Below, in pieces: positions 1 through 45,154 of a stretch of DNA of 45,154 nt. Under the pieces are notes generated by a model. It was not told where the DNA came from, ran no database searches, and saw only the letters and a list, made by a program, of their open reading frames with translations. Both the position numbers and the translations under genes were made by a program. Source of the DNA: Candidatus Vogelbacteria bacterium (GTDB lineage: Bacteria; Patescibacteriota; Minisyncoccia; Phycocordibacterales; UBA12445). The stretch lies in NCBI GenBank assembly GCA_016201465.1, contig JACQCV010000022.1, positions 1 through 45,154 on the forward strand, written 5' to 3'. Positions within the stretch are counted from its first letter, which is position 1, and every line of letters starts with the position of its first letter.

Positions 1-2
1 GG

Positions 3-170
3 TCGTTAATACCCACAGGCGTTGCTGTTCGTAGTTTAATTTTTTACTTGATCGACACTGGTTCGTCCAAGGCGGTTAAGGTCGAAATGCAGCTTGGCGA
101 AACCAAGGGTGGGGTCGTCCGTTATGCTAATTATTATTCGACTGTAATTCTGAGAGGATCGTATAAATGA
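3..170 (+). CDS. 3' end of an upstream ORF (C-terminal 55 aa; possibly pilin/pseudopilin-like), partial at the window edge
   Basis: Hand translation of frame 3 is open from nt 3 to TGA at 168-170 (SLIPTGVAVRSLIFYLIDTGSSKAVKVEMQLGETKGGVVRYANYYSTVILRGSYK*). The stop overlaps the next ATG (ATGA at 167-170), implying translational coupling. The function is only a guess from context. Confidence 0.4.
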   Translation, partial: SLIPTGVAVRSLIFYLIDTGSSKAVKVEMQLGETKGGVVRYANYYSTVILRGSYK

Positions 171-1459
171 TTATGATTAGAGCAGAAAAAAATAAAAAAG
201 TAAATAAACAAAACGGGCAGGCACTTCTGATGGCCGTAGTACTTTTTTTGTTTTTATCGACGACGTTCATTGTGGGTATTTCTGATCCGATTTTGAGACA
301 AGCCAATATAACTCGCGATTTTTTGACGTCCCGAAAGAGTTATTTTGCTGGCGAGTCAGGTATAGAAGATGTAATTTATAGAATTAAAAAAAATAAACAA
401 ATATCGGCTAGTGGAACACTTGCACTTGATGGTTCTACTGCATCGGTTTCAGTCGTCAGTTCAACCAACACAAAGACCATAAGTGTCTCGGCCAATAATT
501 CGAGTATAGTTAGGAAAGTGACCTCTATTCTTAAGGCCGGTACTGGAGTGTCATTTTTTTACGGAATACAATCCGGTCAGGGCGGATTTGTTCTTAATAA
601 CAATGTTAAAATTAATGGCAATGTGTTCGCCAATGGTCCAATATTGGGTGCCAATGGTGTTACGATTACGGGCAGCGCGATATCTGCGAGCAGCTCTTCT
701 TTAGGTAGTAGCATAGATGATGTGACGGTTGGTGCTAATGGTATTGGAGATACTGCTGCCTATAGTGTTACCAATTCAACTGTTGCCGGTGGGCTTTATT
801 GTCAGACGGGGTCTCACAATAACAAGACATGTAATACTTCGAAGGTTGTTCCAGACCCAGTGGGTATGCCTGTATCGGATCTTGATATTACGCGTTGGAA
901 AAATGATGCAGTTTTGGGTGGGACAATAAACGGAAATTACACTATTACATCGTCAACCTCTCTTGGTCCCAAGAAAATAGTTGGAAATCTTGTGATTGAT
1001 GGTAAAAAAACTTTAACGTTGACTGGTGTACTTTGGATTACGGGTAACGTAACGATGAATAATGGTGCTTCAACTACTTTATCATCTACTTATGGTTCGA
1101 ATAGTGGCGTTATTGTTACTGACGGAATTGTCTCTGTTTCAAATAATTCCAGTTTTGGCGGAACAGGTCAGTCTGGGACTTATATCATGGTTTTGACTAC
1201 TAGCAATTGTCCAATAAGTCAGAGTTGTAACGGATCTTATGCCGTTGATGTATCAAACAATGCTGGTGCTGTCATATTGAATGCTCAGAATGGTACCGTC
1301 CATTTAAACAATAATGCAACGATCAAGGAGGTCGTAGGACGTGAAGTCATATTTGATCCAGGATCAATTGTTACTTACGATAGTGGTCTCGCTAATGAGA
1401 ATTTTTCAAGTGGACCCTCTGGTGGTTGGAATATAAATAGCTGGAATGAAACTCAATAA
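167..1459 (+). CDS. Membrane-anchored PilX/minor-pilin-like protein with a Gly/Asn/Thr-rich, probably beta-helical C-terminal domain
   Basis: The N-terminus KQNGQALLMAVVLFLFLSTTFIVGI resembles the PilX_N/pseudopilin hydrophobic segment. The rest is rich in short NG/GxxV/T-S repeats. It is coupled to the upstream ORF. Confidence 0.4.
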   Translation: MIMIRAEKNKKVNKQNGQALLMAVVLFLFLSTTFIVGISDPILRQANITRDFLTSRKSYFAGESGIEDVIYRIKKNKQISASGTLALDGSTASVSVVSSTNTKTISVSANNSSIVRKVTSILKAGTGVSFFYGIQSGQGGFVLNNNVKINGNVFANGPILGANGVTITGSAISASSSSLGSSIDDVTVGANGIGDTAAYSVTNSTVAGGLYCQTGSHNNKTCNTSKVVPDPVGMPVSDLDITRWKNDAVLGGTINGNYTITSSTSLGPKKIVGNLVIDGKKTLTLTGVLWITGNVTMNNGASTTLSSTYGSNSGVIVTDGIVSVSNNSSFGGTGQSGTYIMVLTTSNCPISQSCNGSYAVDVSNNAGAVILNAQNGTVHLNNNATIKEVVGREVIFDPGSIVTYDSGLANENFSSGPSGGWNINSWNETQ

Positions 1460-1475
1460 GTGCTAAAATATTTTC

Positions 1476-2243
1476 ATGTCAAAAAGCAAAAAATTAGTAG
1501 TGGGAAATTGGAAGATGAATCCGCTTACTTACAAAGAGGCAGAAGATCTCTATTTATCGATTTGGGATGGAGTCGGCAAATGCAAAAATGTTAATGTCGC
1601 TATCACTGTCCCGCTCGTTTTTTTGCGTGGTCTTAGCTTGATAAAAAAAAGTAATGTTTCGTTAGGAGCACAAGACTGTTTTCCGGGTGAAATCGGGCCA
1701 TTTACGGGAGCTGTTTCTGTTAGGATGATAAAGGAGCTCGGCGTGCAGTTTGTGATTATTGGGCATTCAGAGCGTCGTGCGATGGGGGATAGTGATCAAC
1801 TTATTAACGAGAAAATTAAGTCTGCTTTGCTAAACAACCTTAAAGTGGTTGTGTGTGTTGGAGAGTCTATCCGTGACGAGTCCGGAGATTACTTGAACTT
1901 TATAAAGAACCAACTTATTACAGACCTTAGTAAGGTTAAGAGGAATTTATTAAAGAATCTGATGGTGGCATACGAACCAGTTTGGGCAATCGGTAAAGAT
2001 GCTTTGCGACCTGCGGTACCGGAGGATGCCGTCGAAGTTGCAATCTTCATAAAAAAAGTAATATCAGAAATATTTGGTCGTGCTGTGGGAATAAAGGTAC
2101 CGGTGATTTATGGTGGATCTGTCGACCCTAAGAATTGTGGTAATTATTTACATGATGGGGTCATCAATGGATTCCTAGTCGGTAGAGCTAGTTTGAGTTC
2201 TGAAAAGTTTCTGGAAATTATAAAAATCACAGATGAAATTTAA
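1476..2243 (+). CDS. tpiA: Triosephosphate isomerase
   Basis: Motifs VVGNWKMN, IIGHSERR, VAYEPVWAIG and IYGGSV. Length is 255 aa. Confidence 0.95.
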   Translation: MSKSKKLVVGNWKMNPLTYKEAEDLYLSIWDGVGKCKNVNVAITVPLVFLRGLSLIKKSNVSLGAQDCFPGEIGPFTGAVSVRMIKELGVQFVIIGHSERRAMGDSDQLINEKIKSALLNNLKVVVCVGESIRDESGDYLNFIKNQLITDLSKVKRNLLKNLMVAYEPVWAIGKDALRPAVPEDAVEVAIFIKKVISEIFGRAVGIKVPVIYGGSVDPKNCGNYLHDGVINGFLVGRASLSSEKFLEIIKITDEI

Positions 2244-3345
2244 AAGCATAAGAGATGCGGGAGAGCTCTTTGGTAAAAAAGTTTTGCTGAGGCTAGACTT
2301 GAATGTTTCGCTTAAAGATGGTGCAGTGTTTGATGACTTTCGCATTAAAGGATCGCTGCCAACTCTCAATTATTTAAAAGACGCGGATGCCAAAATTATT
2401 ATACTTAGTCATCTTGGAGAGGGGGGAACCGAAACCCTACGACCTGTTGCGGATTATTTAAAAGTTTCACTGTTACCGATTAAGATTGATGTTTCATTGA
2501 AGGATAGGGTTGCACACATGCAGAATGGTGAAGTAATAATTTTGGAAAACTTAAGACAAGATAAAAGAGAAGTGGTTAATGACCCTGAGTTTGCTAAAGA
2601 GTTGGCGAGTTTGGGCGATATATATGTTAATGACGCCTTTTCGGTATCTCACAGGAATCATACGTCGATTGTCGCACTGCCTAAACTGTTGCCACATTAT
2701 GCGGGTTTTTTACTTCAATCCGAGGTTGAGAATCTATCAAAGTTATTTAATCCGGATCATCCATTTCTGTTTATTTTGGGTGGGGCAAAGTTTGAAACAA
2801 AAATAAATTTAGTTAAAAAGTTTTTGGATATTGCGGACAAGATTTTTATTGGCGGCGCTCTCTCTAACACGATTTTTAAGAAGATGGGATACGAAACAGG
2901 GGTATCTTTGGTTGATGAAAAAGAGATGAATCTAGATTTTGTCCTAAATAACAAAAAGATCGTTTTACCGATGGATGTAACTGTTAGAGATGCCATGGGT
3001 GATAGTGTGAAATTGCCAGACCAGGTTTTGAAGAACGAAAATATTTTAGATATGGGTCCAGAGTCACTAGAGGCTACAAAGAAGATGATTGATGACGCAA
3101 AATATATTTTGTGGAATGGCCCGATGGGGAATTTTGAGAAAGGCTTGAAGCAGATTACTGAGGATTTAGCGACACATCTGTCCAAATCAGGAGCTAAGAC
3201 CATTGTTGGCGGGGGAGATACCTTGACAGCGATCCGTGATTTGGACCTCGTAGACAAGTTTACTTTCACTTCCTCAGGCGGTGGTGCTATGCTTGATTTC
3301 TTAGTCAATGGAACCCTACCAGGCATAGAGGCCTTGACTTTCTAG
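2233..3345 (+). CDS. pgk: Phosphoglycerate kinase
   Basis: Motifs RLDLNV, ILSHLG, VNDAFSVSHR, GGAKFETKI, WNGPMG, GGGDT and SSGGGAML. It overlaps the tpiA stop by 11 nt. Confidence 0.93.
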   Translation: MKFKSIRDAGELFGKKVLLRLDLNVSLKDGAVFDDFRIKGSLPTLNYLKDADAKIIILSHLGEGGTETLRPVADYLKVSLLPIKIDVSLKDRVAHMQNGEVIILENLRQDKREVVNDPEFAKELASLGDIYVNDAFSVSHRNHTSIVALPKLLPHYAGFLLQSEVENLSKLFNPDHPFLFILGGAKFETKINLVKKFLDIADKIFIGGALSNTIFKKMGYETGVSLVDEKEMNLDFVLNNKKIVLPMDVTVRDAMGDSVKLPDQVLKNENILDMGPESLEATKKMIDDAKYILWNGPMGNFEKGLKQITEDLATHLSKSGAKTIVGGGDTLTAIRDLDLVDKFTFTSSGGGAMLDFLVNGTLPGIEALTF

Positions 3346-3362
3346 ATCATGTATGCTATAAT
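3334..3362 (+). promoter_or_regulatory. Consensus sigma70-type promoter (TTGACT, 17 nt spacer, TATAAT, with TGc extended -10)
   Basis: TTGACT at 3334-3339 and TATAAT at 3357-3362, overlapping the pgk stop. A ~140-nt leader follows before the GC-rich ORF at 3503. Confidence 0.55.
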
Positions 3363-3502
3363 CTCAGCGGACAAAAGTTTCTTGGAAATTCAAAACAAAA
3401 AACAAATCCGCCTTATATTAAGACGGTCGTACGCTTGAGCGACCTCAGGCAAATAGATATACCACCGAAGCGTGAAGCTTTGGGTGGTCGAGGAGGTATG
3501 CG

Positions 3503-4234
3503 ATGAAATCCATCGTGCGCCGGACTCTGTCTGTTCATAAGGAGCACGAGTTGCTCCAGAAGCTTGAGGCCGCTGGTCTCACAGATACTCTCGCCCAGAT
3601 GGTCATCGACTGCAAGGGGAATGCCCTTGCTCTGAGAATCGTTAAGTTGGTTGGGAACCAGAAACCCGAAGTCAAGCCTGAGGAACCGCGGAGATTTACG
3701 AAAGCTGACTTAAAGGCACTTCTCAATGGTGAGATTAGGCTTTCATTTGTTGATATCGCTTCACACACTGATTTGTGGAAGGCTTTTGCACAGAATCCCG
3801 ATCGGGTCTACTTGCACACAGTATTGCGTTGGCTTTCGAATCGCAATGATTCTATCGCTGAAGTTGAGAAGGCCCAGAACGCCGGCGTCGCATTCCGAAG
3901 CATTATGCATTATATGGCGGTCTGGAATATTCGTACGATTGTGGAGCAAGTGCTACAGATGAGTCCGAAGGAAAATTCCAAGTGCGCAAATTCTTTCGCC
4001 GTGAGCTTGTTGGTTGCAGGCAGGGTTTGTGACCTTCAGCAAACTGATCCTGAGTTCTTTGCGAGGATCAGGAACTACTTGCAGGAGATTTTGCAGTTTG
4101 GCAGTTATTCGGGCTACCATGCTCTGAAGGATTTCTTCAACATGGCTGCGGCAAATGATGCCGCTCGAGGGATATCCAAGAGCTACCACAGCAATTGCAC
4201 TGGCTGCGGTCCGAACTGCGATTGTAGAGACTGA
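3503..4234 (+). CDS. Hypothetical protein with a Cys-rich C-terminus (CTGCGPNCDCRD); GC-rich foreign-looking gene
   Basis: 243-aa ORF with a strong SD (GAGGAGG) 7 nt upstream. A sampled line (3541-3600) is 35/60 G+C, against 23/60 in tpiA. I recognise no family. Confidence 0.6.
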   Translation: MKSIVRRTLSVHKEHELLQKLEAAGLTDTLAQMVIDCKGNALALRIVKLVGNQKPEVKPEEPRRFTKADLKALLNGEIRLSFVDIASHTDLWKAFAQNPDRVYLHTVLRWLSNRNDSIAEVEKAQNAGVAFRSIMHYMAVWNIRTIVEQVLQMSPKENSKCANSFAVSLLVAGRVCDLQQTDPEFFARIRNYLQEILQFGSYSGYHALKDFFNMAAANDAARGISKSYHSNCTGCGPNCDCRD

Positions 4235-4256
4235 GGTTTCGTTAGGAGTTTAACGT

Positions 4257-4307
4257 CCCCCGCGCAAATTTTTCGCCCAAGTGGTGAGAGGTTTGCCGGG
4301 GGTTTTT
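4257..4307 (+). terminator. Possible terminator: CCCCCG...CGGGGG stem with a large loop, then TTTTT
   Basis: cccccg at 4257-4262 pairs with cggggg at 4297-4302, followed by a T-run. The loop is unusually long (~33 nt). Confidence 0.35.
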
Positions 4308-4404
4308 AGTTGACGGATATAGCAAGATATGATATTGTTACGGGGACAAGTTTGATCTTTATAAACAAGCACGATAAATTTAAAACAATCGAAAGGATAC
4401 GGTC

Positions 4405-5001
4405 ATGACAGCAAAGGATAATTCGGGTAGCGTTTCCATCGTTTTGCCTCCGTTCAAGATTAATCTCTTCCAAAAGCCCTATGGCAATGAGGCATACTCT
4501 CTCAAGGTGGGTGAAGATGGAAGCCTAACGGTTGGTGGAAAGATTGTAGAGTTTCATCCCTGGGATTTGGTCCAAATGACAATTGCGGTTGGCCTTGTCG
4601 GTCAATTTTCCGCTATCATTAGGACTGGCAAATCCAGTCTCGTTGTCAAGAATCCACTTAAGATTGAAGGGAAAGTTCATTCAGAGAACGCGGCTCACAT
4701 CCAAAGTCTTTTGCAGGATAGCGAAAACGAAAAGGTTTATCTCTCTGGTGTGACGTTTGTTCCTGATCCGGAGCTTGAGGAGTCTTATATTCCAAATCCG
4801 AATAGTGGTATTGTGATCACCGAACTAATCAATGCGTATGTGATGCGTCTCTGGACCGTGCGTTTGGTGACACGAAATAGTGTGACTCGGCTAGTAGTGA
4901 CGCAGAAGGACGTTGCACGTCCAGACGGACTTAATGGTAAAGATGGAGATAAGGATGTGCTAGATAATTTTTTGAACGAGTATGGCGGTGACTTATTGTG
5001 A
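4405..5001 (+). CDS. Hypothetical protein (GC-rich, SD-led)
   Basis: 198-aa ORF with AAAGGA 8 nt upstream. TTGACG at 4309-4314 is a possible -35. I recognise no family. Confidence 0.55.
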   Translation: MTAKDNSGSVSIVLPPFKINLFQKPYGNEAYSLKVGEDGSLTVGGKIVEFHPWDLVQMTIAVGLVGQFSAIIRTGKSSLVVKNPLKIEGKVHSENAAHIQSLLQDSENEKVYLSGVTFVPDPELEESYIPNPNSGIVITELINAYVMRLWTVRLVTRNSVTRLVVTQKDVARPDGLNGKDGDKDVLDNFLNEYGGDLL

Positions 5002-5111
5002 AACCTATCCCGTAGTGAAAAATGGTATTGGTGCGAAGCACCAGCGCAAAAGCGCGATGTCATTTTCTACTACGGGATTTCTTTTTTCAATTTTTGATAA
5101 ATAATGGTGGC

Positions 5112-5819
5112 ATGGTCAAAATAAAGATAGATATTTTATATGAGGACGACAGTGTTTTGGTTATAAATAAGCCGGCTGGTTTAGCCGTGCATGATGACGC
5201 AAATGGTAACCAAAAAAATACTGTTGTTAATTGGATTTTAAAAAAATATCCAAAAGTTAAGAAAGTGGGGGAAGACGAATCTCGTCCTGGAATTGTGCAC
5301 AGACTCGATAAAGATACCAGTGGCGTTTTAATAATCGCCAAGACACAACAGGCTTATGAATTAATTAAACAGCAATTTCAAAATCACCAGGTTAAAAAGG
5401 TATATCTGGCAATTGTTTATGGTGATATTAAAAAGGATGTAGGGATAATTGACCGTCCAATTGGGCGAAGTAAGAACGATTTTCACGCTAAGGCAACTGG
5501 TAGTGTAGCTCGCGGTGATCTGAAGCAGGCGGTTACTTATTATAAAGTTATCGAACATTTTCCCGGTTATACTTTATTAGAAATCCGTCCGAAGACTGGC
5601 CGAACGCATCAGATTAGGGCACATTTGAAATCTATAAGTTATCCGATAGTTTGTGATTCGGTATATGCAAAAGGAAGAGTCTGTTTGGACAAATTAAAAA
5701 GGCAGGCGTTGCACGCGTATTCTACAGAATTTATTTTACCTAATGGAAAGGACATTAAGGTTGAGGCGTCGATACCCAGCGATCTTTCAGCGGCTCTTGC
5801 TAATCTCAGGCGATTGTGA
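5112..5819 (+). CDS. RluA-family pseudouridine synthase (RluD/RluC-like catalytic domain, no S4 domain)
   Basis: Motifs [35 protein letters not shown] and [11 protein letters not shown] prefer the ATG at 5112 (M31 of the track ORF 5022..5819) because homology starts there. Confidence 0.85.
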
Positions 5820-6256
5820 TAGATTCTTTACTACTTATGCAACTAAATAACATCAAAGTTTCCCCTATTAATATAGAGGCAAGAAAAAAAATTAATATTA
5901 GACCGGGCGATACCGTCAGGGTTTCTTTGAAGATCAAGGAAAAAGATAAAGATAAAATCAAGATTCGTATTCAAGATTATGAGGGTTTGGTGATTGCCGT
6001 TAAGCATGGTAAAGAAAACGGTGGGACTTTTACAGTTAGGAAAGTTGCTAGTGGCGTTGGTGTCGAGAGAATTTTTCCCCTTTATTCTCCAGTCATAGAT
6101 AAAATTGAAATAAGAAAGAAATCTCGAGTAAGGAAGGCTAAATTGTATTACATTCACGACAAAGCTGCTAGAGAGATTAGCAGGAAGATGAGGAGAAGCG
6201 CTATGGTGTCGGAGGCGGTGGAAGAGACAGCCAAAGAGGTTGAAGAAACAAAATAG
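5816..6256 (+). CDS. rplS: 50S ribosomal protein L19 with an acidic C-terminal extension
   Basis: Motifs [30 protein letters not shown] and RKAKLYY. The GTG start overlaps the upstream stop (GTGA). An alternative ATG lies at 5837. Confidence 0.9.
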
Positions 6257-6261
6257 AATTT

Positions 6262-6288
6262 AAAAAAGAGCGCTCGCGCTCTTTTTTG
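6262..6288 (+). terminator. Rho-independent terminator after rplS
   Basis: aaaaaagagcgCTCGcgctctttttt: a GC stem flanked by an A-run and a T-run. Confidence 0.8.
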
Positions 6289-6331
6289 TTGGCAAAGTTT
6301 TCAATTTCATATATATTAGATGAACGAATAT

Positions 6332-6415
6332 GCGCGGGTGGCGAAATTGGTAGACGCACTACCTTGAGGTGGTAGCGGCCGCAAGGCTATGGAGGTTCAA
6401 ATCCTCTCCCGCGCA
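6332..6415 (+). tRNA. tRNA-Leu (anticodon GAG), class II long variable arm, CCA not encoded
   Basis: Folded by hand. Acceptor GCGCGGG/CCCGCGC, anticodon stem CTACC/GGTAG, and loop TTGAGGT with GAG at 6366-6368. T arm is GGAGG-TTCAAAT-CCTCT, discriminator is A. Confidence 0.9.
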
Positions 6416-6551
6416 CAGCGAGCGAAAAGAACGAGCACGGAGCGAGTCAACTGCTGGGCTCGCGTGGGATGATTTCAGATGGACTAGAAAAGTCAGCATA
6501 TGAGATTCTTGGGCTGGTTTTTTGCAATAACCGTTGAATCTATAGTATAAT

Positions 6552-8279
6552 TTGGTGGTGAAATCAGTTAAATCTAAGAAAACTGCTAAGATTGATAAAA
6601 AATTAGCAATAGGTTTTTTTGTTTTTCTAATGTTTCTAATGGCGGTCACGGCTTATTTCCTTGGTGGGTCAGAAAAATTTACCTTTTTTAGGGCACTCCA
6701 GGCGGCTGTTGTTCAAGTGGGGTTAGTAATTTCTCCGGCTATGCCCACTGTAGGCACAATATATCCAGACCATGTTGAGAAGGGTGACACAATTGTAGTT
6801 CGTATCCAGGGAAAAGATTTTATAAGCGGCTTTGATCCCGTAGAAAAGATAACATTGTCACATAGAGGGGAAACAGCGGTGGTTTACTCTGCCGATGTGA
6901 ATGTTAAAGATGAGAAACAGTTGTCGTCAACCATAGACACCTCATCCCTGCCAGTCGGATTATATGACCTCAGGGTTGTAAACCAGTTTATGGGTAGAGA
7001 TATAGTAAGTACGACAGCAACTTCATTATTAATTTCTCCCAAAGTCGAATTGACTGATGGTGCGTCGCTTCCTATTATCCATACCACGTTGGAGTCTGCT
7101 CTTGACTATGCCGTGCCAGAAACAGTTGGCATAAGTAATAAATACACAACAGGAGGGTCTCTCACGATGGACCTGCCAAGTAATTTTTTATCTGATGATT
7201 CAAAGATCTTAAATCTAAAGGTTGATGCTTTTGATTACAAGAGCTATGTTGTGGGTGCTGGCGATTCGGGGACAGATATGCCTAATAATATGGGCGATAT
7301 TGGGGCTGTATATGATATTAAATTTTCTACTTCTGACAACCAGCCTGTGGCTAGCACAGATAAGCAAATTATGCTGTCTTTTAAGTACGATCCTGCGGTA
7401 TTGGCCCAAAAAGGTATCACCCCATCTACTCTTAAGATTTATCATTGGAACGTAAGTACTGGTGCATGGGAGGCTGTATCAAATTCTGTTGTGTCTGAGA
7501 TAGATAACACCGTTTCCGGGGCGGTCTCACAGTTTAGTCCATATACGGCTTTGGGTAATTACGCTTGTAGTGATGGTATAGATAACGATGGAGACGGTAA
7601 GATTGACTATCCGGCCGATCCTGCTTGTAAATCTCCAAGGTGGCTAAGTGAAGACAAGCCTCGTCCGTTTACTGGTGGGGGTACGGTCTATTATTATCCC
7701 AAGGTTAAAGCTATAACGACGGCGCCGCAGATCGCTAATCACGATACACAGCCGGTGCCTTCTGTTGGCCAGCCAAACAAAGTACAGACGCCTATTGTTA
7801 ATATAGTACGGACAAATGGCTCATCTTCGATTGTTCAGACTATCTCTCAAGCGGTTGCCAGTCCCGCCAATAGTTTAATTACCAAAACACTCCAATTTGG
7901 TTTGAAGGATGATCAAGTTAGGCTTCTGCAAATTAAATTAATGAAGGCGGGAGTATACAGCGGTCCAATCACTGGTTATTTTGGTGACATGACCAGGGTG
8001 GCCGTACTTGCTTACCAGAAGAGGAGTGGCATTTTACAAATCGGTGTTGTTGGCCCTGTCACTCAAGCTCGTTTGAATGCATCAACTGTTACAAAAACAC
8101 TACTAACGCCGAATGTTTCTTCTCAAACATCAAGCAAAAAAGACCAGGCAACAAAATATGTTAAGCCTCTCGCTGAAAACTTTTTGGTTCCGGCAAGTAT
8201 TAAGGAAAATGGAGATAAAGGTATGAGATTGATTTTGTATATGATTACTAACTTTTGGAAGGGACTCTGGATAAGATAG
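6552..8279 (+). CDS. Membrane-anchored exoprotein with a Cys/Asp-rich metal-binding-like motif and a C-terminal peptidoglycan-binding (PG_binding_1-like) domain
   Basis: N-terminal basic stretch plus TM helix (LAIGFFVFLMFLMAVTAYFL). CSDGIDNDGDGKIDYPADPAC motif. C-terminal LKDDQVRLLQIKLMKAGVYSGPITGYFGDMTRVAVLAYQKRSG. The start codon is uncertain (TTG at 6552, GTG at 6555/6558). Confidence 0.7.
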   Translation: MVVKSVKSKKTAKIDKKLAIGFFVFLMFLMAVTAYFLGGSEKFTFFRALQAAVVQVGLVISPAMPTVGTIYPDHVEKGDTIVVRIQGKDFISGFDPVEKITLSHRGETAVVYSADVNVKDEKQLSSTIDTSSLPVGLYDLRVVNQFMGRDIVSTTATSLLISPKVELTDGASLPIIHTTLESALDYAVPETVGISNKYTTGGSLTMDLPSNFLSDDSKILNLKVDAFDYKSYVVGAGDSGTDMPNNMGDIGAVYDIKFSTSDNQPVASTDKQIMLSFKYDPAVLAQKGITPSTLKIYHWNVSTGAWEAVSNSVVSEIDNTVSGAVSQFSPYTALGNYACSDGIDNDGDGKIDYPADPACKSPRWLSEDKPRPFTGGGTVYYYPKVKAITTAPQIANHDTQPVPSVGQPNKVQTPIVNIVRTNGSSSIVQTISQAVASPANSLITKTLQFGLKDDQVRLLQIKLMKAGVYSGPITGYFGDMTRVAVLAYQKRSGILQIGVVGPVTQARLNASTVTKTLLTPNVSSQTSSKKDQATKYVKPLAENFLVPASIKENGDKGMRLILYMITNFWKGLWIR

Positions 8280-8308
8280 TCATAAGAGTATGTCGCCTAA
8301 TTAAATTA

Positions 8309-9250
8309 ATGAAAAATTTACTCTATACAATTGTTTTTTGTCTTGTTGTGGTTATGACGACTCTAGCGCATAAGGACGCGCTAGCAGAAGATCTAGGTTC
8401 TGCGAATTTTATAGTTCGTAATCCAACCATAAGTGCTGGGGGTGGACTTGCAACCTCTACTTCATTTGAGACTAGTGATGTTATCGGTCAAATTATTACA
8501 GGAACCAGTACATCTGCTAATTTCGAAGGGGAAACTGGTTTTGGTTATGTTCACGATACAGTGTTTTCAATAACTGCTCCCGCTGCGGTCAACTATGGAT
8601 CAAATGGTGTCTCTATCGGTTCACAAGTCCTAAATGCTGGACTAAATCCAATCAATGTAACCGACATAAGGGGCATCAGTTCTCCGTGGTCGTTAACAAT
8701 GGCTGTTACAAATTTGACTACTAGGGGCGGTGTTTTAAAAGTTGCCGGTGATAACAGTACGTTGTCGTCTACAGGTACCTATACTGGTGTTGTTGCTCCA
8801 GATAGATCAGATAAGTATGTTGTAGAAATACAAACGGGTGGAACGGTGGGCACAGCTACTTTCAAGTGGACTGATCCTGTTGGTACTGTTACTCAAAATG
8901 TTATGACTGCGGCTAGTGTTTTGTTGAGTAATGGTTTGAGCATAAATTTTGCTGATGCAATATATATAAGTGGGGATAAGTGGGTTCTCCCAGTCGACAG
9001 TATTGCTTATGGTAATCTACAGATGTTGCCAGCCGGCCCGACCGTTAATTATGGTGACTCCAATGTCGTTTCGGGATCTGATGGAACCTTTTCTGGTTCC
9101 AGTGCTACCTCGAATTCGAGAACTATCATCAGTTCCGATCCCGGGGGTAGTCAGGGTAGCTATACACAAAATGTTGAACTAAGACAGACTGTTCACGCGA
9201 ATACTTTACGAGGAACTTTTAATGGTACGATTGTACTTACTCTTTCATGA
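8309..9250 (+). CDS. Secreted WxL-domain-like surface protein
   Basis: Signal peptide MKNLLYTIVFCLVVVMTTLAHKDALA, starting at the ATG at 8309 (M19 of the track ORF). VTDIRGISSPWSLTMAVTNLT resembles the first WxL motif (D-x-RG-x3-W-x-L). It is a paralogue of 10117..10977. Confidence 0.5.
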   Translation: MKNLLYTIVFCLVVVMTTLAHKDALAEDLGSANFIVRNPTISAGGGLATSTSFETSDVIGQIITGTSTSANFEGETGFGYVHDTVFSITAPAAVNYGSNGVSIGSQVLNAGLNPINVTDIRGISSPWSLTMAVTNLTTRGGVLKVAGDNSTLSSTGTYTGVVAPDRSDKYVVEIQTGGTVGTATFKWTDPVGTVTQNVMTAASVLLSNGLSINFADAIYISGDKWVLPVDSIAYGNLQMLPAGPTVNYGDSNVVSGSDGTFSGSSATSNSRTIISSDPGGSQGSYTQNVELRQTVHANTLRGTFNGTIVLTLS

Positions 9251-9972
9251 GGTTTCGTCATTCTTTCTTTTTTTTAATTTTATTTCTTATCTCTCTTTTT
9301 CCAAATTATATTTTGGCACAAGGTGAGTTTTCCATAAGGCCTTACCCACCCCAGGAGACCTCTTGGTTGGTATATAAAAATGTCGGTCCCGGTAGTGTTA
9401 TCTCTGGTTCTGTAGAGATTCTTAATTTATCTGATACGATTCATAAAAAAGTTGTTGATTTTGTCATTAATGTGCCCAAAAATGTTACTCCAAAAGAATA
9501 TCTTGGATCAATACTTGCTAAAACAATAAATGATAATAGTGTTGAGAATGGTGGTTCTGGAGAAAACATTGTTGTGCGTATGGGTCTTAGGCTATATCTA
9601 ACAGTTGCCCAAAACGGAAATGTGTTATTGCAATCTTCGTCTGTCCCCAGCATGAATGTGGCGGATGATAGGACTGTAGTAGGCCCTATTAAAAAACCAA
9701 ATGTTACGTTAAGTAGTAAACCTGTTCATCATAAGGTAGCTGAATTAGAAAAGGTGAACAATTATAGAAGTGAGGTATCTTTTAACTACAAAACTTTAGC
9801 TACCACGACAGAAGATTTTTTAACAGTACGTGAACCCAGAGATTCTTATGGGATAGCAACAGTTTTTAATTTTGCGGCCAATTATAAAATTAACGGGAGT
9901 TTGTCTAACTTGTTGTTACTGTTGGGTATACTTACAGCCCTTCTCCTCTTTTTGGTTTTGGTATTAATCTAG
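9247..9972 (+). CDS. DUF916-like cell-surface protein (signal peptide plus C-terminal TM anchor)
   Basis: N-terminal signal FFFLILFLISLFPNYILA. FSIRPYPPQETSWLVYKNVGPGSVISGSVEILNLSD fits the 'yF-l-v-pG...v-v-N' pattern. C-terminal TM LLLLLGILTALLLFLVLVLI. It overlaps the upstream stop by 4 nt. Confidence 0.45.
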   Translation: MRFRHSFFFLILFLISLFPNYILAQGEFSIRPYPPQETSWLVYKNVGPGSVISGSVEILNLSDTIHKKVVDFVINVPKNVTPKEYLGSILAKTINDNSVENGGSGENIVVRMGLRLYLTVAQNGNVLLQSSSVPSMNVADDRTVVGPIKKPNVTLSSKPVHHKVAELEKVNNYRSEVSFNYKTLATTTEDFLTVREPRDSYGIATVFNFAANYKINGSLSNLLLLLGILTALLLFLVLVLI

Positions 9973-10116
9973 GTTATCAACATATCTATTCACGCCCCTC
10001 ATTTTTTACATGATATAATTCTACCAGATAGTCAACTTGGGAATTTGTTGGCACGGTCGATATCATAAAATATAATTCCCAATAAAAATTCAAAATAAAT
10101 TTTATATCATATCGAT

Positions 10117-10977
10117 ATGACAAAAAAACAATTATTAATGGAGGCAGTTGCTGGTACTTCAATCATAGCGACCACAATTTTGCCTTTCGTGGCCTTTGCT
10201 TCCAGTAACGTTACTGAAAGCTTGACGTTCACAGGGGGAAGCTTGTCCTTGTCTGCTCCTTCTACGGTCACTCTTGACGGTCTAAATGTTAGTACCGGTA
10301 CTCAGACCACCCAAGGTACAGGAGCCTATACTGTTACCGATACGCTCGGTGACGCTGTTGGTTACAACGTTACCGCAGTGGGAACAGCTTTAACGCGTCT
10401 TAAAACCGGATTAATGGGCATAAATAGCGATGGAAACACCCATGTTCAGGCTGGGGATGTGGCTCTTAATGACAACATGACTGCCTATTCTTACAATTGT
10501 GCAGGCGTGGGCAACGTGGGCATTCCTGCTGGTACTAACGAAGGTGGAAGCAGGTTTAAGATCACATTTACAACTGGTGGGGCAAGGGGTACTGCCGCCT
10601 TCAGTATTTTAAGGCCAGATGGTACTACCGCTACTAATCAAGTTACCGCCGCAACTAATGCAATTGGAGCTGGATTAACACTAAAGTTTGCTGCTGTTGA
10701 TTTTACAAATGGTGCAACAATCGCCATCCCAGTAAGTTGTGCTGCGCAAGCTGTTCAGCAAACACAAACACCAGATACTCTTGCTGCCTCAAGCGGAGTG
10801 TTGACAGGTGTGTCTCTTGGTGATGGTGGTACTGCAGATTCTTCTAAAACATTCTTTTCTGCAGAGGCAGGTGCGGGCAATGGGCAATATACATTTAACA
10901 TTGCCCACTCTGCAAGCGTTAGGAAGAATACCCTGGCTGGAGAACACCGAGGAACATTTGTAGTAACCGCTGCATAA
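10117..10977 (+). CDS. Secreted WxL-like surface protein, paralogue of 8309..9250
   Basis: Has a signal peptide. Shared blocks include VTDTLGDAVGYNVTAVGTALT, FKITFTTGGARGTAAF (against VVEIQTGGTVGTATF) and the C-terminal NTLAGEHRGTFVVT (against NTLRGTFNGTIVLT). Confidence 0.5.
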   Translation: MTKKQLLMEAVAGTSIIATTILPFVAFASSNVTESLTFTGGSLSLSAPSTVTLDGLNVSTGTQTTQGTGAYTVTDTLGDAVGYNVTAVGTALTRLKTGLMGINSDGNTHVQAGDVALNDNMTAYSYNCAGVGNVGIPAGTNEGGSRFKITFTTGGARGTAAFSILRPDGTTATNQVTAATNAIGAGLTLKFAAVDFTNGATIAIPVSCAAQAVQQTQTPDTLAASSGVLTGVSLGDGGTADSSKTFFSAEAGAGNGQYTFNIAHSASVRKNTLAGEHRGTFVVTAA

Positions 10978-11004
10978 GATATAAAGAATTTAACGTATCA
11001 AAGC

Positions 11005-11040
11005 CTCCCCAATGTTATTTTTTTGGGGGGTTTTGCTTTT
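11005..11040 (+). terminator. Rho-independent terminator
   Basis: ccccaa at 11007-11012 pairs with ttgggg at 11023-11028, followed by a T-run. Confidence 0.6.
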
Positions 11041-11096
11041 ATAATAGTAAATGATAAAATTACGCAAAGATATTATTAAATTTTGTTAATCCTATA

Positions 11097-12095
11097 ATGA
11101 AAATATTCAGCTATTATAAGGCCTACCTCTTATTAATAATTTTAATGTTTACTACTATTAATATCGCTTTTGCAGCTAAATCTGGCGGCATAGGTATTGG
11201 GCCATACCAAAATGATGTTAATGATAAAAGGGCGTGGCTTGTCTATGATAATATTAAGCCTGGACAGGAAATTAAAGACAAGGTTGTCATTTCTAATGAT
11301 ATGGATGAGGCAGTAACATTACTGGTTTATCCCGTCGATGCACATATAATAGAAGATGGAGGGTATGCTCCTGATCAAGATGATGTTGCTCCCATTGATG
11401 TGGGTGCGTGGACTGAAGTTTTGCAGAAGGAAGTATCGTTGGCTCCCGGCGAAAAAAAGATTGTCAATTTTATTATAAAGGTTCCAAAGGTTGTTGGTGT
11501 TGGTGACCATGCTGGTACCATATTGATTAGAAGGATGGTTCCAACAAAAGTTCTAGATAAGGATCAAACAACTGGGGAAATGGTTGAAAATGGTATGTCA
11601 GTTATTACAAGGGTGGGGACTAGGATATATCTGAATGTGGCTGGTAAAAAGTTGCCCAGCCTCTCTTTTGATAGACTAGCTTTTGAGAAAAATGCAAAAG
11701 GAGAACCTTCTTTCTATTTTTCTATTTCAAATAATGGCAACATAAGACTTGATCCAAGTGCAAATGTGGAAATCTATAGTGCCGATGGGCTGAAATTAAT
11801 GCAAACTTTTGATGTAAATTTGAAAGAGGTTTTACCTGGCGATAAAACTAAGATAGAGATTAAATGGGAAAAACCTTTGGACGGTGCATTTATTGTTAAG
11901 GCCAAGATTTCTGATCCTAATGATGCTGCCAAGTTCCTTAACCAGGAGACAAAATTTGAGTGGAAGGTTTCCGGTATCAATGGTGCTGAGGTTATTGCTG
12001 GCGTACCAATAACGAATTTAGTAATACTCGGTGGTATAATTGTTTTATTACTTTTTATGGTTGTAATTAAACTCTTGGTCAGAAGGATTTATTGA
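11097..12095 (+). CDS. DUF916/DUF3324-like cell-surface protein (signal peptide plus C-terminal TM anchor)
   Basis: Motifs WLVYDNIKPGQEIKDKVVISNDMDEAVTLLVYPVDAH, WTEVLQKEVSLAPGEKKIVNFIIKVPKVVGVGDHAGTILI and GTRIYLNV. C-terminal TM plus basic tail LVILGGIIVLLLFMVVIKLLVRRIY. Confidence 0.55.
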   Translation: MKIFSYYKAYLLLIILMFTTINIAFAAKSGGIGIGPYQNDVNDKRAWLVYDNIKPGQEIKDKVVISNDMDEAVTLLVYPVDAHIIEDGGYAPDQDDVAPIDVGAWTEVLQKEVSLAPGEKKIVNFIIKVPKVVGVGDHAGTILIRRMVPTKVLDKDQTTGEMVENGMSVITRVGTRIYLNVAGKKLPSLSFDRLAFEKNAKGEPSFYFSISNNGNIRLDPSANVEIYSADGLKLMQTFDVNLKEVLPGDKTKIEIKWEKPLDGAFIVKAKISDPNDAAKFLNQETKFEWKVSGINGAEVIAGVPITNLVILGGIIVLLLFMVVIKLLVRRIY

Positions 12096-12295
12096 TAAAA
12101 TATAAAACTCTCGATTAAAGTCGATGGCTTTTATATCTCCACATTTTATCCACATTCTATAGCGAGTTATTATTGACCTAATGTTACAATGTGGGTGTGT
12201 GATTTTATGTTCTAATATTTTCGCACGCTTTCAGTAAGAAATTGTTAATAGTTTGGAAGATTAACAAAAAATAAATTAAATAAAAAGGGCCTTTT

Positions 12296-15200
12296 ATGAC
12301 CCCGTATTATTTGAACAGAAAAGAGGGCGGCAGAATTGTAACTCTTTTTTCTCGGCTACTGATCTTGGTCGGTATTTTTCTCTTACCCATAGATATTATT
12401 TTTGCTTCGTCTGGTGTCCCTAAAATCTTGTCCCATCAAGGTAGGCTGCTTGATTCCAGTGCAAACCTTCTCGGAGGCAGCGGTACAAACTATTGTTTTC
12501 GTTTTTCCATATATGACGCCGTTTCCAATGGTAATAAATTGTGGCCAGGTGGTACTCCATCTAATATGACTGTTCTGGTAAAGAATGGTATTTATAATGT
12601 TGATATTGGTGATACAAATGTGGGTGGCGATTCCTTGAGCCTGGATTTCAATGATGATTCTTATTATTTGAATATTGCGATAGCTAACTCATCGAACGGA
12701 TCTTGTGCGGGCGTGACATCGTTCGAGACACTTTCTCCGCGTAAGCATATTACGTCTTCGGGCTATGCAATAAATTCCGGATTGTTAAATGGTCAAGCGG
12801 CAAGTTACTATCTAGACGCGAATAATTTAAATAACTTTGGTCAGTTATTCAATAGCCTGCTTAGTGGAACAACTACACTTCCAAATCTTGTTTCTTTGCC
12901 TAATCTAACTTCTATCGGTACTCTTTCCTCTCTGGCGGTGTCTGGTACCATTACTCTTGGTGGTCACCCTTTGACTTTCCCATCCGGCAGCGGTTCAAAT
13001 GGTGATATGTTAACTACAAACGGTAATGGAAGTCTCTCGTGGACATCATTATTGAATGTATCACATGGAGGAACTGGTTTGGCTTCTTACTCTACAGGTG
13101 ACATACTATATGCGTCAGATGATTCTACTTTGGCTGCGCTTCACAAAGGAGGCGAGGGTTCTGTTCTTAAAATTTTAGGTGGTGTCCCTGTCTGGGGTGT
13201 TGATCTTACTTCTGGTGAAGGTGGCGGATCAAGTTCCTGGGCTACCACAACAGATAATTTGTCCATAATTGAAAATGACCCAACACAGGTCGTTGTAGTT
13301 GGATCAACCGCGACCTCTTCTACTGGCTATATTTTTGAGGTGTCTGGTGCGGGCATAAATGGCAAACGAGCCCTCATTCCTTATGCCTCTACTACTATGG
13401 TTACGGCAACAACGGCTTCTACCACCGAATTAATAGTTAGTAAAATACTCACATTACCAAACAACTCAATCTCTGATTCCGCCCTATCTTCTAATGTAGC
13501 TTTACTTAATGGAGGACAAACATTTACAACTCTCACTGGCTCAGGCGCTTTAACGATAACAGGTCTTTCGTCACTAAACGGAGGAGCCTCAACAACGAAC
13601 ATCTCCGCCTCTGGGACAATGTGGACAGGTGGATTATCAACAACGACTGGTGGTGTTATTAACACTCAAACTAAGTACCAGATTGCAGGGGTTGATATCT
13701 TAACTTCTAATACCCTAGGTTCGGGTATTGTAACTTCATCTTTAACCACAGTGGGCGCTCTCACTTCTGGTTCGATTGCTTCTAGTTTCGGATCAATCAA
13801 TATCGGTTCAAATGCTATTACGGCGGGGGCAGGAACTTTCACGTCTGTTACAGATAGCGGCTTAACTTCTGGAAGGATTCCATTTGCTACGGCGGGGGGC
13901 CAACTTACCGACAACTCGAGGTTGGCATGGAATAATTCGACCAATGTTCTTACTGTCAATGGAGTTCTTGCAATATCCGGAATGACTACTGGCTCTATTC
14001 CTTTCGCTACGGCAGGTGGTGCAATTGGACAGAACAATTCAAACTTTTTCTGGGATAATACAAATTCTCGTTTGGGTCTCGGAACAACATCTCCCTCACA
14101 AAGACTTTCTGTGGCCGGGAATGCACTTTTGTCTGGAGACTTAACTCTAGCTAATCTTACTGCCACCGGCACGATTACTGCCCCAAATTTTTCTGGAGCA
14201 TTGACGGGAAATGTTTCTGGCTCCGCTGCTACTGTAACTGGGGCCTCACAGTTTGCTATTACTACTTTGGCAAACTTATCAACGGTTGGTACTCTTACTT
14301 CAGGTTCGATTGGTTCGGGTTTTGGGCCTATCAATATCGGTTCATCAAGCCCTCTAACTGCTGGTATTGGGACATTTTCATCTGTTACTGTTAATGGCAC
14401 TCTTGCTGGCAACAGTTTGTCTATGCCTACTACCGAAAATATTGCCGGGGTAATTTCGACTGGATCCAACCAGTCACTGTCGTCACTGAATGGTGCTATA
14501 TATTGGGGGAAAAACAAATTGTCTTCAGATATATTCGATGAAACCAACTATAATTTTGGTGAAATATGGCAGAGTAGTAACTCTAATAGAGATTGGCAGG
14601 CAATGGCCCTGTCATCTAATGGTCAATATCAGACGGCTGTAGTAAATGGAGGACAAATTTATACTTCGTCAAACTCTGGTTCAACGTGGACAGCAAGGGA
14701 CTCCAATAGAATTTGGACATCGGTCACTGTATCTGCAAGTGGTCAATATCAAACCGCGGTCGCTATTACTGACCAAATTTATACATCATCAGATTATGGT
14801 GTCACCTGGACGGCTAGGGATTCTGATAGAAATTGGCAGGCTGTGGCCATGTCTTCGGATGGGTCAAGACAGACGGCGGTTGAATCTGGCGGACAAATTT
14901 ACGTATCTACAAATTATGGAGCCACCTGGACGGCTAATTTTAGCGCTCCTACAGTGGCTAACTGGCAGGCTGTGGCCATGTCAGCAAATGGTTTTTACCA
15001 GACTGCATTGGTAAGTAATGGGCAAATCTACACTTCCTTTAACTACGGAGTCACGTGGACGGCAAGGGACTCAGGTAGAAATTGGTCTTCTGTTGCAATG
15101 TCCTCAACCGGACAATATCAGACAGCCGCTGTCTTCGGGGGGTCAATTTATATGTCGACAAACTATGGGATAAATTGGTATGCAAATACTACAGCACCTT

Positions 15201-18200
15201 CAAGTGGTAATTGGGTGTCTGTGGCTGTGTCTGGTAACGGTTCTAATCAGTGGGCACTTCAAAGTGGAGGAGTACCATATGTGACCATTGATAGAAGTCA
15301 TTGGACAAAGCCATTTTTAAGTGAACCGAATAGAAATTGGATTGCAGTGGCTATATCTCCGGATATTACTGGTTCAAAAGTAAGTGCGGCGGTAAATGGT
15401 GGTCAGGTTTTTCTATCCTCATGGGTGGGTACGATGTATTCTCCACCAACTTCCAACGATCCTGGTCGTTACTGGACATCGGTAGCAATGTCTGCTGATG
15501 GTTCTAGACAAATAGCAGTCGAATTTGGTGGCAATGTGTATACTTCTTCTGATTTTGCAAATTCGTGGATATCTAGAGGAAATTATAACGCATGGAAAGC
15601 CGTAGCAATGTCTGCTGATGGTTCGAGACAAATGGCGGTAACTAATAATGGCGGTGGTACTGGATACATATATACCTCTTTGGATTATGGTGTGAACTGG
15701 ACACAAAGAAATTCAAATAGAAACTGGGCATCCTCTGTTGCTATATCAGCAGACGGATCAAGACAGACGGCGGCCGTATTTGGAGGTCAAATTTATACAT
15801 CATCAGATTATGGTGTCACCTGGACGGCTAGGGATTCTGATAGAAATTGGCAGGCTGTGGCCATGTCTTCGGATGGGTCAAGACAGACGGCGGTTGAATC
15901 TGGCGGACAAATCTATACATCTTCAGATTACGGCGTGACGTGGACAGCGAGAGATTCTAGTCGTTCGTGGAACACAGTCGCAATGTCTTCGGATGGATCA
16001 AGGCAAACGGCCCTAGCAAATAGCGGACAAATCTATACATCTTCAGATTACGGCGTGACGTGGACAGCGAGGGGTCTCTCTGGTCCTTGGCAATTTGTAG
16101 CAATGTCTGCGGACGGCTTGAGACAGGCGGCAATACAAAATAATGGCAATACAAGTATTGGTGCGCTATATATTTCCAAGGATTATGGCACAACCTGGTC
16201 ACTAAGTGATTCAACTCACAAATGGAGTTTTGTCGCGATATCTGCTGATGGTTCGAGAATGACGGCTGGCGAGTTTAATAATGGACGCCTATATACCTCT
16301 CTTGCCGAAAAGAAGGTATTTACTGGCAGTATCATTAGAACTAGTACCATGACCAGCGCGTCTAGTGTACAAATTCAAGATAGCGGCGGTCATACTTTAC
16401 TACAGGCCACCGGAGATGGTAGAACACAATTTGTAGTAAAGCCAGGGGTTCCTGATGCATTTCAGCTGTTAACAAACTTCCAGAATAAGGTGATTCCAGT
16501 CTTTACAATTGGTACCACCGTTTCAGGCTCGACTATTAAGGGTAGAGCTGTGAGTAACCTCAGTGGTATGTCATTTGGAAATGATGCAATTGGTTACGAT
16601 GACTATTTGGACGGTGTACACGCCTCTACGACTGTTGGTGGTATAAATTATACTGCGTCATCAGGTGGTATTGCTGGTAATAATATTCATGTTGCAATTG
16701 TTGAGCCAGGTAGTGATGGTCAGTTGTCTGTTGGCAGGGACGGTTTAAACGTTACTGTCATTTTAGCAAAAGATAGTGGTGCTGTATCATCTACAATTGC
16801 TGATGTGGTAAGCGCCGTTAATGGAGACGATTCGGCAAGTGCAGTTATGTCTGCTATCGCAACCGGAGACGATTCAGTTATAGCTTCTGCTATCGCAACC
16901 TCAACTCTTTCTGGAGGAGAGACTGATGCCACTTTCAGCGGATTTTTGACTGTTGCCAAGACCAGCACTTTCACCGGCCTTGCCTCGTTTGTTGGAGGCG
17001 CCTCAACTACTAACTTGACAGTGGCATCAAATTCTACCTTAACTGGTAATGTTGGGGTTGGTGGAGATTTACACGTGGGATCTGTAAGAAATAATAGTTT
17101 TGAAACTGGCACGTTTTCTGGCTGGTCTGTTCTTTCTGGAAATGCATTTAGCCACCCAGTTGCGGGAACTTGTGCTAATCAAAATGCAGTTAGTGGTTAT
17201 GATGGTAAATATCTAATTAACTCTTATTGCGATGTTGATGGGAATGGTAACGATACGCTCACTGGAGTCATAAGATCCGACACCTTCGTTTTAACAGGTC
17301 CGAAGGTTAAATATCTTATTGGGGGAGGTAATGATATTACAAATTTAAAAGTTGAAATAGTTCGAGCGTCGGATGATGAGGTTATAAATGCCGATACTCA
17401 TACAGAAGGAGGTAGTGAACATTTAGATTCACATACCATTGATCTTTCCCCGTATGTAAATAATAGGGTTTATATAAAAATAACAGATAATGATCAGGGT
17501 GGTTGGGGCCACATCTTATTCGATGATTTTAGGCAGTTGGACAGTAATAATAATGTCATAGATAATGTTGGTCCAGTGTTTTCTGTTGGCAACCTCGGGC
17601 TCTATCTTGACAGTAGTAATAATTTTTCTATCGGTACAAGCACATTGTTTGCCTCTTCTAACGGCAATCTGGGTATAGGCACGACTACTCCTTCTAACAA
17701 ACTTGTTATGTCTGGAGGTAATTTCTTACAGGTGGCGAGTGGTAATCTGACCAGAAAGGGTTTTATAAGTTACGGTGCTGGTAATAGTGTTTACGTCAGC
17801 GGAAAATATGCATACATTGCTAATGGGGGAGATGATAGAGTTGTAGATATTTCAGATCCGACAAATCCGGTTGAGGTTACATCAGTGGGAGCTGGTGGTA
17901 ATGCTGCGGGGGTCTTTGTCGCCGGGAAGTATATGTATGTTGCTAACGGCGGTGGAGGTAATGGTGGTCTTGTTGTTTACGACGTCTCTGACTTATCAGT
18001 TGCACCAATACCTAAGATTAGTAATTTGCTTGATTTTGCTCAAAATGCAGAAAATGTTTTTGTGGCTGGTAAATATGCGTACGTAGCTTCGGGCCCAGGG
18101 CTTTCCATTATGGATGTCTCTGACCCATACAATTTAAAAGAGGTTTCTGGTACTGGTTTTGACTGTGGAGCCGCATCTCGCAAAGGTGTTTATGTTGACG

Positions 18201-19903
18201 GTAAGTTTGCTTATTTGACATCCGATGGGAATAATGATAGTTGCCCTGGAGGTAATAATAATGCTGGGCCCAAGTATTTGAAGTTTAATGTTTCTGATCC
18301 TCTACATCCACAACAGGTTGGTAATGCCAATCTTCCTGCTGCTGCCTTTGGGCTATATGCAAGTGGTAAGTATGTTTATGTTGCTGACGGAACCGCTGGT
18401 TTGCAGATTGTAAATGCTCTCGACGATAGTATTGTTGGTAGTTATGACACAAATGGAACATCCTACAACGTAAAAGTGGCAGGGAATTACGCTTATGTGG
18501 CGGACGGCTCAAATGGTCTTGTTGTTCTCGATGTATCTAATCCTGTCTCACCAGTTTTGGTTGGTACTTACACTTCTTCTGGTACGGTATATGACGTGTC
18601 TATAAGCGGTAAGTATGCGTACATTACTGGTACAGCAGGTCTTGAGACAATTGATATAAATGGTATAGATGTGCCGGCAATAAATACCGGGTCGCTATTT
18701 GCAAACAATTTGGGCATAGCTAATGATCTCGATGTTGCCAATAATCTGAATATCCATAATAGCTTGAACATTGGAATCGGAGGACTATATTCGACTGGAC
18801 CGTTTGCAATATCTGGTAATGCCACTTCAACTTTAATTGGAGCTTTGGCTGGTGCTTCGGGTGATCTTACTATTGCACGAGGCGGTGTGGGTAATTTAAT
18901 TCTCAACCCCTATGGTGGTAACGTTGGTATTGGTACTAACTCTCCAACACAACCTCTTGCTATGGCCTCCGGTGCTTATGTTACGGCTGGTGGCACATGG
19001 ACCAACGCCTCTAGTCGCGACTTGAAGGAGAACTTTACAACCCTAGACCCAGAAGCCGTACTGGAACAAATAAATCAATTAGCTATCCCGCGTTGGAACT
19101 ACAAAAACGAAGCAACAACAACTACGCACATAGGTCCGATAGCTCAAGATTTTTATTCAATATTCGGTCTAGGTGGTACCACTACTGGTTCGATATCTAT
19201 TTCGACAATAGATCCCGCTGGCGTTGCTCTTCTGGGGATTCAGGGTTTGTCCAAAAGGTTAAATGAGTTGGCAGTGAGTATCGGATCTACAACAGCCACT
19301 CTTTCGTCAGAAAAACTTGTTTATAGTAAACTGGAGGTTGATAGTGCGTCTATTAAATCAGCTGAAATATCTAATCTTAAGATATTGAACTCACTAATCA
19401 TGGAAGATCGGGTGACGGGTGATAGGTACTGTGTTTATATTGAGAACGGAGAGTGGGCAAAGTCTAGGGGTGATTGTGATATTAATGATAATAAAAATTC
19501 CAACAATATATCATCAATAATCTCAACCTCAGTCGAGACTGCTCCTTCTTTTGTCTCAGCTAGCACCGCATTTTCCACATCAACAGATAGAGAAGCTCCA
19601 GTTTTAACATTACTTGGTGATGCAACGTCTACTCTCAAGGTTGGTGATAATTTTGTTGATCCTGGGTCTGTGGTTACGGATAACGTGGATCAAAATCTGG
19701 GAGTAAAAGTTACTGGTTTGGTTGACACAAGTAAGGCCGGGATTTATACGCTCTATTATGATGCGATTGACAATGCGGGTAATAACGCCACACAGTTAAG
19801 TAGGGTAGTGACCATTGTGGATTCAACTCATTCGGATCTGTCCGGAATATTGTTACCTAATCCTAACGCCACTAGCTCCGTTGGTAGTGTTCTGGCGTGG
19901 TAA
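12296..19903 (+). CDS. Giant (2535 aa) multidomain surface protein: N-terminal anchor, tail-fibre-like Gly/Thr/Ser repeats, 14 BNR/Asp-box blades, lectin-like module, LVIVD repeats, peptidase-S74 intramolecular chaperone module, DUF5011-like Ig domain
   Basis: A single uninterrupted 7.6-kb ORF. Its domain signatures are listed as separate features below. Confidence 0.9.
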   Translation: MTPYYLNRKEGGRIVTLFSRLLILVGIFLLPIDIIFASSGVPKILSHQGRLLDSSANLLGGSGTNYCFRFSIYDAVSNGNKLWPGGTPSNMTVLVKNGIYNVDIGDTNVGGDSLSLDFNDDSYYLNIAIANSSNGSCAGVTSFETLSPRKHITSSGYAINSGLLNGQAASYYLDANNLNNFGQLFNSLLSGTTTLPNLVSLPNLTSIGTLSSLAVSGTITLGGHPLTFPSGSGSNGDMLTTNGNGSLSWTSLLNVSHGGTGLASYSTGDILYASDDSTLAALHKGGEGSVLKILGGVPVWGVDLTSGEGGGSSSWATTTDNLSIIENDPTQVVVVGSTATSSTGYIFEVSGAGINGKRALIPYASTTMVTATTASTTELIVSKILTLPNNSISDSALSSNVALLNGGQTFTTLTGSGALTITGLSSLNGGASTTNISASGTMWTGGLSTTTGGVINTQTKYQIAGVDILTSNTLGSGIVTSSLTTVGALTSGSIASSFGSINIGSNAITAGAGTFTSVTDSGLTSGRIPFATAGGQLTDNSRLAWNNSTNVLTVNGVLAISGMTTGSIPFATAGGAIGQNNSNFFWDNTNSRLGLGTTSPSQRLSVAGNALLSGDLTLANLTATGTITAPNFSGALTGNVSGSAATVTGASQFAITTLANLSTVGTLTSGSIGSGFGPINIGSSSPLTAGIGTFSSVTVNGTLAGNSLSMPTTENIAGVISTGSNQSLSSLNGAIYWGKNKLSSDIFDETNYNFGEIWQSSNSNRDWQAMALSSNGQYQTAVVNGGQIYTSSNSGSTWTARDSNRIWTSVTVSASGQYQTAVAITDQIYTSSDYGVTWTARDSDRNWQAVAMSSDGSRQTAVESGGQIYVSTNYGATWTANFSAPTVANWQAVAMSANGFYQTALVSNGQIYTSFNYGVTWTARDSGRNWSSVAMSSTGQYQTAAVFGGSIYMSTNYGINWYANTTAPSSGNWVSVAVSGNGSNQWALQSGGVPYVTIDRSHWTKPFLSEPNRNWIAVAISPDITGSKVSAAVNGGQVFLSSWVGTMYSPPTSNDPGRYWTSVAMSADGSRQIAVEFGGNVYTSSDFANSWISRGNYNAWKAVAMSADGSRQMAVTNNGGGTGYIYTSLDYGVNWTQRNSNRNWASSVAISADGSRQTAAVFGGQIYTSSDYGVTWTARDSDRNWQAVAMSSDGSRQTAVESGGQIYTSSDYGVTWTARDSSRSWNTVAMSSDGSRQTALANSGQIYTSSDYGVTWTARGLSGPWQFVAMSADGLRQAAIQNNGNTSIGALYISKDYGTTWSLSDSTHKWSFVAISADGSRMTAGEFNNGRLYTSLAEKKVFTGSIIRTSTMTSASSVQIQDSGGHTLLQATGDGRTQFVVKPGVPDAFQLLTNFQNKVIPVFTIGTTVSGSTIKGRAVSNLSGMSFGNDAIGYDDYLDGVHASTTVGGINYTASSGGIAGNNIHVAIVEPGSDGQLSVGRDGLNVTVILAKDSGAVSSTIADVVSAVNGDDSASAVMSAIATGDDSVIASAIATSTLSGGETDATFSGFLTVAKTSTFTGLASFVGGASTTNLTVASNSTLTGNVGVGGDLHVGSVRNNSFETGTFSGWSVLSGNAFSHPVAGTCANQNAVSGYDGKYLINSYCDVDGNGNDTLTGVIRSDTFVLTGPKVKYLIGGGNDITNLKVEIVRASDDEVINADTHTEGGSEHLDSHTIDLSPYVNNRVYIKITDNDQGGWGHILFDDFRQLDSNNNVIDNVGPVFSVGNLGLYLDSSNNFSIGTSTLFASSNGNLGIGTTTPSNKLVMSGGNFLQVASGNLTRKGFISYGAGNSVYVSGKYAYIANGGDDRVVDISDPTNPVEVTSVGAGGNAAGVFVAGKYMYVANGGGGNGGLVVYDVSDLSVAPIPKISNLLDFAQNAENVFVAGKYAYVASGPGLSIMDVSDPYNLKEVSGTGFDCGAASRKGVYVDGKFAYLTSDGNNDSCPGGNNNAGPKYLKFNVSDPLHPQQVGNANLPAAAFGLYASGKYVYVADGTAGLQIVNALDDSIVGSYDTNGTSYNVKVAGNYAYVADGSNGLVVLDVSNPVSPVLVGTYTSSGTVYDVSISGKYAYITGTAGLETIDINGIDVPAINTGSLFANNLGIANDLDVANNLNIHNSLNIGIGGLYSTGPFAISGNATSTLIGALAGASGDLTIARGGVGNLILNPYGGNVGIGTNSPTQPLAMASGAYVTAGGTWTNASSRDLKENFTTLDPEAVLEQINQLAIPRWNYKNEATTTTHIGPIAQDFYSIFGLGGTTTGSISISTIDPAGVALLGIQGLSKRLNELAVSIGSTTATLSSEKLVYSKLEVDSASIKSAEISNLKILNSLIMEDRVTGDRYCVYIENGEWAKSRGDCDINDNKNSNNISSIISTSVETAPSFVSASTAFSTSTDREAPVLTLLGDATSTLKVGDNFVDPGSVVTDNVDQNLGVKVTGLVDTSKAGIYTLYYDAIDNAGNNATQLSRVVTIVDSTHSDLSGILLPNPNATSSVGSVLAW
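14774..14898 (+). repeat. 125-bp exact intragenic direct repeat, copy 1 (partner at 15788..15912)
   Basis: caaatttatacatcatcagattatggtgtcacctggacgg...ggcggacaaat reads identically at both sites by eye. Confidence 0.85.
15788..15912 (+). repeat. 125-bp exact intragenic direct repeat, copy 2
   Basis: See copy 1. Both copies encode QIYTSSDYGVTWTARDSDRNWQAVAMSSDGSRQTAVESGGQI. Confidence 0.85.
15903..15951 (+). repeat. 49-bp exact intragenic repeat, copy 1 (partner at 16023..16071)
   Basis: gcggacaaatctatacatcttcagattacggcgtgacgtggacagcgag occurs at both sites. Confidence 0.85.
16023..16071 (+). repeat. 49-bp exact intragenic repeat, copy 2
   Basis: See copy 1. Confidence 0.85.
17770..18670 (+). 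other. Domain: LVIVD-type beta-propeller repeats
   Basis: Recurrent G-KYAYVA-G..GL-V-DVS-P units. An example is AGNYAYVADGSNGLVVLDVSNPVSPVLVG. Confidence 0.7.
19010..19290 (+). other. Domain: peptidase S74 / tail-spike intramolecular chaperone (auto-cleaving) module
   Basis: SSRDLKENFTTLDPEAVLEQINQLAIPRWNYKNEATTTTHIGPIAQDFYSIFGL...IDPAGVALLGIQGLSKRLNEL matches the S-DR-LKENI ... hiG-iAQe ... coiled-coil pattern of endosialidase/tail-fibre chaperone domains. Confidence 0.8.
19588..19825 (+). other. Domain: DUF5011-like bacterial Ig module at the extreme C-terminus
   Basis: REAPVLTLLGDATSTLKVGDNFVDPGSVVTDNVDQNLGVKVTGLVDTSKAGIYTLYYDAIDNAGNNATQLSRVVTI. Confidence 0.6.
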
Positions 19904-20105
19904 CATCAACGTCGTGCCATATTCTCTACTATTTTGCTTGCCGGTAGTGAGTCCATGACCTGATAATCGACCGATGATTATTTGTTGTTGGTCTTCCACC
20001 CAACTTTTTTCTTACTTTGCATCCTTTACTAATACAATCATTTGTGTTAGTTTGGTTTGAGTAAAAGCTCGTTGACAGGTAACGGTTACACAAGGAGGTA
20101 ATATC

Positions 20106-20543
20106 ATGTGGTTTAGAGTTATCAGTGCGGTTGTTGCGGTCGTGGTAGCTGCGGTCATGTGTGATACTCTTTCGGGCAGTGAGGACGTAGATAAGAATGA
20201 TGCAGATAAAGACAAAAATAGTTTTACGCCGGCCGAGCGGGAGGTTCGGCATGTAGAGCTAAATAAGTCGTTTGACATTTCTGTGGGACAGGAGGTTTTG
20301 CTTCCTGATGGTGAGTCGCGCGCGTATCTTTCTTTCATTGACACAAGCAACGCGCTGGAATTCTCATTTAACCTTGACGGTGTAGCTCATTCCTTCGAGT
20401 TTTGTGGTCCGAAAGATAGAATGAAAGAAGTCGGCGGATACATGATCATACTCCTCAACGCCGCACCTGACTCAAGGGTCGAGCGGGAAGAGATTTACGG
20501 CAAGGGCCATTATTTGGCCAAGATTGTGATTTCGGTCGCGTAA
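20106..20543 (+). CDS. Small membrane-anchored hypothetical protein (GC-rich, SD-led)
   Basis: SD AAGGAGG 7 nt upstream. N-terminal TM VISAVVAVVVAAVM. Likely paralogue of the next gene. Confidence 0.6.
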   Translation: MWFRVISAVVAVVVAAVMCDTLSGSEDVDKNDADKDKNSFTPAEREVRHVELNKSFDISVGQEVLLPDGESRAYLSFIDTSNALEFSFNLDGVAHSFEFCGPKDRMKEVGGYMIILLNAAPDSRVEREEIYGKGHYLAKIVISVA

Positions 20544-20554
20544 GGAGAAGACCA

Positions 20555-21073
20555 ATGGACGAGCAAAAAATTCCAAAGCAGGTTCGGTGGGTAGGTGCGA
20601 TTGTCGCAATTACTGTTGCGGTGATGAGATACCTCTACACTCCAAAGAAGAAGACCAAGAAGAACATAAAGGAAGAGAAGGAAAAGAATAGCTCCTCTGG
20701 TTATAAAGATGTCAATCTTTCTGGTCAGTTTGATCTTAGGTGTGGTGAGACCGCCTATATCGATGCCGAAGGCTTGAAGATCTTATTTTCCAAGGTAATC
20801 TTAGAGCAAAATGAGGCACCATCCGGTTCTCGTCGAAGGGATCCGCCGGCAATAGTTGTTCTCGAGATGACTGAGCAGGTTGGTATTGCAACCGAATCTT
20901 GTACTCTCGAATTGTCGACATCGAATTATCAGGGTCGGCCAAGGGTTGTGTTGACCGAGGACCAATTGATCGGACAGTATGATGTCAGACTAAATGGTCT
21001 TGAATTTCCCAAGACGCCAGGCATTAATGAATACGTTGCTAATCTGGTGATCTTTAAAGTTAAGCAATCGTAA
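20555..21073 (+). CDS. Small membrane-anchored hypothetical protein (GC-rich, SD-led)
   Basis: SD AAGGAGA upstream. N-terminal TM WVGAIVAITVAVM followed by a Lys-rich linker. It shares a V-x-L-x3-FD-[IL]-x2-G-[QE] block with 20106..20543. Confidence 0.6.
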   Translation: MDEQKIPKQVRWVGAIVAITVAVMRYLYTPKKKTKKNIKEEKEKNSSSGYKDVNLSGQFDLRCGETAYIDAEGLKILFSKVILEQNEAPSGSRRRDPPAIVVLEMTEQVGIATESCTLELSTSNYQGRPRVVLTEDQLIGQYDVRLNGLEFPKTPGINEYVANLVIFKVKQS

Positions 21074-21078
21074 TCTAT

Positions 21079-21106
21079 GCCCCCGGCTCGACCCGGGGCT
21101 TTTTAT
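21079..21106 (+). terminator. Rho-independent terminator
   Basis: ccccgg at 21081-21086 pairs with ccgggg at 21093-21098, followed by cTTTTT. Confidence 0.8.
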
Positions 21107-21143
21107 TGTCATCTAAGATGTTTTGTGTTATAGTCATCTAGCC

Positions 21144-21665
21144 ATGTTATATACAAAGAAAGGGGATGATGGATCTACGATCTTGTTTGATGCCAACAAG
21201 AGAATTTCAAAAACTTCACTTATCGTGGAGGTTTTGGGCGCTGTTGATGAACTGAATTCGCTCTTGGGTGTTTGTAAGGTGAAGGCTGATGATACAGAGA
21301 TAAAGAAATCTTTAGGGGAGCTTCAGCAAGATCTTTTTATCGCCCAAGCCGAGCTTGCTGGTGCCGAACCGAGAATTAAATTAGATAAGATCACAAGATT
21401 AGAGGGGGATATTAACAATATTGAGAAGCAATTGCCGGTCATCAAGAGTTTTTTTGTTGCTGGTGGTACGGAGTTGTCGGCGCTTCTAGATTTTGCTAGA
21501 GCTGTATCGAGAAGGGTAGAGAGGGTGGCGGTGAGACTATATGATGACGGCGCTATGAATAAAGATTTGTATTCGTATTTGAATAGGATCTCATCATATC
21601 TATATGCGCTAGCTAGACTTACTAACCAGAAATCTGGTATAAAGGAGGTCAGACCGCATTATTGA
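21144..21665 (+). CDS. ATP:cob(I)alamin adenosyltransferase, PduO type
   Basis: MLYTKKGDDGSTILFDANKRISKTSLIVEVLGAVDELNSLLG is the canonical PduO/MMAB N-terminus. I prefer the ATG at 21144 (M8 of the track ORF). Confidence 0.85.
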   Translation: MLYTKKGDDGSTILFDANKRISKTSLIVEVLGAVDELNSLLGVCKVKADDTEIKKSLGELQQDLFIAQAELAGAEPRIKLDKITRLEGDINNIEKQLPVIKSFFVAGGTELSALLDFARAVSRRVERVAVRLYDDGAMNKDLYSYLNRISSYLYALARLTNQKSGIKEVRPHY

Positions 21666-21706
21666 TTTTGTGGTCTAGAATTTGTTAAGCCTTTAACAAA
21701 TTAGAT

Positions 21707-21778
21707 GGTGGCTATGGTGTAGCGGTAGCACACGAGCTTGTGGAGCTCTTAGTCTGGGTTCAACTCCCAGTAGCCACC
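21707..21778 (+). tRNA. tRNA-His (anticodon GUG) with encoded G-1; CCA not encoded
   Basis: Folded by hand. G-1 (21707) pairs with C73 (21778). Acceptor GTGGCTA/TAGCCAC and D stem GTGT/GCAC. Anticodon loop TTGTGGA has GTG at 21740-21742. T arm is CTGGG-TTCAACT-CCCAG. Confidence 0.85.
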
Positions 21779-22108
21779 CCTTGAAAGACTACTAGCTAGT
21801 TCTAGTAGCAAGTTGTAAGGGGAACGTAAGGTAAACTCTAAGTTTTTTCCATTTACTGTTGGGTTCTGAAGTATGTAATTCAAGAATTGCCTCTTTTCAC
21901 TTGGTTCAGAACTCTCAAATATAGACTTAGCTCTACGAGCGATATAAAACACTGTAGCTACCGTGGTTTGATAATCATGGTCAGCTTTTGTGTGTTCTTC
22001 TAGTTCTATGTTCAAGAGCTGTATCTTGTCGTGGTAGTCCTGGTGCCTTTTGTCATACATGTCCTTAGTAATACGCCATAAGAAAGTTATTTTTCTAAAT
22101 AAAAGCCT
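21749..22108 (-). pseudogene. C-terminal remnant of a large serine recombinase, abutting or overlapping the 3' end of tRNA-His
   Basis: ITKDMYDKRHQDYHDKIQLLNIELEEHTKADHDYQ...ARRAKSIFESSEPSEKRQFLNYILQNPTVNGKNLEFTLRSPYNLL matches the coiled-coil/C-terminal tail pattern of recombinase-family proteins. No catalytic N-terminal domain is present. The first 25 codons of the track ORF are just antisense translation of the 260-bp repeat. Confidence 0.5.
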
Positions 22109-22109
22109 T

Positions 22110-22369
22110 AAAATAAGCCTTTTCTCACCAACCCATTGACAAAACATATAATAGTATGCTATACTTTCGCTAGATAAAAACAATAAAAAGCTAGCTCTTC
22201 ACATCAAATAAAAGTTCAAAAACCTTGATGCGCATCCCAACGTGGAGGCATCATATACCTCGATTAAATTCGAGGGGAAGGAGCTGTCATCATGACGGTA
22301 CATGAGACTGTCGCCGACGGCAAACTTGGGAACGAGGAGCTTGGTCAATTCACCCGCAAGGTGGACGAA
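22110..22369 (+). repeat. 260-bp direct repeat, left copy: promoter, ~125-nt leader and the first 26 codons of the 204-aa ORF
   Basis: Near-identical to 43808..44068. Differences are about 10 substitutions or indels, clustered just after the -10. Confidence 0.9.
22136..22165 (+). promoter_or_regulatory. Consensus promoter TTGACA, 18 nt spacer, TATACT
   Basis: TTGACA at 22136-22141 and TATACT at 22160-22165. Downstream leader hairpins are tgatgc...gcatca and cctcga-ttaaat-tcgagg, just before the SD GGAAGGAG. Confidence 0.6.
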
Positions 22370-22906
22370 ATCAAGCGACGCCTCAACGAAGGAACGATTA
22401 CCCTCTCTTGGGCACTGAATGAGCTTCAGCGCATCATCGAGGGTCGTCAGTCCGTGAGCGACCTGGTCATCGACTTCGACGCCACGCCCATGATTCCGTC
22501 GGGCTTGGAAATCCGAGAGTCCGACCAAATCGCATCCCGCTTCAAGGGCAAGTGGACCTTCAATGCGAAGGCACTCGCTCTCTACCTCTCCAAGAAGCAG
22601 AAACAGGGCAAGCTCATCAAGGGCCATGACCTCAAGGACGACCTCGACGGCGAGAAGGTCATGGGAGCACAGCTTCTCGACTTCTACCTGAAGAACCCGC
22701 ACCTCATCCCCGACGAATGGAAGGGGAAGGCCACGTTCTTCTGGGGAACCATCTACCGCGGCTCGTTCGGGGACCTCTGCGTCCGCTACCTGTACTGGAG
22801 TGGCAAGGCGTGGGACTCGGACTACAACTGGCTGGACAACAACTTCAACGATACGAACCCCGCGTTGCTCGCTAATCTCTTCATTTCTCCTCTGGCTTTT
22901 TGCTAG
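22292..22906 (+). CDS. Candidate DGR variable (target) protein; GC-rich 204-aa ORF with an Asn/Asp/Tyr/Trp-rich C-terminus
   Basis: Line 22401-22460 is 36/60 G+C. The C-terminus is FFWGTIYRGSFGDLCVRYLYWSGKAWDSDYNWLDNNFNDTNPALL. Position is next to avd and RT. The last ~12 codons (from ~22872) are AT-rich and are antisense to the avd 3' end. Confidence 0.5.
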   Translation: MTVHETVADGKLGNEELGQFTRKVDEIKRRLNEGTITLSWALNELQRIIEGRQSVSDLVIDFDATPMIPSGLEIRESDQIASRFKGKWTFNAKALALYLSKKQKQGKLIKGHDLKDDLDGEKVMGAQLLDFYLKNPHLIPDEWKGKATFFWGTIYRGSFGDLCVRYLYWSGKAWDSDYNWLDNNFNDTNPALLANLFISPLAFC

Positions 22907-23317
22907 GGGAGTTTTGTTTACTCTGGGCTATGTCGAGAGGCTTAACTTTAACCTCCTCAACCTTTCTTGTAACCTGCCCATTCCACCCTCCAAGCATCTT
23001 TCCTATCTCATTGAGTGGCATGGAAACAGCAATATATTTATTGTTATCTAAAGACTTTGTTTCCCAGAGGACCATGAGTAATATCTTTAATGTATCTGTC
23101 TTCCTAATAGCTATTCTAATCCAAGGTTGTTTCTCCTCTTTAGATAAGAAGCTGGCAATCGCTATAGATTCGATAATTTCTATGAATAAGGCATCAATTC
23201 TTTGTCCCAGAGAATGTCTATGGTCCTTAGGTAATACCTGGTAGTATCCATACCATAAGATATATACACTCTTAACCCTTTGTAGCAGGGGTAGAATCGG
23301 GGGGGGGGTAACTTCAT
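22881..23317 (-). CDS. avd: DGR accessory variability determinant (Avd, four-helix-bundle family), interrupted by a frameshift in a C10 tract
   Basis: Hand translation of the minus strand gives ATG(23317) AAG TTA C10. The long frame after the tract reads ILPLLQRVKSVYILWYGYYQVLPKDHRHSLGQRIDALFIEIIESIAIASFLSKEEKQPWIRIAIRKTDTLKILLMVLWETKSLDNNKYIAVSMPLNEIGKMLGGWNGQVTRK. This is Avd-like, including the EIGxxLGGW signature. The span is 437 nt, which is not a multiple of 3. C11 or C8 would restore a 145-aa ORF. Confidence 0.7.
23299..23308. repeat. G10/C10 homopolymer inside the avd 5' end, 22 nt upstream of the RT start codon
   Basis: cgg gggggggg ta, counted directly. It is the longest G/C run I saw in this AT-rich window. 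Confidence 0.95.
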
Positions 23318-23329
23318 GGTTTTATTTAT

Positions 23330-24343
23330 ATGACCAACAGAATCAAATTTATTCATAACTACGATACTATCATTTCTCTCGAAAATTTGCTTGAAGCCTG
23401 GAAAGAGTTTCGAAACAACAAAAAATCTCGAAAAGATGTCCAAGAATTTGAAAGAAACTTGATGGAGAATATATTATTGCTCCACAAAGAACTCCTAACA
23501 AAAACCTATAAACATTCTTCTTATGAAGCTTTTAACATTTCTGACCCTAAACCAAGGAGGATACACAAGGCGAAGGTCCGAGATAGACTACTTCACCACG
23601 CCATATACAGAAAACTGTATCCCTTCTTTGATAAGACATTTATAGCTGACTCTTACTCGTGTCGTTTCGAGAAGGGGACCCATAAGGCTTTAGAAAGATT
23701 TCATTCTTTTTCTCAAAAGGTTTCAGGTAATAGGACCAAAGCCGTCTGGGTTCTCAAGTGTGACATACGAAAATTCTTTGCTTCAATAGACCAAAGTATT
23801 CTCATCGGAATCGTTAAGGAGTATGTATCAGATCAAAATATCACCTGGCTTATTTCAGAAATCGTTTCTAGTTTTCATTCGACGAAGGAAGGCGTCGGCT
23901 TGCCCTTAGGGAATTTAACCTCCCAACTTCTCGTAAATGTATACATGAATAAATTTGACCAATTTATGAAGCATAGGGTTAAGGCCAAATATTACATTCG
24001 TTATGCCGACGACTTTGTGATTATGTCTCAAGATAGAAAGTGGCTTGAAGAAGTATTAATTAAAATCAAGAAGTTTCTACATGAGAAGCTTAAATTAGAA
24101 TTACATCCGAACAAAGTCTCAATCGAAACACTATCTTCGGGGGTAGATTTTCTTGGTTGGGTTAACTTTCCAGACCATAGAGTTATGAGAACAACGACTA
24201 AGAAGAGGATGTTTAGAAATATTAAGACTAGAGAAGGGAAGCCCGAGGTTGTTCAATCCTATCTTGGACTCTTGAGTCATGGAAATGGGAAGAGGTTGCA
24301 GGATGGGATAGCTAAATTAAATACACAAGTTGGTAATAAGTGA
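23330..24343 (+). CDS. Diversity-generating retroelement reverse transcriptase
   Basis: Motifs SLENLLEAWKEF, DPKPRRIHKAKVRDRLLHHAIY, SYSCRFEKGTHKAL, LKCDIRKFFASIDQ and FLGW. GLPLGNLTSQLLVNVYMN carries the DGR-specific [LI]GxxxSQ (LGNLTSQ at 23906-23926). YIRYADDFVI has YADD at 24002-24013. Confidence 0.9.
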   Translation: MTNRIKFIHNYDTIISLENLLEAWKEFRNNKKSRKDVQEFERNLMENILLLHKELLTKTYKHSSYEAFNISDPKPRRIHKAKVRDRLLHHAIYRKLYPFFDKTFIADSYSCRFEKGTHKALERFHSFSQKVSGNRTKAVWVLKCDIRKFFASIDQSILIGIVKEYVSDQNITWLISEIVSSFHSTKEGVGLPLGNLTSQLLVNVYMNKFDQFMKHRVKAKYYIRYADDFVIMSQDRKWLEEVLIKIKKFLHEKLKLELHPNKVSIETLSSGVDFLGWVNFPDHRVMRTTTKKRMFRNIKTREGKPEVVQSYLGLLSHGNGKRLQDGIAKLNTQVGNK

Positions 24344-24355
24344 TAGAATGACGGT

Positions 24356-24865
24356 ATGAAAAACCCAGAAAAATTTACCCCCTACATTAAAGAAGAAGCC
24401 AAGAAAATAATTGAAGAGGTTAAGGAAACATTAGCTAAGGACTTCGGTCTCACGGAATTTACCCAAGTTGAGTTTTTTGAACTTCAACACGCACTACAAG
24501 AAGTTATGGAAGTTTATCCTGTGAAGATAAAACCTGTAACAGCCCAAGAAAAGATAGAGTATGTCCACTCAAAAAGTGTTTTTGGTTCTACCAAACTTGA
24601 AGTCATTGACCGCTGGCTTAGCAGAACTCATCACGTGAGAATAATAGATGTTCCTGTCCGTTATGTATTAACCGACCAGAAGACAGATGAACAATTTATG
24701 TTTAATGGTAAAGACTGTTCTTCAGGAAACAATACCTTGAAACAAGCCTGGCAGAAAAAATTTGAACTTCAAAAACTTGGTCATAGTGGAGTCATTTCTG
24801 GAGGTATTACAGAAGAGTTTAAGGAGATGCTTAGAGAGGACTCCAAGAAAAGGGAGATTATTTAA
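24356..24865 (+). CDS. Hypothetical protein, 12 nt downstream of the RT stop
   Basis: 169-aa ORF. I recognise no family. Confidence 0.5.
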   Translation: MKNPEKFTPYIKEEAKKIIEEVKETLAKDFGLTEFTQVEFFELQHALQEVMEVYPVKIKPVTAQEKIEYVHSKSVFGSTKLEVIDRWLSRTHHVRIIDVPVRYVLTDQKTDEQFMFNGKDCSSGNNTLKQAWQKKFELQKLGHSGVISGGITEEFKEMLREDSKKREII

Positions 24866-24940
24866 TTGACTTCTTGATTTTCTAATGTTAGTTTAGCATC
24901 CAGAACTCTCGTTTTTTGATAGACCAAAGGAGGTCTGAGG

Positions 24941-25498
24941 ATGACAGCTCAAAAGTTGCCAGTTTTTCCTAATTGGTTTCCATATAACGATATGCTTCTT
25001 GATGGACATATGAAAGTTGATGGGCACGAAGGTGTGAAGTCTAGATGTTGGGAATGGAACTATCGGGGGCCAGTATTGCTCTATAACTCCCTGAGAACTG
25101 CTAAGCCTGCAGTTAAGGCGTACGATTATACGAACAGTTCTGAAAACCATAAGGTAATCGTTGGAGTTGGTGAGTTGGTTGAAGTAAGAGGGTTTACGGT
25201 GGACGAAGCCGCACAGATGCTTGCAAACTTCAACAATATTTCACTCGACAAGATTAAGATTGCCCTTCGAAATATCAAGAGAAAGATGCCGAGCTACAGG
25301 CCCGAAGAAATCATCTACAACTTCTTTCAATTCGGGCCGTACATCGCTCCATTCAGAACAGGCTTCTTCTTCAAGAACCTGAGACGCTTCGACAAGCCAG
25401 TTTCTTTCAATTGGCCTGCTGGCCCAATCAAACCTATTTTTACTCAAGTTGTTCCTGGTTCGGAACTTGGTAAGCAGCTCAAACGAGCTGGGTTCTAA
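24941..25498 (+). CDS. Hypothetical protein (possibly an ASCH/PUA-like fold)
   Basis: SD AAGGAGG upstream. CWEWNYRGPVLLYNS ... IVGVGELVEVRGF is reminiscent of ASCH domains, but this is a weak call. Confidence 0.45.
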   Translation: MTAQKLPVFPNWFPYNDMLLDGHMKVDGHEGVKSRCWEWNYRGPVLLYNSLRTAKPAVKAYDYTNSSENHKVIVGVGELVEVRGFTVDEAAQMLANFNNISLDKIKIALRNIKRKMPSYRPEEIIYNFFQFGPYIAPFRTGFFFKNLRRFDKPVSFNWPAGPIKPIFTQVVPGSELGKQLKRAGF

Positions 25499-25515
25499 GA
25501 CAAGGAGGAAGCACA

Positions 25516-25989
25516 ATGTCTGATAGTTCAAAAGTTCTTGTAGCTGAAGCCAAATACACTCCAACGTCACTACTGGATATTATCTACGAGAAATGTGGCC
25601 ACGTGGGGCCTAGTTCTGCAGTTCTCGATTTCTATGGAAGAATAGTTGACTTCAAGATTCCCGAGAGAATTTACCAAGAAAAGAATGTGGAAGTTGGTTC
25701 TCCCATAACTATTGACGACCATTCTTGTCCCAAATGTGACTTTGAGAAATTCAAGATTGTTGTCATCCGTTGCGCCGTTTGTGGAGAGGGAATTTGCCCA
25801 GGTGATGAAATAGCTCTTTACGCAAAGGAAAGTAAGGCATTGAATCTTTCTATCGCCACAAGGGTTGGTGAAGAGATTGTCGGTTGTCTAAAGCAAGGCT
25901 GTGGCCCTGCTGCTGCCCTTGCTGGCAGATGGACAGAGAATGGATTTGAGCCCTTTGACTTTTCAAAAATGGTAATTCAACCATGGTAA
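25516..25989 (+). CDS. Hypothetical Cys-rich (zinc-ribbon-like) protein
   Basis: SD AAGGAGGAAG upstream. CPKCDFEKF...CAVCGEGICPGD gives paired CxxC motifs. Confidence 0.5.
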   Translation: MSDSSKVLVAEAKYTPTSLLDIIYEKCGHVGPSSAVLDFYGRIVDFKIPERIYQEKNVEVGSPITIDDHSCPKCDFEKFKIVVIRCAVCGEGICPGDEIALYAKESKALNLSIATRVGEEIVGCLKQGCGPAAALAGRWTENGFEPFDFSKMVIQPW

Positions 25990-26004
25990 TATTGTAAACG
26001 TTTT

Positions 26005-26036
26005 GCCCTGCATATAGCTGTAGGGCTTTTCTTTTG
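26005..26036 (+). terminator. Rho-independent terminator closing the RT-led gene string
   Basis: gccctgca-tatagc-tgtagggc followed by TTTTCTTTT. Confidence 0.7.
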
Positions 26037-26217
26037 CTTAACTCTTTGAATTTTATAAAACACTAACAAAAGACATACTTAAATATTCAAATTCTCTCTT
26101 TATCTGAGCCCAATTTACAGTTCTGAACTTGTCCGACAAGCGACCCCAACGAAAATCGAACCGATAATATCTTTTGTCTAGGCTGTAAAACCAGTTTGAA
26201 CTTGGTATACTTCTGGT

Positions 26218-26520
26218 ATGAAAAATAAAATATCTATAGGTGTCATTACATTTGCCCTTATTCTTTTTAATGGCGGGATTATTTCTGCCAACAAAGCTCT
26301 GGCCTATGAGGAAAGAATAGGTCAAGCTTCTTCAGCCAGGGAAGTAGTAGAGCAAACTGAAGAGAAGGTTCTTGGTTCTGAAAAACACTCGGAGCTTGAA
26401 AAAATGGAACCTAGTATAGATTCCTCAATTAAGAGAAACGGTCCTGTTGTATTAGTAGGAATAAGTCTTCTCTTGTTTGCAACTACTTTGTACTTGAAAT
26501 TCAAGAAGAAAAAAGTTTAA
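26218..26520 (+). CDS. Small exported protein with signal peptide and C-terminal TM plus Lys tail
   Basis: ISIGVITFALILFNGGIISANKALA at the N-terminus and VVLVGISLLLFATTLYLKFKKKKV at the C-terminus. Confidence 0.5.
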   Translation: MKNKISIGVITFALILFNGGIISANKALAYEERIGQASSAREVVEQTEEKVLGSEKHSELEKMEPSIDSSIKRNGPVVLVGISLLLFATTLYLKFKKKKV

Positions 26521-26554
26521 TCCTTTTTCAATCTATGTAAATTTCAGTTTTTTT

Positions 26555-26727
26555 CTAAACCACAGTGTTAATTAGGTTGGGGTAAAACGTCGGAATATAT
26601 ATTGTTGCATCATTCCTTCGCTCAAAAATAGTTCTAACATCCTCTACCACGGCACCCAGCGTTATTTTTCTTAAATAAATCGTTATCGTGTTTAGACTTT
26701 TTAGTTCTAACCTGGTAAGCTTTTGGT
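26555..26727. repeat. Inter-cassette repeat, copy 1 (~155 bp, runs up to the ATG of the cupin gene)
   Basis: 26574-26727 is almost identical to 27745-27898. The minus strand carries a 62-aa ORF (26555..26743) ending ...GAVVEDVRTIFERRNDATIYIPTFYPNLINTVV*. Confidence 0.85.
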
Positions 26728-27033
26728 ATGGAAAATTTATCAAACGATGCTGTAAGTATAGCTCCCCATTTACACAAGGTTATATTGGAAAATGATAAGG
26801 TTCGTGTACTTGATGTACTAGTTAAACCTGGGGACAAAGCAGAGATGCACACTCATCCCGCTAACGTCGGAATCGTTACACAAGCAGGTACATTAAATAT
26901 TACTTTTGAAGATGGAACGAATAAAGAAGTTAAACTTGAAAAGGGAGCAATCAACTTTTCTGGCCCCAACAAACATATGGTTGAAAATAAAGGGACAGAG
27001 GAGGTGCGAGTTATACAGGTGGAGTTAAAATAA
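26728..27033 (+). CDS. Cupin-domain protein
   Basis: GDKAEMHTHPANVGIVTQAG...FSGPNKHMVENKGTEEVRVIQVE shows cupin_2-type motifs. Confidence 0.7.
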   Translation: MENLSNDAVSIAPHLHKVILENDKVRVLDVLVKPGDKAEMHTHPANVGIVTQAGTLNITFEDGTNKEVKLEKGAINFSGPNKHMVENKGTEEVRVIQVELK

Positions 27034-27045
27034 GTTTAAGTTTGT

Positions 27046-27714
27046 ATGAAAAAATTTTCTGACTTAAAAGTTGTTATTGAAAACCCAAAAGGAAGCTACA
27101 AATCATTTGAGGTTGAGGGCGACCCTGTTTGGGAGCAGTACCCCCTTAAGGGAGTAACTTATCCTGTAGACTATGGCTATATCGAAGGATATATGGGTGA
27201 AGACGGGGCGGAATTAGATATATTCGTAGGAACTGGAAATAAATTCGGCCATATAAAAATCTGGAGGACGGATGTTCCAGAGGAGACTAAATTTTATGCA
27301 AAGCTTATGGAAGGAGAGCTTGCTAGGGTTATTGAAATATTTAAACCAGTATTAATTTCTCAAACTGACTTGAGCATGAATGAATTTATGGATGTAGTTA
27401 GTAAATTTAAGACGAATAACTTTCTTTACCGTTATACCTCTAATGGAGAAGGCATATGGTCCGCGGGAAAAAGGTTTTTACCTGAAGAATTAATTAGTGA
27501 AGCGTGGGAACAACGGAAATGGATGCCGAAGCCCAAACTTCCCGAGGGTGAGTATCAATTTTTTCTGACTGAAAAGGGTAAACAAAAGTATGACGAGACG
27601 TTGCTTAACGTTCATAAAAAATATTTAACTGATATTAAATTTGAAAAGATAGAGTCATTAACGATAGGGGATATTGTTTATCAAGATGAGTGGCAGGTGG
27701 TTACAAAGAAGTAA
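27046..27714 (+). CDS. Inorganic-pyrophosphatase-like N-terminal domain fused to an unknown C-terminal domain
   Basis: VIENPKGSYKSFEVEGD...YPVDYGYIEGYMGEDGAELDIFVG resembles the family I PPase core. The C-terminal ~100 aa are not recognised. Confidence 0.55.
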   Translation: MKKFSDLKVVIENPKGSYKSFEVEGDPVWEQYPLKGVTYPVDYGYIEGYMGEDGAELDIFVGTGNKFGHIKIWRTDVPEETKFYAKLMEGELARVIEIFKPVLISQTDLSMNEFMDVVSKFKTNNFLYRYTSNGEGIWSAGKRFLPEELISEAWEQRKWMPKPKLPEGEYQFFLTEKGKQKYDETLLNVHKKYLTDIKFEKIESLTIGDIVYQDEWQVVTKK

Positions 27715-27725
27715 TGTTATAGGGA

Positions 27726-27898
27726 CTAAACAATAGCGTATTGCAGGGTGGGGTAAAACGTCGGAATATATATTGTTGCATCATTCCTTCGCTCAAAAAT
27801 AGTTCTAACATCCTCTACCACGGCACCCAGCGTTATTTTTCTTAAATAAATCGTTATCGTGTTTAGACTTTTTAGTTCTAACCTGATAGACTTTTCGT
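27726..27898. repeat. Inter-cassette repeat, copy 2 (runs up to the ATG of the methyltransferase gene)
   Basis: See copy 1. The minus-strand tail reads ...FYPTLQYAIV*, with its stop at 27726-27728. That is the same offset (26 nt before GGTAAAA) as in copies 1 and 3. Confidence 0.85.
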
Positions 27899-28729
27899 AT
27901 GAAAGATTATAAGTACGACAAAATCACTCCAACTGCAGATTTGATTTCCTACTTCAGGACTTTTTCTGATATTCCGTACACTAAAGAGATTGCCGAAATC
28001 ACGGGTGCTGAAGAAATAGCGAGGAAGATTTTAGGCGAACATTTCAAAGATAGTATGTTTCTAGCTCCGATATCAGAAGTGCGCTATAAGAGGATAGATA
28101 TTCAAGCACAAAAATATAAAAACATTCTTGAGGTGGCTGTCGGGCGTTCCCCAAGAGATTTAATTTTTACAGAAAACCCAGAAATCAGTTATGTCGCAAC
28201 AGATTTATCAGATTCACTTAATAATCACGAAACGATTATTAAAGAGTTAATGGCTAGACATAAACTCAAAAGACCAAATTTATATTTTGCATCAGTCAAT
28301 GCGTTAGAGAGTGTGGATTTCAATAAAGCATCTGATTTATTACCAGAAGGTCCTGTCGCAATAATCTCAGAAGGTTTTATGGTTTATTTATCCAAGGAAG
28401 AGAAACAGATATTTCTGAAAAATGTTTTAGAAATCCTTATTAAAAGAGGAGGATGTTTGATAACCTCGGATATTAATTTTACAAAAAGAAGTAATATTGC
28501 AGCTGGTATTATGGATTCAATTTCCTCTACTGCTGGTAGAGATATGAGAGATTTGAGTTTTGATAATGCTGAGGACGCTAAAAACTTTCTATCTGAAGCG
28601 GGCTTTGATTCAGAGATTGTTTCCGACCCAATTGACGTGGTTTCTGTTAAAGAACTGAAATTAGAAAATGACCCTCAGACAGAGCGAGTTATGAGTTTTC
28701 CAGTCTGGGTCCTTACACCTAGGAAATAG
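27899..28729 (+). CDS. Class I SAM-dependent methyltransferase (leucine carboxyl/O-methyltransferase-like)
   Basis: ILEVAVGRSPRDL, VATDLSD and ISEGFMVYLSKEE indicate a Rossmann methyltransferase pattern. Confidence 0.6.
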   Translation: MKDYKYDKITPTADLISYFRTFSDIPYTKEIAEITGAEEIARKILGEHFKDSMFLAPISEVRYKRIDIQAQKYKNILEVAVGRSPRDLIFTENPEISYVATDLSDSLNNHETIIKELMARHKLKRPNLYFASVNALESVDFNKASDLLPEGPVAIISEGFMVYLSKEEKQIFLKNVLEILIKRGGCLITSDINFTKRSNIAAGIMDSISSTAGRDMRDLSFDNAEDAKNFLSEAGFDSEIVSDPIDVVSVKELKLENDPQTERVMSFPVWVLTPRK

Positions 28730-28811
28730 TGAATTGTGGGGTAGGGTAAAAGGCAGGAATATAGATTGTCGCATCATTTCTTCTCTCAAAAATAGTTCTG
28801 ATATCCTCTAC
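28719..28811. repeat. Inter-cassette repeat, copy 3 (diverged, partial)
   Basis: It aligns to copies 1 and 2 over ~70 nt with 9 substitutions. On the minus strand it translates as GAVVEDIRTIFERRNDATIYIPAFYPTPQFTIS*. Confidence 0.8.
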
Positions 28812-28901
28812 CACGGCACCCTAGTAGGAATTTTGCTCAATATGTCAATCATGATAACAATTTTAATCATTTTAGCAACCCAATATTAGAAAAAGTATAC
28901 A

Positions 28902-28929
28902 TTGACTTTCGATATCTATAGTATATACT
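28902..28929 (+). promoter_or_regulatory. Consensus promoter TTGACT, 16 nt spacer, TATACT for the toxin-antitoxin pair
   Basis: TTGACT at 28902-28907 and TATACT at 28924-28929. The ATG at 28938 is only ~9 nt downstream, so the mRNA would be nearly leaderless. Confidence 0.55.
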
Positions 28930-28937
28930 TGAGATAT

Positions 28938-29213
28938 ATGAAAACAATGATTAATGTTAAAACAGATAGCGAACTTAAAAAAGCAGTCCAAGAAGTGGCT
29001 AGTGATTTAGGATTACCCCTTGGAACCATCATTAACCATTACTTGCGCGAACTTGTTTATGAAAGGCGGGTAGTTTTTGCAGATCATCCGATGCCGAATT
29101 CTAAAACACGAAAAATAATAGCTCAAGCCCTTCAGGATATAAAATACGGGCAAAATCTTTCAACCTCTTTTGATACAGCAAAAGGGGCTGTCGGTTATTT
29201 GAAATCGCTCTAA
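28938..29213 (+). CDS. RelB/DinJ-family antitoxin
   Basis: MINVKTDSELKKAVQEVASDLGLPLGTIINHYLRELV is a ribbon-helix-helix DinJ-like N-terminus. The start is at 28938 or 28947. Confidence 0.7.
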   Translation: MKTMINVKTDSELKKAVQEVASDLGLPLGTIINHYLRELVYERRVVFADHPMPNSKTRKIIAQALQDIKYGQNLSTSFDTAKGAVGYLKSL

Positions 29214-29218
29214 TTTTT

Positions 29219-29479
29219 ATGGTAATTAATTACCATCGTAGTTTTTTAAGAGATTTCAAAAGATTGACCACAAAAATCAAAGATAGGTTTTATGAAAGAC
29301 AGGAGATGTTTATGATCGAACATTTTAATACTTTATTAAATAACCACTCACTTAAGGGAAAATATAAAAATTGTCGAAGTATAAATATAACAGGAGACTA
29401 TCGGGCAATATATACAATAAATAGCGATTCATGTATTTTTATTAGAATTGGAACCCATGACGAACTTTACGGGAGATAG
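29219..29479 (+). CDS. YafQ/RelE-family mRNA interferase toxin
   Basis: 86 aa, with LNNHSLKGKYKNCRSINITGDYRAIY...IRIGTHDELY. It lies directly downstream of the antitoxin. Confidence 0.7.
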   Translation: MVINYHRSFLRDFKRLTTKIKDRFYERQEMFMIEHFNTLLNNHSLKGKYKNCRSINITGDYRAIYTINSDSCIFIRIGTHDELYGR

Positions 29480-29552
29480 TTTTTGTGAATAAAATTTGAG
29501 CCTAAAATCATCGAGTTTGTTTATGATAAATCATGAGTATTTAATAAAAAAA

Positions 29553-29595
29553 AGCCTTAGTTATCATTCTGTTGATCAGAATAATATCTAAGGCT
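29553..29595 (-). terminator. Long hairpin terminator (T-run on the minus strand), serving the convergent gene ends
   Basis: agccttag...attctg-ttgat-cagaat...ctaaggct, preceded on the plus strand by A8, which is T8 after the stem on the minus strand. Confidence 0.7.
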
Positions 29596-29608
29596 GTGTG
29601 TCTGTTTG

Positions 29609-30505
29609 TCAGACTTCTTTAGTGAAGAGTATTTTGTTTACAAGACTTTCGTACCATGCAGCTGCCAGTAGTCCAGCGAACGCTCCGGGTATGAGATAGA
29701 TTGTCGCGGGTTGTGGGAACTTGAAGATGAAGAGCATGGAGAGGGCTGCAATTGACCCTGCGACGTATCCGAGCCATGCCCCAATCACGAGGCTTGACTT
29801 TCGGTATCTTACCGCCAGTCGGAGTGCGCATATGACGATGAATCCAGGAATAACTATGTCTCCCAGGCCCAACATGAATTGGTAGTCGCTGTCGATCGAA
29901 AGTGTCTTAGGAATCATCACTAGCACCGGGATCAAGACTTTTCCACCAATCGTAGCCCCTGCCACAACTTTTTGCATGAGTCCCGCACCAAATACCATCA
30001 GAGCATCGTAGCCCATGATTCCAAGCGATAGGACAAACGACTGCTTCAAGGTGATGTTCCTATAAGTGACAAGGAACTGTGTCGCCATTAATATGGCCAT
30101 GGTGTCGATGGTGATCCGATTGGGATGAACATACCATCCATAGCTTAGTACCGCTGACAAGAAAATACTCCCTATCTTCGAGATAAACTTGTTAACTTTT
30201 GTTTGCACGAGAAGATCCTGGGTGAATTTCTCAGTCGACAAGAAGCATAGAATCAACATCAGTATTCGAAGATTGAGTCCAAGGCACATTGCCGCGTAGG
30301 TGCCAGAAAGTATCGTCACAAACCATGTGATAATGCTGGCCACTTGGTGTACTGCGTCCCTGGCAGACTTGGCTTCCCTGGGTAGTTTGGCGGCCCTAAT
30401 GTGGTCTGCGAGTCCAGAGAAAGCTATATATCCGGAGATCACAAATAGCACCATGATCCCGGCCTGTTGTGCGAAGACACCAATCATTAGGTTGGTGGGA
30501 ATCAT
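29609..30505 (-). CDS. Presenilin/signal-peptide-peptidase-like intramembrane aspartyl protease (family A22)
   Basis: Polytopic membrane protein with MGYDALMVFG (YD motif), LGLGDIVIPG (GxGD motif) and QPATIYLIPG (PAL-like motif), in the canonical order. Confidence 0.75.
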   Translation of the reverse strand: MIPTNLMIGVFAQQAGIMVLFVISGYIAFSGLADHIRAAKLPREAKSARDAVHQVASIITWFVTILSGTYAAMCLGLNLRILMLILCFLSTEKFTQDLLVQTKVNKFISKIGSIFLSAVLSYGWYVHPNRITIDTMAILMATQFLVTYRNITLKQSFVLSLGIMGYDALMVFGAGLMQKVVAGATIGGKVLIPVLVMIPKTLSIDSDYQFMLGLGDIVIPGFIVICALRLAVRYRKSSLVIGAWLGYVAGSIAALSMLFIFKFPQPATIYLIPGAFAGLLAAAWYESLVNKILFTKEV

Positions 30506-30778
30506 GGCAGTCCTCCTTTAGTTGTTTCAGTTTTCGAGGTACGTCGGTTCCAATATTAGTTTGATTTTACTATATCATATGTATTATTCTTTGTCAACTT
30601 TGTTTGGCTCTAGCCGTAAATAGTGCTAATTTTCCGATAGGTAATTAGGTTATTGTACGTTGCAAGATGGAGGAAGCAAAATGCAAATAAAGCGATTTGG
30701 GATAAACGTTGGCCTAAGGTCTAAGTTGTCGATATGCGGTTGAATGATTGGCGGTTTTTGTTGTGATATAATTTATTT

Positions 30779-31939
30779 GTGGAAATAGAGAAAAGATTTT
30801 TAAATGTTGATTTGGATGTTTTAAAGCTCGGGCTTGTAAGTTTTTTTACTGATATCAGTTCTGAGGCTATCTTCTCTGTTTTTTCAATTTTCTTTACTGT
30901 AATTCTTGGTGCGTCAGCATCCTTCCTGGGATTGGTCGAGGGATTCTCGGATTTTGCCGCGTCGTCACTTGATTATATTGCTGGTTGGTTATCTGATAAA
31001 TCTGGTAAGAGAAAGTCGCTGGCGTTGGTTGGTTACGGATTTTCGACACTAGCAAAGATTATGCTTTTGTTTGGAACTTCTGTAGCTGTTGCCGCTTCTT
31101 TTAGAGTCGTCGAGCGTCTAGGTAAAAGTTTTCGCGGTCCTCCTCGGGATGCATGGCTTGCATCTGTGGCAGAGTATTCAAATAGAGGATATGTTTTTGG
31201 TTTACATAAAGCGCTGGATAAGGCCGGTGCAATACTTGGTCCGCTTATCGCTTATTTTCTACTATCTCGGTTTGGTCAAGATGAAAGTACGTTTCGCTTA
31301 ATTTTCTTAATTGCGGTATTTGGAGCTTTTACGGCTGTCCTCCTGCTTGCGATAATGAAAGACAAGCCAGGTATTCCTCATAGGAAAGAAAATATTTTCA
31401 AAGCCTGGAAAACTCTAAATTCTAGATTCAAACTGTTTTTAATTCCGGCTGGAATATTTTCTTTAGCCTACTTCAGTTTCAGTTTTTTGCTTTTGAAAGC
31501 ATACCTTGTTGGTTTTGCCATAAAAGATGTTGTCTTACTTTACGCGCTTTTTAATATTTCGTTCGTGGTAATGGCTGTGCCGATTGGGAAGTTGGGAGAT
31601 CTTATTGGTCGCAGGAGTATAATTATTTTGGGATATCTGACATACATTATTATGTCTATTGGGTTTATATTCGCAACTCAAAAATGGGAAATTATAGCTT
31701 TGTTTTTGCTATTCGGAATCTTTTATACAATTGATGAGGCACAGAGTAAGGCTTTTATCTCAGATATAGAAAAAGACAGAAGAGCAACTGCCATTGGTTT
31801 ATACAATTTTGTGACTGGTACAATTTATCTATTTGCGTCAGTTATCGCAGGTTTGCTTTGGGTTATTAATCCCGCATATAGCTTTTTATTTGCGGCAATT
31901 GTTGGGTGTATTGCCGTGAGTCTTTTTATAATTCTTTAA
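30779..31939 (+). CDS. MFS-type transporter
   Basis: 386 aa and about 12 hydrophobic segments. Motifs GWLSDKSGKRKS and GKLGDLIGRRS are MFS loop 2-3/8-9-like. GTG start. Confidence 0.7.
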   Translation: MEIEKRFLNVDLDVLKLGLVSFFTDISSEAIFSVFSIFFTVILGASASFLGLVEGFSDFAASSLDYIAGWLSDKSGKRKSLALVGYGFSTLAKIMLLFGTSVAVAASFRVVERLGKSFRGPPRDAWLASVAEYSNRGYVFGLHKALDKAGAILGPLIAYFLLSRFGQDESTFRLIFLIAVFGAFTAVLLLAIMKDKPGIPHRKENIFKAWKTLNSRFKLFLIPAGIFSLAYFSFSFLLLKAYLVGFAIKDVVLLYALFNISFVVMAVPIGKLGDLIGRRSIIILGYLTYIIMSIGFIFATQKWEIIALFLLFGIFYTIDEAQSKAFISDIEKDRRATAIGLYNFVTGTIYLFASVIAGLLWVINPAYSFLFAAIVGCIAVSLFIIL

Positions 31940-31966
31940 AAGGTTGCTATAATTAATACATAATTT

Positions 31967-33727
31967 ATGCTTAAAAAATATTTAGTTGTTTATATTATTT
32001 GCGGTCTTATGTTGTCACCTCTTTCGGCTTTGGCGATTACAAAACAGGTGAAGGATAGTCGTTCAACATTTACTATCGAGGACCGACATACATATCCAGT
32101 AGTTTTTCTGCCCGGTATGGCGGGTTCTGTACTCTCCCTCGGTGGAGGCAATGACGTCTGGCCGGGGTCCTTGTCTGGTGGTGATAGTTCGTTTGATGAT
32201 CTCTCACTGAAGATTGATGGGCGCACGGCAGAACACGGTCGTCGTCTTCTTGCTGTAGACGTAATGAAGTATGGAGTTGGTGATGCCTCTGGATTTCAAG
32301 GGGGATGGTTTGCTTTCCCTGTTTATCAAGGGTTTTATGATTATATGATGAATGAAGGATATTCTCTTTCTGAAAATCTTAAAACAGGTAAACAGTTCTT
32401 TGATTTCCCTTATGACTTCAGAACTGATAATCACGATTGGACCAAGTTACTTGATAAAAAGATTGATGAGGTTCGCGATAAGACGAAGAGCGATAAAGTT
32501 ATTCTATTTGCTCACAGTATGGGGGGATATCAGGCGCGTTTGTACATAGCGGATCCAAGTCGCGCTAAAAAGGTTGCGGCGGTAGTTTTTATGGGTACGC
32601 CACACCACGGTTCCCCAATGGCTTTTTGGTCCTATACTAACGGTTATAATTTTGGTAACAAAAAGATATCTGATACAAAAATGTGGGAGGTTGCTGCAAA
32701 TTGGCCCGGCGGTTACCAGCTTTTGCCGGACTACAAATTTTTACAAAATGCAGATGGCTCTTTTTGGAGTATTGATCGAACATATGGAGATGGATATATC
32801 ACACAGCAAGAGTATGATCATTATCTCAAGGCCAAGAAAGATGGCCGTCCATATAATATCACTTATGGTTTGCCAAATAAGCAGTTCGTTAAAGATAGTC
32901 TCGCCCTTCACGCTGGTTTTGGCTTAAAGTTGCCACAGTATCCGGAGCTCTCCTATTATATGATTGAAGGAACCAAACAGGACACCGTTCAATATTTTGA
33001 GGCAGATCTGGAAAATGTTGGTTTGCCCAAACCACTTTTGAAATTGACTAAAATTATAACACCCAGGGGGGATGGCACGGTTGCATCAGGGGGTTCGCGG
33101 GTAGAGGGTGCCACTAAATTTTCTGTCCCATCAGAGCATGGAGCTATAGCGTCAAATGCCGGAACTCATAAACTTCTAACCATGATTGTAAGGGGGGTTA
33201 ATCACGAGATAGAACGTGAAGGGATTGCGCAGGATATTTCGAAGTTTGCCACTACTCATTTACAAACATTGGCCCTTACAGACAAAAAAACACAGTCAGT
33301 AATCACGGCTGATGATAAAGATAAAAATCTTATTCAGGCTCTAATACAGATATTATTTGTTGGTACGCCAGACGAAAAGAAAATTGCTTTACGGGATGAA
33401 CTTCGAGCTAAATCTAAACAGCTTTTTAAAACCACACACGCAAATATAATAATTAGGGATTCTAAAAACGGCGACGACAGTTACTATATTATCATTGAGA
33501 ACTATGGCGTCGTATCAACAGGCCCAGGTGTCGTTAATAGTGCGCTTCTCACTGTTACGATAGATTCAAAAGAAACATTCGATGATATTGTGAATAATGT
33601 CATCGATCCAGTCACAGTGCTTCAGCAGGGAAAGATTACACTGTCCGGCAGTGGCCCGATTCAAACTTTTACTTTTAAACTTTTTGAATGGATCAGTAAA
33701 TACGTGTCTAAATTCCTAAAAGGATAA
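31967..33727 (+). CDS. Secreted LCAT/PGAP1-like alpha/beta-hydrolase (lipase/acyltransferase) with a C-terminal SCP2-like lipid-binding domain
   Basis: Has a signal peptide. YPVVFLPGMAGSVL is an LCAT-type N-terminal motif and ILFAHSMGG is the GxSxG nucleophile elbow. The C-terminal ~120 aa end in a QQGKITLSGSG-like SCP2 tail. Confidence 0.6.
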   Translation: MLKKYLVVYIICGLMLSPLSALAITKQVKDSRSTFTIEDRHTYPVVFLPGMAGSVLSLGGGNDVWPGSLSGGDSSFDDLSLKIDGRTAEHGRRLLAVDVMKYGVGDASGFQGGWFAFPVYQGFYDYMMNEGYSLSENLKTGKQFFDFPYDFRTDNHDWTKLLDKKIDEVRDKTKSDKVILFAHSMGGYQARLYIADPSRAKKVAAVVFMGTPHHGSPMAFWSYTNGYNFGNKKISDTKMWEVAANWPGGYQLLPDYKFLQNADGSFWSIDRTYGDGYITQQEYDHYLKAKKDGRPYNITYGLPNKQFVKDSLALHAGFGLKLPQYPELSYYMIEGTKQDTVQYFEADLENVGLPKPLLKLTKIITPRGDGTVASGGSRVEGATKFSVPSEHGAIASNAGTHKLLTMIVRGVNHEIEREGIAQDISKFATTHLQTLALTDKKTQSVITADDKDKNLIQALIQILFVGTPDEKKIALRDELRAKSKQLFKTTHANIIIRDSKNGDDSYYIIIENYGVVSTGPGVVNSALLTVTIDSKETFDDIVNNVIDPVTVLQQGKITLSGSGPIQTFTFKLFEWISKYVSKFLKG

Positions 33728-33818
33728 GTTGACATATCTGAAGTAAAATGGTAGTTTCTCGCAAGACGATCGTTAACTATTAAGGATCAAATCCTCAGTA
33801 TATGTCTGAGGGAAAGAG

Positions 33819-34598
33819 GTGTTTGTGAATACAACTGTATTTTCTGCGTTGGGGCGAAGAGATTACCAGGAAGATCGATGCGTTCAAGCGAGTCTAAGTT
33901 CCGGAGATCTTCTGGCGGTATTTGATGGGCATTCAGGTTCGACGGTTGTCGAAATTGTTTCCAAAAACTTGCTGGTGGTATTCGGGAGTGAATACCAAAA
34001 GATGAAGAGTAATTGTCCAGTGGATTACGAGAAACTCTTGCGATTAGTGACTGCCAAGCTTGACGATATGGTGAAGGATACAGAATCAGGCGGCTCAACT
34101 ATGTCTCTTGTTTTTATTCCAAATGAGAACGAAGGTCGGGTTGCCTACGTTGCGGTTATTGGTGACTCTCCGGTTGTAATCACTGATAATGTCGGTAAAA
34201 TATTCATAGGTCCGGATCACAACGTTCGAAACAATTTAAAGGAGCGGAAAGCTGCCGAACTCCGTGGGGGACTTTATCCTGGAGACGGGTATCTTTATGA
34301 ACCGCAAGGACGACATGGTCTGCAGCTTGCACGTGATTTGGGTAACAGGAAGAAATTTGGCAACGTTCTGTCTCACGAGCCGGATACAGCGAGGGTTTGT
34401 TTGGGTGAGGAGAGTATTGTTTTGATCGCAAGCGATGGTGTTTTTGATCCAGCGCATGAAACAGATACTATGCTTCAGGCTAAGCATTTCGTTGATATGA
34501 TAAGAGCCGGAAGCGATGCTAAGGATCTTGTTGAAGACGCTATTGCAAGACAAACAGGAGATAACGTGACAGCAATTGTCTGGAAGGCAGAGAAGTAA
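33819..34598 (+). CDS. PP2C-family Ser/Thr protein phosphatase
   Basis: Motifs GRRDYQEDRCV, LLAVFDGHSG, VIGDSPVV, ASDGVFD and GDNVTAIVW. GTG start. Confidence 0.85.
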   Translation: MFVNTTVFSALGRRDYQEDRCVQASLSSGDLLAVFDGHSGSTVVEIVSKNLLVVFGSEYQKMKSNCPVDYEKLLRLVTAKLDDMVKDTESGGSTMSLVFIPNENEGRVAYVAVIGDSPVVITDNVGKIFIGPDHNVRNNLKERKAAELRGGLYPGDGYLYEPQGRHGLQLARDLGNRKKFGNVLSHEPDTARVCLGEESIVLIASDGVFDPAHETDTMLQAKHFVDMIRAGSDAKDLVEDAIARQTGDNVTAIVWKAEK

Positions 34599-34614
34599 TA
34601 TATAGTTTTAATTG

Positions 34615-34640
34615 TCCCGCACATTGGTGCGGGATTTTGA
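34615..34640 (+). terminator. Rho-independent terminator
   Basis: tcccgcac-attg-gtgcggga followed by TTTT. Confidence 0.8.
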
Positions 34641-34681
34641 TTTGTATCAAATGCGCAAGACTGGTTATAATATCTATAGTT

Positions 34682-35203
34682 ATGAAAACAAGGAATAAAT
34701 TAAAAAAAAGCAAAAAAAGCGGACAAGTCGTAGTTGCTGTCAGTGGGGGATTTGACCCGATACATATTGGTCATGTGAGAATGTTTAAAGAGGCCAAAAG
34801 GTTGGGTGATAAACTTGTTGTTATTTTAAACAACGATAACTGGCTTCGAAATAAAAAGGGTTACGCGTTTATGTCTGAAAAGGAACGGATTGAAATTATT
34901 AAATCAATCGATGACGTGGATGAGGTTTTGTTGACTCATCATAAGAAGAATTTTACCGATCGAAGTGTGTGTCGAGAGTTGCTTGAAATTAAGCCAGATA
35001 TATTTGCGAACGGTGGTGATCGAACTAAAAAGAATATTCCTGAAATTGCGACCTGCGATGAAATTGGTTGCAAAATGATCTTTGGTGTCGGTTGGGGAGG
35101 TAAGGTTCAATCAAGTTCTTGGCTCACTCAAGGGGTCATTGAACACATTAGATGTAAGTGCGGTGAAAAGTTGTCGTGCGGAAAATGTAGCACTCGAAAT
35201 TGA
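34682..35203 (+). CDS. Cytidylyltransferase-superfamily nucleotidyltransferase (HxGH) with a Cys-rich C-terminal tail
   Basis: VVAVSGGFDPIHIGHVRMFKEAKRLGDKLVVILNND and ERIEIIKSIDDVDEV. I prefer the ATG at 34682 because the track start 34637 lies inside the upstream terminator. Confidence 0.7.
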   Translation: MKTRNKLKKSKKSGQVVVAVSGGFDPIHIGHVRMFKEAKRLGDKLVVILNNDNWLRNKKGYAFMSEKERIEIIKSIDDVDEVLLTHHKKNFTDRSVCRELLEIKPDIFANGGDRTKKNIPEIATCDEIGCKMIFGVGWGGKVQSSSWLTQGVIEHIRCKCGEKLSCGKCSTRN

Positions 35204-35318
35204 AGCCTTGTATGGATAGAGATGTTTATTGGGTCTTCGATTAGTGGATTTTTCCTACGTCACAGGTAGATAATTTTTTATTTGTCCCGTCCATTTTTTT
35301 AAAATTGTCTCCATATAT

Positions 35319-35346
35319 TTGACTTTTACACTAATAATGTTATACT
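35319..35346 (+). promoter_or_regulatory. Consensus promoter TTGACT, 16 nt spacer, TATACT
   Basis: TTGACT at 35319-35324 and TATACT at 35341-35346, upstream of the GC-rich gene pair. Confidence 0.55.
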
Positions 35347-35407
35347 TATTTTGAATTTGGTGGTGAGTTGGACTTTGTAAACAGGGGTAATTATATAGGA
35401 GGAGTTC

Positions 35408-36067
35408 ATGTCTACTTTCGCGAGGCTGAAGCGTATGGTCAAGAGTAGGGTTAATGGGATGTTTGATACGATTCCGTCTTCTTATGAGTCTACACCGTGG
35501 ACCGACCCATCATCCGAGAATGTTCACAAGCGGCCAATAAGGCCCGAGATTCCAGAAGATGCTCTGTTTGAGGATCTGCAGAATAGTATGACTCTTGATC
35601 GGAGGTTAGCGAATGAGTTGTACAATATCATGTCCATGGACGACGCACTTCCTTGGCTTATGAACCTATCTCGACTTCTCGAGAAGAGATCTGAAGGCGG
35701 GGTTGATCGGCTGAGTAAGGAGGTAGTTTGCGACATTATCGGTGGGGTTAATGCTCATGTCGATGAACTTCTGCTGGCACAGCAAGGTGATCCGGTAGCG
35801 GCGGGAGTTAGTATTAAGGTAGTCTTTGACTCGGTTGCGTTATCGGTGAGTGGCGTGGCCGTTAATAGAGAGGAACTCATAAGGTGTATTGAGTTTCGGA
35901 GCGGAGTTTCAAAGTCTGTGGCCTCGTGGTGGGCTGAGTTGATTCCACTTCTTTTGCCTCTTCACAAGAACTTATTGCCGCAGGTTTCGGTTATGACCGA
36001 AAATGGTAAGTATATTCTTTGCAAAAAAGAATCTCCTAAGGAGGACGGGGAATGTCCAAAACCCTGA
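35408..36067 (+). CDS. Hypothetical protein (GC-rich, SD-led)
   Basis: SD AGGAGGAG 5 nt upstream. 219 aa. I recognise no family. Confidence 0.55.
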   Translation: MSTFARLKRMVKSRVNGMFDTIPSSYESTPWTDPSSENVHKRPIRPEIPEDALFEDLQNSMTLDRRLANELYNIMSMDDALPWLMNLSRLLEKRSEGGVDRLSKEVVCDIIGGVNAHVDELLLAQQGDPVAAGVSIKVVFDSVALSVSGVAVNREELIRCIEFRSGVSKSVASWWAELIPLLLPLHKNLLPQVSVMTENGKYILCKKESPKEDGECPKP

Positions 36068-36909
36068 GAGCTGTTACAGCCCTTGTGTTGGGATTTTTGT
36101 TCACCGCTTTTTTTGGTATGGGCGGTGCCGTTCTTGGAATTATTTTTAAAATTCCATGCATGGTGATCGGCTGCAAAAATCCTTTCCGCTACATCGTCAA
36201 TTTTTGGGCGTTCTTGATTACGGAAGTTTGTGTTCGGAGGCTGCTGTCGATAGAAACAGTAATCACTAGTACGGTTCCACCGATTGCGGACGACGAAGTT
36301 GTTGTTTGTTTTGGGAACCATCCATCAACCCTTGGTGTCGCAACTTTCACACACTTCGTCTGTCAGTATTTGTCTACTGATATTCTTGTAGTTTCGAAGA
36401 TTGAGCACCTATGGAATCCATTTATCGGTTGGCCTCTTTGGTGCTTAGATTCGGGAATTTTCGTTGACCGGAGTAGCCCGAATGATTCAAGCGAGGCAAT
36501 CGATAACGGTATGGCAAGTTGTCTGCGAGTTCCTTCTGCGATCGTGATTTTTCCCGATATGCACCGCCCCTCTGAGAAGCTGATTGAGGAAGATCGGAGG
36601 AAGTTTAAGGACAAGATTCCTGGACTCCAAAGTTGGCTAAAGCAAACACTTGTCCCGCGGGGCGGCGGTTCGTACGGTTTGATCCGGGCGGTTAAGGGTA
36701 GAAAAGTCAGGGCGGTTCAAATCACGACGTTTTGTGACCATGCTGATAATAACATCTGGAAACTTTTCAATCTCTTTGGCGCGAAGTTCTACATTGAGGC
36801 TAAGCAGGATTTAGAGATTCTTAATCTTGATCGTGCCAGTCTCGATCAGCATCAAAATGCCGAGTGGAAGGAAAAAAACGAAGTGATTGAGCGTGGGAAA
36901 ATAAAGTAG
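36052..36909 (+). CDS. Membrane-associated acyltransferase-like protein (LPLAT/PlsC-like, divergent motifs)
   Basis: N-terminal TM segments. VVCFGNHPSTLGV compares with the NHxxxxD block, and VIFPDMHRPS with the FPEGTR block. SD AAGGAGGA upstream. It overlaps the previous gene by 16 nt. Confidence 0.4.
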   Translation: MSKTLRAVTALVLGFLFTAFFGMGGAVLGIIFKIPCMVIGCKNPFRYIVNFWAFLITEVCVRRLLSIETVITSTVPPIADDEVVVCFGNHPSTLGVATFTHFVCQYLSTDILVVSKIEHLWNPFIGWPLWCLDSGIFVDRSSPNDSSEAIDNGMASCLRVPSAIVIFPDMHRPSEKLIEEDRRKFKDKIPGLQSWLKQTLVPRGGGSYGLIRAVKGRKVRAVQITTFCDHADNNIWKLFNLFGAKFYIEAKQDLEILNLDRASLDQHQNAEWKEKNEVIERGKIK

Positions 36910-36916
36910 CAGAGTC

Positions 36917-36947
36917 GCCGCCGGCATCCCTGGCGGCCTTATTTTTT
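36917..36947 (+). terminator. Rho-independent terminator
   Basis: gccgccgg-catc-cctggcggc followed by cttATTTTTT. Confidence 0.8.
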
Positions 36948-36977
36948 ATATACACTATATTTTGTGTTAGACTGAAT

Positions 36978-38036
36978 GTGATTATGCGCCCTTCTTCCAA
37001 AATAATTTTGTATTTAATCGGTGTAGCTATGCTGTGTATAGCTACATACTTTCTGGTCTATGAAGGTTTTTTAAAAGCAGAAGGAATTAAGTTTGAATCA
37101 GCAACTGTCTACGTCGCCCCAGTACCTGTATTGGATAAAATCGCCTACGACAAAAAATTAATCGAAGCCGCTAACTATGGAACCACTACGCCCCGTACTG
37201 CATCGTCAACACCGAATCTGTGGCCAGTCAAAACGGTTTATCCTAATATTGGAGCGATCTTACCTTTTAAACGTATCGTTGCGTATTACGGAAATTTTTA
37301 TTCTACAGGTATGGGGGTCTTGGGTCAGTATCCTCCACAAGAGATGTTAAGGAGACTTGGTGAAGATGTAAAAAAGTGGCAGCTTGCAGATCCAGGTACA
37401 CCAGTCATGCCAGCCCTGGACTACATTGCTGTCACCGCTCAGGGGAGTTCTGGTCCAACCGGTAAATATCTGCTCAGAATGCCGCCCGATCAGATTGCGC
37501 GCGCAATTGATCTAGCCAGTCAGGTTAACGGAATTGTTATTTTAGACATTCAGGTGGGACAAAGTAATCTTCAAACAGAAGTACCTCTACTAAGAAGTTT
37601 CCTAAAAATGTCCCAGGTCCATCTTGCGATTGATCCGGAATTTTCGATGAAGACAGGGGCTAGGCCAGGGACTGTGATAGGAACTTTTGACGCGGAGGAT
37701 GTAAATTATGTTACAAATTTTTTGGCGAATTTGGTCAAGGAAAATAATTTGCCGCCAAAGATTTTGATTGTCCATCGCTTTACACAAGCCATGGTGACAC
37801 ATTATAAAAAGATAACACCTCTGCCGGAAGTCGAGATCGTTATGGATATGGATGGCTGGGGCACGCCGGCTAGAAAAATAAATAGTTATATCGAATATAT
37901 CCAAAAGGAACCGGTACAATTTACGGGCATGAAACTCTTTTATAAAAATGATCTTTGGGCGCCGAGCTCAGGGATGATGATGCCTTCGGATATTTTAAAA
38001 TTAAAACCGCGACCGTTATTTATTCAATATCAATAG
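36978..38036 (+). CDS. Membrane-anchored hypothetical exoprotein
   Basis: N-terminal TM IILYLIGVAMLCIATYFLVY followed by a 330-aa soluble domain. I recognise no family. The start is GTG at 36978 or ATG at 36984. Confidence 0.55.
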   Translation: MIMRPSSKIILYLIGVAMLCIATYFLVYEGFLKAEGIKFESATVYVAPVPVLDKIAYDKKLIEAANYGTTTPRTASSTPNLWPVKTVYPNIGAILPFKRIVAYYGNFYSTGMGVLGQYPPQEMLRRLGEDVKKWQLADPGTPVMPALDYIAVTAQGSSGPTGKYLLRMPPDQIARAIDLASQVNGIVILDIQVGQSNLQTEVPLLRSFLKMSQVHLAIDPEFSMKTGARPGTVIGTFDAEDVNYVTNFLANLVKENNLPPKILIVHRFTQAMVTHYKKITPLPEVEIVMDMDGWGTPARKINSYIEYIQKEPVQFTGMKLFYKNDLWAPSSGMMMPSDILKLKPRPLFIQYQ

Positions 38037-38096
38037 ATAGATTTACAGATTGTTGTTTTTTGTATATAAATGTATTTGGAAAAGGAGGTTGGTTAA

Positions 38097-38453
38097 ATGT
38101 CGAAAAAGTATCTTGGCAAACTCACCGAATACCAGGATCAGGGTGGCGAAGGGGCGATTGACTGGTGTTTGTTTATTCCAGAACTGCATGGAAAGAGTGA
38201 TTGTCTACAGCCTGTTCAAAGAGGAGATAGGCTTAAGATTTTTGAAAAGGATGGCAGGGTTATTTTCGATGGAATTGTTGAGCCAGATTTCGAGAGTGTG
38301 TATGAATTCGCTCGTGAGAACTGGGCGAAAATGAATATGGATCCAAAAAAGTTCCCTGGAGTGTCGACTTGGACGCAAAAGGGTTTACATTTTCGGGACT
38401 GGTCTAAGTTTTTCTTTGATGGTCTTAAGGCCGAATTGACTAAAAGCAAGTAA
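38097..38453 (+). CDS. Hypothetical protein (SD-led)
   Basis: SD AAGGAGG 8 nt upstream. I prefer it over the overlapping track ORFs 37955.. and 38050.. . Confidence 0.5.
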   Translation: MSKKYLGKLTEYQDQGGEGAIDWCLFIPELHGKSDCLQPVQRGDRLKIFEKDGRVIFDGIVEPDFESVYEFARENWAKMNMDPKKFPGVSTWTQKGLHFRDWSKFFFDGLKAELTKSK

Positions 38454-38470
38454 CTAAGGGGGAGATTGAG

Positions 38471-38752
38471 ATGGGTATTAATGACAATAACGAAGTGGCA
38501 AGAAAAAAGCAGGCGGAAAAATGGAGAAAACAGATTAAGCAGATAGTGAAAGAAGGAATGAGACGGGAGATTGAGGCGATTATTGTAAGAGATATGCCCG
38601 GCTGGACCCTGGCCCCGGATTCTCATCCGGAGAAAGATTTCGACGGTGATGGATACAAGACTGACAGCTATATGGTCACAGTTCAGAGCAAAAATGGCTT
38701 TACCAAGAGTGCTGTCATCTCTGATGGGAAAGTGATTGGTTCTCAGGGATAG
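38471..38752 (+). CDS. Hypothetical protein (SD-led)
   Basis: SD AGGGGGAG upstream. 93 aa. Confidence 0.5.
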   Translation: MGINDNNEVARKKQAEKWRKQIKQIVKEGMRREIEAIIVRDMPGWTLAPDSHPEKDFDGDGYKTDSYMVTVQSKNGFTKSAVISDGKVIGSQG

Positions 38753-38760
38753 TAGTTTGT

Positions 38761-38789
38761 ACCACTGGCGTAGTCCAGTGGTTTTTTTA
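38761..38789 (+). terminator. Rho-independent terminator
   Basis: accactgg-cgtagt-ccagtggt followed by TTTTTT. Confidence 0.85.
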
Positions 38790-38835
38790 TTGGTATACTT
38801 TTGTTATAATTAAGGTATATAAATTTAATAAAAAA

Positions 38836-41751
38836 ATGAAAAATTTTACTTGGAGAATTTTTTTTGCTACTTCCATTTTGTCGGTTGTTTCAGTATATGC
38901 GGTGGCTTATGCGACTTACGCCTCCACCACCATCGACTCAAACATCAACACGGGAGGTACTCTTGATGTTACTGGTGCTGTAACTCTAGGTAGCGCTACT
39001 TCCACAGCCTCCAATGGGTGGAATATCTCTGCTGGCTGTTTTGCTATTAATGGTATATGTGAGGGGACGGGGACCGTAACATCAGTCAGTGGCTCAGGTG
39101 GAACAACAGGTTTAACACTAACCGGTGGAGCCATAACCACCTCAGGAACTCTAACTCTTGGAGGCACACTAGCACAAGCTAATGGTGGCACTGGTGCATC
39201 AAGCTTCGGTATTCCTTTTTACACATTCTTTAATGCGACCACTACGGACGCATTAACTCAGGGTTCTTCTAACAAATATTACTCGACTCTTCTTTTTGCC
39301 ACTGATTTAGCGGGTACGACAACTGATGCCCTAGCTGGGGGTTCTACAAACAAATATTTCTCTAATTCACTGGTCGGTGCGTATATCTCAGGTTCGACCA
39401 CCGTCCCTCACATCGGTGGTGATGCCTATGGAGGTAACGATATGCTTGTCTGGAATGGTTCCGCTTGGACGGTGGTGGCGACTTCGACGTTGGGGATTAG
39501 TGGATCGTCACAGTGGATAACCAGTGGATCAGACATTTATTACATAACTGGAAAAGTGGGGATTGGGAATACAGGTCCCACAGAGGCTCTCGACGTGGCA
39601 GGTAATGCAAATATAACGGGAGTATATAAAATTAATAATGCTACTATATTACAGGCAGACGGTAACATTGGTACCAATGGCGCTAATATTGCCTTAGGCT
39701 ATTTAAGTGGTTCCGCTGGCACTTGGGATGCAGGAATTACATCTCTTGGGTCTGAGGCTGGTAATCACACATATGATGGCTATCAGTGGCAAGACACGTA
39801 TGTTGGAGCATTTGCTGGTCAGAATAATTCTGGTCATTATCGAACTGGCAATACCTTTATCGGTCATTCGGCGGGAAAGGATTCTACGGGGGGCCAGAAT
39901 AACAGTTTCCTTGGCTTATCAGCAGGGCAGAGTATTACAGGATCGAATAATACATTTCTTGGTACAAATGCTGGCTATACCGACGGAAGCGTCGTGAGTG
40001 ATATAACGGTAACCAATGCTACTGCGGTCGGCTATAACGCGGAAGTCACCCGAAGCAATTCGCTTATTCTTGGTGGTACTGGAGCTTACGCCGTAAATGT
40101 CGGCATCGGCACCACATCTCCATCAGCTGAGCTTGCAGTAACTGGAGGTCTTTTTACTACCGCTTCCTCCACAATGATGAATGGCATTGATCTTACTGGT
40201 GGTTGTTTTTCTGTTAACGGAACTTGTATAACAGCAGGGACCGGACCACAAGGTCCAGCAGGTTCTAGCCAGTGGGCAGATGGTGTAGGTGGTGTGATTT
40301 CTTATATTGCCGGAGATGTAGGTATTGGAACCACTAATCCGACTGCGTTGCTTGACGTCAACGGTCTTGCCTCAACTACCAATCTAACTATCTCTGCCCT
40401 CGGTACACCAGCAGGCACATTCCTTGCGGTTGATCCTATGGGAAATGTTATTGCGACCACGACGCCATCGGGGGGGGGAGTGACTGGTTCTGGAAACTCG
40501 GGCCAAGTTACCTACTGGAACGGCACAGGTTCAGTGGCTAGTAGTGCAGGATTTCTTTTTTCTGCACCAGCGGCTGGTGCGATCTTAACTCTCGGTGACA
40601 ACTCTAGCACTGGTGGCAACATGAGTATAACCCCGGGTACTGGATCAGGAAACACATTTAGTGGTCACAGTAATCTCCTTATTGGGACAAACAATACAGC
40701 AGACAATACTAGTCTTGCTGTCGGATCAGGAAATAATGCTGGTAATAACTATGACGTACTCTTTGGAGAGAATAATTCTACTCCTGGTTGTAACGATTGT
40801 TTTGCTTTTGGAAACAGTAACGCTGCAAGTGGTCAATACTCACTTCTCGCTGGTCAAAGTAACACAACTGCAAGTATAGACAACATGGCCTTTGGAAATA
40901 CAAACCTTGTGGCGGGTGCAGGAGCAATAGGTATCGGTTCGTTTACAAACACAAATGCGACCCAAGCCATAACAATTGGTAGCGGTGTGAATAATGGAAA
41001 TAAGCTAAGTAATATTATTGCAAACTCTCTAGCAATTGGATTTAATAGTACTGTTCCAACACTGACAGTGACAGCAAGTCCAGGTCCAGGAACTGATACC
41101 GTCGGTAATGTCGGCATCGGCACCACATCTCCATCAGCTGAGCTTGCAGTAACTGGAGGTCTTTTTACTACCGCTTCCTCCACAATGATGAATGGCATTA
41201 ATTTAACAGATGGCTGTTTTTCCATAAATGGTATGTGTATTTCCGGTGGCGGTGGCGGAAGTACTGCAGCTAGTTCAATAACCAGTGGGACGTTTGGTGC
41301 TGGTGATTACGTTTTTCCATCTATTCTGACTGTTAATGACAACATTTCTACTTCCTTTATTTCAGCAACATCAACAACGGCCACTTCAACTTTCTCTGGC
41401 AGTATTCAAGTTGGTGGGAGTGCAAGCACCACTCAATTAGTAGTTGGCGGTGTCGGTGGAACTACGGGGACTATAAATAAAATGTTGTTTGGAACATGCA
41501 CATTTACAGATGGGGTTGTGATGGCCGGTGCCACACAAAGAATAGAAACTTGTAAAAATGCAGACGCGTCAGATTTAGTGGGAGTAATACACGGGGATAT
41601 AATAATCGTTACACCAACGTCATTTGTTAATCATGTTGTCATGGGCTCTGCTTCGTCAACAGTCGATGGATCGATTTCGATAGCTCTTGATGCTGGTGGA
41701 GCACCTGTAACTCCCGGAACCGCCGTGTTTAGTTGGATAGATTTGAAATAG
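38836..41751 (+). CDS. 971-aa tail-fibre-like, Gly/Thr/Ser/Asn-rich surface protein with an N-terminal anchor
   Basis: N-terminal TM FFATSILSVVSVYAVAYA. Tail-fibre-type motifs: ANGGTGASSFG, GKVGIGNTGPTEALDVAGN and VNVGIGTTSPSAELAVTGG (twice). These motifs are shared with the N-terminal part of the giant protein. Confidence 0.8.
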   Translation: MKNFTWRIFFATSILSVVSVYAVAYATYASTTIDSNINTGGTLDVTGAVTLGSATSTASNGWNISAGCFAINGICEGTGTVTSVSGSGGTTGLTLTGGAITTSGTLTLGGTLAQANGGTGASSFGIPFYTFFNATTTDALTQGSSNKYYSTLLFATDLAGTTTDALAGGSTNKYFSNSLVGAYISGSTTVPHIGGDAYGGNDMLVWNGSAWTVVATSTLGISGSSQWITSGSDIYYITGKVGIGNTGPTEALDVAGNANITGVYKINNATILQADGNIGTNGANIALGYLSGSAGTWDAGITSLGSEAGNHTYDGYQWQDTYVGAFAGQNNSGHYRTGNTFIGHSAGKDSTGGQNNSFLGLSAGQSITGSNNTFLGTNAGYTDGSVVSDITVTNATAVGYNAEVTRSNSLILGGTGAYAVNVGIGTTSPSAELAVTGGLFTTASSTMMNGIDLTGGCFSVNGTCITAGTGPQGPAGSSQWADGVGGVISYIAGDVGIGTTNPTALLDVNGLASTTNLTISALGTPAGTFLAVDPMGNVIATTTPSGGGVTGSGNSGQVTYWNGTGSVASSAGFLFSAPAAGAILTLGDNSSTGGNMSITPGTGSGNTFSGHSNLLIGTNNTADNTSLAVGSGNNAGNNYDVLFGENNSTPGCNDCFAFGNSNAASGQYSLLAGQSNTTASIDNMAFGNTNLVAGAGAIGIGSFTNTNATQAITIGSGVNNGNKLSNIIANSLAIGFNSTVPTLTVTASPGPGTDTVGNVGIGTTSPSAELAVTGGLFTTASSTMMNGINLTDGCFSINGMCISGGGGGSTAASSITSGTFGAGDYVFPSILTVNDNISTSFISATSTTATSTFSGSIQVGGSASTTQLVVGGVGGTTGTINKMLFGTCTFTDGVVMAGATQRIETCKNADASDLVGVIHGDIIIVTPTSFVNHVVMGSASSTVDGSISIALDAGGAPVTPGTAVFSWIDLK
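40096..40198 (+). repeat. 103-bp exact intragenic direct repeat, copy 1 (partner at 41107..41209)
   Basis: aatgtcggcatcggcaccacatctccatcagctgagcttgcagtaactggaggtc...gaatggcatt reads identically at both sites. Confidence 0.85.
40470..40478 (+). repeat. G9 homopolymer inside the tail-fibre-like gene (codons S-G-G-G)
   Basis: catcG GGGGGGGG agtg, counted directly. Confidence 0.95.
41107..41209 (+). repeat. 103-bp exact intragenic direct repeat, copy 2
   Basis: See copy 1. Both copies encode NVGIGTTSPSAELAVTGGLFTTASSTMMNGI. Confidence 0.85.
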
Positions 41752-41770
41752 TTTTAACTTAATTTCAAAA

Positions 41771-42048
41771 ATGTCAAAACAAATAATAATTGAAGAATCA
41801 CCAATTTCAAGATTTATTTTTTCCGATACGCGCGCGGCCTGGCTGTGGTTAGTTATAAGATTGTACGTGGGCCATTTATGAACTTTAATTACTTATTGGC
41901 CGGTACACTCAGCATAAATCCAGTTTTGTTTACATTAAGTATTGGAATAATTTTAGCCTGGAAGGTGGCTGGGTATATTGGCCTTGATCGATTTGCCATA
42001 CTCTCATTAGGAACACTATGGAAACCCGGATCTATATTTACTTCTTAG
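41771..42048 (+). pseudogene. DoxX-like membrane protein pseudogene (internal deletion plus frameshift)
   Basis: The ORF from ATG 41771 encodes MSKQIIIEESPISRFIFSDTRAAWLWLVIRLYVGHL, then TGA at 41879. A different frame from 41878 encodes MNFNYLLAGTLSINPVLFTLSIGIILAWKVAGYIGLDRFAILSLGTLWKPG. These look like the N- and C-terminal ends of one DoxX-type protein with the middle missing. Confidence 0.5.
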
Positions 42049-42085
42049 ATTTTGATATTCTTACAAAAATCTATACAATGTTCGG

Positions 42086-43795
42086 ATGACTCAGAACGAG
42101 GCAATTTCGATACTTAAGACCGGTGCGAACGTATTTATAACCGGCGAGCCAGGTTCAGGTAAAACACATGTTGTAAATCAGTACGTCAGATATCTGGATA
42201 ATCACGGCGTTGAAGTCTCTGTTACAGCATCGACTGGTATTGCCGCTACCCACATAGGTGGACTAACAATACATTCTTGGAGTGGAATTGGTATTAAAGA
42301 TAGATTAACTTCTCATGATCTTGATCGAATTGCTTCGACCGAATATATAGCTAAGAGAGTTGGGCGTTCCAAGGTTCTTATAATCGATGAGGTTTCGATG
42401 CTCTCGCCAGAGATTTTGACTATGGTTGATATGGTTTGTCAAGAAATAAAGCAAAGAGAGTCTCCGTTTGGAGGCCTACAAGTTATTTTAGTTGGCGACT
42501 TTTTCCAGCTTCCGCCTGTAGTTAGAGTCAATTCAGACGAAGGTTCACAAATCTCTTTATTAGATGAAGAGGGAACCACAAATCGGTTTGCCTTTTGTTC
42601 ATCAGTTTGGGCCAAAGCCGGTTTGACTACTTGTTATCTGACCGAGCAGTATCGCCAAGATGATCAGGTTTTTCTTTCAATACTTTCCGCAATACGAAAA
42701 AATACATTTGGCGGGGAACACTTGAAACATCTTAATAAACGGAAAGTTTTACCGAATGCTATGCCGTCAAATGTACCGAAACTTTTTTCACACAATGTAA
42801 ATGTTGATACTGTTAACGACGCGACACTTGAGAGAATCAAGGATAAAAAGGAAATTTTTCAGATGATGTCAAGTGGACACGATGCTTTAGTTGCAATTTT
42901 AAAGAGAGGGTGTCTTTCGCCTGAAACACTTGCTCTTAAATTGGGAGCCGAAGTAATGTTTACTAAAAATAGCCAACAAGAGGGCTATGTGAATGGAACA
43001 TTGGGAACGGTTATCGGATTTGAGAGTGATAGACGATATCCGAAGATCAAATTAAGAAATGGAAAAATTTTGACTGTTGAACCGACAGAATGGATTGTCG
43101 AAGAGAACGGTAAGATTAAGGGTAAGATCGTCCAGATCCCGCTCCGTTTGGCCTGGGCGATAACAGTTCACAAAAGCCAGGGGATGAGTATGGATGAAGC
43201 GATCATGGATCTCTCTAGAGTCTTTGAATATGGTCAGGGATATGTGGCACTTTCACGGGTACGTAGATTATCCGGACTTTACCTCTTGGGCTGGAACGAG
43301 CGTGCCTTTAAAGTGCATCCGGACATTTTGACTAAAGATGAAGAGTTTAGGATAAGTTCAGAAGCTGCTCGTGAAGGTTTCGCTAAGATGAATCAAAATG
43401 AGCTAACTGAGATGCATAATAATTTTATAATCGCCTCGGATGGGAGTTTAAATGCTTTGAAAAAATCAAAGACGGGCGAAATCAAAGAGCAAGATACAAA
43501 ATTAATTACCCTGGAGCTTTGGAAACAAAATAAGAGTGTTCCAGATATTGCTAAGATTAGAAGAGTTAAGGTGCAAACAATTTTTTCACATATTGAGGAT
43601 TTAGTTGAAAAGGGAAGAATAGATCGTGACGATTTAAGAGCGACTCTTTCTCCAGATGCTCTGAGGGATTTGGTGAAAATCCACGCCGCTTTCAGAGATC
43701 TTGCTACTGATCGGCTCACACCTGTGTATAAAAAGTTTAACGAAAAGTATTCGTTCGAGGACATCCGTATTGCGAGGATGTTGTTAATTAGGTAG
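42086..43795 (+). CDS. Pif1/RecD-like superfamily-1 DNA helicase with a C-terminal HTH-like domain
   Basis: Walker A GEPGSGKTH and Walker B LIIDEVSML. Also VGDFFQLPPV, EQYRQ, ITVHKSQGMSMD and YVALSRVR. Confidence 0.85.
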   Translation: MTQNEAISILKTGANVFITGEPGSGKTHVVNQYVRYLDNHGVEVSVTASTGIAATHIGGLTIHSWSGIGIKDRLTSHDLDRIASTEYIAKRVGRSKVLIIDEVSMLSPEILTMVDMVCQEIKQRESPFGGLQVILVGDFFQLPPVVRVNSDEGSQISLLDEEGTTNRFAFCSSVWAKAGLTTCYLTEQYRQDDQVFLSILSAIRKNTFGGEHLKHLNKRKVLPNAMPSNVPKLFSHNVNVDTVNDATLERIKDKKEIFQMMSSGHDALVAILKRGCLSPETLALKLGAEVMFTKNSQQEGYVNGTLGTVIGFESDRRYPKIKLRNGKILTVEPTEWIVEENGKIKGKIVQIPLRLAWAITVHKSQGMSMDEAIMDLSRVFEYGQGYVALSRVRRLSGLYLLGWNERAFKVHPDILTKDEEFRISSEAAREGFAKMNQNELTEMHNNFIIASDGSLNALKKSKTGEIKEQDTKLITLELWKQNKSVPDIAKIRRVKVQTIFSHIEDLVEKGRIDRDDLRATLSPDALRDLVKIHAAFRDLATDRLTPVYKKFNEKYSFEDIRIARMLLIR

Positions 43796-43807
43796 AAGGT
43801 ATCTTGT

Positions 43808-44068
43808 AAAATAAGCCTTTTCTCACCAACCCATTGACAAAACATCTAATAGTATTCTATACTCTGTTCAGATAAAAATAATAAAAAGCTAGCTCTTCAC
43901 ATCAAATAAAAGTTCAAAAAACCTTGATGCGCATCCCAACGTGGAGGCATCATATACCTCGATTAAATTCGAGGGGAAGGAGCTGTCACCATGACGGTAC
44001 ATGAGACTGTCGCCGACGGCAAACTTGGGAACGAGGAGCTTGGTCAATTCACCCGCAAGGTGGACGAA
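43808..44068 (+). repeat. 260-bp direct repeat, right copy
   Basis: See the left copy at 22110..22369. Confidence 0.9.
43834..43863 (+). promoter_or_regulatory. Second copy of the TTGACA, 18 nt spacer, TATACT promoter
   Basis: TTGACA at 43834-43839 and TATACT at 43858-43863. Confidence 0.55.
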
Positions 44069-44125
44069 TCCCAGTCTCACCCCACGTCGGTAACGGCGTG
44101 GGTTTTTCTTTTTTTAAATTTGTAA
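43991..44125 (+). pseudogene. Truncated second copy of the 204-aa ORF (26 shared codons plus 18 unrelated codons)
   Basis: It encodes MTVHETVADGKLGNEELGQFTRKVDE, identical to 22292.., then SQSHPTSVTAWVFLFLNL*. At 44 aa it falls below the ORF-track cutoff. Confidence 0.6.
44081..44115 (+). terminator. Rho-independent terminator
   Basis: cccacgtc-ggtaac-ggcgtggg followed by TTTTTCTTTTTTT. Confidence 0.8.
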
Positions 44126-44137
44126 TAGAATGGTTAG

Positions 44138-45154
44138 ATGGAAACTAAAAAAAATGGAACGGTAAATAGTGATCGTTTCGATTATCTTTTTATTGGAACA
44201 GGCAATTCGGCATTGACGGCGGCGGCGCTCCTAACCAATTCTGGAGCCAGAGTTTTGATGCTCGAAGCACACGATATTCCCGGTGGTTATGCTCAATCTT
44301 TTGCCTGGGGGGACTACTTTTTTTGTGGGCAGGTCCATTATATATGGGGTTGTGGTCCGGGCGGCAAAATTAATGCTTTTTTAAAAAAGATTGGACTCGA
44401 CAAAGAGATCACCTTCAATTTATATGATCCTGATGCTTACGATATTATGGCAATGCCCGACGGCAAGAGAGTCGGTATACCATATGGTTGGGAAAGACTT
44501 GCAAAAAATATTGAGGAGGCCTATCCGGGTCAGGGAGACCGTGTAAGAAAATTTACCAGTATAATTGATAAGATTCGAAGAGAAGTAGCACACTTTCCTG
44601 ATCGGAAGATTAAGTGGTGGGAATTCGTGGTTCATGCCCCTCAATTTTGGAATCTTATAAAGTACAGAAATAAGACGCTTCAAAACGTTTTTGATGAATG
44701 TGGACTTTCTATAGAGGCACAAACTGTTCTAATTGCGAACGCTGGTAATTTTATGGCTCCTCCGACTACCCTTTCTATTTTTGCGTACGGTGCTCTTATG
44801 GCCGGATATAATGGGGGCGCGTATTACCCTACCAAGCATTACAAATTTTATATAGATCGACTCGCTGAATTTATTGAGGAGCATCGTGGGTCGAGGATTT
44901 TATATAAGACCGAGGTGACGGGCATAGAAGTTTTTGGTGATAAAGTGACATTGGTTCGTACTAAAGATGGTAGAACCTTTAGTGCTAAAACTATCATTTG
45001 TAACATGGATCCCAAGCGTGCGGCCGACATGATTGGACTGGAAAAGTTTGATAATGTATTTAAGAAAAAGCTGGATTACACGTATTCTCCATCTGGTGTT
45101 ATGGTCTACCTTGGTCTTAAGGATATCGACTTAAAGAAATATGGATTTGGGAAA
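44138..45154 (+). CDS. Phytoene-desaturase-family NAD(P)/FAD-dependent oxidoreductase, 3' end beyond the window
   Basis: Hand translation from ATG 44138 gives METKKNGTVNSDRFDYLFIGTGNSALTAAALLTNSGARVLMLEAHDIPGGY, a GxGxxA dinucleotide fold followed by E-x-(5)-GG. The frame stays open to the window end. Confidence 0.7.
   Translation, partial: METKKNGTVNSDRFDYLFIGTGNSALTAAALLTNSGARVLMLEAHDIPGGYAQSFAWGDYFFCGQVHYIWGCGPGGKINAFLKKIGLDKEITFNLYDPDAYDIMAMPDGKRVGIPYGWERLAKNIEEAYPGQGDRVRKFTSIIDKIRREVAHFPDRKIKWWEFVVHAPQFWNLIKYRNKTLQNVFDECGLSIEAQTVLIANAGNFMAPPTTLSIFAYGALMAGYNGGAYYPTKHYKFYIDRLAEFIEEHRGSRILYKTEVTGIEVFGDKVTLVRTKDGRTFSAKTIICNMDPKRAADMIGLEKFDNVFKKKLDYTYSPSGVMVYLGLKDIDLKKYGFGK

Follow-up and report, generated by a model that had tools for sequence, protein, structure and literature searches.

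A giant Patescibacteria protein with an internal S74 module as a probable counterpart of Bdellovibrio MAT fibres

We analysed a 45,154 nt stretch of DNA from Candidatus Vogelbacteria bacterium (the window). The stretch encodes a giant protein that is probably a secreted homotrimeric surface fibre resembling phage tail fibres, and the Patescibacteria counterpart of the Bdellovibrio MAT fibres. The gene is chromosomal and its host is an ultra-small Patescibacteria (CPR) cell. The small genome (0.76 Mb) and the occurrence of S74 proteins across the phylum, in 67 of the 301 genomes sampled, argue for a fibre. Most of these S74 domains are encoded by ORFs about 800-8,840 aa long. The giant protein belongs to a large Patescibacteria family and is not the one-off chimera suggested by the initial annotation, which was made from the DNA letters and translated ORFs. 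We found no description of the family in the literature searched. The features of the protein are listed in Table 1.

Table 1. Coordinates in the window of the giant gene and of the modules assigned to its product.
Feature	Residues	Coordinates	Strand	Basis
Giant ORF, proposed fibre		12296..19903	+	2,535 aa, open under table 11
Probable signal peptide	1-38	12296..12409	+	Hydropathy scan and relatives' cleavage-like sites
Leader domain	~39-165	12410..12790	+	Alignment A2 of 9 family members
Gly/Thr/Ser-rich shaft	~166-760	12791..14575	+	Internal repeat and motif scan
Asp-box (BNR) region	~761-1345	14576..16330	+	Pfam BNR_6, E 7e-18, 14 blades
Jelly-roll (beta-sandwich) module	1595-1765	17078..17590	+	GH32 relatives, AF2, Foldseek
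LVIVD propeller (predicted)	~1826-2115	17771..18640	+	Pfam LVIVD, E 2.9e-39
Pre-cleavage stalk	~2116-2238	18641..19009	+	Profile A1, capping-loop motif
S74 chaperone/auto-processing domain	2239-~2345	19010..19330	+	Pfam PF13884
Two-cysteine beta-hairpin	~2366-2396	19391..19483	+	C2379 and C2394 invariant in 15 relatives
Ser/Thr/Asn-rich low-complexity linker	~2397-2436	19484..19603	+	Sequence
Ig-like domain (Bact_surface_Ig-like, PF16403/DUF5011 type)	2437-2507	19604..19816	+	Pfam, E 6.6e-15
Terminal tail and stop codon	2508-2535	19817..19903	+	Sequence, hydropathy

The S74 assignment survived a Pfam profile search. Peptidase_S74 matched residues 2239-2290 at 41.6 bits (cut-off 22; E 1.6e-10) and an independent six-frame scan of the genome recovered the module at nt 19010-19165 (48.5 bits). 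The motifs SSRDLKENF and HIGPIAQDF are found where they had been placed, at residues 2239 and 2278. The Ser/Lys dyad is unsubstituted; S2239, R2241 and K2244 are invariant across 15 aligned relatives, as are the WNY and HIGP columns (alignment A1). Ser2239 is the predicted nucleophile, and Lys2244 the predicted base, of the S74 domain. The i/i+5 spacing of the two residues is that of endosialidase and of S578/K583 in MYRF (PMC3742443), and the SDxxxK motif of the MATs has equal spacing (PMC10769870). The profile score, the invariant residues, and a spacing equal to that of proven dyads are all consistent with a self-processing fibre. In the AF2 model a helix at residues 2307-2328 follows the S74 core. 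The monomer model of residues 2150-2535, built with a 15-row alignment, is poor (pLDDT 44.7) and counts against our interpretation.

The final residues of the stalk before Ser2239 are '...NVGIGTNSPTQPLAMASGAYVTAGGTWTNA'. Profile A1 aligns the stalk with the tip of the Bdellovibrio MAT protein Bd3182 (PDB 8ojn). The alignment reaches '...GSAWTVAS', the cleaved end of the crystallised tip. This correspondence up to the cut favours a fibre, and its marginal E value (0.009) counts against one. A capping-loop motif, NVGIGTNSPTQPL, occurs at residue 2210, 29 residues ahead of the serine. Motif scanning placed a similar sequence, LGLGTTSPSQRL, in the shaft at residue 593 and another, LGIGTTTPSNKL, at residue 1792 ahead of the LVIVD propeller. 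All three match motifs tabulated for MATs and MYRF (PMC10769870, Supplementary Fig. 18), which again argues for a fibre. The stalk is expected to form the triple beta-helix tip of the mature molecule.

S74 is not at the extreme C-terminus of the giant protein. A predicted cut before S2239 would yield a 297-aa piece that, as first proposed, includes the Ig-like domain. Conversely, the figure of about 250 further residues beyond S74 was too high. The true surplus is about 170 aa, because the Pfam model stops ~52 residues into the chaperone domain; we gauged this against short-tailed relatives, in which 97-133 aa separate the serine from the protein end. The two-cysteine hairpin has no Pfam model match. 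It is predicted with confidence in the C-terminal AF2 model (pLDDT ~77-84), as no other part of that model is. Tails rich in Ser, Thr and Pro occupy the place of the linker in relatives. When the C-terminus was searched against the PDB as a single sequence, only Ig-like domains matched (2kpn, E 2.6e-6; BT_2262, E 4e-5). A representative search with residues 2180-2535 was dominated by proteins with multiple copies of PF16403, and is uninformative on S74 architectures. Residues 2508-2535 contain neither a membrane helix nor an LPXTG-type sorting signal, as judged by sequence and hydropathy. An internal S74 module had been regarded as unusual. It has a precedent in MYRF, and an extension of 174 to >500 aa after the serine is present at 8 of 11 readable sampled Patescibacteria loci. 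Thus, S74 followed by more protein is the norm in this phylum. The extensions fall into conserved classes: the Cys hairpin, a '...FDWWIV' beta-sandwich, Ig-like domains and FGE/C-type-lectin-like domains (P0036, P0041).

Upstream of the stalk, the protein carries a series of globular modules. Pfam, motif scans and fold comparison recovered the Asp-box, jelly-roll, LVIVD, S74 and Ig-like modules of the initial annotation. The Asp-box blades are each about 40-45 aa long and start near residues 767, 807, 847, 890, 930, 973, 1015, 1060, 1100, 1145, 1185, 1225, 1265 and 1310; their number would be enough for two seven-bladed propellers. The DNA of this region contains repeat families with a 120-nt period, and exact repeats of 125 bp and 49 bp occur between blades. 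The LVIVD Pfam match covers six stretches, and motif scanning identified seven GK[YF]xYxA blades at residues 1836-2111, which predicts a seven-bladed propeller.

The jelly-roll has neither a Pfam model nor a significant PDB sequence relative. A sequence search returned 46 matches, nearly all of them GH32 multi-domain proteins. The module is 33-43% identical to one repeated in multi-modular GH32 fructanases, with 23 invariant columns (alignment A4). The AF2 model is an all-beta sandwich (pLDDT 73, pTM 0.74), and Foldseek noted resemblances to gingipain cleaved-adhesin, MAM, CBM35 and CBM61 folds (TM 0.4-0.5). These data support the earlier guess of a jelly-roll fold, and the motif GWGHILFDDF is indeed at residue 1736. 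The module probably binds carbohydrate. We considered whether it is the CBM66 of levanase; a PDB profile search returned nothing significant and this identity is unsupported by sequence. The fructanase accessory modules, from Paenibacillus, Microbacterium and others, carry no annotation beyond 'GH32 C-terminal domain-containing protein' and share all the landmark residues FE.G...GW, GGG and GGWGH..D with the jelly-roll. Unlike them, the jelly-roll occurs once, in a fibre that has no catalytic GH32 domain, and the conserved WGWG loop is absent from it.

The jelly-roll, the BNR and LVIVD propellers and the Ig-like domain are of binding types, as would suit a fibre. Relatives exchange cargo modules (LamG, GH43, GDSL lipase, Kelch, F5/8C) on a common S74 chassis. 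Such swapping is the mosaic pattern of adhesin families and, together with the location of the gene and of three relatives among housekeeping genes, is further reason to favour a fibre.

The shaft has no Pfam match across residues ~166-760. It contains an internal 178-aa duplication, and a direct repeat (D6; 13742-13810 and 14276-14344) is 78% identical between copies. At the N-terminus, a hydropathy scan of residues 1-38 identified a basic n-region, a hydrophobic core (residues 14-36) and an AxA-like site, IFA|SS. The hydrophobic stretch (residues 14-38) ends exactly where the conserved leader domain begins. In relatives, the leader domain starts directly after AHA|AS, VLA|IS, AEA|A and ANA|A sites. 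Because the IFA|SS site lies precisely at the leader-domain start, the N-terminus is probably a cleavable Sec signal peptide; this is likelier than the N-terminal anchor initially assigned. A signal-peptide-like N-terminus followed directly by a family-wide leader domain speaks for a secreted fibre. The hydrophobic stretch is long, at 23 residues, so that an uncleaved anchor is conceivable, and this counts against our interpretation. The leader domain has the consensus '..S.QG.L ... NG.F.V.IG ... LSPR..I' in the nine members of alignment A2 and matches no Pfam model. Scanning genome contigs confirmed 205 loci, of which the best 80 are almost all from Patescibacteria; the scan used a 3-row alignment biased towards that phylum. 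We propose that this domain is the cell-proximal docking end of the fibre. Its position and size equal those of the Bdellovibrio MAT N-domain (PMC10769870), a likeness of layout.

Does the gene instead encode the receptor-binding protein of a phage, prophage or tailocin within a bacterial contig? Its neighbours are cellular and include genes for TIM, PGK, pseudouridine synthase and cobalamin adenosyltransferase. The upstream genes, on the same strand, serve glycolysis, RNA modification and the cell surface. The giant protein and its nine neighbours have no PHROG matches, which answers the call for a check of the flanks for phage structural genes. Three relatives also adjoin housekeeping genes (ribosomal, Obg, GatB, ParB, TopA). 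In 50,697 phage records, tblastn with the S74 region gave only four weak matches (30-32% identity), and virion proteins do not feature a Sec signal peptide. All of this makes such a phage protein most improbable, even though the best-known S74 domains are those of phage tailspikes and fibres, depositors named one relative 'Phage tail fiber-like protein', and a tRNA-linked mobile region and a retroelement lie 2-9 kb downstream. The initial description, in which a cellular gene uses the receptor-binding architecture of phages, was thus right. We considered whether the reverse transcriptase 3.4 kb downstream belongs to a diversity-generating element that has the giant gene as its target, and rejected it as unrelated to the gene. 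Its best NCBIfam match, below cut-off, is a group-II-intron-type reverse transcriptase, and no template or variable repeat was found within 21600-25700. An upstream cassette of WxL-like and DUF916-like genes, considered as a conserved partner, is absent beside the three relatives, and no conserved link was shown.

Other explanations concern what the protein does. It could be mainly an extracellular polysaccharide-degrading enzyme, a depolymerase in the style of endosialidase, with one or both Asp-box propellers catalytic and a substrate-binding jelly-roll. The plan of propeller, stalk and S74 is common to the phage endosialidase (PMC3742443), the relatives of the jelly-roll are accessory modules of GH32 fructanases, and some family members have real enzyme domains (GH43, GDSL esterase). 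The BNR region also matches the NCBIfam F510_1955 glycosylhydrolase model (E 5e-19). However, the score of 68.6 bits is far under the cut-off of 175 and is due to the Asp-box repeats; no glycosidase family model in Pfam or NCBIfam matched above cut-off. Furthermore, the blades have the short, non-catalytic size of Ycf48-like proteins, and one relative bears the name 'photosystem II stability/assembly factor-like'. No GH-family Pfam match occurs anywhere along the protein, and sequence searches against PDB glycosidases gave nothing except one weak 151-aa match. We regard a primarily enzymatic role as decidedly unlikely. A different view is that S74 serves only as a trimerisation clamp, or that it is cleaved yet remains bound, so that the modules after it stay as the working fibre tip. 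The frequency and the conserved classes of post-S74 extensions speak for this view, as do the beta-sandwich and C-type-lectin tip folds of non-S74 MATs and an 'FGE' tip in Table S3 of PMC10769870. Folded modules after S74 count against the reading that we prefer, since discarding adhesive tips would be odd. Conversely, invariance of the catalytic Ser, Lys and Arg in 15 of 15 relatives would be unexpected if cleavage were dispensable. The S74 domains tested so far, those of endosialidase, T5 pb1, MYRF and Bd3182, all cleave (PMC3742443, PMC10769870). In addition, the low-complexity S/T/P linkers resemble spacers and not a rigid tip. A retained tip is therefore rather doubtful.

In the self-processing fibre that we favour, the Sec signal peptide would be removed and the ~125-aa leader domain would stay near the cell, docking the fibre on a surface component. 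The S74 chaperone would bring three chains into register from the C-terminal end. Once a correct trimer had formed, Ser2239, activated by Lys2244, would cut between Ala2238 and Ser2239. The mature fibre would be about 2,200 aa per chain, with ligand-binding globular modules along the Gly/Thr/Ser shaft: two Asp-box propellers, the GH32-type carbohydrate-binding-like jelly-roll and the LVIVD propeller. Its end would be the beta-helical tip that cleavage exposes. As first envisaged, a propeller-tipped trimeric fibre is plausible. Everything beyond the cut, with the chaperone, the Cys hairpin, the S/T linker and the Ig-like domain, would be freed as a separate trimer. The likely role of the fibre is attachment, through surface glycans on a host cell, a partner cell or a substrate. 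We also offer, as a speculation with less in favour than against it, that in Patescibacteria the S74 cut is a maturation switch making two working trimers, the fibre and a C-terminal unit. The latter may combine the chaperone and the conserved two-cysteine hairpin with a module that varies, being Ig-like in this protein and beta-sandwich or FGE/C-type-lectin-like in relatives. It could be a released, soluble, lectin-like factor. Alternatively, it could temporarily tether the nascent fibre to the envelope until correctly assembled, an extracellular version of MYRF logic. If so, the conserved classes of post-S74 extension would give these fibres a second layer of specificity that has so far gone unrecognised.

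Cultivated Patescibacteria all live in attachment to other microbes, and their host recognition is largely unexplained, with type IV pili the main candidates so far (bioRxiv 10.1101/2024.11.25.624915). Giant mosaic fibres found across the phylum, with swappable binding modules, are an obvious candidate for recognition of hosts or substrates. The family would extend the MAT principle, that cells borrow the receptor-binding design of phages, to a very large and little understood bacterial branch. The conserved post-S74 modules also pose a testable question, namely the purpose of S74 cleavage outside phages. The gain from this single gene is modest, because the giant protein is one more member of the family.

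Cellular use of phage-fibre-like architecture is not the novelty that it first seemed, having already been characterised for the MAT fibres (PMC10769870). The closest characterised system is the S74 subgroup of Bdellovibrio bacteriovorus MATs, such as Bd3182 (Caulton et al. 2024, PMC10769870; PDB 8OJN). Both MAT and giant protein are encoded by cellular, not viral, genes. All 21 MATs are described as having a signal peptide and, directly after it, a conserved leader domain (PMC10769870); the giant protein has a probable signal peptide and a conserved leader domain in the same order, and these domains are ~125-130 aa long. Both have long shafts with 'xVGIGTxxPxxxL' capping-loop motifs, and an S74 domain whose S-x4-K catalytic motif follows '...G.AWT.A'. 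Binding modules are exchanged among members of both families, and the hosts are lineages that live by contact with other bacteria. Deletion of MAT genes in Bdellovibrio has little phenotype, so that function is only partly established in the model system (PMC10769870), and this counts against our reading. The two also differ. Patescibacteria are a different phylum, missing from the published list of MAT-bearing lineages (PMC10769870). The giant protein is about 2.5 times the length of a MAT. It embeds 21 propeller blades and a jelly-roll in the shaft, whereas a MAT has one tip domain, and about 170 residues (Cys hairpin, linker and Ig-like domain) lie beyond its S74 module.

The chaperones of phage endosialidase (K1F endoNF) and T5 pb1 (PDB 3GW6, 4UW8) share their Pfam family and Ser/Lys dyad with the giant protein, and have a beta-helical stalk ahead of the cut. 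Endosialidase also combines an Asp-box propeller with the stalk and chaperone. Conversely, these proteins belong to the phage virion and have no signal peptide, and their chaperone domain is the extreme C-terminus. The ICA domain of MYRF (PMC3742443, PMC8326128) lies, like the S74 module described here, within a long cellular protein that continues beyond it. Cleavage of MYRF parts two trimers with different fates, as proposed for the giant protein, and both have a capping-loop motif upstream. However, MYRF is a eukaryotic ER membrane protein and has, after its ICA domain, a transmembrane helix with no equivalent in the bacterial protein. The N-terminal part freed from MYRF acts as a transcription factor and forms no fibre.

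The best-supported reading of the giant protein is a secreted trimeric fibre, similar to the mosaic adhesive trimers (MATs) of Bdellovibrio, whose assembly would be nucleated and checked by its Peptidase_S74 (S74) domain. The gene is the one long open frame in the window (12296-19903, + strand, 2,535 codons) and its GC content of 0.41-0.45 is similar to that of the surroundings. A Pfam search placed four families above their cut-offs, and propeller blades were counted by motif and period. The giant feature is real and its anatomy was correctly described in the initial annotation; the families and blade counts confirm essentially the whole list of elements. The S74 assignment, previously exposed to refutation by profile search, is supported by the profile. 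Scanned in six frames, the complete assembly (0.76 Mb, 44 contigs) gave this match again at 19010-19165, and it is the only S74 match in the genome.

Features of the giant protein and of its genomic neighbourhood
Feature	Position	Remarks
BNR/Asp-box repeats	residues ~767-1345	14 blades; Pfam E 7e-18
LVIVD repeats	residues 1836-2111	7 blades; Pfam E 2.9e-39
Peptidase_S74	residues 2239-2290	Pfam E 1.6e-10; 41.6 bits against a cut-off of 22
Bacterial surface Ig-like domain (PF16403)	residues 2437-2507	Pfam E 6.6e-15
Two-cysteine hairpin	post-S74 surplus, part 1	sole confidently modelled part of the C-terminal model (pLDDT 77-84)
Ser/Thr-rich linker	post-S74 surplus, part 2	
Ig-like domain	post-S74 surplus, part 3 (the PF16403 domain listed above)	
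28-aa tail	post-S74 surplus, part 4	no membrane helix or sorting motif
Triosephosphate isomerase, phosphoglycerate kinase, pseudouridine synthase	upstream of giant gene	same strand
Membrane protein with peptidoglycan-binding domain	upstream of giant gene	same strand
Two successive paralogous gene pairs	8255-12095, upstream	same strand; each a secreted protein, then a protein with signal peptide and C-terminal membrane helix
Two small ORFs (145 and 172 aa)	20106-21073, directly downstream	putative membrane proteins; hydrophobic N-terminal stretches
Cobalamin adenosyltransferase	downstream of giant gene	

Exact DNA repeats of 125 bp (14774-14898 and 15788-15912) and 49 bp (15903-15951 and 16023-16071) join non-adjacent propeller blades, whereas the remaining blades are just 60-75% identical. 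The pattern suggests either that blades were duplicated or converted recently or that the assembly is collapsed here, and blade number may vary within the population. No Pfam model matches the jelly-roll module (residues 1595-1765). With this module as query, a word-indexed search returned 46 proteins, nearly all multi-modular GH32 fructanases (Paenibacillus, Microbacterium and similar genera) that contain several copies of it. When 11 of these copies were aligned with the query, identity was 33-43% and 23 columns were invariant, and AlphaFold2 run on the GH32-module alignment produced an all-beta model (pLDDT 73, pTM 0.74). Its Foldseek neighbours are gingipain cleaved-adhesin domains, MAM domain, CBM35 and CBM61 (TM 0.4-0.5, E as low as 7e-5); at sequence level, profile searching against the PDB gave no significant match. 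The module is a beta-sandwich of binding type, and its family has no member of solved structure. A less likely reading gives the propellers an enzymatic (depolymerase) role; no glycosidase model matched above its cut-off.

The S74 module starts with S2239-S-R-D-L-K2244. In an alignment of C-terminal pieces from 15 family members, Ser2239, Arg2241, Lys2244, the WNY and HIGP blocks, and cysteines C2379 and C2394 are invariant. Ser/Lys dyads have been proven experimentally in phage endosialidase and in MYRF (S578/K583); there, the oxyanion is stabilised by an Arg, and the chain is cut only once the trimer has formed correctly (PMC3742443). The spacing of Ser2239 and Lys2244 is that of these dyads. 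The catalytic pair, substitution of which would have undermined the initial annotation, is intact.

Rather than a unique chimera, the giant protein is a member of a large family of surface proteins built like phage fibres, a description of which for this phylum was not found in the literature searched. Residues 2150-2535 retrieved 63 proteins of 1,400-4,245 aa, ~50 of them with S74; in an exhaustive search of representatives, Ig-repeat proteins dominated the matches. S74 occurs in 67 of 301 sampled genomes of the phylum (0.5-2.1 Mb each); most of the frames that encode it span about 800-8,840 aa. Relatives share an almost invariant junction, 'G-G-x-W-T-N-A-S-[SD]-R-[DN]-L-K-E-N-F', and vary in their cargo (BNR, LVIVD, LamG, GH43, GDSL esterase, Kelch, F5/8C, inteins). 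The few with a named source are from Minisyncoccia, Roizmanbacteria and Parcubacteria. Intein-type (Hint) domains (PF14890 or PF07591) interrupt the S74 fibre giants P0040, P0045, P0057, P0063 and L004.

The Pfam S74 model reaches only ~52 residues into the chaperone domain. From Ser to stop there are 97-133 aa in the shortest-tailed relatives and 297 aa in the query, which leaves a surplus of about 170 aa. Tails were surveyed at 12 phylum-sample loci besides the window's own, selected on S74 score irrespective of tail, one being mis-centred and unreadable. They are short at three of the 11 readable loci and run 174 to >500 aa beyond the Ser at eight; internal S74 is therefore the norm in the phylum. 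Four classes recur among all the tails read: a Cys hairpin and then an S/T/P-rich tail, a '...FDWWIV' beta-sandwich, Ig-like domains, and an end resembling FGE/C-type lectins. In relatives P0036 and P0041, a cysteine-rich domain of ~250 aa ending 'GFRCAK' comes after S74 and by eye looks like the FGE-sulfatase/C-type-lectin fold. This is the usual fold of targets of diversity-generating elements, and of one MAT tip class too. P0004 has two tandem S74-like modules ahead of a beta-sandwich and a pair of Ig-like domains; in P0048, S74 is immediately followed by a type IX secretion C-terminal sorting domain (PF18962). MYRF is a precedent for further protein behind an S74 domain (PMC3742443).

The main rival explanation is that the post-S74 modules remain on the fibre as its tip. 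They do resemble MAT tip folds, but strict conservation of the catalytic residues argues against this rival. In the best-supported reading, cleavage between Ala2238 and Ser2239 would expose a beta-helical tip and free a 297-aa C-terminal trimer. The trimeric fibre would be retained through its leader domain and probably bind glycans.

This leader domain, of ~125 aa ('..YQG.L ... NG.F.V..G ... L.PR'), follows at once after an AxA-type site at the N-terminus common to the family. Pattern scanning with a narrow 3-row alignment of the domain, itself biased towards Patescibacteria, confirmed 205 loci, the best 80 of which are almost all Patescibacteria. Because the leader domain keeps its position directly after the AxA-type site, we read residues 1-38 as a probable cleaved signal peptide, in preference to the N-terminal anchor originally proposed. 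An uncleaved anchor is possible because the hydrophobic core is long.

The giant gene is a cellular gene. None of ten proteins, the giant included, has a match among phage protein families (PHROGs). The gene is not part of a prophage structural module, a placement that would have counted against the initial annotation. Against 50,697 phage records, tblastn with the S74 region gave four weak matches only (30-32% identity), and housekeeping genes neighbour three relatives (L33, ParB, RelA, TopA; RpiB, Rpe, Fba, L25; Obg, GatB). It is very unlikely that this copy came from a prophage. In the paired upstream locus, the secreted members (331 and 286 aa) match each other at BLASTP 5e-15 and their partners (241 and 332 aa) at 7e-9. 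The last protein matches a DUF916-type WxL-interacting peptidoglycan-binding domain, the first secreted protein has a weak WxL match (E 0.09), and the layout is similar to a Firmicute-style surface-complex locus. A contig look-up found no such paired locus beside three relatives. The small downstream ORFs have no family match in Pfam, NCBIfam or PHROGs, and only the first passes the hydropathy threshold. Further downstream lies a 337-aa reverse transcriptase (23330-24343; top NCBIfam match group II intron RT/maturase, E 1e-46, below cut-off), with no template/variable repeat pair within 21600-25700. A 97-183-nt repeat in three copies (26555-26737, 27726-27908, 28725-28821; 86-92% identical) lies between small gene cassettes.

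The C-terminal alignment profile matched a single PDB entry, 8OJN ('cell wall surface anchor family protein', E 0.009), through 'GINTAAPAYNIHVTGTAGLSTGSAWTVAS', the extreme end of the self-cleaved chain. This entry is Bd3182, one of 21 trimeric surface-displayed MAT fibres of Bdellovibrio bacteriovorus (PMC10769870). Each of these fibres has a signal peptide, a conserved beta-rich ~130-aa domain and a long shaft carrying capping loops; in 13 of the 21 the C-terminus is an S74 domain that bears an SDxxxK motif, and Bd3182 self-cleaves at S782 but not as S782A (PMC10769870). Three capping-loop copies in the giant protein, LGLGTTSPSQRL (593), LGIGTTTPSNKL (1792) and VGIGTNSPTQPL (2210), match the MAT loops NVGIGTTTTTEKLN and NVGIGATSPSAKLQ and the MYRF loop RVGINTDRPDEALV (PMC10769870, Supplementary Fig. 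18). The MAT-bearing lineages given are Oligoflexia, PVC, Micavibrio, FCB, Omnitrophica and others, Patescibacteria not being among them (PMC10769870); no paper connecting the two was found in the full-text literature searched, though one may exist. Bdellovibrio MAT fibres are the closest known system. The giant protein differs from known MAT and phage designs in its size, its embedded propellers and the conserved modules behind its self-cleaving domain.

Follow-up and report, generated by a model that had tools for sequence, protein, structure and literature searches.

In the diversity-generating retroelement (DGR) of Bordetella phage BPP-1, the order is mtd-VR, avd, TR, brt; the genes are reportedly all co-directional, and a functional RNA spacer is said to lie downstream of the template repeat (TR). 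Among the DGRs of CPR bacteria, 90% have the architecture B3, TR-(avd)-RT (Wu et al. 2018, PMC5758913), and remote targets are known for DGRs (PMC5758913). The locus described here lies in a 45,154-nucleotide stretch of DNA from a Candidatus Vogelbacteria bacterium (contig JACQCV010000022.1; hereafter, the window). It shares with the B3 DGRs of CPR/Patescibacteria (PMC5758913; DGR clade 2 of Roux et al. 2021, PMC8144416) a reversed avd diverging from RT, a TR abutting the avd 3' end, a Parcubacteria-group host, and a short target with a C-terminal VR and no recognizable domain; it differs from them in having one hybrid repeat copy, no spacer, and a target ORF that reads into the TR flank. Its RT is homologous to that of BPP-1, including the (I/L)GxxxSQ motif, its accessory protein is of the Avd family, and its relatives share with the phage element adenine-specific mismatches and hairpins after VR. 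Unlike BPP-1, the clade has its conserved structured RNA upstream of TR, and downstream of TR there is only a flank of ~45 nt with a terminator-like hairpin. We propose, with a probability of roughly 0.55, that the locus is a standard B3 CPR DGR in which VR and TR were merged by a deletion of ~480 nt, and that it was recently disabled.

Reverse Transcriptase, Avd, and Gene Order

The reverse transcriptase gene (23330-24343, plus strand) is intact and encodes a protein of 337 aa that matches RVT_1 (7.5e-25). Its motifs, LPLGNLTSQ, RYADDFVI, DPKPRRIHKAKVRDRLLHHA, and SYSCRFEKGTHKAL, include both the (I/L/V)GxxxSQ motif and the YxDD that characterize the DGR clade. The best PDB relative is 8ub7_A (328-aa chain, E 1.4e-45, 159 bits), which we take to be the Bordetella phage DGR RT; the alignment covers residues 11-314 and spans the IGSLTSQ / LGNLTSQ motif, and no group II intron or retron-type RT scored above the ~75 bits of the best group II intron RT in the same search. 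These results bear out the assignment to DGR-type RTs made in a sequence-only reading of this DNA. Assignment to group II intron, retron, or defense RTs was rejected, given a TIGR04416 score of 159.6 bits against a cut-off of 300, scores far under the cut-offs for the retron and Drt models, and no cognate RNA in the window, where the only Rfam matches are two tRNAs. Relatives of the RT are found by the thousand in CPR genomes, at identities of 84% and below, and RTs from relatives with proven VR/TR pairs are 57-84% identical to it. Exact-protein look-ups for independent assemblies returned no record for the RT or for the ORF downstream of it.

The accessory gene avd (22881-23317, minus strand) was recognized from profile matches, identity to the Avd proteins of relatives, and frame analysis. 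Its frame is open from 23306 to 22884, with a stop codon at 22881-22883, and contains the NEIGKMLGGW signature from which an Avd gene on the opposite strand had been suspected. The profile check of the repaired frame supports that suspicion: it matches NF033474 (DivGenRetAVD; 2.1e-16, 60 bits, under the curated cut-off of 80) and PF22296 (bAvd; 6.3e-10, 39.9 bits, just under the curated cut-off of 40) and is 44-73% identical over its full length to the Avd of relatives, while a search against PDB sequences gave no match at E <= 1, the protein being too diverged. The RT is thus adjoined by an Avd accessory gene, as expected of a DGR, with the caveat that this gene has no in-frame start at its present C10 tract length. 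Coordinates given earlier for the pair also agree with ours: the avd ATG and the RT ATG are 12 nt apart and diverge, and the avd 3' end overlaps the convergent ORF 22292-22906 by 26 nt (22881-22906).

The layout is not unusual but the standard order of CPR B3 DGRs: the TR flank (22875-22925, plus), avd, and RT follow one another as in ~30 related loci, all in the order target/VR (plus), spacer of ~350 nt, TR (plus), avd (minus), RT (plus). Divergent avd and RT with TR just past the avd 3' end is the arrangement of these relatives, so neither the description of the layout as non-canonical nor the proposal that avd had been flipped by a rearrangement holds for this clade, in which a reversed avd is the norm. 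VR/TR pairs with adenine-specific mismatches occur in 27 related loci of the same target family, separated in relatives by a VR-to-TR gap of 244-370 nt. Summed over the 27 loci, 484 of 782 VR/TR mismatches fall at TR adenines; in alignments confined to the ~125-nt core nearly all do, and the rest are mostly from alignments that reach the flanks. Together with the RT and the Avd profile matches, these genuine pairs support the identification of the locus as a DGR. Two of the related sequences (L092 and L088) differ from one another only by 17 mismatches, which cluster at positions 267-337, the putative VR.

The left neighbor of the DGR is a tRNA-His gene (GTG; 21708-21780, plus; ARAGORN, and Rfam RF00005 at 60.5 bits). 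We considered whether ORF 21749-22183 (minus) might be a serine-recombinase fragment marking an integration beside this tRNA, and discarded the idea: Pfam, NCBIfam, and PHROG gave no match, and tblastn gave two weak, unannotated phage matches only. The ORFs flanking the DGR likewise gave no convincing PHROG matches that would indicate a phage context. The tRNA-His gene, the TR-type flank at 22875-22925, and a 260-bp direct repeat described below had escaped the sequence-only reading.

The Target Gene and Its Second Copy

The GC-rich ORF next to avd, singled out earlier for its composition, is the DGR target gene (22292-22906, plus; HY225_02235 of Candidatus Vogelbacteria on record); it has a GC content of 56.6%, compared with 41.5% for the window and 37% for RT, and belongs to a Patescibacteria-wide DGR-target family of ~190 aa for which we found 148 homologues. 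These end in ...PALLAS or ...PAALRAS, whereas the protein of the window ends abnormally in ...ANLFISPLAFC, a C-terminal extension that is absent from all homologues and results from fusion of the target ORF to the TR 3' flank. The AF2 model of the target is confident (pLDDT 88), but its best PDB fold in a Foldseek search is not significant (E 0.23) and C-type lectin CRDs are matched only weakly (TM ~0.4, target-normalised); the target profile returned noise only against PDB sequences, and a scan of metagenome DNA with a degenerate 38-mer from the target body found nothing beyond the contig of L005, already known.

Upstream of the target gene, a promoter-like site (TTGACA-18-TATACT with a TG before the second hexamer; 22136-22165, plus; 11 of 12 consensus matches) may drive its transcription. 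In an alignment, this promoter and the leader that follows it are conserved upstream of the homologous targets of L005 and L006. The same region forms a 260-bp direct repeat, with copy 1 at 22109-22369 (plus), comprising the target promoter, a conserved leader of ~125 nt, and the first 26 codons, and copy 2 at 43807-44068 (plus), where the corresponding promoter and leader precede 26 codons of a second target paralogue; the copies are 93-99% identical (families D7 and D9). Codon 26 of copy 2 is joined directly to a terminator piece (44068-44113, plus) that normally follows the target VR and is 89% identical to positions 88-134 of the L001 spacer (E 2.6e-11). For this reason we regard copy 2 (43807-44113) as the remnant of an internal deletion, whose junction is explained by no repeat. 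Genomes of the clade often have several target paralogues (two each in L009 and L045), and the window holds the remnants of two.

A Single Repeat Copy with a VR-Like and a TR-Like Half

The sequence-only reading had found no second copy of the 22750-22870 segment, and a wider search agrees: 22650-22910 has no second copy on either strand of the window, even when template A is allowed to match anything, and the best exact match elsewhere (29/50) is at chance level. Repeat finding likewise gave no TR/VR partner for the repeat at the target 3' end, and no TR/VR pair with mismatches at TR adenines is present in the 45 kb. The accompanying statement that no TR is visible stands only insofar as there is one repeat copy, since this copy carries the 3' half of a TR together with the TR 3' flank.

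The two halves of the copy differ in how many of the conserved hypervariable TR-A columns still hold A. In the VR-like 5' half (22755-22821, plus), substitutions have replaced most of the adenines: A remains at 5 of 13 columns, which is the mode of 84 real VRs, while the 29 TRs keep 8-13 in this half (12-13 in 26 of them). In the TR-like 3' half (22822-22874, plus), the AAC codons are intact and A is kept at 12 of 13 columns, within the range of TRs (11-13) and above that of the real VRs, none of which keeps more than 10 (0 of 84). The difference between the halves is significant (5/13 vs. 12/13; Fisher p = 0.011). Because its 5' half is VR-like and its 3' half TR-like, the single copy is a VR/TR hybrid, probably formed by deletion between two repeats; missing from the locus are the VR 3' half, the VR flank, and the spacer.

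What follows the repeat is also of the TR type. The flank at 22875-22925 (plus) extends over the avd 3' end. It differs little from the TR flanks of L001 and L002, and its identity to the 29 TR flanks is 0.45-0.88 vs. 0.14-0.51 to the 84 VR flanks. It includes a terminator-like hairpin (22887-22911) and T-run (22912-22919), with 7 predicted pairs of which 5 show compensatory changes across 30 TRs. Predicted hairpins are common downstream of VR in relatives, but a recipient VR 3' end (the IMH side) with a downstream hairpin of its own was not found here, the flank in its place being TR-type. The window lacks the motif CCTTAGTCC, which, by eye, belongs to an inverted repeat located downstream of VR in L001 and L002.

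In the window, the target ORF runs directly into the conserved TR 3' flank and hairpin, and the spacer between VR and TR is missing. Most intact relatives reach 140-290 bits with a profile derived from 29 spacers. This profile matches nothing at the DGR of the window, and its sole match anywhere in the window is weak (44035-44132, E 0.28). Among the 33 loci that have both avd and RT, the window is alone in having the target abut avd. In relatives, the lost stretch holds the promoter of the TR RNA and a strongly covarying RNA domain; the definition of such a spacer, with promoter and structured RNA, as a feature of the architecture comes from the relatives studied here and not from the literature. 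In the alignment of 29 intact relatives, this domain spans ~230 nt upstream of TR and has 50 pairs, of which 40 show compensatory changes, with 94% of cells paired and 279 double-change cells as opposed to 82 in shuffles. Neither the covarying domain nor the conserved hairpin that ends the TR RNA was found described for this clade in the searchable literature.

Origin of the Hybrid

In intact relatives, the target gene ends in VR, followed by a hairpin and terminator, and a separate TR RNA would be transcribed from an extended -10 promoter of its own, comprising the structured 5' domain of ~230 nt, a TR of ~125 nt, and a 3' hairpin with a T-run; avd, on the opposite strand, converges on TR and is divergent from RT. 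On the model of the Bordetella phage DGR, the TR RNA would be copied by RT and Avd, adenines being the sites of error, and VR would be replaced by the cDNA. We posit that in the window a deletion between the direct repeats, with a crossover near 22821-22826, removed ~480 nt, from the VR 3' half with the flank and terminator behind it, through the TR promoter and structured RNA domain, to the TR 5' half. The VR 5' half would thereby have become continuous with the TR 3' half and its flank, in frame with the target ORF. The earlier idea that TR was lost in a rearrangement was close in this respect, although the event suggested by our comparison is a deletion of VR by TR and not an inversion. As assembled, the locus has no recipient VR with a VR-type 3' end and no separately transcribed TR RNA; little remains of its second target paralogue, and avd, with the tract at its current length, has no in-frame start. 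We therefore conclude that this is probably a DGR disabled not long ago, with RT and Avd frames that have stayed intact. With VR and TR merged into one hybrid, the element as assembled could therefore no longer rewrite its target gene, and the loss would abolish mutagenic homing.

That the deletion is biological and not a collapse during assembly is the interpretation that we favor, but an artefact of assembly or curation must be taken seriously as a possible, if less probable, explanation. The genome would then hold a complete B3 DGR, in which the assembler jumped from VR to TR via an identical stretch and discarded a piece of ~480 nt that stood as an isolated short contig. VR and TR form direct repeats of ~90% identity, and heterogeneity of the VR tangles assembly graphs; the fused state is seen in 1 of 33 loci only, and the coding frames of RT and Avd are intact. 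A jump of this kind requires at least 21 identical VR/TR bases right after 22820 (the shared k-mer of a de Bruijn mis-join), which corresponds to a VR with A at 7-8 consecutive hypervariable sites. From the per-site retention frequencies of VRs, we estimate the probability of such a VR at ~0.1-0.2%, and the 84 real VRs have A at no more than 10 of the 13 sites in the 3' half. Moreover, the internal deletion of the second target copy has a junction that no repeat explains, so this genome does lose target sequence by real deletion; decay is also seen in the window in the form of this remnant and of an avd with no canonical in-frame start. Some observations count against a biological deletion. 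The contigs of close relatives typically break right at VR, those of L005 and L006, the closest target homologues, ending 31 and 83 nt after it, a sign that this region assembles poorly. No stop interrupts the Avd frame and the RT remains complete; a real deletion would thus have to be recent, unless the two proteins continue to act on targets at other sites in the genome. The missing avd start, moreover, is not specific to the window.

Service to targets elsewhere would be taken furthest if the fusion were itself a working, self-contained template, the hybrid copy being transcribed within the target mRNA from the strong putative promoter at 22136-22165 while RT and Avd diversify paralogues in trans. 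The TR 3' half does keep its AAC codons, the conserved 3' hairpin and flank are intact, as is the RT, and several target paralogues per genome are frequent in the clade (L009, L045). We nevertheless think this improbable, and less likely than the role suggested below for the tract between avd and RT: the structured domain that precedes TR in the 29 aligned intact relatives is absent here, the arrangement occurs in no other locus, the window's one other target copy is destroyed, and avd has no in-frame start at C10. Least probable of all is the earlier proposal that an off-window TR acts in trans on 22750-22870, or that TR was removed by the rearrangement that inverted avd. It would accommodate the single repeat copy in 45 kb and the remote targets of other DGRs (PMC5758913), but the repeat is followed by a flank and hairpin of the TR type and not of the VR type, so that what is lacking is the recipient end. 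The orientation of avd is the norm of the clade, and all intact relatives have TR beside the avd 3' end, exactly where the hybrid copy lies.

We did not find deletion of VR by TR described specifically in the DGR literature that we searched. An apparently aberrant DGR would here be an ordinary CPR DGR in a collapsed state, or mis-assembled into one. Such a deletion would offer a simple route for the death of a DGR, and DGR finders would mis-call its product as an RT without TR; recognition of a TR-type flank may serve as a practical test for collapsed DGRs.

A Length-Variable G/C Tract between avd and RT

The divergence point of avd and RT is occupied by a homopolymer tract (23299-23308) that reads G10 on the RT strand and C10 on the avd strand. 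The sole nearby minus-strand ATG (23315-23317) is out of the avd frame across this run and would be in frame at a tract length of 8 or 11; no other canonical in-frame ATG, GTG, or TTG lies near the tract in the window. A tract of 8-12 nt is found in 28 of the related loci examined, and ~60% of relatives also have no in-frame ATG upstream of it. Since the tract and the missing in-frame ATG are common to most relatives, we rejected the avd frameshift as evidence of pseudogenization. Tract length differs among assemblies that share an identical RT protein: in the P0209 set it is G8 in three, G9 in two, G10 in one, G11 in three, and at least 12 in one, comparable pairs showing 0 other mismatches in ~370 nt, although sequencing error in G runs may contribute; in the P0189 set it is G10 in eight and G11 in two. 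Literature searches for a homopolymer tract in DGRs gave nothing specific.

Contingency loci that undergo phase variation carry poly-C/poly-G tracts in promoters, as in Bordetella fim and Neisseria porA/opc, or at coding 5' ends. The locus resembles them in having a G/C tract of 8-12 nt at the avd 5' end and upstream of an RT -10-like hexamer, in the variation of tract length between otherwise identical strains, and in upstream ATGs that fall in or out of frame accordingly. It is unlike them in that in many loci a TTG/GTG start downstream of the tract could free avd translation from tract length, and sequencing error in G runs may account for part of the apparent variation. We tentatively suggest that the tract at 23299-23308 may act in CPR bacteria as a conserved and hypermutable on/off control of DGR activity. 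On the avd strand, it encodes the N-terminal Pro-Pro-Pro stretch of Avd, with short ATG-led frames upstream of it, so that slippage would shift avd in or out of frame. Tract length might thereby turn targeted hypermutation on or off in a subpopulation, amounting to phase variation of the mutator, and the C10 of the window would represent the "off" state. Should Avd or RT be under the control of the tract, hypermutation would be a phase-variable trait of these tiny-genome symbionts. On the RT strand, the tract may fill the spacer upstream of a -10-like element in a short-leader RT promoter: the hexamer TAACTT (23309-23314, plus) follows the G tract without a gap and lies 15 nt upstream of the RT ATG, and TAnnnT stands directly 3' of the tract in 14 of 29 loci, with T at that place in 25 of 29.

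Reverse Transcriptase, Avd, and Target Genes

The open reading frame at 23330–24343 on the plus strand (337 aa, HY225_02245) carries the hallmark motifs of the reverse transcriptases (RTs) of diversity-generating retroelements (DGRs) that the sequence-only reading had listed, LPLGNLTSQ and RYADDFVI among them, and a profile search matches it to RVT_1 (E = 7.5e-25). Among solved structures, its closest relative is chain 8ub7_A (328 aa; E = 1.4e-45, 159 bits, residues 11–314 aligned), which we take from its sequence (IDQITTWENLLDAYRK..., IGSLTSQ, YMDDIVVL) to be the Bordetella phage DGR RT. In the same comparison with PDB chains, the scores of group II intron and retron-type RTs do not exceed 75 bits. 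The NCBIfam models for group II, retron, and Drt enzymes all match it with scores far under the cut-offs. Genomes of the Candidate Phyla Radiation (CPR) hold thousands of RT relatives that are approximately 70% identical. A scan of the window with Rfam returned two tRNAs and nothing else.

The minus-strand frame containing NEIGKMLGGW, previously proposed to encode Avd, is present and open from 23306 to a stop codon at 22881–22883; once repaired, it matches NF033474 (DivGenRetAVD, 2.1e-16) and PF22296 (bAvd, 6.3e-10), both with scores under the curated cut-offs. Its 3' end overlaps that of the GC-rich target gene (22292–22906, plus strand; HY225_02235 of the Candidatus Vogelbacteria MAG) by 26 nt, as had been read. 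The target gene has a GC content of 56.6% and a GC3 of 79% in a window of 41.5% GC, and its product has no match in Pfam or NCBIfam. Its 148 homologs are almost all from Patescibacteria, and a scan of species-representative genomes for the target family yielded 80 loci, in 72 of which the target-family gene is richer in GC than its surroundings (mean, +10 points). A DGR clade confined to Patescibacteria, with targets lacking recognizable domains, has been described (Roux et al. 2021, PMC8144416).

Divergent avd Is the Norm of the Clade

We compared layouts by searching every locus by tblastn with the target, Avd, and RT sequences. Approximately 30 loci share one order: target (+), a gap, a second short target-like match (+), avd (−), and RT (+). 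The second match, which spans query residues ~156–203 and is abutted or overlapped by avd, is the template repeat (TR). The variable repeat (VR) at the target end and the TR are separated by 244–370 nt and align over a core of ~125–130 nt in 27 of these loci; summed over the 27 alignments, TR adenines take 484 of the 782 mismatches, and the non-adenine mismatches fall mostly in longer alignments that reach into the flanks, those restricted to the core having nearly all of their mismatches at TR adenines. In all three of the closest RT relatives, avd likewise lies on the opposite strand and diverges from the RT gene. The same layout has been published as architecture B3, TR-(avd)-RT (Wu et al. 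2018, PMC5758913). Given that this arrangement is the clade norm and was already described, the earlier suggestion that avd had been flipped by a rearrangement into an unusual layout is not borne out. The locus works like the B3 DGRs of the CPR and descends from them; it is a degenerate B3 DGR or a misassembled ordinary one, not a new layout.

A Single Hybrid Repeat at the End of the Target Gene

A diagonal scan of both strands of the whole window, in which a template A could match any base, detected no second copy of 22650–22910 above chance (best exact match elsewhere, 29/50), and a repeat search likewise found none, in agreement with the sequence-only reading. The single copy is set apart by its flank. 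In relatives, the target stop codon lies about 350 nt before the TR, whereas the target frame of the window continues unbroken into sequence that lies 3' of the TR in relatives. The segment 22869–22925 (gctcgcTAATCTCTTCATTTCTCCTCTggctttttgctaggggagttttgttt) is almost identical to the TR 3' flanks of the related loci L001 and L002, and resembles neither the VR flank of L002 (gctcgccaagtag...) nor that of L005, the closest target homolog. When 29 TRs and 84 VRs are aligned, the identity of 22875–22925 is 0.45–0.88 to TR flanks and 0.14–0.51 to VR flanks. Because the frame reads into this TR-type flank, the target protein gains an extension (...ANLFISPLAFC) found in no homolog, and among the 33 loci that carry avd together with an RT gene the window alone has a target fused to a TR flank.

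The adenines divide the repeat into two halves. We defined 26 hypervariable columns as those with A in at least 85% of TRs and variable in VRs, 13 on either side of 22822. On the 5' side the window keeps A at 5 columns, which is the VR mode, whereas the 29 TRs keep 8–13 (12 or 13 in 26 of them); on the 3' side it keeps 12, within the TR range of 11–13, and none of the 84 VRs keeps more than 10 (5' versus 3' half, Fisher p = 0.011). The single exception in the 3' half, 22854, lacks A in the closest TR (L001) as well. Given that A retention splits at 22822 and the flank is of TR type, the single copy is a hybrid of a VR 5' half (about 22755–22821), a TR 3' half (22822–22874), and the TR flank. 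Such a product is exactly what would remain if a deletion took place between VR and TR as direct repeats. In practical terms, the case mainly teaches that a VR/TR hybrid can be concealed behind an RT gene without a TR, and that the TR-type flank gives it away.

A Second Target Remnant

The window also holds a direct repeat of 260 bp (22109–22369 and 43807–44068, 93–99% identical), which comprises the target promoter (TTGACA-18-TATACT), a conserved leader of ~125 nt between promoter and start codon (22166–22291 and 43864–43990), and the first 26 codons. The leader also occurs in L005 and a further related locus, L006, is conserved in close target homologs, and contains small hairpins (e.g., CCTCGATTAAATTCGAGG); it has no match in Rfam and may be a regulatory 5' UTR. 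In the second copy, codon 26 runs straight into a terminator (44068–44113) that is 89% identical to the one within the L001 spacer (E = 2.6e-11). In remote targets of relatives, what follows the VR is this initial portion of the spacer and no more, as seen in partial profile matches. Because codon 26 meets a terminator that normally lies 3' of a target VR, the second copy (43807–44113) is a second target paralog that has lost its body and VR by internal deletion; its junction is unlikely to be an assembly artifact since no repeat explains it. A Dda/PIF1-like helicase gene (42086–43795) lies on one side of this copy and a putative FAD-oxidoreductase-like gene, read from its N-terminal sequence, on the other.

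Deletion or Assembly Artifact

We favor a real VR-by-TR deletion as the origin of the fused repeat, with a probability of about 0.55. An ordinary DGR collapsed during assembly is a distinctly less likely source: VR regions do break or tangle assemblies (the L005 and L006 contigs end 31 and 83 nt past the VR), and neither the RT nor the Avd frame is broken, but a k-mer misjoin after 22820, the last VR-specific base, requires VR and TR to be identical over at least 21 nt. Such identity amounts to A being kept at seven or eight hypervariable sites in succession, which we estimate from per-site retention frequencies at about 0.1–0.2% per VR, and no real VR comes near that retention over the 3' half; a much shorter identity suffices for replication slippage or recombination. 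The artifact reading is also weakened by the other target copy in the window, where a separate, real deletion took place. Readings in which the locus still functions share the small probability left over; as assembled, it lacks two defining features of a working DGR, the TR/VR pair and the recipient VR end.

A Proposed Discrete Template RNA in the Clade

The clade-wide features provide the more interesting material, namely a structured domain, a TR-RNA hairpin, a G/C tract, and the GC-rich targets. A profile of 29 spacers scores 140–290 bits in most intact relatives, where the VR is followed by hairpins and a terminator, then an extended −10-like motif (TGnTAnAAT), and then a domain of ~230 nt (e.g., L001:650–909, L002:4190–4449, and L019:5549–5808) that immediately precedes the TR in CPR B3 DGRs. 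RNAalifold predicts 50 pairs in seven helices for this domain, 40 of them with compensatory changes; in an independent count, 94.3% of cells pair (76.7% in shuffles and 40–48% with slid partners), and 279 cells show double changes versus 82 ± 10 in shuffles. The domain matches no Rfam family and probably forms the 5' portion of the TR RNA. The 3' end is probably formed by a hairpin and T-run, which in the window begins ~15 nt after the TR (hairpin 22887–22911, plus strand; T-run to 22919) and overlaps the avd stop codon; the hairpin is kept in the TR flanks of 29 relatives, with five of its seven predicted pairs showing compensatory changes. Based on the promoter-like motif and covarying domain upstream and the terminator-like hairpin downstream, we infer that the TR RNA of the clade would be a discrete transcript of ~400 nt composed of a structured 5' domain, the TR, and a terminator hairpin. 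The TR promoter and 5' domain are absent from the window, in which the sole profile match is weak (E = 0.28, 44035–44132).

A G/C Tract between avd and RT

The avd ATG at 23317 lies 12 nt from the RT ATG, as first noted, and is out of the Avd frame across a tract at 23299–23308 (G10 on the RT strand, C10 in the avd sense); 8 or 11 G would restore the frame. A frameshift peculiar to the window was considered and rejected, as a pure C tract of 8–12 nt occupies the same place in 28 loci including the window (8 nt in seven, 9 in nine, 10 in nine with the window, 11 in two, and 12 in one). The Avd frame reads it as Pro-Pro(-Pro) in every case, and in AT-rich genomes an uninterrupted run of C is presumably more than selection on proline codons alone would maintain. 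An ATG occurs within 16 nt upstream of the tract in 13 loci, in frame in seven and out of frame in six, and in many loci a TTG or GTG shortly 3' of the tract offers a possible alternative avd start; the window has neither there. Tract length also varies among assemblies sharing an RT protein, and the tract may act as a switch; G-run sequencing error may inflate the variation. Ten assemblies with an identical RT (P0209) have G8 (three), G9 (two), G10 (one), G11 (three), and at least 12 (one); the comparable pairs show no further differences over the preceding ~370 nt. This locus has two upstream ATGs in different frames, and avd is in frame with one of them at tract lengths of 8, 9, 11, and 12 but with neither at 10. 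The set sharing RT P0189 has G10 in eight and G11 in two, and the lineage of RT P0188 is without the tract.

On the RT strand, T directly follows the tract in 25 of 29 loci and the hexamer TAnnnT in 14 of 29 (roughly 3% expected, as estimated from base composition), and the distance from tract to RT ATG is 12–27 nt, being exactly 13 nt in seven loci. This pattern suggests a putative RT promoter whose spacer contains the tract and whose transcript has little or no leader. Such a promoter would account for the expression of two divergent genes separated by 12 nt, each being driven from within the other.

Other Observations

A 144-aa frame at 21749–22183 (−) overlaps the 3' end of tRNA-His (21708–21780) and extends into the 260-bp repeat; considered as a recombinase C-terminal fragment, it had no Pfam, NCBIfam, or PHROG match. 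In L005, an rve integrase is encoded just upstream of the target gene. Downstream of the DGR, a repeat of 97–183 nt occurs in three copies (26555–26737, 27726–27908, and 28725–28821; 86–92% identical) spaced about 1.0–1.2 kb apart between small ORFs. The 2535-aa product of 12296–19903 contains many repeats of ~40 residues (...GGQIYTSSDYGVTWTARDS.R.W..VAMSSDGSRQTA...), reflected in a 120-nt DNA periodicity at 14.6–16.3 kb, and may be a large surface protein. Two assemblies sharing RT protein P0189, L092 and L088, differ by 17 mismatches, all clustered at locus positions 267–337, and by nothing else. This cluster presumably marks the target VR, in which case it would show directly that a related DGR is at work in nature.

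What the first reader, a model, noticed from the sequence alone, without database searches (positions are those of the whole stretch)
22292..22906. GC-rich candidate DGR target whose 3' end is replaced by antisense avd sequence
The 204-aa ORF is about 60% GC (36/60 in 22401-22460), against 18/60 in the neighbouring RT gene (23341-23400). It has a strong SD. It ends in a Tyr/Trp/Asn/Asp-rich stretch, RGSFGDLCVRYLYWSGKAWDSDYNWLDNNFNDTNPA. That stretch contains a run gac aac aac ttc aac gat acg aac, the kind of AAC/NNC-codon patch seen in DGR variable regions. Composition switches abruptly to AT-rich at about 22872. The last ~12 codons (NLFISPLAFC*) are simply the complement of the avd 3' end. 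This suggests the original C-terminus, and any IMH element, was lost at a rearrangement breakpoint. The mismatch in GC and codon usage between the putative target and its own RT/avd is also odd for a co-evolving cassette. The segment could alternatively be the TR itself rather than a VR.
Basis: partly seen in the sequence, partly recalled or inferred. Interest (0 to 1): 0.6.

Follow-up and report, generated by a model that had tools for sequence, protein, structure and literature searches.

The report
DGR target gene fused to template
The GC-rich gene is a genuine target of a targeted-hypermutation element (a diversity-generating retroelement) of ultra-small groundwater bacteria, but a small deletion has welded its variable end onto the element's template, which most likely leaves the mutator without a separate template and target: ordinary decay of a known system.

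Summary
ORF 22292-22906 is real. It is 58% GC and 81% GC3; the RT is 37% GC. Composition switches at 22872.

The ORF belongs to a widespread Patescibacteria family of about 190-200 aa. The last ~45 residues vary on a fixed scaffold.

All of the ~70 related RT loci that include the upstream flank have the known CPR layout B3, TR-(inverted avd)-RT. Nine carry this target family as target-VR, a 315-397 nt spacer, TR, (avd), RT. Their VR/TR differences fall almost only at template adenines.

In the window the spacer and one repeat copy are missing. The gene runs through a single repeat (22754-22872) straight into the flank that follows the TR in relatives. That flank is identical in a same-genus cassette.

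So VR and TR have merged through a deletion of roughly 450-600 nt. Only the last native residue is replaced, and ten foreign codons are added. The VR-side flank is lost.

k=31 contigs from two runs cross the junction without branching, so an assembly artefact is unlikely.

No second copy exists in the 74%-complete genome. avd is out of frame at a C10 tract. The cassette is probably inactive.

The GC mismatch is a conserved trait of these cassettes.

The parts
22136..22165 (+). Promoter-like site of the target gene (TTGACA, 18 nt, TATACT, with TG extension)
   Evidence: Matches 11 of 12 consensus positions. Conserved in the closest homologue L001 and in the second copy at 43834-43863.
22278..22283 (+). 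Shine-Dalgarno AAGGAG, 8 nt before the ATG
   Evidence: Read directly from the sequence.
22292..22906 (+). 204-aa ORF: a DGR target-family protein (native residues 1-194) with a 10-residue foreign tail, NLFISPLAFC
   Evidence: 148 homologues of about 190-200 aa in Patescibacteria metagenomes, E down to 1e-112. Conserved scaffold FFWGTIYR..G.L.VRYL.W.G..W.W...WL...W....PA with hypervariable positions. AlphaFold2 mean pLDDT 89, with a disordered tail.
22754..22872 (+). The single VR/TR hybrid repeat. The 5' part (22754-22822) is diversified like a VR. The 3' part (22823-22872) keeps adenines like a TR.
   Evidence: It aligns with the 119-127 nt TR/VR pairs of nine relatives. At sites that vary among four VRs, the window has A at 5/20 in the 5' part and 12/15 in the 3' part. 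Two diversified VRs have 4/15 in the 3' part, and the same-genus VR has 9/15.
22873..22886 (+). TR-type 3' flank (TAATCTCTTCATTT). The breakpoint relative to VR-type flanks lies at 22872/22873.
   Evidence: After the TR, relatives read CTCTCTTCATTTCTC. After the VR they read GTTGA.... The same-genus G002 TR ends GCTCGCTAATCTCTTCATTTCTCCTCT, identical to the window.
22887..22921 (+). Conserved stem-loop (CTCCTCTGGC / GCTAGGGGAG) plus TTTTGTTTAC that follows the TR. It overlaps the last codons of avd on the other strand.
   Evidence: Called as a terminator-like site. It is conserved in 11 cassettes, with changes on both sides at 4 of 8 pairs. Folding of 22861-22925 gives -20.8 kcal/mol.
22881..23317 (-). 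avd accessory gene, inverted relative to the RT. Its ATG at 23315-23317 is out of frame with the body (22884-23294).
   Evidence: Pfam bAvd match at 5.7e-10. Translation. 29-71% identical to the inverted avd of about 70 relatives.
23299..23308 (.). G10 tract (C10 in avd codons 4-7), between the avd start and the RT start
   Evidence: Read from the sequence. A G7-G12 tract lies at the same place in 55 of 68 relatives scored, and two others carry (CTGG)n there. The tract is read as G10 in the contig of run X1.
23330..24343 (+). DGR reverse transcriptase, 337 aa, uninterrupted ORF with the YADD motif
   Evidence: Pfam RVT_1 match at 7.5e-25. 59-71% identical to 80 metagenome RTs and 77% to the same-genus G002 RT.
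43807..44125 (+). Decayed second copy of the target gene. It keeps the promoter, leader and first 26 codons (43807-44068, 96% identical to 22109-22369), then joins directly to a terminator.
   Evidence: Repeat found. It corresponds to a less-deleted degenerate copy in same-genus genome G001, which has the same terminator AGTCTCACCCCAC.TCGGTAACG..GTGGG.

Best explanation
The locus is a CPR-type diversity-generating retroelement of the known architecture B3: target gene with VR, spacer, TR, inverted avd, RT. Its two repeats have collapsed into one.

A deletion between the VR at the end of the target gene and the TR removed four things:
- the VR's 3' part or flank;
- the native stop codon;
- the VR-side recognition flank and terminator;
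- the spacer and the TR's 5' part.

The loss is about 450-600 nt. The deletion arose by homologous recombination or replication slippage between direct repeats of about 120 nt.

What remains is promoter, full-length target ORF, and one hybrid repeat (VR-like in its 5' part, TR-like in its 3' part). After that come the TR's own 3' flank and stem-loop, the antisense avd, and the RT.

Shown: the anatomy, the family context, the TR-type flank, and the absence of a second copy.

Inferred:
- The element can no longer carry out mutagenic retrohoming on this gene. There is no recipient repeat with a VR-type flank, and no template distinct from the gene.
- The variable region is therefore frozen.
- avd is also out of frame in the consensus.
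- The protein itself is essentially intact and may still be made.
For: 1. **Target family.** There are 148 homologues of the same length. Variation is concentrated in the last ~45 residues.
2. **Distribution of differences.** Against the 89%-identical P0002, 16 of the roughly 22 amino-acid differences fall in the last 50 residues.
3. **Architecture.** avd is inverted next to the RT in every one of the ~70 related RT loci that include the upstream flank. This is architecture B3, TR-(avd)-RT, which accounts for 90% of CPR DGRs in PMC5758913. The genome's second DGR, on C20, has the same layout, and its VR on C42 differs from the TR only at adenines.
4. **Unfused relatives.** Nine relatives have target-VR, a 315-397 nt spacer, then the TR 10-46 nt from avd. 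They show 12-23 TR/VR mismatches, and 96% of these fall at TR adenines. Same-genus G002 has its VR 477 nt upstream of its TR.
5. **Flank identity.** The window's sequence from 22873 on matches the TR flank and not the VR flank. The match includes a stem-loop with compensatory changes. It is letter-for-letter identical to the G002 TR end.
6. **No second copy.** No other copy of the repeat exists in the genome in either direction.
7. **Read support.** Logan contigs (assembled by Logan from each public run) in two runs cross 22569-23500 and 22454-23282 with zero differences. No unfused form appears even at 80% likeness.
8. **Related decay.** Same-genus G001 keeps an orphan copy of the gene (91% nt) with a VR flank and terminator but has no RT. 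So cassettes of this genus are decaying in different ways.
Against: - The crossover point cannot be fixed. The adenine-rich 3' half (12/15) does not differ significantly from the same-genus genuine VR (9/15). Only the flank from 22873 on is unambiguously TR-type.
- No unfused ancestor of this exact cassette was found. The closest RT is 77% identical.
- Only contigs were available, at 5-7x depth, and no raw reads. A minority unfused form cannot be excluded.
- The genome is 74% complete, so remote targets could exist in the missing part.
- The RT ORF is intact, which is not what long-term decay predicts. The deletion is probably recent.
Confidence: 0.8

Rival explanations
1. Assembly collapse. 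The real genome has the normal target-VR, spacer, TR order, and the assembler jumped from VR to TR through shared words.
For: VR and TR are near-identical repeats about 450 nt apart, a classic trap for assemblers. Depth is low, at 5-7x. Earlier notes of this scan record such collapses in other contigs.
Against: - An independent k=31 assembly of two runs passes through the junction without a break or branch.
- A retained spacer loop would force a break at the shared node.
- No contig at matching depth carries a TR 5' half, a spacer or a VR-type flank of this gene, even at 80% likeness. The partial hits are other DGRs with different sequence or depth.
- X1 and X2 differ from the window at 9 positions in 22148-22290, so they are not simply the same assembly.
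Confidence: 0.07
2. A working single-repeat or 'template inside a gene' arrangement. The hybrid repeat still serves as the TR for remote targets in the unassembled quarter of the genome, or the gene's own transcript templates its own diversification.
For: - The RT ORF is intact.
- The TR 3' flank and stem-loop are intact.
- The 3' half keeps its adenines.
- The gene has a strong promoter that would transcribe the repeat and flank.
- The genome is only 74% complete.
Against: - None of the 14 relatives with this family's TR has the gene fused to it.
- There is no VR partner in 756 kb.
- The 5' half has already lost the adenines that every relative's TR keeps.
- avd is out of frame.
- The recipient-side flank seen after every VR is absent.
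Confidence: 0.08
3. An unrelated illegitimate rearrangement, or insertion of a mobile avd-RT module, happened to land at the end of the gene. The TR was lost separately.
For: The region is an integration hotspot next to tRNA-His, with recombinase remnants. The gene family also occurs far from any RT.
Against: - The junction lies exactly at the 3' end of the VR/TR homology.
- The next 50 nt are the conserved TR flank, at the normal distance from avd.
- A random join would not reproduce this to the base.
Confidence: 0.05

Closest known systems
CPR-type DGRs of architecture B3, TR-(avd)-RT (Wu et al. 2018, Nucleic Acids Res., PMC5758913; CPR/DPANN DGRs of Paul et al. 2017 as cited there)
   Same: - An RT of the same clade, 59-77% identical to cassettes with proven adenine-only TR/VR pairs.
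- avd inverted and head-to-head with the RT.
- The repeat lies directly upstream of the antisense avd.
- The target gene is on the RT strand upstream.
- AAC-rich codons at the variable positions.
   Different: There is only one repeat copy. The spacer, the VR-side flank and the terminator are missing, so the target ORF reads into the TR flank. avd is out of frame in the consensus.
Bordetella phage BPP-1 DGR (mtd-VR, avd, TR, brt), the reference system
   Same: The same parts list and the same logic: an invariant template, adenine-specific mutagenesis, a recipient repeat at the 3' end of a target gene, and a donor and recipient told apart by what follows the repeats (established knowledge; summarised in PMC5758913).
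   Different: - avd is inverted.
- TR and VR are identical over their last ~20 nt in this clade, with no IMH/IMH* mismatch. The distinction lies entirely in the flanks.
- The target is a small protein of about 195 aa with an unassigned fold, not a phage tail fibre.
Collapsed or truncated DGR remnants noted elsewhere in this scan (VR/TR hybrids with 290-650 nt lost)
   Same: The same failure mode: a deletion between the two direct repeats leaves a target gene that ends in a template-like repeat next to the RT (AI notes, not checked here).
   Different: Those cases are in other lineages and architectures. Here the RT is still intact, and the hybrid lies in a B3 cassette in which the TR flank overlaps antisense avd.

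Membership tests
Diversity-generating retroelement (DGR) | Reverse transcriptase of the DGR clade | tested here: met
   Pfam RVT_1 match at 7.5e-25. 59-77% identity to RTs of cassettes with adenine-only TR/VR pairs. The YADD motif is present.
Diversity-generating retroelement (DGR) | A TR/VR repeat pair whose differences lie at template adenines | tested here: not met
   Only one copy of the repeat exists in the 756-kb, 74%-complete genome, searched in both directions. Relatives meet the criterion. The window is a remnant, not a complete DGR.
Diversity-generating retroelement (DGR) | Accessory variability determinant (Avd) | tested here: inconclusive
   The bAvd domain is present at 5.7e-10. 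No in-frame start exists: the ATG is out of frame across a C10 tract.
Diversity-generating retroelement (DGR) | Target gene with the variable region at its 3' end, followed by a recipient-side flank (IMH side) | tested here: not met
   The variable C-terminus is present. The flank after the repeat is the TR type, not the VR type.
DGR architecture B3, TR-(avd)-RT (PMC5758913) | Order and orientation: repeat, inverted avd, RT | tested here: met
   Repeat at 22754-22872 (+), avd at 22881-23317 (-), RT at 23330-24343 (+). The layout is the same in about 70 relatives. Definition read.
C-type-lectin-fold DGR variable proteins (Mtd, TvpA, AvpA, TaqVP) | CLec fold that carries the variable residues | tested here: inconclusive
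   The model is confident, with pLDDT 89. The best PDB matches have E about 1. Several are C-type-lectin domains (BDCA2, EMS16, rhodocetin) at TM 0.34-0.42 only. Nothing significant in BFVD. A PDB profile search gave no lectin or DGR variable-protein match, only two chance-level kinase hits at E 0.7-0.8. Pfam gave nothing.
Simple-sequence contingency locus (the tract in avd, a side observation) | A repeat tract conserved in position and variable in length among relatives, placed so that length changes shift the reading frame | tested here: met
   G7-G12 in 55 of 68 relatives, and (CTGG)n in two others at the same place. Length variation within one population could not be tested, because only contigs were available.

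The most novel reading that the evidence does not exclude
The fused copy is not dead. One repeat would act as both the gene's variable region and the element's template. Either it donates to remote targets in the unassembled quarter of the genome, or it is rewritten from its own transcript. A self-rewriting template would progressively use up its own adenines. The adenine-poor 5' half and adenine-rich 3' half would then be a snapshot of that process.

A second open point is the strong, conserved GC3 excess of these target genes over their own RT (81% against 39% here). This might reflect a mechanism and not ancestry.
Probability: 0.08. Interest if true: 0.6.

Novelty: new member of a known kind. 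Interest (0 to 1): 0.27.

Why it matters
- **Explains the missing template.** It explains why this DGR appeared to have no template repeat, and why a GC-rich gene runs into antisense avd. A normal CPR cassette has lost the roughly 0.5 kb between its two repeats.
- **Guidance for annotation.** DGR finders that require a TR/VR pair will miss such loci. A target ORF ending in the conserved TR flank (CTCTTCATTTCTC, stem-loop, GAGTTTTG) is a simple diagnostic for the collapse.
- **A characterised target family.** It documents a widespread, unannotated target family of Patescibacteria, about 195 aa long. The family has a confident predicted fold that matches no solved structure.
- **A family trait.** It shows that these targets are always much more GC-rich than their own RT. 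The reason is unknown.
- **No new mechanism.** The finding does not reveal any new way of working.

Tried and rejected
- **Structured RNA instead of a gene.** Rfam finds only the two tRNAs in the window, and the protein family is strong. Rejected.
- **Foreign DNA or a chimeric contig as the cause of the GC jump.** The same GC offset occurs in all nine related cassettes and in the closest homologues. It is a family trait, so this is rejected as an explanation of the junction.
- **A hidden TR or VR partner.**
  - An adenine-tolerant sliding search found only the window's own copy. It used 60-nt windows, allowed up to 6 non-A mismatches, and covered both strands of all 44 contigs.
  - blastn with word size 7 gave the same result.
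  - tblastn found only the gene and its 26-codon remnant.
- **The 262-nt direct repeats (22109-22369 and 43807-44068) as attachment sites of a 21.7-kb element.** The second copy corresponds to a degenerate copy of the gene in a sister genome. It is a decayed paralogue, so this is not pursued.
- **A mid-repeat crossover shown by adenine retention.** The result is suggestive (Fisher p about 0.004-0.01 at a post-hoc cut). It weakened once the same-genus VR was added (9/15 against 12/15). I do not rely on it.
- **Fold assignment.** PDB and viral fold searches, a PDB profile search and Pfam gave nothing significant.
- **The avd start.**
  - Only 16 of 55 relatives with a tract have an ATG just upstream of it, and 3 of these are in frame.
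  - How avd is initiated stays unresolved.
- **ORFs downstream of the RT (24356-25989).** They are not conserved next to related RTs.
- **Literature.** Searches for a described poly-G tract in DGRs, or for TR x VR deletions, found nothing specific.

Full report
**1. The observation**

The 204-aa ORF at 22292-22906 exists as described.
- GC is 36/60 in 22401-22460 and 18/60 in 23341-23400. It is 58% over 22292-22872.
- GC3 is 0.81 in the ORF. It is 0.39 in the RT, 0.41 in avd and 0.33-0.36 in three large neighbouring genes.
- AAGGAG lies 8 nt before the ATG. A TTGACA-18-TATACT promoter-like site lies at 22136-22165.
- On the minus strand, 22884-23294 translates to a bAvd-family protein (Pfam 5.7e-10). 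Its stop codon is at 22881-22883, so the last 26 nt of the ORF are antisense avd.
- The RT (RVT_1, 7.5e-25) starts at 23330, 12 nt from the avd ATG, on the opposite strand.

**2. The ORF is a real gene of a DGR-target family**

A search of 5.8 billion proteins gave 148 homologues. Nearly all are 140-235 aa, and where a source is named it is Patescibacteria: Nomurabacteria, Parcubacteria, Paceibacterota or Doudnabacteria.

Alignments show a conserved body and a C-terminal scaffold, FFWGTIYR..G.L.VRYL.W.G..W.W...WL...W....PA. The positions between the fixed residues are hypervariable. Against the 89%-identical P0002, 16 of the roughly 22 amino-acid differences lie in the last 50 residues.

Homologues end two or three residues after PA..A, for example ...PALLAS*. 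The window's ORF therefore lacks only the last native residue and carries ten extra ones.

Rfam finds no RNA family in the region.

**3. What the normal cassette looks like**

A scan of metagenome contigs with the RT returned 80 loci at 59-71% identity.
- In every one of the ~70 loci that include the upstream flank, avd lies on the opposite strand, head-to-head with the RT.
- This is the published architecture B3, TR-(avd)-RT. [quoted passage not shown]
- Fourteen loci have a short match to residues ~153-203 of the window's protein directly upstream of the antisense avd. Nine of them also have a full-length homologue further upstream.

Nucleotide alignment of these nine gives repeat pairs of 119-127 nt at 81-90% identity.
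- There are 12-23 mismatches per pair. Of 166 mismatches in total, 163 lie at adenines of the avd-proximal copy.
- So the avd-proximal copy is the TR, and the copy at the end of the gene is the VR.
- The VR ends 315-397 nt before the TR. The TR ends 10-46 nt from the avd match.
- TR and VR are identical over their last ~20 nt (...CCCGC.GC.TTGCG.GCAA) and then diverge. After the VR comes GTTGA..., followed by CCCTTTGA/TTTGACC-like motifs. After the TR comes CTCTCTTCATTTCTC, a stem-loop, and GAGTTTTGTTT.

The stem-loop is conserved in 11 cassettes, with changes on both sides at 4 of 8 pairs.

The window's own genome holds a second DGR on contig C20 with the same layout. Its TR lies on the RT strand upstream of the antisense avd. 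Its VR is on contig C42, at the end of a protein of at least 999 aa, and every mismatch falls at a TR adenine.

**4. What the window has instead**

The gene runs through one repeat (22754-22872). At 22873 it passes directly into TAATCTCTTCATTTCTCCTCTGGCTTTTTGCTAGGGGAGTTTTGTTT. This is the TR-type flank with its stem-loop (22887-22911), at the normal distance from avd.
- A same-genus genome, G002, carries the closest cassette (RT 77%, avd 66%). Its TR ends GCTCGCTAATCTCTTCATTTCTCCTCT, letter for letter as in the window. Its VR lies 477 nt upstream.
- The closest copies of the gene continue after GCGTTGCTCGC with AAGCTGA or AAGCTCC. They are L001 at 90% nt, and L099 from same-genus G001 at 91% nt.
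- In L099 there then follow CTGAACTTTTAGACCCTTGGTCCTTTGACC and a terminator.

So the 5' side of the repeat is joined to a target gene, and the 3' side is joined to a TR flank. The stop codon, VR flank, terminator, spacer and one repeat copy are absent, about 450-600 nt by comparison with relatives. A deletion between the two direct repeats gives exactly this.

**5. Where the crossover lies**

At sites that vary among four VRs, the window has A at 5/20 sites upstream of 22823 and at 12/15 downstream. L001 and L086 have 4/15 downstream. The window's downstream codons (TAC AAC .. GAC AAC AAC TTC AAC GAT ACG AAC) match the TR state of relatives.

This fits a crossover near 22823. However, the same-genus VR in L099 keeps 9/15, so the contrast is not decisive. 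Only the flank from 22873 on is unambiguous.

**6. Real or assembled?**

Two public groundwater runs hold the stretch, with 0.87 and 0.69 of sampled words.
- Their Logan contigs (k=31) cross the junction with zero differences: 22569-23500 in X1 at depth 7.2, and 22454-23282 in X2 at depth 5.7.
- A retained spacer would form a loop at a shared node and would break these contigs.
- At 80% likeness the only other matches are pieces of other DGRs, with different sequence or depth. None is a TR 5' half, spacer or VR flank of this gene.
- X1 and X2 differ from the window at nine positions in 22148-22290, so they are not the same consensus.

I therefore take the deletion as real. A minority unfused form cannot be excluded from contigs at 5-7x.

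**7. Consequences (inferred)**

No second copy of the repeat exists in the genome in either direction. The genome is 74% complete. Without a recipient repeat that carries the VR-type flank, and without a template distinct from the gene, mutagenic retrohoming onto this gene should have stopped.

avd has no in-frame start: ATG AAG TTA C10 is one base short or two bases long. The RT ORF is intact, so the event is probably recent.

The genus shows other decay.
- G001 has the gene with its VR flank but no RT at all.
- Both G001 and the window carry a degenerate second copy. In the window this is 43807-44125, reduced to the promoter, 26 codons and a terminator.

**8. The GC question**

In all nine related cassettes the target gene is 10-24 GC points above its RT. 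The TR is also high. Stand-alone copies are 53-60% GC in 40-44% GC contigs. Two distant members match their surroundings.

The mismatch is therefore a trait of the family and not evidence of a mismatched cassette. It is not adenine avoidance, because A is 24% and T is 18%. I have no tested explanation.

**9. Fold**

AlphaFold2 with 70 sequences gives mean pLDDT 89. The model has a helical N-terminus and a compact alpha/beta domain over residues 58-195. The foreign tail is below pLDDT 50.

Foldseek finds nothing significant in the PDB or BFVD. The best PDB hits include C-type-lectin domains at TM 0.34-0.42 and E about 1. Profile and Pfam searches give no lectin or DGR variable-protein match. 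A C-type-lectin relationship is neither shown nor excluded.

**10. Comparison and verdict**

This is a member of a known kind, a CPR B3-type DGR, in a broken state. It fails the defining TR/VR-pair test because the pair has merged. The finding is explained and of modest interest.

Noticed in passing
window 23299-23308: A G10 tract (C10 in avd codons 4-7) puts avd out of frame with its ATG. A G7-G12 tract lies at the same spot in 55 of 68 related cassettes, and (CTGG)n replaces it in two. Most relatives have no ATG upstream of the tract, or an out-of-frame one. It looks like a slippage switch on avd. Earlier notes of this scan describe the same tract in many genomes. I found no paper on it.
   Followed up: partly
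genome contig C20 5286-6800 (L004) and C42 about 22348-22478: A second, apparently complete DGR of the same B3 layout. The RT is at 5286-6281 (-), avd at 6273-~6580 (+), and the TR on the RT strand at about 6610-6740. Its VR, on another contig, differs from the TR only at adenines and ends a protein of at least 999 aa with a P-loop motif. A perfect 71-nt inverted repeat at the C20 end (6820-6961) looks like an assembly artefact.
   Followed up: partly
window 22292-22872 and nine related loci (L013, L019, L032, L035, L039, L061, L071, L077, L082): Target genes of these cassettes are always far more GC-rich than their own RT and avd. Here GC3 is 0.81 against 0.39, and the GC gap is 10-24 points in all nine relatives. 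The cause is unknown. It is not adenine avoidance.
   Followed up: partly
window 21900-22369 joined to 44069 onward, in run X2: A 2,079-nt Logan contig of run X2 joins the left flank of the first copy (tRNA-His side) through the 262-nt repeat to the right flank of the second copy. That form would lack 22370-44068, including the whole DGR. In X2 both alternative branches have coverage gaps next to the repeat (22386-22439 and 43593-43806). It may therefore be graph simplification and not a real 21.7-kb deletion variant. In X1 both copies share one repeat sequence, which differs from the window's first copy at nine positions.
   Followed up: partly
L099 (G001 C20, downstream of the gene), L100 and L106 (G002, upstream of the TR): A conserved element of about 70 nt, ATATACAAAA(C/T)GGTAGTAGGTGA(A/G)TATG ... 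GCTAC(T/C)GAATCCAGTATCCATA. It follows the target gene's terminator in G001 and lies in the VR-TR spacer of G002. It may be the promoter or 5' part of the TR transcript. It is absent from the window, as expected if the spacer was deleted.
   Followed up: no
related loci, 30-60 nt after each VR; L099; C42 target: Short repeated motifs of the type (G/A)ACCCTTTG(A/G) or CCTTTGACC follow the VR in most cassettes of this clade and never follow the TR. They are candidates for the recipient-side recognition element.
   Followed up: no
window 21749-22108 (-): A C-terminal remnant of a serine-recombinase-like gene overlaps the 3' end of tRNA-His (21708-21780). It is cut off where the 262-nt repeat begins.
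   Followed up: no

Follow-up and report, generated by a model that had tools for sequence, protein, structure and literature searches.

A conserved simple repeat in the 5' coding region of avd as a putative slipped-strand switch of DGRs in CPR bacteria

Introduction

Simple-repeat contingency loci are known from Campylobacter jejuni, with poly-G tracts of 8-13, from Haemophilus influenzae, with tetranucleotide repeats (lic1, mod), and from Neisseria (review PMC11868660). The locus described here is like them in having a non-triplet repeat near the 5' end of a coding sequence, with G/C homopolymers of 8-12 in an AT-rich genome. It also shares with them length alleles between near-identical strains and, in some lineages, starts in several frames, as at lic1. 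It is unlike them in the gene that would be switched, namely a cofactor of a targeted mutagenesis machine rather than a surface or restriction-modification gene. A literature search found no simple-repeat contingency loci reported for CPR bacteria.

Repeats of a second kind are shared between genes or lie in promoter regions, such as the (TA)n repeat of hifA/hifB in H. influenzae and the poly-G/C tracts of porA and opc in N. meningitidis. As in those systems, our locus has one repeat between divergent genes and beside a -10-like box; here, however, the repeat lies inside one of the coding sequences, and for the putative promoter role a test of spacing was negative. Homopolymer slippage or frameshifting is also familiar from Thermus dnaX, IS elements, Shigella mxiE and the poly-A runs of Buchnera. 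These cases resemble ours in the long homopolymer between the start codon and the main frame, but they have one fixed frame relation and mostly A/T runs, whereas the loci studied here show all three frames and substitute repeat types.

In the Bordetella phage system, Avd is required for retrohoming, and to our knowledge the avd of phage BPP-1 is expressed without any known stochastic switch. The BPP-1 DGR (mtd-avd-TR-brt) and the present one have in common a DGR-type reverse transcriptase (RT), a probable Avd-family helper and, in relatives of our locus, adenine-specific differences between TR and VR. The BPP-1 avd is co-directional, whereas the avd of our locus points away from RT, with the two starts overlapping head to head, and contains a hypermutable repeat. 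According to Wu et al. 2018 (PMC5758913), architecture B3, 'TR-(avd)-RT', makes up 90% of the CPR DGR set, and a text search of the paper gave no mention of a repeat in avd. The B3 cassette comprises a target gene with VR, TR, a reverse-strand avd and RT, in an order shared by nearly all relatives of our locus. TR/VR mismatches in these relatives are A-to-N only; the window has one TR/VR-like copy.

Little is known about how DGR mutagenesis is regulated, and unchecked diversification carries a cost for a receptor that already works. A full-text literature search whose scope excludes Paul et al. 2017 and one 2026 preprint turned up neither a repeat in avd nor a phase-variable DGR. Here we describe a homopolymer at the start of an avd gene, its counterparts in related loci and the readings that these comparisons support.

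Results

The DGR cassette of the window

The window, by which we mean the whole stretch of 45,154 nucleotides that was analysed, has the B3 gene order TR-(avd)-RT. The RT, of 337 aa, is encoded on the + strand at 23330..24343. It matches RVT_1 with an E-value of 7e-25 and has both the [LIV]GxxxSQ motif and the YxDD of the DGR clade, present as LGNLTSQ at residue 194 and YADD at residue 225. Its best match among solved structures is 8ub7_A (E 1e-45), which we take to be bRT, the Bordetella phage RT, and which comes ahead of group II intron and retron RTs.

The avd body lies on the - strand at 22881..23298 as 138 open codons plus stop. When one C is added to the tract described below, the product matches Pfam bAvd PF22296 with 39.9 bits (cut-off 40) over profile positions 5-104 of 107, and NCBIfam NF033474 DivGenRetAVD with a score of 60 (cut-off 80; E 2e-16) over positions 1-102 of 104. 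Both Avd profiles are matched over their full length, with scores under the curated cut-offs. A comparison of the Avd profile with PDB sequences gave chance hits only. The synteny of avd and RT is the same as in more than 150 relatives, and the divergent layout is found in all close relatives.

A TR/VR pair differing at adenines was not found in the window with a repeat finder, an adenine-tolerant scan, low-stringency blastn or a whole-window self-comparison. A single TR/VR-like repeat occupies 22757..22880 (+), in the TR position beside the avd 3' end. Set against the closest TR, that of locus L001, it is TR-like in its 3' part and tail, and in its 5' part AAC codons are changed in the manner of a VR. 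In the target-gene homologue (22292..22906, +; 204 aa), homology to the corresponding genes of relatives extends over residues 42-193, and the ORF ends in a tail, …LANLFISPLAFC, of the type that only TR copies have. In relatives VR ends the target gene and TR lies 300-470 nt further on, beside the avd 3' end; in L021 and L002, for example, the two differ by A-to-N changes only. The single hybrid copy in the window reflects either a real recombination or deletion between VR and TR, by which target gene and template became one, or a jump of the assembler from a hypervariable VR to the invariant TR. Since there is no separate VR/TR pair as assembled, gating of mutagenesis may be moot in the window itself.

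Directly after TR there is a terminator-like hairpin, CTCCTCTGGCTTTTTGCTAGGGGAG followed by TTTTGTTT (22887..22921, +), whose opposite strand includes the final codons of avd. L001 and L002 keep the hairpin, with a G-U or compensatory change. The hairpin and the T run after it suggest that the TR RNA is a short separate transcript.

Several further repeats were seen in and around these genes. A 262-nt direct repeat, 96% identical between 22109-22369 and 43807-44068, takes in the first 26 target-gene codons together with the region upstream of them. Its copy at 43807-44068 runs on into unrelated sequence, and a truncated paralogue, a scar of rearrangement or a join made in assembly could each account for the repeat. 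A family of direct repeats, 92-85% identical, lies upstream of three small genes (26555-26737, 27726-27908 and 28725-28821). Among the related contigs, L086, L090, L091 and L093 show 6-17 clustered differences in a 70-nt patch of the target gene (locus positions 267-340); this variable patch has no similarity to TR, and the RT, TR and VR of these contigs are identical.

A G10 run separates the avd start from its reading frame

The initial annotation had placed a G10 run at 23299-23308, 22 nt upstream of the RT start, and had read it as an interruption of avd; the sequence agrees with this description in every detail. On the + strand the run is bounded by C at 23298 and T at 23309, and its last G is 22 nt from the RT ATG, the A of which is at 23330. 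On the - strand avd opens with ATG (23317-23315), AAG and TTA, followed by C10 and then GATTCTACC. The frame of this ATG meets a stop after 45 codons and ends at 23180-23182. The Avd-like frame on the same strand is open from the tract down to its stop at 22881-22883. The two frames are joined only with C11 or C8, as had been stated, or with C14, which also fits. From the ATG to the stop (23317-22881) the distance is 437 nt, which is not a multiple of three. A TAA closes the Avd frame four codons upstream of the tract, and the first ATG, GTG or TTG to follow it in that frame is the Met codon of the 64-aa ORF 22881-23075. The run had also been called a strong outlier for this genome, and the composition of the window bears this out: at a G+C of 41.5%, the expected number of G runs of at least 10 is 0.02.

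A second ATG on the avd strand, at 23356-23354, shares its frame with ATG 23317, overlaps RT codons 1-9 in antisense and is probably the real avd start. The start region with both ATGs (23309..23356, -) reads MNKFDSVGHINKTMKL..., and in relatives that lack the tract the equivalent ATG leads straight into Avd. A C11 version would give an Avd of 158 aa from ATG 23356, predicted to begin MNKFDSVGHINKTMKLPPPPILPLLQ, or of 145 aa from ATG 23317. As read in avd, the tract encodes Pro-Pro-Pro within the first ~20 codons.

The two genes overlap head to head at 23330-23356, and many relatives have the same arrangement. On opposite strands, the upstream avd ATG pairs with a His codon of the RT N-terminus (IKFIH), just as the RT ATG pairs with a His codon of avd. 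The sole other long run in the window is a G9 at 40470-40478, which keeps the frame of the 971-aa ORF around it (38836-41751), an ORF without a Pfam match that contains a 134-nt internal repeat (40096-40229 and 41107-41240, 90% identical); this ORF may be another slippage-prone gene.

The repeat is conserved among relatives

Scans of one genome per species and of metagenome contigs with the window RT gave 160 loci, mostly from CPR bacteria, with RT identities of 59-71%. Exact-protein look-ups added five closer loci, and ~158 loci could be assessed upstream of RT; overall, RT identities range from 60 to 84%. The closest relative overall, from a protein search, has 84% RT identity. An exact-protein look-up of the window RT gave no other contig, and the genome and metagenome scans gave nothing closer than 70% identity. 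Hence the collections searched have no second contig of the window's lineage and no allele of its own lineage with which to compare it.

The comparison of orthologous loci that the initial annotation had proposed was carried out on this set. A G run of at least 6 is present within 110 nt upstream of the RT ATG in 132 of the ~158 loci. In 126 the run has at least 8 residues, with G8 in 16, G9 in 38, G10 in 40, G11 in 21 and G12-14 in 11 (mode 9-10), and it lies at the same spot as in the window. The G10 of the window is thus the local copy of a simple repeat found across the clade. The homopolymer is always G on the RT strand. Eight other loci have an alternative non-triplet repeat in the same place, read on the avd strand as (CCAG)n, (CCAA)n, (AGCAATC)n, (CA)n, (AG)n or (GA)n and on the RT strand as CTGG (three loci), TTGG, TGATTGC, GT, CT and TC. 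The repeat periods in relatives are therefore 1, 2, 4 and 7, none of them a multiple of three.

In 749 kb of flanking DNA there are 7 G/C runs of at least 8, and set against this background the repeat is kept at its site far above chance. Some 60 DGR loci from viral contigs with RT identities of up to 48% showed no homopolymer upstream of RT; one viral-contig locus with 58% RT identity has G11. The tract occurs in short-read MAGs, in a single-cell genome and in other assemblies, and is hence not an artefact of one platform.

The repeat lies within the coding sequence and scrambles its frame

An (I/L)LPLLQ motif follows the repeat in avd, most often 4-6 nt away and at 1-9 nt in 71 of 85 loci. 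The ILPLLQ codons vary synonymously between loci, which indicates that the region is translated. A start codon downstream of the tract was considered and rejected: only ~1-6 nt precede the ILP codons, and these are often CTT/TTA.

We then compared the reading frames of loci with and without the tract. Thirteen of the 17 tract-less loci are in frame from an upstream ATG, GTG or TTG, as against 40 of 124 tract-bearing loci (Fisher p = 0.0008). The tract-bearing set comprises loci with a C run of at least 7, and an ATG in some frame is present in 123 of the 124; with a narrower scan of 30 nt upstream, ~15 loci had appeared to be without a canonical start. Upstream ATGs occur in frames 0, 1 and 2 in 40, 59 and 51 of the 124 loci, so that no fixed frame relation exists across orthologues, and the in-frame fraction of the tract-bearing loci (32-40%) equals chance. 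Most tract-less loci start at the ATG antisense to the conserved RT N-terminal His codon and read through short Pro-rich remnants such as EIPPVRILPVL; the P0068 lineage, which has no tract, carries a continuous 134-aa avd overlapping the RT start. Six of the eight loci with alternative repeats read from an ATG through the repeat into Avd. Taken together, the tract-less loci in frame and the tract-bearing loci at chance show that the frame matters, being kept without the repeat and scrambled with it.

A frame at chance relative to the upstream ATGs in 124 loci, in genes that stay intact when OFF, would also be expected if the shift were made good at the RNA level. Polymerase slippage, or ribosomal +1/-1 slippage on tRNA-Pro, would then give in-frame Avd at any tract length, and the tract would act as an attenuator. 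Transcriptional slippage does occur at long homopolymers, and CCC-C is classic for +1 frameshifting. The di-, tetra- and heptanucleotide repeats of eight loci, however, cannot be bypassed by slippage, and, unlike at programmed frameshifts, the shift required does not have one direction at all loci. Furthermore, the tract-less loci are mostly in frame, which means that the DNA frame matters where there is no repeat. We therefore regard recoding as unlikely.

The frameshift in the window and its lack of a separate VR/TR pair might instead point to an avd pseudogene in a decaying DGR. The state of the genes makes this scarcely tenable. The window avd retains its 138 Avd codons without any other lesion, and in comparison with L002 it has pN 0.17 and pS 0.69, a dN/dS of ~0.1; the RT is intact. 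The same single lesion, always at the repeat, is found without further damage in 76 other loci. All 76 of these OFF loci keep 108-138 open Avd codons, like the 35 ON loci, and none has a second lesion.

Tract length differs between near-identical contigs

Among contigs from different samples with one and the same RT protein, the tract varies in length and the flanks are nearly constant, in most cases with 0-1 differences per 1.3 kb. The widest series comes from P0089, with three contigs at G8, two at G9, one at G10, three at G11 and one at G12 or more; between most pairs the flanks show 0-1 differences in 1,320 nt, and the extremes, 8-11 differences, are pairs with L253, L258 or L252. In P0033 there are three G9 contigs and one G10 contig without any flank difference; C9 is predicted to be OFF and C10 to give 135 aa. 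In P0069 eight G10 contigs and two G11 contigs have one flank difference; here C10 is predicted to give 132 aa and C11 to be OFF. L024 and L109 have G11 and G8, respectively, with flanks 99.75% identical. The (CCAG)n repeat of three related contigs varies likewise, with 10.25 copies predicted to be ON, 9.25 copies ON from another ATG and 11.25 copies OFF. The VRs of the ON and OFF contigs of P0069 are identical, so that this comparison is uninformative on gating.

In P0089 the alleles C8, C9 and C11 read into Avd from different ATGs; the C10 and C12 contigs are without avd sequence. Because some lineages, P0089 among them, have ATGs in all three frames, a change in the repeat there alters the start that is used and does not turn avd OFF. 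The repeat of P0089 is hence a rheostat rather than a strict ON/OFF switch. In the P0089 contigs L249-L255 the three ATGs, in three frames, lie upstream of the tract and C8, C9 and C11 give different N-terminal leaders; on checking by hand, C10 would also read into Avd.

Contigs break at the tract more often than expected. In 18 loci a contig end lies within 70 nt of the RT start, and L256-L258 begin in or at the tract. These breaks fit mixed tract lengths within samples and, equally, sequencing difficulty. Two further contigs, L059 and L061, stop within the tract or at its edge. In L005, ATGAAGT leads directly into a terminal run of at least 27 G that has the look of an artefact of sequencing or assembly.

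At G10-G14 the consensus length from Illumina reads may be wrong by one, and these data bear on whether the G10 of the window is itself a homopolymer miscall or assembly error, the real allele being C11 and avd intact. The window contig is metagenome-assembled, G runs of at least 10 are error-prone, contigs often break at the tract and there is no second contig of the same lineage for comparison. What such an error fails to explain is the pattern across the family: independent assemblies agree on G8 (three times), G9 (twice) and G11 (three times), up to 4 nt apart, and where tetra- and heptanucleotide repeats occupy this site their copy number is variable too. Nor does the window show any other sign of indels, its long ORFs being intact and its G9 run in frame. 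The initial annotation had held a switch and an assembly error to be equally plausible. The comparative data shift that balance strongly towards the switch; a one-base error in the window's own contig stays as a rival, which we judge rather unlikely. The window contig thus has either an OFF allele or a one-base assembly error.

The tract adjoins a candidate RT promoter element

Directly after the tract, at 23309..23314 on the + strand, stands TAACTT, a -10-like hexamer (TAnnnT) and by its sequence a candidate RT promoter element. Across loci the bases after the tract on the + strand are T (74%), A (51%) and, five bases on, T (56%), and TAnnnT adjoins the tract in 46 of 117 loci. From the tract end to the RT ATG the modal distance is 13 nt, that is the hexamer plus seven bases, with a range of 4-52 nt. 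The terminator-like hairpin after TR makes it probable that RT is transcribed from a promoter of its own at the tract.

About half of the genes in the window have a strong AAGGAGG ribosome-binding site. Several others have a -10-like box 6-7 nt before the start and no Shine-Dalgarno sequence; the start at 24356, for instance, reads TGATAGAAT-GACGGT-ATG. The starts considered include those at 24356, 30779, 6552 and 42086. Boxes so close to the start suggest leaderless mRNAs.

From this side, the tract could be mainly a cis element of the RT promoter, serving the -10 box as a spacer or as the flank upstream of it, with no more than an incidental effect on avd. The frequent hexamer, the modal distance to the RT ATG, the leaderless-type boxes common in the window and the need of RT for a nearby promoter downstream of the hairpin all fit this proposal. 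The repeat is, however, tied more closely to the ILP codons of avd than to the RT ATG, as the two ranges of distance given above show. The alternative repeats have no following hexamer, and one is without any G. A consensus scan found no promoter at the tract and no convincing -35 box, and tract length is not compensated by the adjoining linker (Spearman -0.18, p = 0.13). A role chiefly in the promoter is on these grounds very unlikely. As a secondary role, the tract may influence RT transcription.

Discussion

From these sequence comparisons we consider it probable that this conserved tract, within the 5' coding region of avd, works as a slipped-strand contingency switch of a CPR DGR, with the window carrying an OFF allele. 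The proposal of a phase-variable switch on a DGR accessory protein, made in the initial annotation from the window alone, is supported by a repeat that is conserved, by contigs that differ in its length only and by OFF genes that are otherwise undamaged.

In the model we favour, replication slippage would alter the length of the repeat and so bring the Avd body into or out of frame with the upstream ATG. If Avd is needed together with RT for mutagenic cDNA synthesis, lineages would flip stochastically between a mutagenesis-competent and a silent state. The C10 of the window would be the OFF allele and C11 the ON allele. As the run lies directly upstream of the -10-like hexamer, its length might also tune RT transcription. 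We infer that switching is frequent and reversible; OFF alleles would make no Avd, and DGR activity would follow the switch.

A broader reading is that a hypermutable repeat common to the head-to-head avd and RT genes of a large CPR clade forms a heritable, stochastic gate on targeted hypermutation. Populations would then at all times be mixtures of mutating and frozen lineages, and loss of the repeat would lock a lineage ON. On this wider claim we find the case evenly poised.

DGRs, the B3 layout and phase variation by simple repeats were all known already; their combination, a conserved hypermutable repeat that would gate a DGR cofactor, did not come up in the literature search. The repeat explains why avd is often uncalled or truncated in CPR genomes and why contigs break at this site. 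DGR pipelines that require an intact avd will under-call these elements.

If the model is true, two classic routes to localized hypermutation, simple repeats and retroelement mutagenesis, are joined in one cassette. A slippage switch in an obligatory cofactor would then be a form of bet-hedging, in which new variants of the receptor are set against the current one.

Follow-up and report, generated by a model that had tools for sequence, protein, structure and literature searches.

Repeats in tRNA-His-anchored gene arrays of CPR bacteria encode the C-terminal tail of large serine recombinases

The 45,154-nt stretch of Candidatus Vogelbacteria DNA analysed here (the window) carries unrelated genes separated by a repeat, and the peptide encoded by this repeat on the minus strand (WGAVVEDVRTIFERRNDATIYIP...) is the C-terminal tail of a large serine recombinase (LSR). 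Arrays of this kind recur across CPR bacteria and are anchored at tRNA-His. In the window itself, a further fragment at 26053-26148 is the missing 3' end of an LSR remnant at 21749-22183, the two forming a matched split pair. The identity of the peptide as an LSR tail, together with this split pair, identifies the three copies reported in the original prediction as orphan int(C) fragments. We consider it probable that such repeats are the int(C) 3' ends of self-splitting LSR genes, left by serial insertion at tRNA-His.

The repeat as the 3' end of a recombinase gene

The repeat copies previously noted upstream of the cupin and methyltransferase genes and of the toxin-antitoxin pair were recovered by both a repeat search and alignment (Table 1). 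The repeat search matched 26555-26737 with 27726-27908 at 92% over 183 nt, extending past the ATGs at 26728 and 27899, and delineated a three-copy family (26561-26657, 27732-27828 and 28725-28821) at 86-100% over 97 nt, with which a separate alignment was concordant. Within the conserved 26 codons, the substitution counts given for copies 1 and 3 were reproduced: the synonymous changes are CGA>AGA, AGG>AGA, GCA>GCG, ATA>ATC and CCG>CCT, plus CCC>CCT, and the non-synonymous changes are V>I and T>A, both conservative. All three minus-strand frames stop at the same offset, as described. The 21-nt tail reported before the gene at 26218 is also real and represents the 3' end of a leader of ~70 nt that recurs in other genomes. 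A fourth fragment, of a different type (type B), had been overlooked.

Table 1 Features of the array and its tRNA-His anchor in the window
Feature	Coordinates	Strand	Remarks
tRNA-His (GTG)	21708..21780	+	ARAGORN and Rfam; chromosomal anchor, 3' end is the island attachment site
LSR 3' remnant, int(N)-side half	21749..22183	-	Translation ends ...LELASSLSRG/GYWELNPD and stop, reading into antisense tRNA-His
tRNA-proximal cargo	22292..25989	+	204-aa protein, 114-aa Avd-like protein, DGR-type reverse transcriptase, three unknown ORFs
Type-B int(C) fragment	26053..26148	-	WGRLSDKFRTVNWAQIKREFEYLSMSFVSVL and stop; from ORF listing and sequence
Leader L copy 0	26149..26217	+	Directly before ATG of 100-aa gene; blastn matches L061 and L010 leaders
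Cassette gene, 100-aa predicted membrane/secreted protein	26218..26520	+	No Pfam family
Type-A int(C) fragment copy 1	26555..26660	-	(L)GAVVEDVRTIFERRNDATIYIPTFYPNLINTVV and stop
Leader L copy 1	26661..26727	+	Runs to cupin ATG
Cargo: cupin (26728-27033) and inorganic-pyrophosphatase-like protein (27046-27714)	26728..27714	+	Pfam Cupin_2, InPase
Type-A int(C) fragment copy 2	27726..27831	-	...GAVVEDVRTIFERRNDATIYIPTFYPTLQYAIV and stop
Leader L copy 2	27832..27898	+	Runs to ATG at 27899
Cargo: 276-aa protein, originally predicted methyltransferase	27899..28729	+	No Pfam match; shares its last 11 nt, stop included, with copy 3
Type-A int(C) fragment copy 3, most distal	28719..28824	-	TAG stop immediately upstream of GAVVEDIRTIFERRNDATIYIPAFYPTPQFTIS and stop
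RelB-like / YafQ-ParE toxin-antitoxin pair, past last fragment	28902..29479	+	Pfam

The protein-coding constraint proposed for the minus strand proved genuine and, across 83 CPR loci with 121 unique copies, far above chance. Codon positions 1 and 2 hardly vary, and four-fold degenerate third positions reach an entropy of ~1.8 bits; for positions 1/2/3, example values are 0.07/0.00/1.82 (Pro), 0.37/0.87/1.86 (Thr) and 1.13/0.49/1.73 (Ala). Of the six reading frames the coding one alone is open: stops interrupt it in 12 of the 121 copies, four other frames in 101-121 and the fifth in 20. The antisense frame with the same wobble positions is ruled out by stops in 107 copies. Conservation sets in sharply at a TGGGGT motif in all copies. 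Upstream of it, the sequence is unrelated between copies and often contains a terminator-like hairpin; wherever it is conserved, it is LSR gene body in the same frame. Long open frames upstream of the repeat were discarded as junk. Mean four-fold wobble entropy is ~1.0 bit in the first 9 codons as against ~1.8 bits thereafter, which points to an overlapping DNA site beside the crossover, and this extra DNA-level constraint on the first ~27 nt of int(C) is consistent with an integrase half-site (P' arm).

The parent gene is seen intact in other loci. A 568-aa ORF (L095, 2291-3997) with Resolvase, Recombinase and Zn_ribbon_recom domains ends in ...LIHTWGAVVEDVRTVYEQRNEVTIYLPQF... and stop, and the intact LSR ORF of L094 ends in ...LILEWGAVVEDVRTVFERRNDATIYIPAFYHTL and stop, both in chromosomal tandem contexts rather than in episomes. 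PF00239, PF07508 and PF13408 are all present in the 568-aa ORF and in the LSR of L056, which, together with L001 and L064, is likewise in frame with the tail. Other in-frame fusions of an LSR to the tail occur in P0186, P0160 and P0183, in L096, L123 and L135, and in P0231, P0191 and P0224. At least 17 homologous LSR ORFs instead end in ...WG[GAD]YRESNPN..HKPE and stop, the antisense translation of tRNA-His, and represent integrated forms. Further LSR clades run into different tRNAs, with tails such as GQDSNL.. or RPDLNRRPP. One LSR clade is exceptional in that its junction lies +1 out of frame relative to the tail (L003, L040 and a remnant in L064), which one-nucleotide indels could explain; the LSR of L040 directly abuts a core (repeat copy), and the intact homologue in L064 is in frame.

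When 1.84 billion representative proteins were searched exhaustively with an HMM, 254 matched; the best 150 are all 26-205 aa long, reveal no independent parent family and, with few exceptions, carry the match at the C-terminal end or close to it. The 3' end of an ordinary host gene was rejected as a source, since word-based and exhaustive HMM searches gave no long parent other than LSRs. The suggestion of a gene 3' end, as against an RNA, is upheld; the negative RNA structure searches are given below. In an AlphaFold model of P0231 (32-sequence alignment, mean pLDDT 70.9) the coiled coil is confident, and the tail, predicted as a helix, scores only ~40-60.

A split integrase gene at tRNA-His

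Whereas no integrase was originally thought to lie adjacent to the array, an LSR 3' remnant, overlooked at the time, abuts tRNA-His on the minus strand, and the repeats are the missing 3' ends of such genes. The remnant is confined to sequence after the zinc ribbon. Over 80 aa it shares 75% identity with the LSR-derived segment of P0186, and it has 129 homologues, including P0230 (Zn_ribbon_recom, PF13408) and P0210 (named a site-specific recombinase in its source). The type-B fragment lies 4.4 kb away. When the two were joined in silico, the product aligned without gaps across the junction to the contiguous protein P0192 (75% over 121 aa, E 1e-68) and to P0210 (68% over 124 aa). With this pair the window shows an integrated element that has a fragment of a single integrase gene at either end, the att site lying inside the ORF.

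The tRNA gene is a recurrent landmark: in 40 other loci tRNA-His has the same position and orientation relative to the array, on the opposite strand and just past the last copy. LSR genes are placed exactly at the junction with the tRNA, and in L003 and L056 they lie at the tRNA-His end of elements of 8-10 kb. Likeness between the core and the antisense tRNA-His 3' end is confined to ~8 nt, TGGGGTG(G/C)C; the similarity score of 4.26 compares with 3.10 +/- 1.46 for shuffled controls and is only marginally above them beyond the motif. The ~70-nt leader L, conserved across genomes, follows either a core or tRNA-His itself (in the window an HMM of the leader matches 26152-26220), and its sequence fits a chromosomal arm of the attachment site (attB) plus leader. 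It may also serve as the Shine-Dalgarno-less initiation region originally suggested for the plus strand.

To rationalise these observations, we propose that the LSR gene spans its own attP, with a crossover ~30-35 codons before the stop, presumably exactly at TGG GGT (Trp-Gly). The target would be the 3' end of tRNA-His, where the reverse complement of ...CACC-C-CCA reads TGGGGTG. After insertion the integrase body would remain beside the tRNA, its ORF ending a few codons into antisense tRNA (...WGGYRESNPN and stop), and the last ~33 codons would be moved to the far end of the element, without start codon or promoter. Truncation by the tRNA probably alters or abolishes integrase activity. The displaced fragment would look protein-constrained because it was selected within the working integrase of the donor element. 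Repeated insertions at one tRNA-His site would displace older units outward and line up int(C) fragment, leader of ~70 nt and cargo, unit after unit, in a single orientation. As the gene would be split at each insertion next to tRNA-His, the repeats would be the scars of successive insertions. The newest unit in the window would be the DGR-carrying element at 21781-26148, in which both gene halves are kept, the three reported copies being older orphans. Multiplication by successive insertions at one site, as originally envisaged, accords with the split pair, the tRNA-His anchoring and the same-orientation arrays.

Array formation and competing explanations

GTDB species genomes contain the element at 201 positions, almost all of which belong to sequences titled as CPR/Patescibacteria lineages, with one contig labelled Gammaproteobacteria. 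Two to nine copies are present in 29 of 83 sources, always in one orientation. A search of IMG/VR viral contigs did not turn up the peptide, and a viral origin of the repeat was rejected on that ground; a free circular form of the element was not recovered.

Some observations sit uneasily with serial insertion. An LSR body within 10 kb is lacking for most copies, the three reported ones among them, and it is not obvious that elements of 8-10 kb would decay into such regular units of 0.5-2 kb, the size of the cassettes between copies. Furthermore, repeated integration at a used LSR site is not expected, so serial accretion itself needs explaining.

A possible, though rather unlikely, reading is that the locus is an integron-like cassette-capture platform driven by the serine recombinase, in which loss and regain of int(C) act as an activity switch. 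The small units would then consist of leader L, one or two genes and an int(C) fragment. As the leader arm mimics the chromosomal arm 3' of tRNA-His, insertion would regenerate the tRNA-His/L target and allow limitless array growth. A resident orphan int(C) might be kept because it can restore the full frame to a self-truncated upstream integrase; in L095, it is the first core of a cassette array lying downstream and ending at tRNA-His that completes the intact 568-aa LSR. Losing and regaining the 33-aa tail could in this way provide a built-in directionality or activity switch.

It is unlikely that the arrays owe their origin chiefly to homologous recombination or local duplication, perhaps following DNA uptake, in which the cores of ~100 nt and the leaders of ~70 nt paired with one another, with the cores still being integrase 3' ends but serving only as portable homology. 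Such an origin would suit the third-position identity of 0.74 within arrays versus 0.58 between genomes, the 183 nt that window copies 1 and 2 share at 92% with the leader included, and the lack of any recombinase in most cassettes. Yet copies inside arrays still clearly differ from each other, and their conservation begins sharply at TGGGGT in every case. The exact complementary gene halves at the ends of the newest window element are a signature of conservative site-specific insertion, and LSR genes lie precisely at the tRNA junction, both of which favour insertion by the recombinase.

We consider it very unlikely that the repeat is an independent minus-strand small gene of ~31-62 aa, as the original prediction had allowed, for instance a regulator or toxin that each cassette would carry with its own start. 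Of the 121 copies, 109 have an open frame, which is under purifying selection, an NTG codon directly precedes the Gly in about half of the copies, and gene callers predict ORFs of 26-205 aa around the repeat in many metagenomes. The start codon is not conserved, however: the codon preceding Gly is TTG in 26 copies, TGG in 24, CTG in 15, ATG in 11, GTG in 9, and TAG and AGG in 5 each. Many single-copy loci have an in-frame stop 0-5 codons upstream, and the only conserved upstream sequence is the LSR body described above.

That the repeat is an integron attC or another structured DNA or RNA with an incidental coding look can practically be discounted: the array does hold unrelated promoter-proximal genes in one orientation, with the repeat abutting the preceding stop codon and a cargo spectrum typical of integron cassettes, but folding is no better than that of shuffles (z = +0.59 for DNA, -0.15 for RNA), inverted repeats are absent from copy 2 and none of relevance occurs in the others, RNAalifold finds a consensus of 0 pairs in 36 diverse copies, the entropy pattern tracks genetic-code degeneracy, and the associated enzyme is a serine recombinase rather than IntI. 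The integron-style array once suggested also lacks an attC-like hairpin; the 25 most frequent Pfam families of 150 cassette proteins include Resolvase but no tyrosine integrase, and Pfam detected no IntI in the window ORFs between 20555 and 33727.

Several other candidates were set aside. An RNA element was rejected on Rfam, single-sequence folds and RNAalifold; at both gathering and E <= 10 thresholds the sole Rfam matches in the window were two tRNAs located away from the repeats. For a tmRNA tag or tRNA-like gene, neither ARAGORN nor Rfam gave a match at the repeats. A DGR template/variable repeat was rejected as the changes are not adenine-specific (C>A, G>A, A>G, A>C, G>T and others) and no copy lies in a long ORF. 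The core motif GAATATATATT, which we take to resemble the B. subtilis dif centre, falls where wobble positions of the core vary freely, and a Xer/dif-like site was dismissed.

Known systems and the cargo of the arrays

Our literature search found no paper on this element, on CPR cassette arrays at tRNA-His or on LSR genes spanning attP; the closest parallel is archaeal. SSV-type integrase genes are split near their 5' end, and the shared att is 40-50 bp of exact tRNA sequence. In these systems the integrase ORF itself contains the recombination site, which matches a tRNA gene, so that the integrase gene is partitioned into flanking fragments, and the elements become trapped and accumulate by tRNA genes (PMC8371274). 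These 'suicidal' integrases are tyrosine recombinases (Phage_integr_3) and were stated to be exclusively archaeal (PMC8371274). The window shares with SSV1/2, pXQ1, pTN3 and pT26-2 an att site in the integrase ORF, a tRNA target and a split gene, but here the enzyme is a bacterial (CPR) LSR, only the last ~33 codons are split off, and identity to the tRNA is ~8 nt. Serine recombinase domains and CPR hosts make it SSV-like in its working, not a member of the SSV family.

A bacterial parallel is IntP of phage Mx8, a tyrosine recombinase whose phage targets a tRNA gene. Its attP lies within the integrase coding sequence, and integration gives a new 3' end with changed protein properties (PMC6070905; PMC4383910). 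Like the CPR enzyme, IntP is bacterial and has attP within the integrase gene; it belongs to a single phage, whereas the CPR family is superphylum-wide, and arrays of orphan 3' fragments with small cassettes are not described for Mx8. In the Islander model, an island sits at a tRNA 3' end, leaving the tRNA intact with the displaced repeat distal, and tandem accretion leads to arrays (PMC4383910). The CPR arrays show the intact tRNA and the same-orientation distal repeats of tandem islands, but no tRNA model matches at the repeats: the displaced repeat is an integrase gene fragment here, as opposed to a tRNA fragment with a tyrosine recombinase in Islander-type islands. With integrons they share a one-orientation array, short unrelated cassettes, a conserved repeat and similar accessory genes; they differ in the coding nature of the repeat, the tRNA anchor in place of attI, and the absence of attC hairpins and of a detected IntI.

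If the proposed origin is correct, it accounts for start-less, highly conserved mini-ORFs predicted in hundreds of CPR genomes and in metagenomes. LSRs are major genome-engineering tools, and a natural C-terminal module removed and restored by integration could be a new handle on LSR directionality. The int(C) fragments may also serve as a simple sequence marker for CPR island boundaries missed by standard island finders. The self-splitting integrase idea would extend to a bacterial LSR what a 2021 review described as exclusively archaeal (PMC8371274), and an LSR at tRNA-His contradicts a 2015 paper according to which no serine integrase was known to target tRNA genes (PMC4383910).

The 3' side of tRNA-His emerges as a superphylum-wide hotspot for accessory genes, including DGRs, toxin-antitoxin pairs, GNAT, NUDIX, methyltransferases and Fic proteins. 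Across the arrays, 150 cassette proteins fall into 99 Pfam families, with GNAT, NUDIX, methyltransferases, APH and toxin-antitoxin pairs among them. In the window, the DGR-type reverse transcriptase (23330-24343, Pfam RVT_1) has homologues beside cores in 9 other loci, and the 114-aa protein in 4; a DGR TR/VR pair was not found near the reverse transcriptase. The toxin-antitoxin pair past the last fragment may be either the oldest cassette or the original flank, and similar pairs lie within the arrays of L038, L039 and L080.

Protein-level constraint on the repeat

The repeat preceding the cupin, methyltransferase and toxin-antitoxin genes was present as described in the original prediction. 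Repeat search and alignment within the window gave 92% identity over 183 nt between 26555-26737 and 27726-27908, and a three-copy family (26561-26657, 27732-27828 and 28725-28821) with 86-100% identity. Copies 1 and 2 reach the ATGs at 26728 and 27899, respectively, and a recount of the substitution classes matched the predicted list exactly. Among the neighbours, Pfam identified the cupin, an InPase-like protein and a RelB/YafQ pair, as well as an RVT_1 reverse transcriptase (RT) with the DGR-type LGNLTSQ motif.

Constraint on the repeat acts at the protein level. Across 121 unique copies, entropy by column tracks the genetic code, with values at codon positions 1, 2 and 3 of 0.07, 0.00 and 1.82 for Pro, 0.37, 0.87 and 1.86 for Thr and 1.13, 0.49 and 1.73 for Ala, and a position-3 entropy of approximately 0.8 bit for two-fold codons. 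The peptide frame is the sole open frame, with stops in 12 of the 121 copies; in the antisense frame whose wobble positions coincide with it, 107 copies contain stops. Differences from the consensus codon number 591 synonymous and 467 non-synonymous, visibly decayed copies included. An RNA element is ruled out as the identity of the repeat by the lack of an Rfam match, by folding no better than that of shuffled sequences and by zero pairs predicted with RNAalifold for 36 diverse copies.

The free-standing small minus-strand ORF that had been proposed was not borne out, because no consistent codon precedes the Gly (TTG 26, TGG 24, CTG 15, ATG 11, GTG 9, TAG 5, AGG 5) and a stop lies 0-5 codons upstream of the peptide in many single-copy loci. 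Long upstream frames are few and nonsense. Using the 62-aa ORF as a protein query retrieved 15 short ORFs (34-108 aa), in each of which an unrelated N-terminus precedes the shared [GC]AVVE[DE]VRTIFE[RK][RK]NDATIYIP. Of 1.84 billion representative proteins searched exhaustively with an HMM, 254 matched; the best 150 are all 26-205 aa long, and nearly all carry the match at or near the C-terminus.

The repeat is the 3' end of a large serine recombinase gene

In 8-10-kb units of three compared loci (L001, L003 and L056), a large serine recombinase (LSR) gene lies at the tRNA-His end. In L003 and L056, 8-12 nt of the LSR ORF lie within the tRNA, and the LSR frame is the peptide frame in L056, L001 and L064 (...LLLRWG/G*, ...LILRWG... 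and ...NSCWG/DYRESNPN). Searching with a chimera of an LSR C-terminus and the peptide brought up ORFs of two kinds. In the first, the LSR C-terminal region runs in frame into the peptide (protein P0186 ends ...LELTSSPLRGAVVEDVRTIFERRNDATIYIPDMQSIAILA; P0160 and P0183 are diverged examples); the second, with many members, ends ...WG[GA]YRESNP..HK.QC, which is antisense tRNA-His.

Decisive for this continuity are two loci from the metagenome scan. The intact 568-aa LSR of L095, with Resolvase, Recombinase and Zn_ribbon_recom domains, has the C-terminus ...LIHTWGAVVEDVRTVYEQRNEVTIYLPQF...*; downstream of it come two cassettes, then a second core and tRNA-His. An LSR in L094 ends ...LILEWGAVVEDVRTVFERRNDATIYIPAFYHTL*, convergent with a GNAT cassette gene. 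The suggestion of a "gene 3' end" was correct, the parent being the LSR gene. Of 56 homologous LSR 3' ends, 17 were classed as having a tRNA-antisense tail, further ones stop directly past WG, and four (L094, L095, L123 and L135) were classed as having a recognisable native tail; the unclassified set includes a truncated (L096) and a diverged (L124) tail. Tails of related LSRs (such as ..WLRGQDSNLEP.., ..RPDLNRRPP.., ..RDSNPQP..; L128-L134, L142, L149, L166, P0194, P0205, P0240, P0252 and P0259) resemble the T-arms of other tRNAs translated in antisense, so that reading into a tRNA gene may be general for this CPR LSR group, beyond tRNA-His.

The window, for which no adjacent integrase had been noted, does hold an LSR remnant ending inside tRNA-His (...LELASSLSRG/GYWELNPD*). 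With the LSR-derived part of P0186 the remnant shares 75% identity, and it has 129 homologues, of which the 35 sequences read continue past ...SP(N/T)W(L/G) into tRNA-antisense or native tails, the latter including type A-like WLRVVDAIRTYYQYNTEYFFIP and type B WLRVLDEFRTLNWRSIERELSGLS. Joined in silico at the shared GGGGT, the remnant and the type-B fragment align without gaps across the junction to the contiguous protein P0192 (75% over 121 aa, E 1e-68), and show 68% identity over 124 aa to contiguous P0210. Therefore, an element including the DGR-type RT is flanked by two halves of one integrase 3' region. Copies 1-3 are type-A tails with no matching body and are older orphans.

Features of the window
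Feature	Position	Strand	Remarks
Copy 1, type A	26555-26660	-	(L)GAVVEDVRTIFERRNDATIYIPTFYPNLINTVV*
Copy 2, type A	27726-27831	-	...TFYPTLQYAIV*
Copy 3, type A	28719-28824	-	(stop)GAVVEDIRTIFERRNDATIYIPAFYPTPQFTIS*
Type-B fragment	26053-26148	-	ORF 26053-26325 (-) ends ...FRWGRLSDKFRTVNWAQIKREFEYLSMSFVSVL*
Leader L (~70 nt, core to next ATG)	26149-26217, 26661-26727, 27832-27898
tRNA-His	21708-21780	+
LSR remnant	21749-22183	-
Flanked element	21781-26148
DGR-like module	22292-24343		204-aa protein; Avd-like ORF, 114 aa (22900-23244); RT (23330-24343)
~260-nt repeat	22109-22369, 43807-44068		93-99% identical
2535-aa ORF	12296-19903		120-nt (40-aa) repeats
141-nt direct repeat	40089-40229, 41100-41240		89% identical; within 971-aa ORF 38836-41751

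Cassette arrays and proposed serial insertion at tRNA-His

With each GTDB species represented by one genome, a scan placed the element at 201 sites on contigs nearly all titled CPR/Patescibacteria (one is labelled Gammaproteobacteria), with lineages including Saccharibacteria, Paceibacterota and Parcu-, Adler-, Nomura-, Wolfe-, Kaiser-, Taylor-, Campbell- and Gracilibacteria; the window belongs to Candidatus Vogelbacteria. Arrays are common: of 83 sources in which an nhmmer profile detected 129 copies altogether, 29 hold 2-9 copies each, always in one orientation and spaced by 0.45-3 kb. Third-position identity is 0.74 within arrays vs 0.58 between genomes, a greater likeness that leaves room for local processes. 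Cassette genes run antisense to the peptide in 117 of 154 cases, their stop codons abutting or overlapping the peptide stop, and the 150 largest cassette proteins match 99 Pfam families, including NUDIX, GNAT, methyltransferases, Fic, APH, RhuM, GrpB, NYN and YafQ/RelB.

Past the last copy, at a distance of 270-2000 nt and on the opposite strand, 40 loci have a tRNA-His (GTG) whose 3' end points towards the array and which is followed by a PduO-type adenosyltransferase, tRNA-Leu, L19 and RluA; the window keeps this gene order (5022-6416, 21123-21780, then the island). Leader L recurs in other genomes, adjoining a core 10 times and tRNA-His itself five times in a profile search, and therefore the repeating unit, in tRNA orientation, is [tRNA-His or core]-L-ATG-cargo.

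The gene is broken at Trp-Gly (TGG GGT), two codons identical to the reverse-complemented terminus of tRNA-His (...C-CCA); tRNA-His is left intact, and the distal limits of units are marked by integrase fragments. Past the 8-nt motif, the core resembles antisense tRNA-His only marginally. Over the first nine codons, four-fold wobble entropy is approximately 1.0 bit, rising to approximately 1.8 bits thereafter, which suggests that the ~27 nt beside the crossover also serve as a DNA site, the P' half-site. Multiplication by successive insertions, as originally predicted, is in our judgement correct, and we infer that serial insertion at tRNA-His would drive older units outward. By analogy with SSV-type integrases, for which this has been argued, and with Mx8 IntP, for which it is shown, tail loss would change or abolish integrase activity, and small L-type units may move in trans or be leftovers of deletions. 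No episomal form was found, and a scan of IMG/VR was negative. AlphaFold modelled a coiled coil in the C-terminal region with confidence, but not the tail. In one LSR clade, the junction with tRNA or core is shifted +1 out of frame relative to the tail (L003 9225-9245, L040 9980-10020 and a remnant in L064, 9874-10001). The intact L064 member is in frame; compared with it, L003 has a 1-nt insertion, located three codons ahead of the junction. The offset could reflect decay, assembly error or frameshifting.

The same logic is seen in SSV-type "suicidal" integrases, described in a 2021 review as exclusive to Archaea and with the intact gene acting as its own directionality factor (PMC8371274), and in phage Mx8, where attP lies inside the int coding sequence and integration replaces the 3' end of the gene and so alters its properties (PMC6070905). 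According to the Islander paper, the integrases of Mx8 and SSV span attP, and tRNA genes were not known as targets of serine integrases (PMC4383910). The CPR case differs from both in its serine superfamily, its CPR bacterial host, the splitting off of ~33 C-terminal codons and the arrays of orphan tails with integron-like cargo left behind. Our literature search, incomplete in coverage, found no paper on such an LSR element, which should interest mobile-element and recombinase specialists and aid CPR genome annotation.

Further features of the locus and its relatives

The DGR-like module is cargo of the newest element, and homologous RTs lie inside or beside core arrays in nine loci. No template/variable repeat pair was found for it in the window, so the module may be decayed. 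The ~260-nt repeat covers the 26 initial codons of its 204-aa ORF together with the region upstream of them; in the second copy the frame is lost to stops after these codons, and an amine-oxidase-like ORF follows.

A ~150-190-nt element, with no Rfam match, is located upstream of certain cores; elsewhere it borders tRNA-His directly (L025 2209-2356; L004, L014, L021, L030, L044, L052, L057), and three tandem copies adjoin tRNA-His in L018 (10870-11390). Its 5' end (GGGTGCCTA...GAGAGAATCG) looks like an antisense tRNA-His 3' half and its 3' end (..TTCAAATCC..GCAAGC..GCTTGCTTAGGCACCCCA) like a sense tRNA-His-like 3' end, followed by a palindromic terminator. Right after the core in L001 (10140-10260), arrays of short direct repeats (TTTGGYC x3, TTAGGG x6, ~10-11-nt spacing) have the look of arm-type protein-binding sites or iterons.

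The 2535-aa ORF occupies the stretch of the window from tRNA-Leu to the adenosyltransferase gene, a region much shorter in other loci, and its many repeats with an IYTSSDYGVTW-type motif look like BNR/Asp-box repeats. For the 141-nt direct repeat, an internal domain repeat and a DGR-type pair are both conceivable.
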